Source: Balanoglossus misakiensis (Eukaryota > Animalia > Hemichordata). From it: a DNA stretch of 64,000 bases. Positions 1 to 64,000 of this stretch are shown here, in pieces. The number at the start of each line of letters is the position of its first letter. Position 1 is the stretch's first letter. The notes under the pieces are model-generated. The model saw only the letters and a list, made by a program, of their open reading frames with translations. It did no database searches and was not told the DNA's origin. Location: assembly GCA_040954595.2 (NCBI GenBank), contig CM082579.2, positions 9,599,625-9,663,624 of the forward strand. Direction: 5' to 3'. The translations under genes and the position numbers were made by a program.

Positions 1-14
1 CATGGTAAAGTTAC

Positions 15-100
15 CTTTGCCAATAGATGTTAAAACTTGCGATGAGAAGAAGCGATGACGTCATAATCATCAGCCGTTTCTTGTTGACCCTCGGGAACAT
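15..100 (-). CDS. First coding exon of an unidentified type II membrane/signal-anchor protein (gene continues off the left edge)
   Basis: ATG at 100 reads MFPRVNKKRLMIMTSSLLLIASFNIYWQ, then a GTAAC donor at 14. Upstream acceptor ttccatatag at ~122. Basic residues followed by a hydrophobic stretch resemble the N-terminus of Golgi transferases; family cannot be assigned. Confidence 0.5.
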
Positions 101-224
101 TGTCTCGATGGATGGTAGAATCTATATGGAAAACGTAATGTAGACGAAAAAGACGATAAACATGTTAAATAGGGCTGATTAGCCTCAATGACATAGGCTT
201 TCAGATATATCAAAAGTGGCAAAT

Positions 225-275
225 CGAGGTCGTTCAACATTTTGACCATTCAGAAGGCAGCTATCAGCCTCACAG
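225..275 (+). repeat. Local direct duplication, copy 1 (copy 2 at ~1894-1945)
   Basis: tcgaggtc(g/a)ttcaacattttgaccattcagaaggcagctatcag(c/g)ctcacag occurs twice; weaker similarity continues (atacaca..t.aatcaacga at ~398-420 vs ~1974-1996). Confidence 0.85.
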
Positions 276-2098
276 TCAAGGAACATGTGTTCTAGTTACA
301 TGTCCTAGTTTGTTGTACTTGTGCCATGTAATTTGTTTTCTTTTTCTATATTTCTATGGGCTTGGAGCCTGATTTAAATAAATAAATAAATAAATATATA
401 CACAGTTGAATCAACGAAAATACTTGCCCACGTGCACATGTAATCTTTGACTCCAAATCAATACCTTTACCATTGCGATTGTCTTTTCCCCGTTGTTTTT
501 GAGTGAAGACCGCAGAAATTATAAGGTGGTATTCATTGAATATACAAATGTAAAGTCAATATAAATCCCAATTGCAAACATCTTTGAGATCAACATAAGC
601 TATAACAGCCGCTTCTAATTGGAGGGGGGTTCATCTGAAGACATCACTTTGTCATAACACGCAAATAATATATGGGTCCATGTTATTGCTAGGCGGGAAT
701 TCAATATTTAGCCCGCATTCCTCCGTCTCTTTATCAGAATTGTAACTTTACAGTTTCGATTTGTATTTTTTATCAGCTTAATAGGAGAGAAATTTTCTCT
801 TAAAGGGGATATGAGGAACGGCATAGATTGAGGTCACTTAGTCTGGGCGGGCCGGACCGTAGGTCTGGTCACTGCGGTCTGGTCCCCGCCCGGCCACTTT
901 AGGTAGTATTAGCCAAGTCGATCTTCACGTTGTCGTCCACGTAAACCGTTTTCCCCTTTCCCTAGTAGTCATGATAACTTTACGGCCGTAATTTACGAGT
1001 TATGCTTTTGGGAGTGTTCATTGTAAATTCTTTGTATCAAGTTCTGAACCCGAATTATCGCCTTTGATAGGGGTATAGGTAACGATCTGTATTCACTCCA
1101 CTTTTTGTGCAGTGTACGGTTCCACTTAGACTTGCTCCAAGTCTATGGGTTTCATAATTTCACCATAAATGCATTACAGAAAATTGTGTTCCCAGTCTCT
1201 CTATGTAGCGCGTGTGGATGGTGACCGATACTACCAGCTCATCCCCGAATTCAAAACTCAGTATACCAGAAGCTCGCTCAAACGGCAGACAAACACGCGA
1301 AAAGTGTTGAGAATCGCCAAGCGACTTTGGGTTCCTCTAGTAAGAAAAGTTGTCCGCATGTACTCACCCACCTGTTATAATTAATCCCTTGTCTCAGAGA
1401 TACACTGAATAGCTTCAAGTATCAGATGCACCTTCAAATTTCAAGTAGTACAAAATCTATGTCCAGATGGTGTTTCCTACTGATAGCTAGTCACGGTCGC
1501 GTGTCTGTCACCCAGAACGATTCGAATACAAAATCACCGTGGCGGCCGTAGTAGGGCCTATTCGTCTCGGTACGTTGGTGATCATGCGTACTCACCTAGC
1601 CGTTTTTTTGTTCTTTTTTTACACTTGCCCCAGAACCTGCCTAGAACCTTTTGAAAGCCATAGGGCTTGAATAGAATTAACAGTGGGTGGGGCTGATGTT
1701 TTCCGAAAACTGAAGAGTCCACGGAAAAATACTTGGCCTCCCCCACTTGATTGCCCGAAAATGCTACCACTCCACCTTCTCCATGATCAAACATAACAGG
1801 TTCCCCTGAAAATGCTCTTATACGTGACCCCACTTCATTTAAAACAGGGATGCTTTTATATAATTAGTCCCCGGTCCTTTTGTATGGCAGTCATCGAGGT
1901 CATTCAACATTTTGACCATTCAGAAGGCAGCTATCAGGCTCACAGCACACATTGTTAAGTGTCCTAGATTTTTATACACAATTTAATCAACGACAAACAT
2001 TTCCCTCCCGCTTTAGAAGAGGCGACACTGGCCCAGATGACACGGTCCAGTGCTGACACGGAAGAAACTGTGATTTTGCCGAGTCTCTGCTGACAGAC

Positions 2099-2206
2099 CA
2101 ATCTGATTAAAATCAGATGTAGGGAACCGCGACGTGTTGTTTTTAATGCTATACTAGTAAAACAAAAACAAGTCGCCGTTCCCTACATCTGATTTTAATC
2201 AGATTG
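2099..2206. mobile_element. 108-bp MITE with 35-bp TIRs and 9-bp TSD (Mutator-like)
   Basis: TIR caatctgattaaaatcagatgtagggaac(c/g)gcgac at both ends (1 mismatch), flanked by direct repeat ctgacagac at 2090-2098 and 2207-2215. Confidence 0.85.
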
Positions 2207-2861
2207 CTGACAGACCTAACTACGTGTTTCTATACTTGACCACGCTGTTGGTGGCCACGTATGCACAGCTTTGTGAACACTGTACCGTGATCTGACAGCC
2301 AAAACTTGTAAGGCCCCATAGACCTACTTCAGTACAAACTCCGACCCTTTACACGATCCAAATGTATTGGGTGGCATTTACCAGTGTCATATTAATTAGC
2401 TTCTGTTTTGAATATTTTACAAATTAGTGAATATTTTACATTATTTATTTGTTTCCCCGAAAAGAACGCCTAATTCGCCTGTGGCGTGAACAGATTGTTC
2501 TGCTTTTTTGGTCTCGCGTCGAGTTTTCCACTCAAGTTGATAAAACAAAACAAATCACCACGTAAGTGAACAAAAGTCGATAATTTATGCAAAAACAAAA
2601 GTGAATTTCGTGCTTTCTCCAGTATACCCAGCTGTTGTTTGCTGGTAACAAATCTTCAGGAGGCATTGTATTTAGACTTCTTAATTGAGTAAAAAGATAA
2701 AATCGTGAATTTTTAGGAAAACACGAATTAGTACAGAAATTTCCTAAAATAAACCAGATTCTCGTTAACTATATTATGTGTGGGGGAAAGCATGGAAAAA
2801 AGGAGAAATAATCGATTAAAATTAAGTTTCGTTAAAGGCGTATCTCAACCTTAAACGTCAG

Positions 2862-3522
2862 TTAAAGGGGCCCCCCAAGTCAAGCCAATTTTCACTGTTC
2901 TATGATCCAAAATACCCATTTCACAAATCCTGACTTGATTCGCATTCATACGTGCCCGCGTTGCTGAGATCGGCACTGCGTACATCTTGCATTGTCTTGG
3001 CGTGATAGCGCGTCCAGACCATGGGCGCGAAAAGGCTCATGGGAGTTTTGGGCGTGACGTCATTTACGATATGATACATCCAGTACATTGTGCGCACGCA
3101 CGGCGTAGGCTTGCCTAATCACGAATCCACCGCACAAGTTATGAAGATTTCTGAAAGTGACACCTCCGAAACAGAATGTTTTTTTTTTTTCTAATGAAAA
3201 CAAACCCTACCAGTCTGTTATATTTCGACATTAAAATGATTGCTATAGGCCTAGCCTAGCCTAAATAAATGACGTGTTTTGTGATAAAATCCTCGTTTGT
3301 ATTTTCCTTTCCCGGATTTCACTTTCAATGTTGAGCTATGATAAATAACGTTTAAACTACAAACTAATTGATGTCGAAATGAATAACACAATTTCAACTT
3401 TACTGTTAGTACTGATGAAAAGAAATGTATTTCAAGTTTTCGGACAAATTGTGAAGACGATTACTAGTATACAAATCAAAATCAAATGCGTGACAATTGG
3501 CTTGACTTGGGGGCCCCTTTAA
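2862..3522. mobile_element. TTAA-flanked MITE, Kolobok/T2-like termini
   Basis: ttaa|aggggccccccaagtcaagccaatt ... aattggcttgacttgggggcccct|ttaa; no transposase ORF. Confidence 0.85.
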
Positions 3523-4438
3523 ACACTTGTGCCCATCTGTGACTCGGGCGCTAAAAATTTGGAAGTTGTTAAAAGTACTGGAAACAATGTTTGTTTGTAT
3601 GGTGAAAACCAAACAAAAAACATGCTAACTTCGCTTTTCTTCGTACAGATGTTGACTTTGAAATACCCCCCCCCCCAAAAAAAAAAAAATCACTTTTAAA
3701 CCAGTTTGTTTGTCTACGTGCGTTTATTCATATTTCAAAGGTGCGTGTGTTTACAGGTAACACAAATTACACACATGATTAGAACTAGAACCTAAGAAAG
3801 GGTTACTCGAATACGTTATGAACACAGAATAACTATTTAAACAGGGAAATGCTACATTTATTATTATGAACAATTTATATAATTGTCATTACCACAAAAC
3901 AAAATTTAAAGTGAATTATACACTATGTACAAAAGTGAAATTTCAGGCAATGCAAGATAAACGTTTTGGCAGTCAACTCCGTAAAAACATACTTCCTGTA
4001 TAATTACAGGTTACACTGGCACTTTTTTCTTTCTCAGACTATATTCTGTTATTAAGCTCATTATTTGTACAGAGAAAAGCAGGGTTCGAATAGCATACAG
4101 AGTGGTTGTATCTCCGTGAAGTCAAAAGTAGTCACATGACATTAACTATTCTTCGATATCAAATGACGTCCGACGCGCTCAGGCGGCAGTTACGTTGGCA
4201 TTCAAATTTCCAGATGACGGGCAACTTCAGCAAAGTGGTCCAGACAAACACTGTGCAGACGAAACTCCATGAGGCTGATGAGGCACCATACCTGATACAT
4301 GTTAAGTGTCTGGCGGTTCCTAAAGTAAAAACATACTCGGAAAAACTTTTACTGGATGCCGAAATATTGCTTGCCCGTCACCTGGAAATGATAACGCCGT
4401 GGGTCACATGGCCAGAGCACGTGATTGATACTAAATAA

Positions 4439-4444
4439 TTTATT
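4439..4444 (-). promoter_or_regulatory. Candidate polyadenylation signal of NuMA
   Basis: AATAAA on the minus strand (tttatt) ~320 bp after the predicted stop. Confidence 0.45.
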
Positions 4445-4766
4445 GTGTTCTCATAAAACTGAGTGTTACACTATGTAATAATACTAATCTATCTCTAGTG
4501 ACAAGTCTAGTCGTGAAGTTCTTGTTTCGGCACAACTTTAACCCATTCAACTTTTTTTTCATATTTCAGAAAGAGAGTGACGCGAAAAAAATATATTGCA
4601 ACTGTATAATTATCACTATAAATAATGATAAAAAGTGTGCAGCTCCAGGGGGGGGGGGGGGGGGGGTAATCTCTCCGAAAGCCAGTGTTGCCAAGCAACG
4701 CAGCACCCACGTTGAACGACAAGACCTGCCGTCAAATTTGCAGCTCGCAGAAGTATGACAGACTGG

Positions 4767-7700
4767 TTACTTTTTGGTCTGTGTCTTCTTGCCTTTATCC
4801 GGCTGAAGGAAGGAAGGAAACAGAAGTGTCGTTAAAAAAGTCATCAATAAGGCATTTTAAGTTGGGATATTCTTAAAAGTTCGGGGATAGTGATTCTCGA
4901 CGACTCGTAAGTTCGTTATAAACAGGCAGGCGTGTCAGCGACATGAATTCTTCCAGTTCTCGAACCTGAGCTGAACAGAGAATCACTGGCCCACAGCAGA
5001 AAAACCAACATGTCAAGTGAAGGGGACAAAGTATTCACAGGTAAAAGGTAATGTAATGGGCAAAGGTGCTATGTGCCAATGGCAACACACCCTCTTTTTC
5101 ATAAGTCTAGCGCCCCCACACGTAGCCATCATTAAAGGTATACGGTCACCCATGGAAAATTAGCTATAGTTACCATGGCAAAATGAGACCTAGCCAATCA
5201 CTGATTTTCAGTGGGTGGCACACGCGAAAAAAAAGAGCGCCACCATATGTTCTTTAGAACGCCCAAATACGCCATTTCAGCCATATATGGGCGTATGTAA
5301 GTTGGAGGTGACTGTATACCTTTAATTTCAACTCAAAGTGGGGCCAACTGGGACAGTTGACGAATCACATCAGGGGTGTTCCCCATTGGCCTCGCTTTGC
5401 GTTGGATGGCTGAGCGAGGGCTCTTGACTTATGAAAACGGTGTATTGATTGGCTATTACAACAAACAGGGTAAATCTGGGAACAAAGTACCAAATCACTA
5501 TATACATGTACATTTAATATATCTTAGCATCAAATGAATTGTCACCAAGACTACATGTAATAAAAGCTGGCAAGGTATTAAACCAGTTGAATGTTATCAG
5601 CCCACCTTGAGAAAATTAGCGGCTCTTTGCTTCAGTCTCATGCTGGTTCTGAATTTGGGTTTCTGTTTCTGCGGAGTGAAGCCGATGCTAAACGCAACAT
5701 TATCTTTCTTGACTTCAGTTGCCTGTCAAAAAAAAAAAAAAAGGAGAGACGTTTCTTTAGTGACTGGCTTGAGAGAAATGATATGTTCATTACCCCCATC
5801 CCCCCTCGTTTGGTTTCACACGGAAAGTTCAAAGCTTGTTATTTTTCATCACATTCTTGCATTATTCGTGCATCCGTACTGAATAGTGTTGCTATATTGG
5901 CCAGACAATGTAACCCCAGGTACACGTCACCTCATGCTTTCGAACGCCAACGGCTATGAACTGACTGACTCCCCAGTGATATTGTCATGCAGTCAAAACT
6001 GTCTGTATTGAATTGTGATTCCGCACAAATGACTCCAGGGTTCTCCCCACTCTGGTCGGAACCAAACAACCAGCACTCAAATGAAAAAGCTAGCAAATAA
6101 AGGCTTCCATTAGCCATTGCGTACTCAATCCAGTATTTTGTCTCATTTTGATACACCGATGACTGGGTTCGACTAGCGAGAGACATGAATTCTAATGAGC
6201 ATGAATATTAATGATAATGAATATTAATGAGTAGCCAGCACTCAAGTCAAGCTGGCTGGAACACCGTGATTCTAATAAATTAGACTACCTGTGTTTGTTG
6301 TGTGTTATGGGCTGAGGGTGCTGGACACTCCAGCAATGTAGCTCGTCTTCGATTTGACAGCGCCCGCAACTAAACAGAAAGAGGCGAAAACACGGGTTTA
6401 GATTTGAGTGTAGGGATAAGCATCTGTTATTTTGGTATCTGAGAATCTGCCAGGGCAATATTATGAAGCAATTTCAGTATACATAGTATTTAGAGGTTAT
6501 AAATCGCAACGCTCAGGTATTCAGTAATGGATATACAACCTCTTTAATAATGTGAACATCAGCAAGTTCGGCAAACTGAGGTGACTACTGTAAAACACTT
6601 TATTTTCGCGAGCAATTAATTTTCGCCAAATACGCGAGAGCCAAATTTAGCACGAAAATAAAAAGTCGCGTCAATTGTTTTTGAAGATAGCGATGCAGCG
6701 AATGAGATAAGAGAACGCGAAAATTAATACTCGCGAAACAGTGGCCTCTCTCGATATCGCGAAAAATTGAACTCACGAAAATAACGTGTTTTACAGTATT
6801 TCACCCAAATAAGCTAATGAATGTTTATTGGGAAAATAACCCGTTTCACAGTAATATACTCAATGCATTATTTCCTGATGTCATACCTTGCGAGGCGACG
6901 GGTCGTTGCCGTCGCCAACGCCGGCTTTCCGCTTCCTCTGCTCGACGTTCTCCTTCAAGTTCTTCTCCTCCGCTTTGCCCGGCGTTGCATACTGGGTCTC
7001 GATCGGGTAGGCGGATCTCATGTGGGGCAGACACAGTGTGTTGCGCCTCTGTAGCTCGGACACCCGGCCCCAGTCAAAGTGCTCCGGCTCGTCCTCGCAG
7101 GTGTTCATGAAGACGAAACCGGCTCGCGCTGAAAAAATCACAAAAAAAGAACCCACAAGACTGAGTGTGAGTAAAATCACCGTCACTACCCTACTTTCCT
7201 CTGGCTGGCGGCAATACAAAATGGAGCAAAAAATTCAGATTCTGTGAAACCTGTCTGATCAGTGTCATAAAATTAAAATAGAAGTATGTTAAAGGGAAGC
7301 GATAGTCGTGCGGTAGGGTGTCCCCCTTGATGAGAATATATCCTCCCATACCAGCGCAAACCTCACTGCAGTCGCCACGACCTACTAGGATCTTCAGTTG
7401 CTGTCATGCCCTGTCAACGCTACGGTTGGCTTCTTCGTTCATTCTCAGAATGATCTAATTTCAGGGATTTGTGGATTAATTGTAATGTTTATAAACAAAC
7501 AAACGTGGCGCGACCACCACTTCCCTTTAACTGTTCACATGCATTTACACATAACATTACAGTCTTAAATGAATTGTGTGGTTTATTTTTGCAGTAATGA
7601 TGCACTTTGTACTGGAGTCAATGAGGCTTGTTAGCAGAATGGTAAATACTTGTTTGTCTGTACAGAACAACCGCATGTGTCAAAACTCGCATTGCTGCAT

Positions 7701-10700
7701 GGCAGTGTGTTAGTGTGTTTAATAAGTGAGTGACTGCAATTTTAACTCTTTCACCCCAAAATCCCTCTTATTATAGAGGTCCAACTTTATCAAAGAAAAC
7801 AATGGATTCGGACCGAACCAAGGTGGTGAGAGGGTTAAAGGACTATGACTCGCTGAGCGAAAGCGTAGGAATGGCAGAGAAAATGCAAATCCAAAAGATC
7901 TGAGGCATGTACCTGTGCTGTTTGAAGTCTTTGATGTACATAGCCACGTGAAAGCGTCAACAGAAAACGGAAAATTCAACAAGAGCAACAGATAGAGAAA
8001 CAGAGTGAATTTGCCAATACCATACCCTGAAATTCAATTTTTGAAAATAAAAGACATGAAATGATGAAAAGACACAAAAAAACATGAGTAGCAGAATGAT
8101 CACCTAGGTGGGGTTGATGAAATTTTTTTTTTTTCGTTCATAATGAAAAAAACATAGGCTTTGATTGAACACTCAAGGGTGTTTGGTTCATGATTCTCTG
8201 CAGTAGACAAATCATCTGTTATGATATTTGGTTATCAATAATTGATGTAAAGAGAGGTTTTGACTTAAAGAGGTACAGAAGCCAAGGCAGTATTGATGGT
8301 GATTTCTGACTTAGAAGAGTTGTTAAAAGATGGATCAGTATCGGGGTGGTTATCAGTGAACTTGCAGAATGCTGAACTGTACGTCATAAAGCATTGTTTC
8401 TTTTCTTGACAAGACAATGCAGCGGATGAATAAGAGGAGATTGGTGGTAGGGAGTTATGAAGGTGCTGCTGTTATTTGCATAGCACAGTCCTGAAGATCT
8501 TAGCAATCCCATTAAAAGGATTGTGAACAAAAATCCAAATCATATTTCAACTTGTTTCATGATGCAATGGAATTTAACTCCTTTGACAAAGCAACCCACA
8601 GACAAGCTTGGCAGAGATGGAGAATCATATTCAATCCGAACACTGATAGGTGTGGAACAGCCGAGAAATTAACATAATAGTGATATGTTAGTGATGGAGG
8701 CAGTTATTTTGGGATGAGAATATTTGACAATGGCTAATTAATTTGTTTGCATTGTTATGTGTTGTGTAGACTTCAGCCAACCAATGGATGTAGTTAGTAT
8801 TTAACCATTTCAACACAAACTAAAAAAAAACATTAAAGAAGTAAAGACATTAAAATGAAGTGACGTAGAGTTTGGTTGAATGATTATAATGGGAACCACT
8901 TAGAGTTATTAATGTCATCCAACTTGCACATGGTCATGAGTTTGTTTGGAGTCTACCAAAATAAATTTCAGTTGCCTCTAGCAGATAAGCACAAATCAAA
9001 ATGGTATACTATCAAGTCAGTGTGCAAAAGCTGCTAACATGATAAAATTCTTACAGAAACAACCAGAACACACACACAAAAGTGCAAATATCTGACTGAT
9101 TCAGACTGGCCAAAAGGGCAGCGATACAAATAAATATGCAAATCACGCTATGCAAATTAGTCACCTATCTACAATTTTCATTCACAGATCATGTAAGCAA
9201 AACCTGACACATGGGCACCGGATGACAGAGTGGCTTTCATTGGCTACTGACCTGTCGTCTGTTTGCTAGCCGCAGGCCCGCCTACGCTAGACGTACTCGT
9301 GGCCAACTCGGGGATGGTATTGCCAAACTCCAGAAAGGAGCTGGCGTTGCTCATGTTCAAACTTTTCTTGCTTGTCATGGTAATCTCAAAGAGGGTGGAT
9401 CCACCTGAACAACGACAGAGAGAGATCGAATTCAGGGCTTGATCACAATGGCATTTCAGCTACAGTTACAAGCTGAAACGCCAATCGCAATGCAAGAAAT
9501 CAGAATATCTTACAAGATTTTTTGTATATCATCATGAGTACATGTATGACACATTTCATGTCAAAATTTTATTTTTCAGAACTAATCAGCCTAATACTAT
9601 AGTAACCAACTATATGATATCAAATAACCTATAGGTAGTAACCTATCATTCAAAGACACAGCTGAGCAATATTTTTTAAATTTACATTCAGAAGAGCCAT
9701 TTTGGGAGCTTTTCAGATTGCACATTTCATAAATTTTCACTCTGCAAGACTGTATAGTATAATGTTGACAAAACAAGTTTATCACCAGTATAATTTATAT
9801 GATTATAACAAGAATATTATGTTTAGGTCATTTTCAAATTTCTATAATGTTCCAGGGACTGTCTAGAACTATTTAGAGGGGGGGGGGGGGGTTTGGATTA
9901 GATGATAGTACTGAAAGAAAACCATTTTGCTGACAATGACAGAAGCCTGATCAATTTTTTTAAAAATAACATCGAACTTGGCTATGTGGTCGTACAATGG
10001 TGACAGCATACACATTTCATTTAAATAACACAGAAGGTGAGACTAAGTCATTGTTAAGATTCGATCTTTACAAAACATGCAACGTTAGTTGGATAAAATT
10101 ATACAATGGAAGGTTATGGTTCGTTGATGCTGGGTTCATACAAACTTGAACTTAAATTATTGATGAAATGGGAAATCTAGAATATAAATCAGAAAAGGTG
10201 ATTTTTTTGACAACTGATATTCAAAGTATCTTGTGAAACATGACGACTAAAATATTAAGATAAGAAGAACCCCAAACTGGATGGCATGTGCTGCAAGAAT
10301 TTCTCCTTGCGGAATTTTTCGCAAAACCAGTCTGACGTTACACACCTTTGCTTCTGTTTGATTCAAAGCCGTCGAAATCCATCATCATGGAATCGGGAGA
10401 GCCAAAGTGACTCCTGCCACTGAAGTTCATTCCCAGGTCGGAGAGATTGAGCGTGGCGTCGTGGAAACCCGCCTTGTCGTTCCTCAGCGACTCCTCCTCC
10501 CCTTCCAGTCCGAGGGGGATCTCCTCCTCCTCCTCCACCCCCGCTGTAGTGTTGGCGCTTGGTGATATGTTGACAGGCTCCACTTTATTCTGGTTGTCCC
10601 TGATCAGCTTGTTGGCAAAGTCCAGCTGGAGATAAAATTGGAAGGACCCTTGACATATGATTTAATACACAGGTCTTTGCGAGAGTACAGACAAGAATGG

Positions 10701-13700
10701 AATCATCATTTTTTTATTTCTGCCAGTCATGCCAAAATTGCCCTGTTTATAGGAATAACATATCTATCCTAGTATAAAGTTGGTGCATTGAAGTAAAGGG
10801 TGAGAAAACACATTTTGCAAAAGACTATTTTCACCATGAAGCACAGATTTCGATTCTATGGTGAAATTGTCCAGCATGCAAATTAGCCCCGACTCTATGA
10901 TTTTTTCCTGGGGAGAACCCTGTACTTGTAAGAAAACACTACAGGAAAAAGAGAAAACTTGGAACTCAATTTGACTTTATAAAAACAATCAAAAGAAACA
11001 CAAGCCAAGTCCCAGAGTGTTACAAACCTGTACTTCCAGATTTCTGAGTCTTTGTGACAGAGATGTGTTTGTCTTCTTTTCTTCTTGAAGTCGTAGATTA
11101 ACTTCTCTGACTTCCTGTCTGTAGGAAGCGTCTTTCTCCTTCAATGAAACGCGCTGTTTTGAAACAATAAATTTAAAACGGCTCAGTATTGCACTACAGT
11201 ATGTCATCGGTGACCACATTTTACTGGAAATGCAATCAGACTTGCTCTAGTATACCAGAAAAAATGTAGTCATAGTGGGACTGTTAGCAGAATCGTTACG
11301 GAGGTTCCAAATTCCTTTACAGCCCTTTATAGTTACATACACCTATCAATCATCCTCCTATACTCTAACAAACCACCCAAAGGAAGGATAAACAGTCGCA
11401 ATTATCTAGTCTACCACTACCTGTGATACCTGCGCCATATTAATAAATTAACCACCCATAGCCTTACCTCAGTTTGTAGAGCCTGAACTTCACCTTGCAG
11501 CCGACTGTTTTCTGACGACAGCTTCTTACACTTCTCAATTTCTGTAGACAGCTTCTCGTTGCTTTTTTCGGAGACCGACTTCACCACGTGCAGCTCCCGC
11601 ACCACTTTCTGCAGCCTGGCCTTGTACTGGTCGCCCCTGGCCTCGCTCTCCTTCATCTTCCTCTCCATCTCCCGGTTGATGGTGTTGTAGTTCTTGCGCT
11701 GGTTGGTGATCTTCAGCAGCTCGGCCTCCAGGTCCCGCCTCAGGCTCTGCGTCCGGTTCGCTTCCGTGACCGACCTCTCGTCCGCGGCTCGCATCTTCGC
11801 CTCGAGCGCCTTTTCCATTTCTTGGATCCTCCGGGTGGCCTCGTCTTCCGTCTCGGCGTTCTCCTGCGTCTTCCGGACGACTTCCGCTCGCTGCTTCTCG
11901 GTCTCCGCCCGGGCGGCGTCGCGTTCCTTCCGCAGCTCGTCCAGTTTGCACCCGAGTTCTGCCTTCGTCCGTTCCAGCTCGGCTTTGCAGGAGTCCCTCT
12001 CCTTCCTGGCATCTTCCAGGCCCTCCACCTCCTTCTCGTACTGCTCCTTCTCGGCCTGGCGCCGACTCTCGCCGGACTTGAGCCTCTCCCGCAGCTCGGC
12101 CACCACGGACGACCGCTCGTCCAGGGCCCGCTGGCACTCCTCGCTGATGTTCCTGTTCATGTCTTCGTATGCCTTGGCGTCGGACGCCATCTTGGCTTTC
12201 AGTTTCTCGCTGTACTTCTGCGCCGCCGCGACCTCCTCCGCCAGGGCCTTCGTCTTCTCCGCCTCCGCCCACCTCTGGTTCTCCCAGGCCGTCTGCTGCT
12301 GCTGCTGGCAGCGCTTGAGACCCAGCACCTCCTCCTGCAGCTGGAACTCCCGGTCCCGCGACTGGCTCTTCAGAGTCTGCGTCTCCTCGTTCAGTTTCTC
12401 GATCATGCCCTTGAAGAACGCCTGCTGGTCACGCAGCTGTCTCTCCAGGGCGTCGGCCTTCCTTCCCTCGTCCTCGACCCCGTGCCTCTGTCTCTCCGCG
12501 GCCGTCCTGTACTGCTCGCACTCGTTCTCCACGGTGGACATCTTCTGCTTCACGGCCGCGCATTCAAGTTCCAGCCGGTTGCGCTCCGCTGCGATCGCCT
12601 CCTTCGCCTTTTCTGCCGACGCTAGACTGTCTTTCAGTTTCTCCACCTCGCCGGTCAAACCTGCCCTGTGCGTTTCCCCAGCCTCTTTCACCGCCTGCAG
12701 GGACGAACTCAAGCGCTCTACCTCGGCTCTGTTCGTCTCCGCTTCCTTCTCCGCCTCCCCGGCTACGTTTCGCAGTCTCAGAACCTCCCGCTGTAACGAT
12801 GAGCTTTCCTCAGCCAGCCTCCCCTTTTCTAAATCTGCCTGCTTCAGTTGGGTGTTCAAGCTTTCCAATTCAGAGTTCTGTGATCCCACAATCCTTTCCA
12901 TTTCGCACTTGGCGTCTTGCATGGATGCCGCCAACCGACCATTTTCTGTTTCCTTGGTAGCCACATCCTCCATTAGCCTCTGCACTTCACTCTGAAGTGC
13001 CATCGCTTGCGTGTTTACTTGTCGGTAACTTTCCTGAAATTGTTCAAGGTTTAAAATGAGCGATGACCCACAAGTTTGGAATATTGTATGTAAGACTGTA
13101 AAACACCCCGTTTGTAGGATATGACAGTAAAATAAAAATCTCGCCCCAAATGAATAAACGGTAGAGACGGATTATTCATTTTGGCGAGATTATCACTCCT
13201 GTGTGTACAAGTGGGATGGAGGTTGTGTGTGATCAAACGTTGATTCACTTTAATATATCCACATGTAGAATAAGAATAACATAAATAGTGTCTTGTATCA
13301 AACATAACTAATGGAAAAGGAGCAGCGAGAGAAAAGAGAGACTTTGTCCCTTTAATGAAAAAAAAATGTAGATGTCACAAGCAAAGATGTGTATTTCCGT
13401 TGCATCTTACCGAGATCTGTTCCTTGGCAGTGTGCAGTGACAACATTTCCTTTTTCAGTTGATGAAGTTGCTCCGCAGGTACATAGGTAGCTTTCAAATT
13501 TGCGTTCTCTTTTTCCAGATCCATTATCCTTTGTTCCAGAATCAGTCCCATGGATTCCCCGCTCGGTTCCTCATTGGCTGAAAAAAAGGTTGACAAACAG
13601 ACAATAAGTGTCACTTTGAGATCTCCCATTCAGGTCGGTGCATTTTTATTTGCATATGGCTACTAAAGGAAGCCAAACTTCTGGCCATTATTACTGAAGA

Positions 13701-16700
13701 AAGTTTTCTCTATGCAGCAAACTACATGTGAATTTGCCACCTAATCAGCCTACTACATGTAAACCAAACAATACAGTTACTGGTAACAGTGTAGGTGAGA
13801 GCAGTGCTAACAAACAAACACGCAGATGAAGGCATACAAAGGAACACATATTTGTTTGTTTGTACCACTCTCCTATTAGAAACCTGTCCCCGACTTTTCC
13901 TATTCCCCTTTCAACACAAGATATCAGCACATTACAAGAATGTCCCTCCAAAACTCAGTCTCAATGTAACTAAAAAATGTTGACCTGGGCAGGAACAATA
14001 ACATATTAAAGAAGAAAAAAAACAAGGAGTACCAACTGTACCTTTCTTGCAAAGGTCCTCCTCCAAATCTGTAATCTTCTGTTTCATCAGCACCTCTTGT
14101 TCCTTAAACATTTGCTTCAGCTGCTCTTTCTCTTCGTTGGAACTCTGGTATTGTTGATGACAGTGGCCAATCTTCATTTTCATCTTATCCATTTCAATTC
14201 TGGCCTCGTGCAGAGCCGCCCGGTATTGTTCCCGACTCTGGACCACTTTCTGTTTATCTTTGACCTGTGGACGTAGGGGTCGAGATCTGTGACCTTTGCA
14301 CTATGCATGGTAATGTCAGAACCAACAGTATGAAGGGTTTTCAAGTTGTCATAGTTACCAATGCAGATTTAGGGTAACCAACTGAGGCAGAGAATTAATC
14401 TACAGGACCAAGACTTCTTTGGTTATCGTACAGTTCACTTTCTAAACAATGACTATCATTCTGTGAATACTCTGAAGATTGTATGAATCTCTGCCAACAT
14501 TTGAGCAATTCCTGAAAAAATGTGGACCAGAAAACACAACATGATGCCAATAAAAATCAATGTTTCTTACTGCCTGTTCAAGGTTGTACTTCTCATCACT
14601 GACAACTCTCAGCTTTTCCTCCATCTTCATATTTTCACTCTTGTAGTGACTCAGCTCTTCTATTCTCGTTCTGAGCCTGCAACCGAAAGTAAGAGCACAG
14701 AAATCTTTAAGAGATGGAGGCACAACAGTGATAGGTGCTGCAACTGATCAGGTAAGCAGTGCACCAATACATGTACCTCACATCACTTCTAGGATTCATT
14801 ATGCGGCGTGACTTTTCACCACCTATTGTTTACGCATTAGCATAGGTCAAAGGTTAAAAGCATGTGAAACCATTTTATTCATATATGTTTTGAGAAGTAA
14901 AAATAAACAATGTCTTGGATTTCTCTTTTCAAAAAAAAAAAAAATGAAAAATACTTTAAGAAGCTGGAGATCACAAGATTGTTCAAACATAAGTGTGAAG
15001 GGTTCATTGCAATGCAATGACTTTTTTCGTGTAAGAGTGACTTACGCTTCCCATTTTTGTATTTACTACACAGCCAGTGAAACTAACAACTGCTAATAAG
15101 ATATGAGCATACTTTAATGGTTTCTGACATATTGCTATTCCAGTTGTTGTTTCCATCTCAAACACAGCAAGGTTACAAACAGCAAAAGCTGGTGAATACA
15201 TAATATCCAATTTTTCAGTACTTGGCCACCATCAAAGGCTGGAGAACCTGGACCACATCCTGCCACCAATAGGATGTCCAGTAAAAAATGTGTGAAGCTG
15301 GTTTGTTATTAACATTTGGTTACACTTATATCAAGTGGCTTCTCTACATTTGAATACAGTACAATGTACAAGTTTTTGTACATGAATGAGTTTGTTGCCC
15401 CATGAATAAGCACCACCTGTGAACGACGACAAGGCAAACTATCACCCAATTGTAGACACCACCAAAATGGGGAAGTGTTGCAAAGTTGGGTTTCATTGAA
15501 TGAAGACACTATTTAGGACCTCCAGTTGAGAATAGTAATACATAGTTCAACTGGACAAGACTGATGTAAAAGTTATCATAACCACTATTGTTGGTTTGGA
15601 AAATTGTTGCAAAATTTACAATGGTTTGTGTTTATAAAATGTTGCCGACCACAAACAGATCATAGTTTTCTTTCTTGGCATCATTGTAAAGCATACTTTT
15701 TTAACATTCACCACATCTACAACTACATATTGCTGTGTAGTATTTCCAACTTTTGGAAACAACAATTTCAGTACATGTAGTTAGATTTTTTTCCCAATTT
15801 CACCATTCACATCTGAATGGTTAAAGAAGCCCCCAAGATCAGGAAACCCTATCTACCAGGTAAAGATTTCAAACGAGAACAAAGATTGACAAACTGCTAA
15901 ACAGCAATTTCACACATCCACAAGTGCGAGAACCAGGGATTGAGAAGGGTGACTCTTTATCCCCAACTTCAACCGTGTTTACATGAAAAATTCACAGAAT
16001 TTAAGATCACCATACCTGCATACTTCTGCCTCTGCCTTCTCTCTCATGACATTGGCATTTTTCAGGTCTTCCGCCGCGTACTGTAGTGACCTCAGATCGT
16101 GCAATTCTTGCCTCGTTTGAGACAACTTCGTTTCTGTAAATGAATGAATCATGAAATAAAGGTGATGAACAGACAAACGGCAAACACACATCTACAAAAC
16201 TGAGCCCACCTGCATTGTCTGCACATTGGTCACACTGCACTGACTGATTTTGATTTCATAGCATTGCCAATGCTGGTTTTACATATGTAACCCTGTACAT
16301 ACACAGACAGGGCTTCTCAATGTTCCAGCTACAGCGGTTGTCTCAGTTTTTGTTGATAATTTCAACTCTAGAAATCTGCAATTTTTCCTGTTATGCTATT
16401 TACCTCTGGCCTGTACTGCAATTTTTTAGACCAAGTGAGGTGGTTGTTTGGCAGCTATTGCTGTCTTGCTCTTTGCAATGTTGCACTTTCACACATGCAT
16501 TGAACACAATTACATTGCTGTTGTTTTTGTTGTTGAATGGTTTCTTGATAAACTGGAAGTTTCTTGGAAAGTCAAACAACTGCTGTATAACTCACCCAGT
16601 GCGACTATAGTCTGCGCTTTCTCCTCAACTTCTTGCTCTTTTTCTTCTCTCAAGTGCGCTTCATTCGATAGCGCCACTTCCAGTTTTTTCACCTCCCGTT

Positions 16701-19673
16701 GCATAATCTGTAACCAGAAAAGGCAGTCTTTCAGAGGCACTTCACGACGTTAGCAATCAGACATTTAGAACTTTGGTGTGCCAGTTAGTGGCTACCAAGG
16801 TTACAATAATTCAAATCATGAACCTGATAATACAACATTGTACATGGGAAATTAAGGAGCATTCATTCAGCTTGACAACACAGTATCCTCCCTATAAAAC
16901 AAAAGGACCAATTCTTTTCAAATTGGAAGATAAAAACTTGATGACCAAGGTTTGTGTGCTGGGGCACCCCATTTCTGTTGCTGTTTTTTTTTTTCTTCAA
17001 AAATGAGATGTTCAGACCCCTGGGCTTTAGCCCTTACACCCCCCACTTCCCTCTTAAGAGGTCCAACCTTACCATAGAAAACAATGGGTTTGGACTGAAC
17101 CATGGTGGTCAAAGGGTTAATGTGGAGAATTTATCATTCTGGGCTCTTTGAAAGACTTGTATGGGAGATTTTCAGAAAATGGAAACAACAGAACATCGGT
17201 ATTATAAGTCGTACCCCCTTTTCAGCACACACTGTCACTCATAAAAGGCGCGTCTTATAAAATGACTTTAACGGTAGACATAGCTACTCACCCTACTCTT
17301 CATCTGTGGAGAATTGAGAAAGAGTCTGACCGGGGATGACTCGTATGCTGGAGAGTTGGAATACAGCCTTGTCACCGGCCCCGAAGAGATAAAACTCACA
17401 TTGGCCGATCCACAGGCATTGCTCTCATTCAGGGAACTGTTGCAGCTGGCCGTGCCCTCAGCTGTCAAGGTGACAAAGAATATGTTTTAGTCATTGGGAT
17501 TGGAACAACAGGTGTACAGTCTGAATGGTTTTCATGTGTCAGATGTGTGGATGAGAAGTATAAGCATATCAGCTTGGAAGACAGTCACACAAACAGTAAA
17601 ACACATCATCCATTTACTACAATGAGATTCAACAACAATGTCTGCTGGTTAATACGGTAGTATCATTTTTTTAGTGAAGTCATTTCAGTCAGCTGTATTG
17701 AATACATAAAACTCTGAATTTGAATGCATCATGGTACAAAACAAAACATGTCCATGTGTATCACCCTTCGGTATGTGTTTCTAATCCATGTGTCACAGTC
17801 ATGTGACTTCGTTTGTTCAGAACACTGCAGAGTCACTATTGAATTCCACAGTGGGCCTAATGTATCCCTATCAGATCAGTTCTTTATTTCAAAGCTGGTT
17901 GATGATTATGCTGATCAACTTGCAATGTCTTCCCACTTTCCCACCGAAATGCAACCGGATTTTCTTAGGAGACGACTCACCAACGCACAGAATCTGCGAA
18001 TAGTCCGACCTCAGGACAGCCATTTCCCCGTCACATATGAATTCGATGATTTTCATTATTTGCGCCTGAGTGCTGGTGTCGTTCTTGGTTATCAACCTGA
18101 CGAAAAATTCACGATTTGAACACTGCACCGCTTGTATCAAGAGCAAAGTCACCATTTTGGCAATTTCCCGTTTGTTCCGTTCGAAGATGATGCGAGACCA
18201 AGTCAACTGTATGTTTTGACCAGGATAACAATCTGAAAAGAGAGAGAGAGAGAGAAAATATAGATGGAATGCACATTGAAAATCAAAGTCTATTTTCCTG
18301 CAGTTTGCTCAAGGCAAATAAAAATTCGAGGTCATCATGCAAAACAGAGAGAGTGAAACTGTCTCAAAGTCGAAATTCAAAATGGCCACCAATTTCTGTA
18401 TAGGAGCTCTAGAAAGAAAAATTAGAGCGATTTTTATGAGAACACTGTGTTGAAAAAATCCTCTTGGCATTATATAGATGCAGCAAAGACTATGCTGTTT
18501 TCTTGTCTTACCCATCACAAAACAGATCTACATCATAGTGAAACATAATGAGAGCAAATTGCCTAATAGACTACGCAACCCTTAGAATAATTGGCACTGA
18601 GGCAGTCCTCTCTGGCCATAGCAACAAAGACATCTAGTGAAAACATACACATGCTGATATTGACGACCAGTAAAATGCAACTTACCCTGTAGGTATTCCA
18701 AAACTTTCTTGATCCTGTCTTTGGGATTATCAACATCCTCTGTGCTGAATTTAGCATCTCTAAAAAGTGGAAATCAAAAGAAAAATGGCAATTTACAAAA
18801 CTTTTCATTACATACCTCGCCATGCCATACAAAAATAATTGTTTGAATGTCCTGGTCATTATTTAGACCAAGGTTCAGTTTAATAAATGTGTTCCATGTA
18901 TAAAAAATAACATTTTCAGCAGAGCAAGTACATTATTTGGAAATACAAATGTAGTTCCATCGGACCGGTAGGCGGTATCCTTGGCAACTGGAGGTCAACA
19001 TAATGCTCACCAGCCTGCAACATTCCCAGATGTTGCCTATTCGAATCAATGCATTGATTTTGCATGCACATCAAGGAATGTAATTAAATCCACATTATCA
19101 ATTGTTTTACCATGGTAAGATTCAACTTGTGGTGTGAATTCAATTTATAGCCATCAGATCACCAGCCAGAAAGTTTCAGACTGCGCACACAAAAGAAAAA
19201 CAGGTAAAATTATTATCACTGGTTGTAAGTATCATAAAATTCTTACATTTGTGTTACTATGGTCATGAGGGACTTCCCATCCCACAGCTGATCCATATCT
19301 TCCACGACATTGTTACAAACAGAATTGACCTAGAGAAAATAAGAAAAATATATACAGAGAAAAAATTATGAATTTGCATTAATTCTATTTTGACTTAGTA
19401 GTACATATACTGGTGGTAGTCAGTGTGCCTTCTAACATAATTTTTAAAAGCTCGAATATAGCAAAAATCACAGATTTTCAGTGGTGCCACACATGAAACT
19501 AGTGCACAACCACGTGGTCTTTCAAACACACTCTTTTGACCATATATAGGCATATGTAAATTAGAGGTGACCATATTTGTCGAAAACAGCCTTGACAAAA
19601 TAATGTGATATGTTGATATAATCTACTGCACACTTACCCAGGTCACCAATGCCTTTACTTTGTTGGGGTCCAT
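4767..19673 (-). CDS. NUMA1: Nuclear mitotic apparatus protein (NuMA/Mud/LIN-5 family), ~18 coding exons, ~1300 aa
   Basis: Spliced GT-AG exons: 19673-19638 MDPNKVKALVTW; 19329-19247 VNSVCNNVVEDMDQLWDG; ~18759-18686; ~18232-17981 EIAKMVTLLLIQAV (Hook-like domain); ~17461-17292 SPVRLFLNSPQMKSR; ~16707-16596; ~16133-16016; ~14676-14571; ~14264-14042; ~13577-13411; 13033-11468 (large coiled-coil exon); ~11153-11029; ~10625-10346; ~9404-9252 STLFEITMTSK; 7128-6887 EDEPEHFDWGRVSELQRRNTLCLPHMRSAYPIE; ~6369-6289; ~5722-5606 VAFSIGFTPQK; 4802-4767 PDKGKKTQTKK*. These match recalled NuMA hallmarks (LLSWVNSL, QIINITM, DEPEQ..WNRIAELQQRN..PHLK..YPLE, AFSILNTPKK). Choice of last exon is less certain. Confidence 0.88.
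5132..5325. mobile_element. ~190-bp TTAA-flanked Kolobok-like MITE family, intact copy (degenerate copies at ~19465-19572, ~30848-30947, ~46193-46373, ~49122-49172)
   Basis: ttaa|aggtatacggtcacc ... ggtgactgtatacct|ttaa; copies share the core ccaatcac.gattttcagtgggtggcacac and/or ggcatatgtaa.tt.gaggtgac. Confidence 0.85.
6586..6798. mobile_element. Tc1/mariner-type MITE (TA TSD) in a NuMA intron
   Basis: ta|ctgtaaaacac.ttattttcg ... cgaaaataacgtgttttacag|ta, with internal ttcgcg/cgcgaa subrepeats. Confidence 0.85.
7289..7530. mobile_element. Degenerate TTAA-flanked Kolobok-like MITE
   Basis: ttaa|agggaagcgatagtcgtgc ... gcgcgaccaccacttccct|ttaa; imperfect TIRs. Confidence 0.6.
7742..7838 (+). 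mobile_element. ~95-bp piggyBac-like mini element, copy 1 of 4
   Basis: TTAA-bounded; core ccctctt..agaggtccaac.tta.ca..gaaaacaatgg.tt.ggac.gaacca.ggtggt..aagggttaa shared with 17027-17120, 42782-42869 and 47031-47124. Confidence 0.7.
13108..13355 (+). repeat. Interspersed repeat with internal hairpin, copy 1 (copy 2 at ~56248-56463)
   Basis: Shared blocks gattattcatttt, tacaagtgggatgga.gttgtgtgtg, aacataaa.agtgtcttgtatcaaacataa.taatgga. Confidence 0.85.
17027..17120 (+). mobile_element. ~95-bp piggyBac-like mini element, copy 2
   Basis: ttag|ccctt ... aaggg|ttaa termini; same core as the other copies. Confidence 0.75.
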
Positions 19674-20817
19674 GCTTGGTGTATCTGCATACACATTCAT
19701 TGAAAACAATAGATAATTAATTGATAATAATTGAATTAATATATCATCTTGTCAAAGTCTTTTACTGTTATTGTTGAAATTTCCCTTGAATTTTTGTTTG
19801 GGGGAAAATGCGCAATACCCGTTATTGTTATGTTAATGGTATATATTGTTTTCCCAAAATCAAAGGATAGGGGCCACTACTCTATAAGGGCTCTGGGGAG
19901 AACACTGCAGGGATGTTGTGTATTTCCATAGAGGTTAAAATCATCTTGGATATTCCTTCCTCTCTGGTGCTTGCCCCAAGGATAGACAGTACCGTCCGTA
20001 ATTATTATCCATGCTAGCTGCGTTTCCACAGCTAGCTGAGTAACTCCATGCATATGGACCACCAATCATCACTTCCCAAGATTTCATGTTTACTAATAAT
20101 CACCCTTTGTTTATCAGATTTGCACACAAAAGTCATTCACCTTTTGTTGACCAGTTTTGTCCAGGTTTCACACCATTATCACTTTTTTGTCATTTCTCCC
20201 ATGGATGCTGAGGGTCTTGCTCTGACATCTTTGTAAATGTTATTGTAAGCAATTTCCCTTGAATTTTAACTCCAAACCTTTCAGGGTCTTTTGAATTGAA
20301 CTGCCCCCTTGGACTCTAGCCTTAGGCTTAGAGTTAGGCATGACTGTATTTAAAATGACTAAAGTGATTACCCTAAAGTACAACGCCACTAGAGAATTGA
20401 AGACTCCAAGGTGGTAGGGCAACCTAGCAGCACATCCGCTAAAAATTCAATCATTGCAGCTAAGAAAAATTGTTTTACCTGCTACCTAGCTGCAGTTCAG
20501 TAGCTCGATTTTGCCTCAGCCTGGTTTGCACAGCCCAGGAAGAATCGAGCTACTGAACTGTTAGGTACGTAGACAGTCTGACTGAGATTATTATTCGCGA
20601 CCGTGTGGTCATGAATCAATGTGAAAACTAGTGAAATCACTAGTAAGACTTGATTCAAGCCCGACTTCAGGCTTGGGAAGTTTGTACATGTACACACTGT
20701 CTGTACTGTCTGGCCATAGCGGTCCCCAGCGCCCTTCCTGAGAATGCCAGGATCGTGCATGTTTCATATCACAGTCTTGTGCTCAAATCATCTTGGTATC
20801 ATAAACGTAAGACTTAC

Positions 20818-21173
20818 CTAATTTGACGTCGTCATGAAGTGATCAAATAGAAACGCGATCACTCGATCATCTCATTCAACGGGTGACTTTTGTTTTTACG
20901 CCCGCATTTCAAACAAACCGGTATACTAACCACGTGACCAATCAAGTCCAATCGAACCCCGGTCTCGTCGGAACTTAACATAGTCTCGCGAGATGTCTGG
21001 GTGTTTGTTGACAACCAAGATGGCGAACTGCTGGTTGCTGTGATCTTTGCAAGACGACACTATCAAAATAAACCGAACACTAACTGTGGCAATTCGATAT
21101 TTCGCGACGAGTGAAGTCACTTCAACTGACATTTTCTTTCGTATGTCATAGCACGTTTCAGAAACAATAAAAA
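20818..21173. promoter_or_regulatory. Bidirectional promoter and first non-coding exons of NuMA (-) and LRRC51 (+)
   Basis: Divergent GTAAGT donors at 20817 (-) and 21174 (+). CpG-rich. Motifs: TTTGAA CHR-like on minus (20908-20913), E-box CACGTG (20931), CCAAT x2 (20938, 20948), TCTCGCGAGA (20984-20993), YY1-like CAAGATGGCG (21016-21025). Confidence 0.7.
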
Positions 21174-21350
21174 GTAAGTAGAAGTTATGTACTGGTCGTG
21201 ATCGAACCCAATATTACCTCTGGATTTTAGTTACATCCATCCATCATCCAAATGCCATGGATGGCATTTCACTTGTCCAGTGGCCACGTTTTATTTTGAC
21301 GAAATACCCGGAACGTTGACACCACATTCATTTTGTCACGATTGCAGATA

Positions 21351-24300
21351 ATGTCTACACCGCGTAGTGCGCGTCCATCGGGACAACCAGCCATCGACTC
21401 CTCAAATGACGTCCCGCCTCCTCTCGATTACTCGTTTAGATGCCTGACCGGAATGGATGGTAAGTACTTGTGTAGTGACACCCTGTTACCTATCAGTTTT
21501 CATGTAGTATGGCAAAGTACACATGTGCCTGCATTGGATTTCTCTGTATGGTCACGCCATCTTGAAGAATAATCCCACTGTACTCCAAGTGAAATAATGT
21601 GCTATAGATAAAAGTTTCAGATGTTAAATTTATAGCCACATTTACAAATTGATTTCATCTAACAACTGAAGATGCTCAGCTGGAACTATATTGCGAAATT
21701 CCATAACAGTGCTACCCAACTATTTAGCAATTTCATTCAAAACAACAACCAAGAACAGTTTTATAGTCAATGAACTACATGCATTTCAACAATGAATTAC
21801 ATTATATTTTCAGATGCCAAATAAACATTTTATTTTTTTTTGACCCATTTTGTACTAGTATTCCAGTCTTGAAGAATGACTAATCCTGATATCATATGCC
21901 AAATATTGATAACTTAATATAGCAAGTCTCAAAGAAGTAATATCACTGATTATGTACCGAATGAAAAGACAAGAAAGTTGATAGTGCATACTCTTTTCCT
22001 TATATAAGGCAATTGAAGAAGTGAATGAAAATATGGTAAAGCAGCTAGTACATATTTATTATCAGTCAAGAAAACTGAAAAAATATTTCGTCTTAACCTG
22101 ATACTGTTTTTCTTATGAGTAACAGGAGAAGCATGGTGGCTTGGAGGCAATCTTACAGATATCCTTCAAGTACAAATCCTTATTGGTGTTCGACAGACTG
22201 GCTGTACTCTTGACAAAGTTTACAGTCATTCATCTAAATACGTGTGTGCAACTCTTGCCACAAGGGTCAAGATCTTCCACCAACATTGGTGTGTTACAGG
22301 CTATCCCAGGAATTTGATTGCTGAACAAAAAAAATACTTACTGTTTGCTAAAGTACCTCTATCACACACTGATATACTATTGTCATGCAATCCCTTATTT
22401 TGTTCAAAAATTTCTGGATGGTCGTCATCTGGAGTTCGTCAAGTGTTAGAATAAAGAAATATGCATAGCCTGGGGTACTTTTACTTTCTGTATTATCAAA
22501 TTATTGTCAAATTTGAGCACAGCAAAGTTTCGGTGGAAGATGTTGATCTTGTGATGTTGTATCGTCAAGGTGTAAGTTTGGTGTAAAGAAGGAACATCTC
22601 AACCTTTTTTTCCCCAATTTCCATCACCATCGCTTCTGCACTGCTAACATAACTCCTCATCTACTGCAAAAATACACCTTGCAGCTTGCAATTCCAAACC
22701 TTCATTTCATTGGTCTTAAGAAAAGTATACTGATGGGTCCTCTCTACGATATATGTGTGATGGCATATTGAATAAGGAAAAAAAAAACCCGCAACACTGT
22801 CATTGCAGATATCTTAGATGAGGATCCCCGAGCGGGTCAGCGTCCTTTGAAGAAAACGGACGAAGGCAAAGTAATCTCTTCCGCCTTAAAAGTGAATAAC
22901 AATACAATTCAGGACCTCAATGGTTTTGCCGATATCATGACAAAGGTCTTAGATAAACCTGAAGAGGTCTCCTGGATTGATTTGTCGTTCAATGATCTCA
23001 CCAAAATCGATGAAGTAAGTACCCAGCAGGTAGGAGAGGAGAAATTGTACATCCAATAGAAACGGTGTGTAGTCTGTGAAATGAGTTGTGGTCTTTCAGC
23101 CGGCAGTTCCAGTGAAGCTACCATTTCTATCATGGCGATGCACTGAATTCATCTCTCACTTTGCAGAATACAAATGGCAATTTAAAAGACTGCACTATGC
23201 TACTTTCACTTTTTGCATCAACCAGATAAGGACTTTTTACAAGCGGTATAATGACTGCATGCTTTGGTGGTAATTAATGGTTGTGGGTTTTACGTAACTT
23301 TTAATTTCTGCTTTTTAATCATTGAGCTAAGTAATAGTAATAAACAAAAACTGGACTGCGAATGCTGCGAGTGGTTTTTGCAACCTAACCTCGTTTCACA
23401 AACTAACAGTTTGTATGGGATGTAGAATTGGTTCAGCTGAGGTTTTCAAAGTCTAACCGCTACGAAAACAAAACGGAATCGGGAGTCTAAAGGTCTTTGC
23501 TGTGCATGTACAGTTTGGTGGGCATAACCAGAACGGGGGTGTTGACTGGAATATTGACAAAACGTTGCATGATGTGTTAATGAATGCTAACACAGATGGT
23601 AAGGTAAGACTTGTGTGAATCAACCGACTGTGTGTGTATAATATAAAGTTGTGGCCAGATTTAACCACAGGTGTTTTAATCTTTGCATGCTTGGGAACTG
23701 ACCCAGTGGTTTTGGAAATTAATGAGAGGCTGATGAAATTAACATGCCTGACTGACTGGCGCTGCTGGGAGAAATGAACATTCTAACGATGCGTTGTCTG
23801 TGGAGAGCAAAGCAAAAGAGAAATGTCTGCCTGAAATTGTGCCATGGTTGTTCAGTCGTTGTGCACTGGGCGTGGAATGTTTTCTGCGTAGCAAGTGAAT
23901 AGGTTAAAACTCTGGTATGTCTGTTGTAGTGATGCTGGAAAAAAACTGCTCAGTTGGGGGGGGGGGTGATTTTTGGAGATAAAAAAAATTCTGTGGCAGA
24001 GATCGAGCATGGTTGACTAAACCAAATGAATTTTTTACCTGGGGCAGTGGGATTGTGAAAAAAATATGAACTTTCAAATTTCACCAGACATATTGACAGG
24101 AGAGTATTTTTTGATATCAAGTAAAAATTGTGTTTTATTGGCAAAATTGCCTTGGTGATGACAGGCCTTTTTTCTGAAAAAAAATGACATGTGTCTGTGA
24201 GATGTACATTTGGTGCCCTGTATCTTGTATGAACAAAGCTACTGCTCGTATTTGTTGTCTGGTCAAATTCTCTCTTATCACAGATACTGAGGAATTTACA

Positions 24301-25052
24301 ATTATACATAATAGAGCAAGCAATGTTTGCAAAATGAATGACATTAGAATGCCACACCTGCACAACAACAGAATACTTCAGGTCTAGTGGGTTTCAACAC
24401 TGATTTTACTGTGAATATGAATAGAAACAAACTATCACCATGGAAATAGTGTAATAATATAAACAAAAAATATGTCATTAAAAATGTAAACAATTTCAGT
24501 GATTACAGCATTCTACCCAGAGCAATTTAAAGAGTATCAGAGCCAACACCCTGAATTTATTTTATTTATTTATTTCTTGGGGGGGGGGGGGGGGGGGAGA
24601 GAAACAATAGAAACTTGTTATAGCAATTAATTGCATCTCTATGAAATAAGTCAGTACTGTATCAGAAATTCCTGGAGAGAACGGTGCAGTTAAAGCTTAA
24701 TGTATTGTAAATACTTCCACGAATTTTGTCAATAAACTGTTATTTGTGTTGCATTGCCTTGTAGGTCATCCTCCAATATGAAGGTTTGAAGATGCTCTAT
24801 CTCCACGGAAACTGCATCGGCGATTTGAGCGAAATAGACAAACTTGGCCAGCTGCCGAACCTGATGAGTCTGAGCCTGCACGGCAACCCCCTTGAGAACG
24901 AAAAGGGCTACAGAAAGTATGTGTTGGCCAAAGTTCCCCAGCTGAGAACACTGGATTTCAGCGGCGTGACCAAGTCGGACAGGGCCGATGCCGCCACCTG
25001 GAATAAAATGTACGGCGGGAAGAAACAGAAGAAGAAAAAGAAGAAGGAATAG
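21351..25052 (+). CDS. LRRC51: Leucine-rich repeat-containing protein 51, 3 coding exons, ~200 aa
   Basis: Exons 21351-21459 (PPLDYSFR), 22809-23014 (LKVNNNTI..WIDLSFNDLTKIDE) and 24765-25052 (LKMLYLHGNCI..LSLHGNPLE..YRKYVL..LRTLDFSGVTKSDR) splice in phase; motifs match recalled LRRC51. Confidence 0.9.
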
Positions 25053-26435
25053 CACGTGGATCTTCTCGTGGATGCCAGTACACTGACAAAGGGAGCATTG
25101 GGATATGAATCTTCGAAAGACCACAAACTCGTGTTTTTAAAAAGTGTTTAAAAAATAATAAGGGTACTGTCAACGCATTTCCTGTGAGTGATAAAGTTGT
25201 CGAGTGAATCAGAGGTCAATAAAATGGGATAGAGAAACAAAAATCAACATTTCCAATTATGAGGATCAATTCAGCCACGCATTCCAAAAGCCATGCATAC
25301 TCAATACATTTGCATGTTGCACCATGCAGGGTAAACCAAGCTGATGGCATTTGAGGGTGTTTCTAAATCCTGAACACAAAAATTTGCCAAGTATAATCAT
25401 GAATTATGATTGTCAAGCCAATTTACAAAGATGAGAAATATTCCATCCATTTTTGAAGTATTATATTTGTGTCTACATGTCCTTTCATACTATCTTTGTC
25501 CTTGTGTAAATGTTCTGCTTTTAATTAAAGAAATGAGGGCTGTTTTTAATCCAAATTATACTAGTACAATGGATAGCACATTTATCAATAAAAGAGCTCA
25601 GTATGACCAAAATGTAAATAAAGTAGATATAATTATTATTGTATGAAGCTTGTATTGCTTGTTTGTATGTATTTTATGATTTCAAAGAGTTCTGTCTTGT
25701 GTAGTAGACCTGAATTGAAGGGAAGATGGTGGCATGAAATTTTAAGAGTGTCACTGAATTGCAGAATTTGTTTCCTGATATTCAGGACGTAGTAGCCTCC
25801 TAGCCTGACTCAAATAATGATAATTTCCCCTACGAGCATAAAAATCTGAGTGAATTTTTCATTGTCTTGAATTTGATGTGTGGCAGCCATTTGGCCTGAA
25901 ATCTATGCAAAATGGCTGAACCTATCAATTGTAAGCCCTGCACAGCTAGAATTGGTCAGTCTGTGGTAGGGTAGGGTGGCGGGCAGTCACGACCAGGAGT
26001 TTTAAATATGGCCGTTGGTGGCGCCATGCATTGTCCATTTTCTAGTACATGTAATCATACTGCAGCCCATAACATTCCCATTGGAATATGCTGAAATGTT
26101 CTTGTTGGCTGGTACATGTATACTGGTACATGTACATGTATAAGGCCAGAAATTCCAGAACTTGTGGCTGCCAAAAAGTTATGATGTAAAATGCAGCCTG
26201 AAATGTTACTACAAGTGTGCAAATATTTTACCACAAATGATGTATTCCCTGTAAATGTGTTGGGAGATTCAATTATTCGGGTCAAGTATTTGACATAAAG
26301 TTTTGCATACTAGTATCTCCTCTTCATCTCGACCAAACTGGTGTAATTTCAGCTGAGGTTTATACTCTAAGCCTTCAGCATTCTCACTAACCTGCATGTG
26401 ATCTGGCTCCTGGCCCTGAGAATTGAAATGCCTCT

Positions 26436-27050
26436 TACCGTAGTTTGCCGGGTAAGAGCCCCGGGTGCTGGGCCAACAGATTAGCGAAAAAACAGGGGGG
26501 GGGGCTTTAGCCCGGATATGGCCTCGAGATTTATGCAAATGAGGGATGGCCACCTCGACTTTTATGCAAATTTTTGAGTGGTTCATTCTCCGAGTCCAAG
26601 TCGGGATCTTCCAATGTTGGGTGTTTCGCGTCGAGGACGGACTGAAGCAGCTCCACGCGGCCGCTTTGGAAAGCTCCCCGGTGACCTCACACGCGGCAGC
26701 GCGTCCATCTACGTGATCGTTGAATTCGAGGCACGGTCCCGAGGGACCTGTCTGAGGTCATGTTTTCTAGAGCGGCTAACTCAGCGTGGCCAGTCGGCCG
26801 CGGTGGGTACGATAATCAGCGCGAAAGTAAATCATCATACATTTTTTTTTTCACTTTTAGTGACTTTGGGGATGAAAATCCGCCCTTTTTGCATTGCACT
26901 TTATTAAATTTCCTAGAATTTAATGGATATTCGGCCGGGGGGGGGGGGGGGGCTTTAGACCGGATATGGCCTCGATCTACAAATGGGCCCTAAAACCAGG
27001 GGGGGGGGGCGTTTGTCCGAGCAGGGGCTCTTACCCGGCAAACTACGGTA
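26436..27050. mobile_element. Tc1/mariner (pogo/Tigger-like) non-autonomous element, TA TSD
   Basis: ta|ccgtagtttgccgggtaagagcccc ... ggggctcttacccggcaaactacgg|ta, a perfect 25-bp TIR; internal direct repeat (G)n-ctttag.ccggatatggcctcga at ~26496 and ~26937. Confidence 0.9.
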
Positions 27051-29682
27051 GTTCTAGAGTACCATCATCTTCTTAGACTATCAAAACAATCACACCCGTG
27101 CGTGCAAGCATTTAAAGTTTCACTTCTGTTTATTAATACATTCTATAGTCAGGGCCTGTTTTTCTCTTACAGAAAAGGACACTGAACATTAACCCAATTG
27201 ATTGAGAATCACAAAGTCTACAAAATACATCACAGAAATTATCCCTCAAATATATATCCATACAATTTTATCTATCCATTTCATAAATGCATTTTCTTTC
27301 TCTAAATCGAAAAACAAAGGTTATTAAACCAGCAAAACACATACACTTACCAAAAAGAAAAATTAGTAACAGTATATCTGTTAATGTTACACCATAGTGT
27401 AAAATGTGTGGGTCTAGCTCTAAGCTCCTTTTTATCACAATTTTGCATTGATTATTTTTTGTTGATTGGGAAGCACGACTACAACATAGCTAGTGTGAAA
27501 TTCTACCCCTCTGCCCCTAGTATTGTAGAGTGGAATGAGCCCCAGCTATGTACTGTATTGATGAGCCAAACCATGTCGGTAGAAACAGGGAGGGGTGGAA
27601 AAAATCGGAGGGGGGAGGGATCCTTGCTTAAACTCCCTTCAGGGGTAAATTAAGTTGATTAGAATGATGCTGGCCAACACCTTTTGCCATATGTCTGTAC
27701 CACATGCCCAATTTCTTGTGAAAATTGCTGCCAATTTTTTTTCTTTAATAAAAAAAGTACATAAATAAACGAGAGGGGATTTCTAAATATTTGCTTTCCT
27801 GCTCAAAATATTGCTAGCAAGAATCAATCTGGTTTTTACACTCTGCAACATCACTTCTGGAGAAAAGTTTTGAGGTCTGTGAGGATTTACCCTGATACCT
27901 GTTCTTTTGAAGAAAGCTGAAAGTAACAAATGCTTTTTTTTCCACAAAAATATTGTTTCTCATACTCACAGGAAATTTCTGACGTTATCTGGAAACTAGA
28001 AATAACTGTTTATCAACTCTGCAAGATTTTCATACAACCACAGAATTATTTTTTTTTTCTTTAGTTTCCATTGTTGATTTACCTCTTTCATTTGCATGAT
28101 TGGTATATTTTCTCCTCAATGGTACAGATGGACAAACATACATGCACTTGGAACTGGGGGTGTAAGAGTTAAATCAAATGGCTGGCAGGAAACAGTTCAG
28201 TGGTAGTAAGTGCATTCCATGTTTGTGACCTTTGACCTTGCCCACTGTCACAAGTCAAATCAGACCTTGGTTGAGAATGACAGGTGAATGCTATCTTATG
28301 TACCCGGTAAGTCCAGCAAAAGTGATATGTCCTAAATGTCACTAACCTGCCTGAAACTGTGCAAACACTCCTTACAAACACAAGAAGATGACAGGGGTAC
28401 TAGTATCTGAAAGCGATACCAGTGCGCTCAAAATTACAAAGAAAACAGGCAGTGTTTTAAAAGACGATCATTTCTCTACGATCACTGCTGCGCTGTTAAA
28501 GCTTTGCGTCTCATCTCTCACGCTTGGCATTCTACACAGACTGACCACACCCATCAAGGTTAGCCAGGAAGTCAGCAAATCTGCAGTGGTGCTGTCAGGA
28601 AAATCCATCGGTTTATAAAACACTTCACCGAAAGATTTTCAACAAACTACATTGTCTGATAAACTGTTTTTTTTAGCAAACCACTCTGTGGCACATCAAG
28701 GAAAGAAGAACCCAGAAAAGTCAAACATATTTTAAAACCGAGAACTGAAATGTTGATTAGCTATGTTGGATTTCTTCCACAAGAAAGATGGAATACACTT
28801 CCTTCCCTTGGAAATGTAGAACCTGCATACAAGACTGCACTCGTAATACTGTTCTGTTGTACCCGGTAGGTGTTGGAAAAACAGGCAAGTGTGTGCAATG
28901 GCTATTGATGACTATATAAGATGGTAACAGTGCACGAGTGTTAAACAATTTTTGCTATTACAAAAAGAATTATATTTCAAACTTACTCAATAGTCTTTCA
29001 ATGAAAGACCTACATTATGCAATTTGAAATTGTATCACCTACAGTCAATATGACCTGTAAGTGTATGCAAGCATCCAAACTTCTAACTTTGATGTGTAAT
29101 TTGTTCCGACCTCTGACCTCTACGGAGTTGCCCGTCTTCAGTGTGCAGACTAATGCAAGAAAACACATTTGTCAACCTCTGGAAAAATGCATTAGTCGGC
29201 TTCATGAGTAGGACTGGTGCCAAAGGAAAAGAGAACAGCGAAAAAATAATAATATTGATACAGAAATGTCTCTATGGAAACGGGAAAGTGAAATATAGTG
29301 GTATTAAAGGAGTTCGCTGCTGCATAAACCATACTGTCTATCCAGCAATATCTTCAGCGAAAGCAAACACGAAGAAAGTATGCAATTCTTTACAGGTCCC
29401 TGGCTTCCTTCCGGGTTTCTTCTCCATGGATAATGTAAACCCCCCAACGAGGACTGCCCGCATCGTGTTTTAGTGTAGCAGACAGAAACACAGAGACCTC
29501 CCACTTTGTAAATTTTTTTCAAGTTGAGAATCGTTGGCTTTGCTAACACTGCCTTGACAGACAAGTCACTGCTGCATCTAGAACTTGGTCCGCGAGGTCC
29601 AAAGATTTCATAAATCTGTATCTCTATCCAACATTCATATTTTTTTTTATAAAAATGTCTTTATGTTACTTATTTTCTTTCT

Positions 29683-32464
29683 TTATGGGATTCCAAATTG
29701 TACAACTAGATCTTCTTTGTGGTCGACTTTGACTTCGGATAGCGCCCCCGCTGCTGTGGCTGCAGCATTGTTTATCTGTGAAGCAAAGAAACAAGAGAAT
29801 AAACATGTGGTAATGTGCATGGTTCTAGGCAATCCTAATCAATAGGATTGTCTAGGGTCCGACCCCAACAAGAATGTGTCCCTGTCAAAAATAAGGAGTC
29901 TGTGAAGTGAAATAAGGGATTAACACGACCCCTGGATGTCAATCTGGCAAAGTGTTCAACTCAGATGAAATTGAATTCTCAGGTGGCACAATCCCTCCTA
30001 TAACAAACCAAATAATGATAAACCTAAATTTGATGGCTAAAGGGGGAAATAGCACTGATACACTTTTTTTTCTGTGATAAATAAAAAGGATCATAGTTAC
30101 TCACCAATTGAATATCTGCTATTGAGACGGGTTCACTTGCTAAGACTGCCTGCGGAACCGATGTACCGGCTGGGAGAGGGCGCTTTCTTGTTTTGCTGGA
30201 GTTGCCACTAACTATAGCTATCCTGGTACTGAAAGGTTTACAATTACAAACAGAGAAAGGGAGGAATTAACTTCATCAGCTGGAGCATGTGATGGATTAA
30301 CACAGCAGATTATATTTTGATCATGATTACAGTTACACATTACAACACACAGCAATGATCTTAGATGCAATCATCACCACTAAACTACAGTTAGGCAGAT
30401 ACCATAGTGACAAACATAATTTTTAAAAGAAATTTCTCTGAGTCAGCCCTATATCTTTACGTGTAGTGTGGATAATTTTGAGTCACCGGTGAGTTTGTTG
30501 AGTCAGTGGCGCAACATACGGGCTTAGAGGGCACACTGGTGACAAGATTCTGAATGAAACCGTTCTAAAGCTGTTTTTTTTTTTCTCTGAGAATCAGCTG
30601 CTTTGTCAGACTTACCTATACTGCCTGGCTCTATCCATGTACTCATGTTGTTCCATTGTATGCGAGTCTAACGCCGACACATCAATGACGTTATTCGCCG
30701 TCTGATGTAAAATCCTATTCAGTGCCGACTGTTCATCGCCTTTCTTCATGTTTGGCGGGGACTGACTACTGAAGTCATCGCTGTAAGAATGAAGAATATT
30801 TTAGCCTGAGGTTTCTTCAATCTCAAGAGTTTTTGGTCACTCCTCTTTGAAGGTACAGTCACCTATGCAAATTTAACCACTGTTACCATGGCAACTTGAA
30901 GTATAGCCAATCACAGATTTTCAGTGGGTGGCACATGTGGAAAAAAGTCACATGGTGGATGATGGTCATTCGAAGACTTAGACATACCCTTCTGACATCA
31001 GCATTTACCCTACAACAATGATGCAAGTTTCAAATTTTTAATAGTTATATATGCAATCTTTTACCTCCGTTTTTCGAAATACCTAACCAACCACAAACGG
31101 CAAACAAAGAACTTAATTATTATAATTAAAATAAATGTGTCCAATATGAACTTACCTTGTAACTGGTCTGTTACTTGCATTAGCAACACTGTTTCCTAGC
31201 AAGTTTGTTCTTTCATTTGGTTCTTGTTCCTGAAACAGATGACAGAAAGTTAGTGCAATTATTAAAGGTGCAACTCAGGACTGAAAGTGAAAATGAAACG
31301 TGTTACAGGGCCTGAAAATCACCATCACAGTTGCATTGATTAGGAAGAGAGACACAATTAATAATTGTTACTATTTAATGTTTCCAAATGTGTCTCAACT
31401 GTCACCCCTATAATTTAAAGTTAACTTTATTACTGTTCACAACAATCATGGCAGGCCACTGTGAGCAGACGGTTTCACTTGGATGTGAAGAATCATGTGT
31501 TACGTACTATCACCAATGTATCCTGTTTTATGTTGTTATCAGTTTTATTTGTGACACACGTTTCAAGCTGCTGCTTTAGTATTAAAAATGTTTCCAGCAA
31601 TTCATTAGTGTTTGACCATAAAGTATTTGAAATCAGTTAATCAAATTAAATTTGAGAGTATTAGTAATTAATTAATATAAATACATAGCTGTAACTCGTC
31701 ATTGTTTTTCACCACCATTCAACCCAAAACAAGCTGACTCATTCGTCTTGTGATCATTCAAAACAAGCAGGGTGGAATGAGTAATAACCAAGTTTTGGTT
31801 TCTAATTGGTATTTTGTTTTCTTCTTTGCTATTATGTAGCTATATATATGGTTAATGATATGCTGAAGAGGATCACACTACTGCTCCCAAGTTGTTCATC
31901 AAAAGCTTGTGTTTATTACATACAACATTTCTTCAGACAAGAAATCATCAAACTTGATATTAGTAGGTCTTCCCATGGAAATAGAAATACACACATGTAT
32001 AACAGTGCTCAATGTTTCAGTTACTAATATTTGGAACATGCAGTTAAACCAGGATTTCTGTCTCACTGTAACTTTATGGCCGTCTAGACAAAGAATGCGT
32101 ATTGTTTATTGACCTTGGCTGACTCTAATATATACGATTAAAATCACGAGATCAACGACCTTCACACGAAAAATAAAATAAAGTTTATACCTGAGAAGTT
32201 GTGGGCATACCGATCCCTGACATATCAGGATTTGGGGACATTTTACGTTGATTGCTTTACGCTACTTCCATACAGTTTCCAACATGTTTTCCAGCACGCC
32301 CCCCCCCCCCCTTCCACTCTTGTTCAGCTGACAGTCACATGTCAACTAGACTGACTGACTCACTCTCGCCCTTGTTGATCGAGGCCCGTCGCACAAATTT
32401 CTAGAGATATTCGGCAACTTACCCCAGCATTGCTGTCGTCGTCTTTACAAAAGCAACACCCCAT
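29683..32464 (-). CDS. LAMTOR1: Ragulator complex protein LAMTOR1 (p18), 5 exons, 165 aa
   Basis: Exons 32464-32423 ([10 protein letters not shown], myristoylation/palmitoylation motif), 31229-31156 (ERTNLL dileucine), 30780-30616 ([35 protein letters not shown]), 30228-30105, 29775-29683 ([11 protein letters not shown]). Confidence 0.95.
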
Positions 32465-32950
32465 TGTGACTTCTAGTAAATCAAATCAGTTATGACATCG
32501 TAATCTCCATAAACTGATTAGAGGAGCGCAGTTTCTGTTTTCAACTCACACGGATTTCGTCGTCCTACGTACTTTCCTTCTTTACAGGAAGTAGATAAGT
32601 TCGTGTGTTCCCAGTTCTTTACTCCACGGGCTCATTCAACAACCACGAAATAATTGCATAATATCAAATTAAAATATGTTTGTCTTAGTATCTATGTGGT
32701 GAGAATTTGTTCAAAATACGCTATATATTATAATATAGTTTGTTGTTTCAACTTTTTCTGTTTTTACTCATTTATTTGTAGTCCTTCAAAATTTTGCGTA
32801 GAACGAGGAAAGAACGGAGAGGCCGGCACGCATGCGTTTTTTCACCGAAGCCATCTTGAATTTTTCAACCACGCGGTGTGTGGACCACAAGAGGAATTTC
32901 AGTAATTTTGTAGATTTTGCCAACTGCCGTGAAGGTGCACATGCAAAGTC
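32465..32950. promoter_or_regulatory. Bidirectional promoter LAMTOR1 (-) / NAA15 (+)
   Basis: ATGs only ~490 bp apart and divergent. ETS-like CAGGAAGT (32585), NRF1-like ACGCATGCGT (32828), YY1-like GCCATCTT (32850). Confidence 0.7.
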
Positions 32951-41977
<9,027 letters not shown>

Positions 41978-42781
41978 TAGTGCATTGTGTTAATTCTTTA
42001 CCGTGAATCAGTAGCAGCAAGCGATGTTTTCTGCCACCCAGGTCTGCAACAGTATAATGTGTGTGGCATTCCTGCCGTAATTTTTTTCTGAAGACATTTC
42101 AGAAGGATGCGATTCTCTGCACTGTCAGCAGAAATGTCACACAATTTGGAAAGTCCCAAATCCAACGTGACCACCCGTTACAAGTGATTGCCACCAGGAA
42201 CTAACTAGCGCTGTATCATTGTATGCAACCACAGGACCATCTTTTGACTTTTCTCAAACAACCTGGGGTCAGTGTCTTTTCAGGACACCTGTGTGTGCTT
42301 CCCCTGGACAAGTAATGGCGGACTGCATGTTTTATAGACTGCCGTGATGATGATTACATAACTACCCATATGTGTCTAGAAAAAGTTGTCGCTGAAGGAC
42401 TTTATTTTAAGGGGAAATAGCAGCAACGTTTTGGAATAAGAGTGATACTTGCAGTGTTGGGTGCACACACATTCAGTCAGCCATTTTCTGATCTTATCCT
42501 CGAATTTTGAATTGGTTATTTTTGAGTAAAGGACAAACATGGAGACAGTGGTACCTACGATCATAGGTCCCCACACTTTGGTTTGATCTGTGTGGTGTGT
42601 GAAAATTCAAGGTAATCGGCAAGATTCATACACCTATGGAAAGTCCTGGGAAAGGTAAATTGTACTTTTAACCCGTAACACTCCTATGAATGAATTACTA
42701 TAAAACTTGTGATTACATATAAATTGACGTAACTGATTATGATCATCCTTGCAAGTGTTTCAATTATCAAAGTGTGAAACA

Positions 42782-42869
42782 TTAACCATCCCCAGTTCCC
42801 TCTTAAGAGGTCCAACCTTACCACTGAAAACATTGGGTTTGGACTGAGCCTTGGTGGTGAAAAGGTTAA
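42782..42869 (+). mobile_element. piggyBac-like mini element, copy 3 (probable NAA15 3' UTR)
   Basis: TTAA-bounded, same core; lies upstream of an AATAAA at ~43045. Confidence 0.7.
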
Positions 42870-44411
42870 AACACGATGCAAAATCAATCATGAAAATTGA
42901 CATTTTTAACCCGAAGTACTTCTCGAGAACTGTTGAACCTCGCCCCCACCTCCAAAAGAAAATTGAGGAATTTGGAATTCCTTGGCGTGTATGGATCCTG
43001 CAAAATCTTGTCTTTACCGTAATATCACCAGAAACATCCAATTAAATAAACACATTTAGAATTAGTTTGCCATTTTCCTGCTTTTGTATCTTTCCAGGGA
43101 TGACACTTAGATTTTACCTGTCTGTACTAGTCCTAATGGGCAGACAGCACTTTGGTGTATATATCAGGACCAGGTGAACTTTATTACACCAGCTGAATTT
43201 TTCAGGCTGTTTAGATGATTACATGTATCCCACCACCCCTATATTTCCTGTGGAATAGACCCACAGATATATCTGCCACAGGCAGGAGGGGGATAAGAAA
43301 CACAGACAAAGGGGAGTCAAATGTAAATGTGGCAGGGGAAGCAATTGGGTGGGTACTAGGATCACCTGAAGGGAAATCTGCCTTTTTTCTCTAGAGAAGA
43401 CCCTCCAGGTGACCCAAATAAGAAGGGTGGGTTGGGTATTAATGAAGGTCGGTCTGTCACTGTAAAAAATTATAAATTGTAAAGTGTAGTCGCAGACAAA
43501 TTTAAGACATCTCTTTTCTTTCCTTTTTTATTTGATCAGTTTGTTTGTTTTTTGCTACCAGAACAAAAACTCGCAGAGCGTGTAAAGAGTGGAAATGAAA
43601 CTTACATAGCACCAAAATCACCCAAGTCATAACTGGGAAATATAGTACTGTAGTTTGCAAGATAAAAACGCACTTCGAAGTTTTGCATTCCTGGACAATT
43701 TTGAGGATCCATGACTCCACTTTGTATACATTTTTGGGGGAAGAGCATCTGATGCTGTCATTGCAGATTTAAAAGCCTTGAGGGCACCTTCTGACGCAGG
43801 AAAAAAATTGTGTCCTGTATAAATCGGGTCATATTTCTTGTGCACCCTTGAAATTGTATATTCATCGGGCTTTCATCCCTTGTGAGGATTGCTCAATACA
43901 GCGCCCTCTGGAGACATGGGTACTACTATTATTTCTGCTCCAGATAGTCGATGGAGGAACAAATTAGCCTTTGTAGAATTCAGGTCTTTTTTATGACTAC
44001 TTTTACTCGGTCTGTGTCATGAACAGACTGTAAAATACTGCATTTCAGTGTAAGCTAAGAAAAAGAATAAAATCAGCATTCTTTTTTTTTTTGTACAGGT
44101 AATCTGCTTGTTTCTGTTTTATAATTGCACAATCTCCACATGGCTTAAAATTTAGGATGGATTTTCTACTATAAAAGTGTCTTCCAGACTAAAGTGTTTA
44201 TCCACTGAAATTAATACAGTTTCTAATTGTACACTGCACTCATTCGACATTACATGTATTTCAAAGACTCCTCCCCCCCCCCCTAGTGAAATTTCTCTTG
44301 TCTTCAGATATAAAATTATTTACACATACTGATGGTTTCTCCGACACATTTCGTGGCTTCGCCCTTTTATAATAGCACTTGGGCGTGATAAATTTTCCTT
44401 CAATCACAAAA

Positions 44412-47400
44412 TCACCGCATTCCCTTCAGGAAAGAATGTTCCAAATTCAGATACGTGGTGATGAATTCCGGGAAGTCTCGTTTGGTGACGATCTCCAGGA
44501 AGATCTGCGAGGCGGTGTTCAGCAGTTGTCTGTCCGCCAGCGTGGCATAGTCGGCGGTCTGCATCTGTTGAGTGAGAAAGTCTCGTATCAGCACGACCAC
44601 CAGGTGACGCGTTATCGTCGTCCCATCATCCTCCAGGCGAGCCTGCTGACGGATCCACTGCCAAACCTGATGAGAAAACAAATCCATCTTTTAGCGAGGG
44701 CACAGCTTCAACTTTTGCTCCAGGGCAATTCTAAAATCACAGGACAATATCACGGATCACTTTAAATATTTTTATAAGAGAACTATAAATAAGTATTCAG
44801 TGCTGTTTTCAGTTCTTGGAGATTGCTTAACATACAGTTCAGTATGTGAGGCACAGAAATCACTATTACCGTAATTCAAGTTTTTCAAAGCCAAAAAATA
44901 CCATTTGTTGCTAATAAAATCCACATTTTAGTTGATATATATGTAACTATAAGTGTACCCTCAAGTTGAAGGTAACAGACTACAGTACCTGTGATCTTGA
45001 AATCTCGGCTGTGGCGGAATCTTCAACAGCACCTTTGTAGAAAAAGTGACCTTTACCTGAGTGAGAGAGACAGAGATGAGGTGTTTTACGATTATAATAC
45101 AGCGATAACAAACAATACTTTTACCGGTAGCCCTTAAATGATGGCAACACAACACACTATTACTTAGGCAAAGAAAAACCGAAATACTAGTTGAAATTTT
45201 AATTACATGTACTCGCATGTTTATATCAAACGAAGTGAAAATACATGCCATTTTCCTCATATACTTTTGCTGTGCAATTTGGCAGAGTTAGAAGAATGTG
45301 TGTACATCTTGAGGAACCTTTGGTGCATAAAGCTGGCAGATGAGGGTTTGGCATTTCTGGGCTTAATAGGTTTGTTAGGGAACATGGTTTGATGTTACCT
45401 CCTTCTTGCATTGCAGTTGGACAAACTGAAAATCACTTGACCAAAATACTATGGCCGAGGCACCTGTGAAATTTGGTGGAATGATTATCAATAAATGAAA
45501 AGAAACTATACAAAACAGGAAACCTCACCATGAAACCATGAATCGATGAAGAGAATTCCAACAGCTATGTTGTGCTGGAGACCAGCCAACATGACTCCAC
45601 CCTGCAGGAAAGCCATCGTAGTCACAGGGTCATTCAATGTGTCAATTCTATGGTTCATCAAACCATTAATGTCATCGTCAATTTCACATTACAACTTGAC
45701 AAACATGGCCAGATGGTACACTCTTACACTAGTATATCAGTGAAGCAATCTTGTGAGAACCAGCTTCTTTTGTAACAAGCAACCACCTGTTCTACACTGT
45801 GTTTTTGTAAAATAAATAAAGTTAAATTTATGGAATTGAAATACCACTGACATTAAGTACTGCTCTGTGTTCAGTAATACATGGAACATTTTGTGTATGC
45901 TACCAGCAACCAAAACACAGGTTGAGGTCATGATCATTCCAAATATTACGACCGTTACTGAGTCTATACCACCATTCAACATTGACAAGCCAATGAGTGT
46001 CCACCAGACTTACCTTGGGCACTACAAGTAAGTCTGTAGCTGTTACGTTCACATCGGCTCTTCCGACCGAATACTGGTTGTCAGAGGGGGCATACCGCCT
46101 GAATAGCTAGGGTGAGCAGAAATTAAAATGTCAAACAGTAACTGATTTTTGGGCATTTACATTTGCGTCATCAACACCAGTGTTTTATCCATGGTCACCT
46201 CTAATTAACATATGCCTATTATATGGCCAAAAGGACATGTTTAAATGTTCGAATGACTATGTGGTGATGCATTGGGTTTTGAGTGTGCCACCCACTGAAA
46301 ATCTGTGATTGGTTATATTTGAATTTTCCATGGTTATACCATGGTAAATTTGCACAGATAACTGTGTACCTTTCATCAGCAGAGCTCAACTTGTTTGCTC
46401 AGTGCAACCAAATTACAGTTACTTCAAGAAGAAGTCACATGCTGATTTGAGATCTATTTACCCTATAACTGACCTGTTGCATTGGCTCAATGAGTTTATC
46501 ATCATAAACCAAGAATCCATCCACACCTGCCTGGATTTCTGTCAACTTGGCACTGCAACAAAATAACAGTAAATTACGGAGAACGTTTATTTAACCATCA
46601 ATCTCTCAAGATTGTAAATTCTCAAAGCTGAATTTCCATATCTAAAAGCTATGATAATAATACTTTATAAAAACGTTCTTTTGATGCCAGACATTAATCA
46701 TATTAACGTTAACTGATATTGGCCAATAAACATAAGACTACTGTACGTACGGACAAGAGTGACAAGATTGCAACTATGGAAATCACCTTGTAGTTTTCTT
46801 GATAATTTCTTGGTATTCAGGCGAGTTTTTCTCGGGGACAAGAAGGGCTGACATCCCTCCTGTTGCATGGCAACTGCGCCGGTGACAGGTCTGAATCACC
46901 AAGTCCATGTAGCTCTTCAAGAAATGTTTCTCCATGTTGACATACTTGTTCCTGTCCGGCAACAGAAAATCCGCCCGGTGCCCTGGAATTCAAACAAGTC
47001 ATAGAGAAGCACTATGAATTGCTTGTGCTGTTTCACCATTTCACCACCGTGGTTTAGTCCAAACCCATTGTTTTCTGTGGTAAGGTTGAACCTCTAAAGA
47101 GGGAACTGGGGGTGAAAGGGTTAAACACCCTTTCTCTGTCTCTCTCACTCAGGTAAAGGTAACTTTTTCTACAAAGGTGCTGTTGAAGATTTTGCCACAG
47201 TCAGGGTGAGCAATATTACTTGAGGAAATTAAAAAAACAAACATGTGGGGTGGTTCATTTTCTGTAACCTAAGCCATGTAGTTCTCAAGATTTCATAATG
47301 ATTCTCACTTTTCTTTTACCCTTCTTTTGATCAACTGTCACAGAATACACAACAGTCTTACATGTAAATGATGAAAATATGTAGCAAAATACACTTCAGA

Positions 47401-50400
47401 CAGGAATGAGCAATATGTATTGTGTATGAGGTGCAGTTTCAAATCCCACTATTTTCACCCCTAAATTCCCTGTACATGGTTTCACCCCAGCAGTGAAAAC
47501 AATGGAGTAACCCAAACTGCAGTGTTAAGAGGGTATAAAAGCTGTCTTGGTTCTCACCGAATTTGTTGATGAAGGACGCGGAGTAGTCCCATATGCCACA
47601 GTTGAGTCCTGCAGAGTGGTCGCGCAATTCATACAGGATTTCATGCATCTCAAACGAGGACAGCAGATTCTCAATCAGAACACAGGCTTTGATACAACCA
47701 TGGGGCAACCTCAACTGTAAAATTATCAAAAAAAATATTAGGCCACATTAGCTGAGTTTGAATCAAACAGTAGATTACTGAAATAAATCCATTTAAAAAG
47801 TGAAAAAAAACAATATGTACAAATGTAGGTTTTTGACGAAAACAAGGTGAATGCTAGAATGACAGACCTATGTTAGAATAACTGTTAGACATTGAGTATT
47901 TTGGGCTTTGTGAAGGAGTATTTACTCATATGTTTACTGCAACTGAGTTTTGTCAAAATTTGAAATTAATTTGGATAAATGACCAGATAAAGATGTTCAC
48001 CTTTTGTTCTGCCCACATAAATATCTCGTTCCATAACCTGGCTTCTTTATGACCTTCCAACTGGAAAACAAAAACACTTCATTAAAAAAGTATCTTTTCC
48101 AAAGTACATCGTTCAGATTATGCAATCATCAGACTGATACTGTGATATTGAAATATCTGAAATTCTTACTTTTTACTTCTCCAACAAAAAGTTCAGTCTT
48201 TTACCAGACAAAGAATTTATCTGACTATTTAACAGTTGCCACACATTTTCTTTTGCTAAAAATTGTATTTTAAGTAAAAATTAATATTGATCAGCATAAA
48301 CTTGAAGTACAAAATAATCAACGGTTTGAACTTGTGAGTGAAAATGCACCTGGCAGATTACTTACTTTGGAGAGATAGAAGAAAGGTCCACTCTCTTGAT
48401 CCAATAAAATCTTCCCAAAATGATATATCATTAATCCAAAATCCCACAACGGTCCAGGAACTTCTATACCTTTTACCTGTGTATAGTCAATGGCGATTGT
48501 GAATTATGAGCATCAAACTGCAAGTTCAACAAATGAATGTCAACAAACGCCACAAAAAGTTCTACATATTATAAACAAGGCTTAATTCTTTGAAACTCAC
48601 CATCATTGTATGGTCCACCATATTCCAAGCTCTTGGTCTCAGCATCAACACTGGGGCGCGTCGGACAGGCGGCACATCCGTGTATTTGCCATGGATGAAT
48701 TCATAAATGTGGTGCATGCCAGTCAACTGATTTCTCCAGGTTGGACAGTGACCATCATCAAAGTCAACCTACAATAGGTTTCAGTAATGGGTCAAACCCT
48801 CTGTGTGTACACTGGTAGCATTCATTCATTCATTCATTCATTCATTCGTTCGTTCGTTCGTTCGTTCGTTCGTTCGTTCGTTCGTTCATTCATTCACTCA
48901 CTCACTCACTCATTCATTCATTCTTTCACTCACTCATTCATTCATTCATTCATTCATTCATTCATTCATTCATGTGAAACCAGAAATCCCTTTTTTTCTT
49001 TCATTTTTATCAGATGAAGATATACAATCACCTACGGAAATAACAGTTACAGCTACCAATTGAAAATTTAAATGCGCAAGAAAAAAACTGCGCCATTATT
49101 CAAAGACTTCTAGACAAGCCTTTTTGACCGTAAACAGGCATATGTAAAATTAGAGATGATCGTATACTTTTAAACAACCTTTATTAGTACTGCCTTCACA
49201 AGTAATGAAACTAATACACTACCAGTGAGTGTTAACTGTTTTAATTGTCTTTAGATGAACTGTAAATTCTTCCCACTTACCTGGACACACTGTGCCTGGG
49301 ACTTCAGCGCCCTCAAGAAATGTTCAAGATTGCTTGGTGACACATCCCCGAGATCAATATGTCTGTTCTGCAGCCGGGCAGGGACCGGCTTCACTGTCCA
49401 CGAACTTTCCCGGATGTGCTTGGTGTCCGCGGGAAAGTCTGGTAGGCTGCCGTGGGCATCGAGTTCAGCTTGGCGAACTGTTCTTGCTCGTAGCATCTGA
49501 TCATTACAGGGAAGAGAAGTCAATTATGAACAATTTTTTTAATGAATAAGACAAACTCGCCATACCGAGCATAAATAGTGTCAAGGACACTGTGCTCCCA
49601 TCTGATCAGAACTGCTACATACATGTGTCAAACCAAATGTCAACAAAATCCAACAAACTGTTTTTAAAAAATAGATATTTTTAAAACACATTTGACATCA
49701 TTGTGAAAACGAATTCCCTAAAACCTTGCAAACCAAATTTTAAAGTGATCAGGCAGGCAGCTTTCAGAGAAAATTACCTTTTACCCCATCAAATATGATT
49801 TGGGGGGGGGGGGGGGGACATTACATTTATACCTTTTGGACATCTGAGTTAAAATGCCTAATGAGGTCAGCAACAAAACACACTGCATCTGCACTTAAAA
49901 GGGTCTTGTATTCATTCTCCAGACCTGGTGGGGGTTCTACCACTTCTACATCGGTGATACCAAGCTGTTTACAAAAATAAAGAATTAATTAATTAATTAA
50001 TTAATATTATTTTTCATTGGCAGGATAAAAAAATGCTTATTATCGATATCATTTACTCAGGAAATAAAAGTACATCACCACAATTTAAAGTGGTCCCATT
50101 TACTTAGTTTTAAAAATGTTGGATAGTTTACATTAAGTATGTTCTATTATTTTTTTTCATTGCAGCTCTATTAATTGTGACATGGAATAAATTTTATTAA
50201 GGTGGTATGTGTCTCGGAGACAGATTCCAATTCTTTGCAATATGTTTAAGTGTGTGAGGAGTCTTTCTTGACAAAAATAAACATTCTGTAGGGACAGTGG
50301 TTATAAAATCCAGTGCAGTAAATGATAATTATCAAAAAGTCCAGCCCTCATTTGACATGCAGGAAGTCCCTATGATCCCTTGTCCCATTTCTAGCGCACA

Positions 50401-50673
50401 CACACACCTTGGAATCGTACATGTACATGTACCCATCTGAAAGTAATGTACATTTAAACTGCAAAATTGTTCAGAGACACCACTAAGAAGTGTAAAATAA
50501 TTAGATTTTACCTTTCCAAGATCGGTTCGCAGTTTGCTTGCAGCGTTTCCATCGTCAGTGGCGCCGCTCACCTGAATTGGTGTGAGTGAAGAAGAGGAGC
50601 AATCTTGCGGGAAGTTTGCATGGGATAGGTGACATTTCAGGCGAAGCAGACGATGCGTTGTTTTCGTGGACAT
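44412..50673 (-). CDS. Malate synthase (MSA-type, metazoan), 13 exons, 569 aa
   Basis: Exons 50673-50572, 49964-49833, 49496-49281, 48768-48601 ([19 protein letters not shown]), 48476-48366 ([12 protein letters not shown]), 48060-48001 ([14 protein letters not shown]), 47714-47558 ([33 protein letters not shown]), 46982-46787 ([13 protein letters not shown]), 46552-46474, 46106-46014, 45601-45529, 45056-44989 ([13 protein letters not shown]) and 44666-44412 ([15 protein letters not shown]) all splice in phase (1710 nt). Catalytic Arg/Glu/Asp motifs are intact. Confidence 0.93.
47031..47124 (-). mobile_element. piggyBac-like mini element, copy 4, in malate synthase intron 7
   Basis: Reverse complement of the 17027/42782 element; ends aagggttaa at 47124. 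Confidence 0.75.
47123..47200 (+). repeat. Inverted duplicate of malate synthase intron 11 acceptor plus most of exon 12 (source 45009-45086)
   Basis: aaacaccctttctctgtctctctcactcaggtaaaggtaactttttctacaaaggtgctgttgaagattttgccacag matches the reverse complement of 45009-45086 at ~72/78 positions by manual alignment. Confidence 0.9.
48820..48972. repeat. Compound tetranucleotide microsatellite (ATTC)n/(GTTC)n/(ACTC)n
   Basis: Directly visible in malate synthase intron 3, ~50 bp from the exon 4 acceptor. Confidence 0.95.
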
Positions 50674-50724
50674 GCCTCTGTTTTGGACGCAGTGTTTAAA
50701 TCAGTGTGCACAAGTTTAATATTT

Positions 50725-51397
50725 AGGGGTTATTACACGGATTTTGGTCGATAACGCGTCGTATTCGAGTGTGTCAGTATTTTGACGAGTTGCGCTTCGC
50801 AACGAGTCGAAATACGGACATCACGAGAATGCGTCGCGTTATCGACCAAAATCCGTGTAATAACCCCTTTATCATACATGCCTACCTATAAAACAGTACG
50901 ATTTGCGAAAATGCGCCGAGAAAAACAATTTCAAATTTGAACTAGGCGCTGGGATCACGGCAGTAGCCATGTTGTGACGTATGACGTGTGGGCCGTAGTA
51001 TCATTTTAAGGGGGTTGGCAGCTTTCATTACGATGGGCACATCCGCATTCTAAATAAACTTGTCTACGTTCTCTTTCAAAATATCATGTTAACAATTATT
51101 TCGCATTGAGAATTTCGAAGAAGTAAAAATGAAACATTCAACATGGCAAAACCGCGTGCTTTGAAAACGTTATTTCAGCTTCTAATAACCGAATTTTACA
51201 ACACCCCTCTCCACTAGCGTCCTATGCCCCGTACGTCGCTCGCACGCGCAGCGAACTGTCGTGCCGCGCGTTCTCAAAAATTGTTCGAGACGCGGAGTGT
51301 AATACCGTAAAATATCGCGCTCAGTGTAATACCGTAAAATATCTTCGGGGCGAGAACAATAGAAAGTGTTAAATACAGGCGTTGCATGTATGATAAA
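50725..51397. mobile_element. Non-autonomous element with a 144-bp terminal palindrome and 14-bp internal inverted repeats (Crypton- or Helentron/HINE-like; family unresolved)
   Basis: Fold-back 50725-50868 with a perfect 34-bp outer stem; tttatcatacatgc (50868-50881) pairs with gcatgtatgataaa (51384-51397); internal direct repeat agtgtaataccgtaaaatatc x2 (~51296-51343); CpG-rich. Confidence 0.7.
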
Positions 51398-51989
51398 GCT
51401 CGAATATTTGCATCAAATATTAAAACTGGACAGTTGTGGTCGAAGCATTTCCTTCCAGCAGTAGTGCCCACTGAAGAAGCTGACTCGCGACCAGTACCAC
51501 GTATGTCCACGTTTGACGTTTGACCTTGTTTGACCTAAGTACTTTCTAGGAGAGTAATCATCATTGTTATCACGGGAGGGGTGTAATGCATACATGTACG
51601 ATATGTACATGTAGTAGAAAGAATCGCGTTACATTTACACGTGGAGAATCCGTGGCATTTAAGGTCAACCGTTTATTGCTATAAAAAATTACTGTTGTAA
51701 CATTCTTGCAAGGTATTTAACCCTTATCCGACAGTGGGCCATAGAATGCTTGGCTAGGTTGTGATCTGACTGGACACTCCCCCTGACTGTGAAATGGTTA
51801 TCTCCTCAACAGGTGCCTTGATACACATAGGTGGCGTTGCTGTATTCATTTGTCGTCTAGTTAATTACTGCTTTGAATCCATACCTCGTTACATTGAACA
51901 TAAACAATACTGAAACTCGACCAAAGTCTTTTGGGACAATTCGTGTCATCATTTTTACAGGGTCGAACAACTTCATTTACCCACGATGC

Positions 51990-52045
51990 ACCATCTGTGA
52001 CGTCATCACCCTCGGCAGTAGGAAAATGGCGACCTGACGTGTGTG
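51990..52045 (+). promoter_or_regulatory. RAB33 proximal promoter motifs
   Basis: CRE TGACGTCA (51998-52005), YY1-like AAAATGGCG (52023-52031), TGACGTG (52035-52041), ~150-200 bp upstream of the ATG. Confidence 0.5.
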
Positions 52046-52195
52046 TTGTGAAGAGTGGACTTGCTGCGTTCGTTCATTTGGATGTAATAATTTTCAGGGC
52101 AACACATAAACTTTTCCCCGTTGCGTGTCGAGGTGGAAGAACCAGCGATCTAAGCTTGTCGTCATTTCAGCACGCACCGCGCGCAAGGTACAAAC

Positions 52196-55100
52196 ATGGA
52201 CGATATTGAAGCCAGCTCGAAAACTGACGACGATAGTGGTCTGGAATCATCCACAAAACAAACCAGGATTTTCAAGATAATCGTCATTGGGGACTCTAAC
52301 GTTGGCAAAACATGCCTGACATTCAGGTTCTGCGGAGGAAAGTTTCCTGGGAAGACCGAAGCGACAATTGGCGTAGATTTTAGAGAGAAATCTGTCGACG
52401 TCAATGGGGAGATGATCAAGGTTAGCATTCACATCTCAAATGTGTTTACAAAATAACAACAGGTTTGGTTTAGTGAAAGTAGGGCACTGGGCACACTTAT
52501 ATATTTCCCTTCAGTGGTATACACCCACATTTGCCTTTCCCCTGAAAACAATGGCATTTGTGTGAATATTAAAAAGATTTCAAGGCTCAAGCTGAGTATT
52601 TGATCATTTTGCTTCTTTTAAAAAATAAATACTAAAGACTATAAAGTGCTAATATGACATGTCATCATCAAATTTGCCTTCTTAATCCATGGAGTGTGCA
52701 TGTCTTAGTTATGAAATGACATTTTTCAGTTTGATAATTAACAAGTTGTCATTTGTGTAAATTAAATTCTTTGTTGCAATGTTTGTTTATAGAGACCAAT
52801 TTATCGAAAGTTTGATTTGTCACAACCAGGAATGTCACTAAATACTGGTACCTTGCAGGGTCTACATTTGTGGGAGGGACATAACACCCTGAGGCTAAGA
52901 AAAAGATGTGATGCTGGTACCTATTAATATTATTATGTCCACTTACTGATGTCCAGATAAAAAGTTCTGATTGCCAAACGTTGTATTTTCCATGGGTGAT
53001 ATCCTCATCAATTTAGTATACAAAATTAAATCCTGACCTTTCTGCCATAGTTCCTGACTTCCAGATGCCATTAGAAAACTTTTTTTTTTTTTTTTAGGGG
53101 GGGGGGGGTTGTATTTTGGCATAAAGGGGCACTGGATGACCACGTGACATTATTCAGAATTTAGTTGTCTGTATGTGTATCAACATAGTCGTACGCACTT
53201 TATAGCTTGTTCGAAGTAGTTTGAATGCAATCATGTTACTATTGTGGACTAGAATTTAAATATTTAAATAAAGGGACGTGGCACAGGCTTTGTTGACTAT
53301 CTGAATAATAATAATGTCTGATTTAACTCGCTAAATATAAATGAAGAAGAACAACAGAGACTTTGAATAAATTCGGGAGAATACCAAGTTTAAGAGAAAA
53401 ATAATACCATAGATTAGTATTGAAATGTCAATGGGGGGATGTGATTGTTTCTGTCCAAGAAAACCTGTGAATTATAATATGATGTACATGGTGTATTCGG
53501 TTGATCATTGAGATGCACCCAGATTTTCAGTGGGCAACAATGGCTGCCTATTTTTCAAAAGAAAGTAGCAAGCGTAATGGTAATTGCACATTGATTTACT
53601 GAAAATTAAGTTTGCCCGGGGTGGTGCTTGAAATGCAGGAACTTTGTGCCAATTTTCTAAATGAAATTTTTGTGCAGCGCTTTCAGGAATCTAATATTAT
53701 ATCAAGTTGCTTAGGCAAAATTTTAGGTCTACATTCCAGTAGCACATAATACACTTTTATTTGTGGAAACCCATATTGGGAAAGGCATGTGCCTGATGGC
53801 AGATGGTACAATATACTGTGTCATTTCTCAAGGTCGCATTATACTGCTGCATCAAGTTCAGGTGGGCTAAACCAAGTTGTTGAGATCCAAATATTGATGG
53901 ACAAGCATATAACACAATATGGAAGATGACAGATGGATTGGTAGTGTCACTTGATTCATCTGTTACACTCTACGACTTTTTAACAGAAAAAACATGAGGG
54001 AATTAGATTTGTTTCGGATGAAGTTGCTCGACAGATCTTTGCCATGCAATTGATTCATGTGAACTGACCTGTCATTCAACTTTTGTCCCAATGTTGTAGC
54101 ATTATCTCACTACCAGTTTCAGTGGTCAACAATCTTGTATTCAATCTGCGATCAACATACGTACATGTAGACTGCGAGCGAAACATGATCATTGCTATCG
54201 GTAGTAGTCTTGTGGTTTAATAAGTTTTGAATTCCTGAAATGTGTCAGTGTACTGAACTACAAAAGATATTCATCAATATTACATGTATAGTAGTAATGC
54301 GATACACTAGTAAAAACATTCATACATGTAGCAGCCAGTGAAGGGATTTTCCTAAAATGGCCTTTATACTTTAGACAGGTTAATAACATGTATTGCACAG
54401 GGACTGAAACAAAGACTGGTTCCTCTATACAGAGGTGGCCACTGACGCAGGTTTGTACTTGTCCAACAAATTTGGTTTAAATTAAATCGAATCATATATT
54501 AATGGTTTTAGAGAATGATATTACTGTTTCTCATATGAAATACTAAATAATCCAATTTCATGGATGATTTAAACCTGAATCCATAACTGAGTCAGACCAA
54601 TGAGGGATGCTATATTCCTTGACTGCATATTCTGGCTTTCAAACACGATAAAACTGATATTTTTTTTTTTATCACAAAACCATAAAACCAATATGGTGGG
54701 TTGCCCAACATATTGCCACAGTCTGCTACATGTACTGAATAGTTAATGCATTTTATATTCCTTTATGACCAAATACCATTTTTAAAACCTCGTAACAAAT
54801 GCCACATGGTCACAACTTGCTAGTCTATTGCATTTCCTATATAATCAAGATTCACTGGCAGAGTACTTTGTACAGCTGTTAACTGTAATACCACTGGGTA
54901 TCATCATAATTTTCATTGACATCAGTTAAAGGGTGCCCCAGTCAATCATCGAAATTATAGTGAATGACAAGAAATTGAGAAAGCACTAGAATGTGCCAAT
55001 AACACCCCCACTGTGCAAGTAAATAAGGGTTTGATGTCTAGTTTTAAAATGATATTGTTAAACATTTGATGTATTTATGTCAGTAAAGTAATATTACCGG

Positions 55101-56018
55101 TATTTGTTGGATGAAATAAGCATGTGTAGTGCAGGTAGGTTTGATAGTGTTACATGTCATTTTCCCAAAATTGGCTTTAATGTCTTTCTTTGCACAAACA
55201 CAGCACATACATTTTTTTACAGATTATATAGTTACCAATTATTTATTATTTTTAATGTTCAAACAAGGTATTGGAGGTTGTACCAATATTTATTTTAGTG
55301 TGTGTGTGTGTGTTATTATCATGTCATACAATGTAGGATTAGCTTGTGCAAGACTGATTGGTGTAGGACTGACCAGTGTTGAAATTTGGTCAGTGTGTCC
55401 TAAATGTGTCTTTGAAGCACACCATTTTCCTTGAGCTGTTTCCATAAATTTTGTGTATGATCATCATGCATTAAATTTCACTTTGTTAATTAATACCCCT
55501 TTCCCTTTCTGTTCCCCGTTCAACACCAGCTACAACTGTGGGACACGGCCGGGCAGGAGAGATTCCGCAAGAGCATGGTGCAGCACTACTACCGAAACGT
55601 GCACGCGGTGGTCTTTGTGTACGACATGACCAAAACGAGTACATTCTCCAACATGCCCGTGTGGATCGAGGAGTGCGAGCGCCACGCCCTCTCGGCCGAC
55701 ATCCCCCGCATCCTGGTGGGCAACAAGTGCGACATCCGCCACAAGGTGGCCGTGCCCACCAGCACGGCGCAGAAGTTCGCCGACGCCAACAGCATGCCGC
55801 TGTTCGAGACGTCGGCCAAGGACGACGCCGAGACGGAGCACGTCAACGCCATCTTCATGACGCTGGCGCACAAACTGAAGAATCACCGGCCGATGATGTC
55901 GCCGTACACCGCGGGACTGCACAAGTACGGGTCGCAGGACATGAGACGGGCGAAGGTGGCCGGGGTGTGGCGAGAGCCGGCCAGACCAGAATCGAAGGAC
56001 AACGTTTGCAGTTGTTAA
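52196..56018 (+). CDS. RAB33B: Ras-related protein Rab-33, 2 exons, 237 aa
   Basis: Exons 52196-52420 ([35 protein letters not shown]) and 55530-56018 ([46 protein letters not shown]). Rab33-diagnostic motifs and a CXC prenylation site; probably co-orthologous to RAB33A and RAB33B. Confidence 0.93.
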
Positions 56019-56247
56019 CAATCGAAATTTTTTTTTTTTTTTTACCAGAGGGATAATGCAGCTAATGAAGGAATCGTTGATGGCTATCCGTGATTTGTTT
56101 TGAAATCAGGAGGGATTTATTGATAAAGTTTGGAAAACCGACAACTCAGCATTTACATGTTTGCAACATGTACGCAACATGAAATTTACAGGTTTTAAAA
56201 AAAAGTCAGGTGTTTTTATATGGCCAGCTGATTCACTATTGGCTGGT

Positions 56248-56463
56248 CCGTTTAGGATATGAGAGTAAAAACTCGCCCACAATGAATATACGGTAAAGAC
56301 CGATTATTCATTTTGGGGAGTTTTTCACTCTCGTCTCTACAAGTGGGATGGAAGTTGTGTGTGGTCGAATATTGATTCACTGTATCCACAATGTAGAATA
56401 ACATAAACAGTGTCTTGTATCAAACATAATTAATGGATAAAGGGTAGCGAGAGAGTCCCTTAA
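56248..56463 (+). repeat. Interspersed repeat, copy 2 (probable RAB33 3' UTR)
   Basis: Homologous to 13108-13355. Confidence 0.85.
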
Positions 56464-59400
56464 AATATAGCAGTCTATTCTTTCTTACTAGAAGAGGTTT
56501 GTAAATTTGTCCTGTATACCATGTTTAGTTGCAAATAGTAATTGACTTGGCAGTAATATCTAAAGGCAAAAACAACAAGCAACAAGATGTTGGGGAAAGC
56601 AATTTATTATGCCACCAATGAAACTGATAGCTGCTGACAAGCAAGAGAGCTCAGTTCATAAATTAATAAATTGGTTTCCAGGTAACTATCACAGTTAATT
56701 TATGAACAGATTCAAACCTGTTCTAGTAAGTGAGCTATATATATAGCTAAAAGAACGTAAGAGTTGAGATAAACAGGGTATGTGGGGACAATGTGGCATT
56801 TTGCACTTACACGAATACCACAATGCTTTTTGCATCCGACTTGAGTCGAACAACACTACACAAATCACAAATGCACAAAATAATTCCAGTGATCACACTG
56901 TATGCCTTTAAGAATACACCATTATTTTTATAGCACTTGAAAGAAAAGTAATTGCAATCATTGATCCATGAAAATTGTTAGTGGCAGATATTTTTTCACC
57001 AATCACCCCTAACAGAAAAATCACGTATTACATGTACCTTCATCAAAACAATGCACTCTGACAAAAAAGTTGAAATAATGCTCTGTGAAAAAAAAAAATT
57101 GTCAGATTTTGTCTTCATTTTCGTACATTTGTAGACTTCCACATTCGTGGCTCCTAAATTGTCAAAAAGGACAATAAACATACAAATTATTAATGACGGT
57201 TTTGTTTTCCTTGGTTGTGGGGACTTAATATTCAAGTTTTAAAAAAATATCTATAATCATTTACATTCCGAGTTTTTATACTTCTTAGTAAACTTCACAT
57301 CTTTGAGGCCAAGTTGACTAAAGTTGCTGTTATTTACTGTTGTAACTATCTATTGTAATGTCAGGATTTACTGAAGTGGCTAAAACATTTTGTAGTTTAT
57401 ATTTCATAAAATTATATCATAGCTTTGTCTTAGGGTACCAGTACTGGGGTAACACGGCAGTTTTCTTGTACACACTTGGCACTTCTGTTGGTCTTGAAGT
57501 AACATAGCTTTTCATGTTTAATATAATATAAATTTTTTTAGTAGATTTATAGGTTAGTATTATTGTATTTCTAAAGTTCTTATAATAGGTCTGCGCAGCA
57601 TCTGTAGAAGCTATAATTGATGTGTTCAGTGGAAAATGAAAAAAATAAGTTATCAAGGTGTTAACACATGTCAGGGACAGATTTTCATTTTAAAAACTGA
57701 AATTTCTTTAAAATCTTTCCTTCGTCCATTACCTTGTTTTCGTTAAAAGTCAATTTCAGATTTTCCCACAAGAAGTTGACAAAATCAATCATTCAGATTT
57801 ACCAGGGAATTAAAAGTGTGGTACCCTTTTGGAATTTGTGATGACCCTCCAATATAGGAATATTCTTCAACTGTGATTTGGACAGTGCCATACAAGATGT
57901 ACATGAACAGTTATCTGCTGTGACTGCTACAAATACTGCCTGGCCTTGAGTGCTGTGGCATGTTATGGTTAAGCCTCATGTCTCAGAGGTTGTTTTTTTC
58001 CACCGCTGTACTGTGTCTATGTGATGGAGATTGTATGTTTCATGTGTATTTCTGAGGAACTAAAACTCTTTGAGGGACAAGGGGGTGTGTCACAGCCAAA
58101 CTCAAGGCCAGACGCTGTTTGATTTCCCTATACTGTTCGTGCTTCTGAATGCATCTTTCTGAGAATTTGCTCAGGCCAACTCTGAATCTGCCAACCACAG
58201 TACAGCATTGGTATGCTGTGCGTTCGACTCAAAAATTCACCTGTGACACGGTATTAGTCAGTCTGATTAAGATCATGTAGTTTTTTTTGTCCTTTACTTC
58301 AAGTGTCCTTGTCTGTCTCAAGGAAAAGTGGTCATAGTACTGACTAGAACTAAGTTTCCAAGTGGGTCAGCTCTGGGTGATTAAGCCCAAGGCCAGCCTT
58401 GGTTAGCAAATTTACCACATTGTCGCATCTCAGCAGCAAGAGAATAAACAGTAGCACAGACCGAATCAGGCTATGGTTAAAATAGACAGGCTGCACAAAT
58501 AGAAATAATTAGCCAATAATTAGCTAACACAGGGCCAGTATACTGGTGGTACTGTGTTAGCTGATCAGAAAAAGAACATGATCACATGATCAATACTGTA
58601 CTTGAATACCAAGGGCAAGAAATCCACTCCATTTGTGTGATTTTTAATCAGATTTGATATCAATACCCACATCTGATATATGGTGATCCTGAAGGATAGA
58701 ATTTTGTCTTTCACCTCAAAGCAATAAAAATTAGACATTTCGTGTTATATGCAGTCTGGTCATTCTGCAGTTTATGTAGCTGGCAAGTCCTATCTTAACA
58801 GTGGTCTGGAGTCAGGTCTGCACACATTGAGGTGCTTTGATTTCCAATGGAGGCGATAACAAATCACAATCATTGAAATCATTCTACTGAAACATAGACA
58901 ATCCCAGAATTTATCATCTCGTTCGCAATCATAGTAGTTATGTCTACTCAGCCGTGGAGGAAAGTCTGTTTTGAATCATATTGCTCACAGATTGCAACAG
59001 TTTCTGTGTGTTTGTTTAGCTGCAATGCTTATAGCTGATGCTGCTAGGTTGAGCGGGCTGCGAACACCAGTCAACCCAGCAGCACCCGCTACAATCGTAG
59101 CAGCTATGTGTTTGTCGTCTAGATTCTGCAGGCTCTGTGAGGTCTTTCTTTCAACTTATAAATATTTGGTCGTAGTACGTAGTTGCAATCAGTGACTACA
59201 TTTGGTATTTTTTAACGGGCATTACAATGGGATACCTTGCAATTTTAAGCCGTGATGTTTTCTCCTCTTCGCATGGGGTGGGGGAGGGAGGGAGGGAGGG
59301 TGATGGGACAGTGTGTATGTATCACTGCTAGGCATTACAGTCTTCACAGAAGACATCAGCACAAAATATAAAAATATGGCATCCAAGTACTAGTATTTCC

Positions 59401-62400
59401 AAACAAGTTAATGTACTATTTTAGCAACTGACACTCTAATGTGTAGAGCACTTAGTATTCATTATCAAGACTAACCCTTTGAACTCAGACCTCCAGACCA
59501 CCAGTACTACCCCCTCCCCTCCACCCCGAAGAGGCAACAAGTTAACTTTCCCTGAGAATCAAAAGAAAACCCTATTTCTACAACTTGTGTGTTTTGTATT
59601 CTATTTATTGTATGTATCCATTCCCTTTGTAAGTTTTGTTTATTTAAAGGTGTCATTTAGTTAAGTCAGAACAGTTATGAACCAAAACTGAGGCTTTGCA
59701 ATTTCATGTTTACTGTGAAAGAAAAATGGCTTTAATATTATCCTTAGAACTTGCATTTTAAGTGAGGTAACATTTTTATAGAACAGAAGCTTATGGTATT
59801 TATAAGGAAATCTGGGATGGAGTTTGATTTATACTCCGTGTAGATGCTGTGTATGTTATGTCTTTTCCGTTTTGTTACATATGTTTGCCTCAATGCCTGA
59901 TTAGACATTGCCGTGATAATTATAGAATGACATCTCAAATTGGTGGTATACTAAAGTGATTGGTTGGACTTCATGCAAATAACATCATCGATACTTGGTG
60001 CACTACATCTGATTGGCTGTTGCCATGGAGTTTATGGAAATGATTCTAGGTATTGGAAATCTGATTGGTCGTTCCCATGGTATTTACGAAAATGATCTTT
60101 ATTTATAAAGCAAAATGTGTCATGTGCAGGAAGGGCATATTTACAGAGTTTCCACAAACAAAGTAGAGAAAAATTTGAATTTAATTTTATATTTTCAAAA
60201 ATTACCATCAGTCATGTTACACTTTGCAGATAGCAGCTTAATCAAGCGACTGTTTTCTTCAGAACTGTACATTTGTTTTTAGTTTCTCAGTAATTTTCCA
60301 AATGTACTTTCAAATGAACATATAATATTGAAATGTTTAAATGAAAAGGCTTCAGAATAAAAAAAATGCATTTAAGTTATACTGAGGTTCTTATTAAATT
60401 CTGAGGTGTGTAAGTAATGCAGGCCTGGCAGTGAGCGCCAGACATGATGGACGCAAAATTTCTCCGTTTATACAAATGCTGAGGCCATCAGTTATCATGC
60501 AAGGCTAAACATATATGGTTAAGATATTGATGGGGACACACGTCAGATGTCAGACTAAGTTCAAACTCAACTCCTAAACTTGGAAGTTTGAGTCAAAACA
60601 CTAAATGAAATCGAAAGATTGTGTATGACCAAAAAATAAATTATAAACGAAATCTGTGCACGAGTATGGTAATGCAAATAAATGCTGTTAATGATGAGGA
60701 AATAAAAAATTGTGACTGAAAAAGTTGTTATCCGTCATATATAGAAATGAAATGACCATTCTCCATGCAGTTTTTTTGTATCGTCCCCCAGAAAGACACC
60801 CAAAACTATTATTAGGTGTTTAGTTTTTTTTTTTTACTAAAACGAAACTCTCGCACAATTTATCACAGAGCCTACAGAAGTGTCTCCCATCCTTGAATGT
60901 GTCATACATCACCAACCTTTGCTGCGTCAACTTCTGCCTGTGGTGGTGCTATTCACTTTTGTGGTACTGGTTGGTACCAGTATCTCCAGGGCTAGCGCCG
61001 CCTCGTGGATATCAGGTCATTCAGCCAAGCTGCAACTGCTTCTGTTCAGCAATATGCTTTCAGGTGATCCCATGGTGCACTAGTTTAGTCTAAAGGGGCA
61101 CAGTGAAGATCTAGTCTACCTAGTGTTTTCTAGTTTTGTAAAATTAAAATCATGTTTGACTTTGTGTAACATATGTTGGGAAATGTTGCATGTGGGATAT
61201 CTCATGCATGGATCTGCAACTAAAATCAACATTTGGTCTATCTCCAGAAAAAGGTATAATTCAATTGATAAGAAAGGGCCTTCCTCATGGTCTACCTCCA
61301 AAATGAAATCGTTTAAAAATGTGCTGCATTTTTGACTGATTTGGACAAAGTTATAAATTTACACTAAAACCATGACAAGAGATCAACAATGAACAGTAAC
61401 AATACATTTTCACTGCGTGAGGTAGAAACTCATGAGAAAGTCCCGTATGAACAAAACTAATGCGAGGCAATATCTTCACTTTTTGAAACACTCTTTTATT
61501 GATTCAGTGGAGAAAACTCGAGGCAGATGTTATATACATGTATTCTCTCGCCATGAAGCTGCATGTACCACAGATGGGGTCTAGGAACAGCACAACATCA
61601 CTGATACCATTCTCTTCATCCTCATCACCATGGACACACACACACTCGCTACCACAAAGTGGCTATCACACACACACTCCCACTGACGGGCTCTCCATTG
61701 CAGCGCTTCAATCTAGACTACGAAATTAAGAGAAATTTGCCAGGCCATTCCCCGACTGTCGAATACCGAAGACAGATTCACGGCACCAAGGGACTTGCTT
61801 TCCCGTTCAAATGAATCAAAATGTTCCCCCTCCAACTAAAATAGTGTCCCCTCTACAGTGCCATCCTGGGTGAAACACTAACTGCAAACTATTCATTCAA
61901 GTGAATGCCACTGGGAAAAAGGAGGATTATTGCATGCATATTTTTTTTACTAAAGACAGAATTATATCCAATGAGTGGGAAACAATTGAATACTTTTTTT
62001 TTCAAGCAAAATTTTAGTTTCACATTCTTTCTGAAAAGTAATTTATGCATATACCTCCACCATATTTTTTCACAACTTTGTTATCAAGGAACATTTGTCA
62101 AACAAGTTTTCACAAGAATCAAAACACAAGACTTAATAAAATTTCACACAGGATAACAAACAGAAACCAAAATTTGACCAAATTAAGTAACTATTCACAC
62201 AGTATTTCCGGTCACAATATCCAAAGCCAGTTGAACAAAATCTAGGGTTTGTCTCTCTCCCCCCAAAAATCCCACTCATCTTGCGTCAATACACCATATG
62301 ACAGCAGTGTTATATAAAAATATTTTATTTGCAGATTTCAGTAAATGTTTCCACTCTTTTCAAGAGCACATTGGCAGTACTATCATTTTCACTGCAAACA

Positions 62401-62805
62401 AAACTGTCAGACACTTTCCTGCATATTCGCAGAGAATACAGAACTGTTAAGATTTACAAAACAAGATCAGGTGATTTATCAAATGCATTTTTAAAACAAT
62501 CTGTGGAAAATATACAATTTATTTTACAGCATCAAACATAAAATACCAAAAAAAAGAAACAAAGTATTAATATTTATAAAAACAAGAATTACAGCAAGAT
62601 TATTTTTGACAATATCACGGTTAGAGATGATGTTATTTACATTGTATTTAAACCAATAGCCCTGAGGTGAAAGAATTTCTTAGATTTACAGGCACAGAAT
62701 AGAAAGACCAGAGAGGTTATGAATAATTATTTGCACTTGTCTTTCCAAACCCCGTATTAAACTTAGCTAACACCAAGTGCAAGCTCTCTTTTTGTTATCC
62801 AAACT

Positions 62806-63836
62806 TCACATCTCCTCAGTTTTTATACTTTCAGTTTTGACGTCGTCTTCTTTTGCTGGTTCCGGTTCTTTCTCTGCAGTCGTCTCTGCACTTTCTTGCT
62901 GGCGCGGATCTGCAGCTTTGTCAGCCTCCGAAGTTTCTGAAGTTTTACTTTCTGTTGTACCCTCTGCAGTTTCTGTCGTTGTAGCCTCTGCGGTTTCTGT
63001 CGTTGTGACCACTGCCGTTTCTGTCGTTGTGACCACTGCCGTTTCTGTCGTTGTGACCACTGCCGTTTCTGTCGTTGTAGCCTCTGCCGTTTCTGTCGTA
63101 GTCTCTGCCGTTTCTGTGACCACTGCTGTTTCTATGACCACTGGAAACTGTGGTTTCGCTGGTTCCTCAACTGGAGTTGGCGTCTCTGGCACAACAGTAA
63201 CCTAGGTGGCAATAACAAACTATTAGAACATGATTTTTATGTCTTGAAACAACAGAGTTTACTTCCACTTTACAACATCTCTACATCTTGAACTAGATCA
63301 ATTTTCTACAGCCGGTGACTGTAGGCAATGGATCTAGTTCCATCTTCAAACAGGCACCCACAGATACCATTACATGCTACCCCAGGTAATTCAGTTTCAC
63401 ATACTAGTATATTGACAAATTTAAATTTAATACTCACATCTTTGGTGTCTTCATAACACAACGGATGATATGTCTGCAAAAAAAGTCCCAGAGAAGGTAA
63501 ATTAGCTTTCATCACATTTAACTTAATCTGCTGGGATAGAGAGTGTGAAAAGTACAGAAGAAACAGTATCCTCTTCCCGTAGAAACCAGTCATGCATTTT
63601 TTGTTTGCATTTAAATCAACAATGCAGAAATACCCAGAACACTCTAGGCCATAGCATGTATCACCCGCTATAGAGAGTGATCAAGAAATGAACACATTGG
63701 TTCTAAGCAGCTCAACCATCTAATTGTGACAGTCGGTGCCTACCTTGCCATCCACCCTGATTGCATCTTTCAGCTGCCACTGTTCCTCTTCCTCGTCCCA
63801 GAACTGTTCAAACGATTCCTGGCAGATATCACACAC
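62806..63836 (-). CDS. PCF11: Pre-mRNA cleavage complex II protein PCF11, last three coding exons (gene continues off the right edge)
   Basis: Exons 63836-63744 (VCDICQESFEQFWDEEEEQWQLKDAIRVDGK) and 63473-63438 (TYHPLCYEDTKD) form the C-terminal C2HC zinc-binding motif of PCF11; 63201-62806 encodes an acidic tail ending VKTESIKTEEM*. Confidence 0.88.
62950..63133 (-). repeat. Coding 24-bp minisatellite (TETAVVTT/TETAEATT) in the PCF11 last exon
   Basis: gtttctgtcgttgtgaccactgcc x3 flanked by variant units. Confidence 0.9.
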
Positions 63837-64000
63837 CTGGACAAAAAGAGGCAACAATTTATACGTTGAAGACTAGCACACTTCAGTGTGAGAGGCATTT
63901 GCTAAGAATTTCCCCACACAAAATCATGATAATATCCCATCCCAAAGACCAATTTTTCATAACAACACAACAGCAAAACAATAACACTCCAGTGAGTGAG

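What the first reader, a model, noticed from the sequence alone, without database searches (positions are those of the whole stretch)
45009..47200. Antisense copy of the malate synthase catalytic exon and its splice acceptor inside an upstream intron of the same gene
Seen: 47123-47200 (intron 7) is a ~92% identical inverted copy of 45009-45086. The source covers the intron 11 polypyrimidine tract, the AG and 48 nt of exon 12 ([16 protein letters not shown]). Known: the ED.ATAEISR motif carries the catalytic base Asp of malate synthase, and long-range intramolecular RNA duplexes can mask splice sites, attract ADAR and promote back-splicing. Inference: the pre-mRNA can form a ~78-bp duplex that hides the exon 12 acceptor, and skipping that 68-nt exon would remove the catalytic residue and shift the frame. 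The duplex would also bracket exons 8-11 (196+79+93+73 = 441 nt, phase 1 at both ends), which could be skipped in frame or circularised into a stop-free circRNA. This may be a built-in cis-antisense splicing switch, or a recent neutral duplication.
Basis: partly seen in the sequence, partly recalled or inferred. Interest (0 to 1): 0.8.

Follow-up and report, generated by a model that had tools for sequence, protein, structure and literature searches.

The report
Backwards exon copy beside a transposon
A 78-base backwards copy of one exon and its splice signal sits against the end of a small repeated element (likely a transposon) in an intron of the same acorn-worm-like gene; it is likely a recent DNA-repair accident on one of two gene versions rather than an evolved splicing switch, though it is predicted to pair with the exon and could disturb its splicing.

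Summary
The inverted copy is real: 47123-47200 matches 45009-45086 at 72 of 78 bases, and a read contig joins it to intron 7. The exon arithmetic holds. (1) The copy starts at the TTAA end of a 93-bp, very high-copy piggyBac-like MITE, with 2 bases of microhomology, as expected for a templated repair patch. (2) Contigs show two versions of the locus. The copy is on the 42x version; the 25x version shares no contig with it and probably lacks it (inferred; contigs can be filtered out). (3) The gene is probably ureidoglycolate lyase, not malate synthase (Arg276Ile, Trp365 lost), so the Asp's catalytic role is untested. Five of six differences break pairing; none compensates. The predicted duplex is strong (-129 kcal/mol) and hides the acceptor, and TBXT shows such pairs can cause skipping, so an accidental effect remains possible (about 0.2). 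No RNA run was listed, so splicing, editing and circRNA are untested. The scan has noted similar intronic inverted exon copies on other DNA (GSK3B exon 8b). Verdict: ordinary origin, unproven effect, low interest.

The parts
47123..47200 (+). Inverted copy of the intron 11 3' end (30 nt) plus 48 nt of exon 12; antisense in the minus-strand pre-mRNA, inside intron 7
   Evidence: contig X1 47101-47396 with 0 differences at depth 42
45009..45086 (-). Source arm: pyrimidine tract, acceptor AG (45058-45057) and first 48 nt of exon 12
47032..47124 (.). 93-bp piggyBac-like MITE (TTAA-bounded, short terminal inverted repeats) whose right TTAA (47121-47124) overlaps the start of the copy by 2 nt
   Evidence: 4 copies in the window; summed contig depth 274,504 against about 45 beside it in X1; hundreds of contigs leave the sequence at 47123-47125 and 47035-47039
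44989..45056 (-). Exon 12 (68 nt), encoding the Asp (residue 495) equivalent to E. coli malate synthase A Asp447
   Evidence: PMC3112382 passages
44412..50673 (-). Host gene, 13 exons, 589 aa, malate-synthase-like family, probably ureidoglycolate lyase (UGL group)
   Evidence: 79% identical to the Ptychodera flava protein P0001; PMC10120013 sections 10-11
45529..46982 (-). Exons 8-11 (441 nt, same phase at both ends) bracketed by the two arms
47203..47234 (+). Possible second templated patch: two exact 10-mers separated by 12 nt that match 46109-46128 (3' end of intron 9) in direct orientation, starting where the inverted copy ends
   Evidence: suggestive only, test designed after seeing the match
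42787..42870 (.). Another copy of the same MITE, inverted relative to the intron 7 copy, downstream of the stop codon

Best explanation
The 78-base inverted copy of exon 12 and its acceptor lies directly against the TTAA end of a high-copy 93-base element, and is likely a templated repair patch, made when a break at or beside that likely transposon end was filled by copying the gene 2 kb away in reverse. SHOWN: the copy, its junction with the element, 2 nt of exact microhomology (4 of 5 allowing one mismatch), and 6 differences of which 5 break pairing. INFERRED: the break-and-template-switch origin; that the copy is young and sits on one of two versions of the locus; that it has decayed neutrally since. 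PREDICTED, untested: the pre-mRNA can form an 81-bp duplex, but only while intron 7 is still unspliced when exon 12 is made 2 kb later. Any skipping, editing or circular RNA would most likely be a minor by-product and not a regulated switch.
For: The junction sits exactly at the MITE end, which is defined by 4 window copies and by contig loose ends at 47123-47125. In 281 single-copy Pack-TIR duplications in animals, 56.9% lie within 15 kb of the source, mostly under 5 kb, and microhomology has a median of 2 bp (PMC8277862 passages; 281 is back-calculated from 160 = 56.9%). Two locus versions: depths 42 and 25.3 sum to the 67.3 of the shared contig at 47367-47411. The copy lies on an unbroken 42x contig. 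The 25.3x contig lies on 47297-47396 and runs on 140 letters to the left with no piece or joint on the copy. In X2 a variant contig stops matching at 47030, the MITE's left edge, with 14 letters left over. The two versions differ at 12 of 100 intron positions there, more than copy and source do (6 of 78), which fits an origin after they split. The exon part of the source encodes the same residues as P. flava, so the three exonic differences arose in the copy, and all three break a pair. The frame on the copy-bearing version is intact, with departures at conserved columns (11 of 202) similar to P. flava (9 of 205) and Glandiceps (12 of 205). In human Alu pairs, editing falls exponentially with a scale of about 800 bp and is weaker across different introns or exons (PMC4066801 passages); by that curve 2030 nt gives about 8% of the close-pair level.
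Against: The predicted duplex is very stable (-129 kcal/mol; perfect copy -158) and dominates the equilibrium fold. An inverted pair 1,448 bp apart, and engineered 220-297 bp reverse complements, cause exon skipping in TBXT (PMC10901737 passages). Absence from the second version is not shown: only 30 of its 140 loose letters were printed, records are dropped by a filter, and X2 shows neither version across 47180-47323. The 42:25 depth ratio is not 1:1, so the second version could be a paralogue or come from a polyploid or pooled sample. Of 5 amino-acid differences listed between the versions, 3 are derived on the copy-bearing one at well-conserved sites and 1 on the other. That is a non-significant hint that this version is less constrained, and the table was cut (43 rows not shown). 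The copy is outside the MITE's inverted repeats, so the Pack-TIR statistics apply only by analogy.
Confidence: 0.65

Rival explanations
1. Same accidental origin, but with a real cis effect: the copy pairs with the exon 12 acceptor often enough to lower correct splicing from this version (exon 12 skipping or intron 11 retention, some exon 8-11 circle and A-to-I editing), making a weak allele of the gene.
For: Duplex of -129 kcal/mol covering the pyrimidine tract and AG. Arms flank exons 8-11 at 137 and 439 nt. TBXT precedent. Active splice sites are depleted in conserved paired regions and looped-out exons are included less (PMC8052449 passages). Three derived substitutions at conserved sites on this version against one on the other.
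Against: Arms are 2030 nt and four introns apart, and the copy sits in a 575-nt intron that can be removed first (intron size; timing is inference). Distance decay in PMC4066801. The frame is intact and overall conservation equals that of relatives. The 3-to-1 split is not significant.
Confidence: 0.2
2. The copy is the remnant of a longer, older inverted duplication, and the MITE inserted later at a TTAA at its edge.
For: The MITE's terminal TTAA aligns with the source at 4 of 5 positions with the preceding G, which could be a target site inside the copy. By eye the flank left of the MITE shares a few short words with the sequence upstream of the source.
Against: The left flank's best local match in 42000-51000 scores 24, below the null median of 27, and is not the source. 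The second version shares that flank up to 47030. Self-BLASTN finds no other inverted gene fragment.
Confidence: 0.08
3. An evolved, selected cis-antisense switch that controls the gene by masking exon 12.
For: The copy covers the acceptor and the codon of an invariant Asp (105 of 106 homologues). Such long-range switches exist (PMC8052449; Dscam1 listing).
Against: No compensatory change: 5 mismatches and 1 G-U among 6 differences. Junction at a MITE end. Probably one version only. Every predicted skipped product is a broken enzyme: skipping exon 12 gives a stop after 13 new codons inside the last exon, and skipping exons 8-11 removes 147 residues. Exons take up much of this compact gene, so a random 78-base patch often includes an exon edge.
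Confidence: 0.04
4. The copy works on the plus strand as a ready-made 53-nt exon (47153-47205) of a read-through or antisense transcript, using the copied acceptor and a donor-like site just after it.
For: The acceptor is intact on the plus strand and is followed by a GT donor-like site at 47206. The NAA15-like gene ends on the plus strand about 5 kb upstream (PF12569).
Against: Several AATAAA signals lie between (43045, 44066, 44913, 45490, 45811, 46725). Donor-like sites are common by chance. No transcript could be examined.
Confidence: 0.02
5. Assembly artefact.
For: The copy touches a very high-copy repeat, and the MITE-side junction has only 24 letters on one side.
Against: An X1 contig carries the copy's own 6 differences and joins it to 196 nt of unique flank; further contigs tile on into exon 7; the source is on separate contigs.
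Confidence: 0.01

Closest known systems
Single-copy Pack-TIRs and gap-filling duplications at DNA transposons in animals (PMC8277862, passages read)
   Same: A short copy of nearby DNA (source under 5 kb away) joined to a terminal-inverted-repeat element with about 2 nt of microhomology; single copy.
   Different: Here the copied DNA lies outside the element's end, not between its inverted repeats, so it could not be moved by the element and is not a Pack-TIR.
Class 2 templated sequence insertion polymorphisms (PMC5110952, part 1 of 4 read)
   Same: A patch of similar size (73-414 bp in the experimental system) with microhomology, interpreted as double-strand-break repair, polymorphic.
   Different: Those come from distant regions; this one comes from 2 kb away in the same gene.
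TBXT AluY-AluSx1 inverted pair and engineered reverse-complement insertions (PMC10901737, passages read)
   Same: A new insertion creates an intragenic inverted pair about 1.5-2 kb apart that brackets exons.
   Different: The TBXT arms are about 300 nt, both intronic, in the introns flanking the skipped exon, fixed in hominoids and shown by deletion to act. Here the arm is 78 nt, covers a splice site and exon, is probably not fixed, and has no shown effect.
Conserved long-range pairings (PCCRs; ATE1, Dscam1) (PMC8052449 passages; PMC12962786 listing and start of abstract)
   Same: Long-range complementarity within 10 kb overlapping a splice site.
   Different: Those are defined by conservation and often compensatory change; neither is seen here.
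Metazoan ureidoglycolate lyase, 'malate synthase-like' (PMC10120013 sections 10-11)
   Same: Host protein has Ile for Arg276, has lost Trp365, and has the 2-residue insertion.
   Different: Leu instead of Met at the Trp365 site; no C-terminal PTS1 but an N-terminal PTS2-like motif; activity untested.

Membership tests
Conserved regulatory long-range RNA structure (PCCR/ATE1 type) | Stable complementarity between the arms | tested here: met
   -129 kcal/mol duplex; 73 of 81 bases paired in the equilibrium fold; prediction only
Conserved regulatory long-range RNA structure (PCCR/ATE1 type) | Compensatory or pair-preserving changes | tested here: not met
   6 differences: 5 mismatches, 1 G-U, 0 compensatory
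Conserved regulatory long-range RNA structure (PCCR/ATE1 type) | Present in all alleles | tested here: inconclusive
   Copy on the 42x contig only; the 25x contig does not match it, but filtered records cannot be excluded
Conserved regulatory long-range RNA structure (PCCR/ATE1 type) | Conserved in related species | not testable with these tools
   No genome held; no relative's intron DNA was reachable
Conserved regulatory long-range RNA structure (PCCR/ATE1 type) | Measured effect on splicing, editing or circle formation | not testable with these tools
   No RNA holder listed
piggyBac-type MITE | TTAA at both ends | tested here: met
   Exact at both ends in 2 of 4 window copies; one mismatch at one end in the other 2, including this one; TTAA rule from PMC5381638 passages
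piggyBac-type MITE | Short terminal inverted repeats starting with C[C/A/T][C/A/T], no coding capacity | tested here: met
   about 93 bp; no Rfam match in 42000-51000
piggyBac-type MITE | High copy number with sharp ends | tested here: met
   5452 contigs laid in X1, nearly all on two repeats; loose ends pile at 47123-47125 and 47035-47039; summed depth is not a copy number
piggyBac-type MITE | Empty site with a single TTAA; partner transposase with the same ends | not tested
   Second-version letters across the site were not printed; no genome to search
Pack-TIR | Captured sequence lies between the two terminal inverted repeats | tested here: not met
   The copy lies outside the right end; no element end follows it
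Pack-TIR | Nearby source and junction microhomology | tested here: met
   2030 nt; 2 nt exact
Malate synthase A (MS group) | Arg276 and Trp365 of the glyoxylate site kept | tested here: not met
   Ile324 and Leu415 in the window protein (positions read from the alignment of P0001 to E. coli 3cuz)
Malate synthase A (MS group) | Catalytic Asp447 kept | tested here: met
   Asp495, in exon 12
Malate synthase A (MS group) | Acetyl-CoA site conserved; malate synthase activity | not tested
   Residue list is in a supplementary figure that was not opened; activity needs a bench assay
Ureidoglycolate lyase (UGL group) | Arg276Ile and 2-residue insertion | tested here: met
   Ile in the window and in 100 of 106 homologues; the only 2-residue gap shared by both bacterial alignments is seen for P0001 and the window has the same segment; equating it with the paper's insertion is my reading
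Ureidoglycolate lyase (UGL group) | Trp365Met | tested here: inconclusive
   Trp is lost but replaced by Leu, as in P. flava; Met in 104 of 106 homologues
Ureidoglycolate lyase (UGL group) | C-terminal PTS1 | tested here: not met
   Absent; a PTS2-like nonapeptide at residue 8 instead (pattern recalled). PTS1-like ends in only 39 of 106 homologues, so this is not a strict feature
Ureidoglycolate lyase (UGL group) | Converts (S)-ureidoglycolate to glyoxylate and urea | not testable with these tools
   Shown for the zebrafish protein in PMC10120013

The most novel reading that the evidence does not exclude
A break at a MITE end was patched with an inverted copy of the gene's own 3' splice site, perhaps with a second patch from another 3' splice site of the same gene. 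This created in one step a natural, heritable cis 'antisense oligonucleotide' that masks exon 12 and knocks down ureidoglycolate lyase from one allele. The copy-free allele in the same animal would be a built-in control for watching a long-range splicing switch being born.
Probability: 0.2. Interest if true: 0.55.

Novelty: new member of a known kind. Interest (0 to 1): 0.22.

Why it matters
If the best reading holds it matters little: templated patches beside transposon ends and chance intragenic inverted repeats are known. If the copy does mask exon 12, it would be a clean natural case of an exon-covering antisense arm arising de novo and still segregating, testable by allele-specific RNA-seq. 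It would show how switches like those of TBXT or ATE1 begin. Four literature searches returned no natural example of an intronic inverted exon-plus-acceptor copy, but they are word searches of an open-access library and do not show absence from print. A practical by-product: the gene should be read as a probable ureidoglycolate lyase.

Tried and rejected
Whole genome: none held, so the MITE family and other MITE-flanking duplications could not be surveyed. Sequencing runs: no RNA holder listed; this is no evidence on expression. X3 held next to none of the words and laid nothing. Places without contig cover (X2 at 47180-47323; the second version's source intron) were not counted as absence. 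Rfam: 0 matches at E up to 0.1 in 42000-51000. Left flank as a continuation of the copy: rejected (score 24, null median 27). Relaxed selection on the host protein: not supported overall (11 of 202 against 9 of 205 and 12 of 205; 106 of 120 homologues of 500-660 aa were used, 14 dropped by length). The stop-free circle as a sign of design: rejected, since it follows from the block being in frame. The second inverted pair (42787-42870 with 47031-47114, -122 kcal/mol) is MITE against MITE; it lies beyond two minus-strand AATAAA signals (43532, 43185) and does not overlap the exon copy's arm. One search used an exon 6 end 3 nt too far; one search corrected it, with no change of frame. Earlier-findings look-ups near the place and by sequence returned nothing.

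Full report
Observation. The repeat is there as described. The repeat finder reports arms 45009-45089 and 47120-47200, 81 nt, 91% complementary, 2030 nt apart. BLASTN of the window against itself gives E = 1e-25, and the alignment scores 127 against a maximum of 33 in 100 shuffles. Over 47123-47200 there are 6 differences in 78 bases. The host gene is on the minus strand: 13 exons from 50673 to 44412, 12 GT-AG introns, 589 codons and no internal stop. The copy is in intron 7 (575 nt). The source is the last 30 nt of intron 11 and the first 48 nt of the 68-nt exon 12. Skipping exon 12 gives a stop after 13 new codons, 38 nt into the last exon. Skipping exons 8-11 (441 nt) keeps the frame, and the circle has one stop-free frame, which is automatic for an in-frame block.

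Organism and gene. The best relative of the last exon is the Ptychodera flava 'malate synthase-like' protein (75% over that exon; 79% over 589 columns), so this is likely an acorn worm. Neighbours are an NAA15-like gene (PF12569) and a Ras-family GTPase. The name malate synthase is probably wrong. PMC10120013 (sections 10 and 11 read) shows that the zebrafish protein of this group is ureidoglycolate lyase, has no malate synthase activity, and is marked by Arg276Ile, Trp365Met and a 2-residue insertion. The window protein has Ile324 and Leu415 at those sites (placed by the alignment of P0001 to E. coli 3cuz). The Asp equal to Asp447, the catalytic base of malate synthase A (PMC3112382 passages), is kept as Asp495 in exon 12 and in 105 of 106 homologues. 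Its role in the lyase is not tested in the sections I read, and the paper's supplementary figure S14, not opened, may bear on it. Losing exon 12 would still remove the C-terminal domain.

Directly left of the copy lies a 93-bp element (47032-47124) with three more copies in the window, near 7741, 17026 and 42787. All four end in TTAA on one side, and two have it exactly on both sides, with short C-starting inverted repeats inside. This is the piggyBac pattern (PMC5381638 passages). In run X1 the summed contig depth over it is 274,504 against about 45 beside it, and hundreds of contigs leave the sequence at 47123-47125, which fixes the right end. The last two letters of that TTAA are also the first two letters of the copy, and 4 of the 5 letters around them match the source. 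A copy that begins exactly at a transposon end, with 2 nt of microhomology and a source 2 kb away, resembles the gap-filling duplications of PMC8277862 (passages). It is not a Pack-TIR, because it lies outside the inverted repeats. The origin by break and template switch is inferred.

Is it in the reads, and on both versions? Three runs were listed, all DNA contigs of one sample, possibly the window's source. An X1 contig covers 47101-47396 with no difference, and others tile on into exon 7, so an assembly error is unlikely. The contigs show two versions of the locus. At 47367-47411 one shared contig has depth 67.3; to its left there are two, at 42 and 25.3. The copy is on the 42x contig, which is unbroken, so the versions share no 31-letter word there. 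The 25.3x contig lies on 47297-47396 with 12 differences and continues 140 letters further left. The 30 letters printed resemble 47264-47293 (24 of 30 by eye), but no piece or joint was placed on the copy at 80% likeness, although a colinear contig would reach about 40 nt into it. In X2, a variant contig matches 46785-47030 with 9 differences and has 14 unmatched letters, which I place at the MITE edge because the X1 contig starts at the same base. Together these suggest that the second version lacks the copy. This is inference: records are filtered, an extra insertion could explain the gap, and the 42:25 ratio leaves open a paralogue, polyploidy or a pooled sample.

Signs of selection on pairing. 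None. Of the 6 differences, 5 make mismatches and 1 a G-U pair. The three exonic ones arose in the copy, since the source encodes the same 23 residues as P. flava. The copy differs from its source less (6 of 78) than the two versions differ from each other nearby (12 of 100), which fits a young insertion. The host protein departs from 11 of 202 strongly conserved columns, against 9 of 205 for P. flava and 12 of 205 for Glandiceps (106 of 120 homologues used). One result leans the other way. Of 13 coding differences listed between the versions (table cut, 43 rows not shown), 8 are silent and 5 change a residue; 3 of these are derived on the copy-bearing version at well-conserved sites and 1 on the other. 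That is too few to count.

Could it still act? The predicted duplex is -129 kcal/mol, and in the equilibrium fold of 44900-47300 it pairs 73 of 81 source bases, including the acceptor AG. Precedent exists. In TBXT an inverted Alu pair 1,448 bp apart, and engineered reverse complements of 220-297 bp, cause exon skipping (PMC10901737 passages). Conserved pairings obstruct splice sites and surround circular RNAs (PMC8052449 passages). Against a large effect: the arm is short, it sits four introns upstream in an intron that can be removed before exon 12 is made (inference), and Alu editing falls with a scale of about 800 bp and is weaker across gene segments (PMC4066801 passages). No RNA holder was listed, so none of this could be measured. 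I put a measurable accidental effect at about 0.2 and an evolved switch at about 0.04.

A possible second patch. Starting at 47203, where the inverted copy ends, two exact 10-mers 12 nt apart match 46109-46128, the 3' end of intron 9, in direct orientation. The local score is 36, against a 99th percentile of 35 and a maximum of 41 in 139 random 66-nt windows (11 of 150 draws dropped for touching known repeats). It is the only such two-block match within 3 kb at positions 3001-61000, the microsatellite at 48750-49000 excluded. The test was shaped after seeing the match, so it is a lead only. If real, the insertion is a two-template patchwork from two 3' splice-site regions.

Comparison and verdict. 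In origin it works like a templated repair insertion beside a DNA transposon (PMC8277862; PMC5110952, part 1 of 4 read). In possible effect it resembles the TBXT inverted pair. It fails the test for a conserved regulatory RNA structure on compensatory change and is inconclusive on allele distribution. Four word searches found no published natural case of an exon-plus-acceptor inverted copy in an intron, which does not prove there is none. The scan's own notes hold similar cases on other DNA, such as GSK3B exon 8b (unchecked). Novelty: new member of a known kind. Interest 0.22; about 0.55 if an allele-specific splicing effect were shown.

Noticed in passing
window 50673-50512 (exon 1, minus strand): The protein lacks a C-terminal PTS1 but has a PTS2-like nonapeptide at residue 8. 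The same pattern is in the P. flava, two amphioxus and one sea-urchin homologues (10 of 106 homologues in all; pattern recalled), suggesting a different peroxisomal import route for this enzyme in invertebrate deuterostomes.
   Followed up: partly
window 44400-48100: Two strongly diverged versions of the locus (9 differences in 246 nt around exon 8; 12 in 100 in intron 7) at depths of about 42 and 25 in X1, closer to 2:1 than 1:1: possible polyploidy, paralogue or pooled sample.
   Followed up: partly
window 47203-47234 and 46109-46128: Possible second templated patch copied from the 3' end of intron 9, adjoining the inverted copy.
   Followed up: partly
window 47153-47205 (+): On the plus strand the copied acceptor is followed by a donor-like GT at 47206, giving a potential 53-nt exon for an antisense or read-through transcript.
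   Followed up: partly
window 46191-46376, 5129-5312, 19466-19574, 30844-30946: A second dispersed high-copy repeat family; one copy is in intron 9 of the same gene (summed contig depth 106,051).
   Followed up: no
window 50725-50868, 2099-2206, 20493-20560, 63290-63340: Self-complementary elements of 50-145 nt; the one at 50725-50868 (47-nt arms, 91%) lies about 50 nt upstream of the host gene's start codon, in the region shared with the divergent GTPase gene.
   Followed up: no
window 38752-41930 (+) and 52196-55980 (+): The host gene sits between an NAA15-like gene and a Rab33-like GTPase (Pfam PF12569 and PF00071; the Rab33 name and the adjacency of NAA15 and RAB33B in vertebrates are recalled).
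   Followed up: partly
window 13108-13332 and 56248-56454: A 226-column, 80% identical direct repeat pair, unexamined.
   Followed up: no
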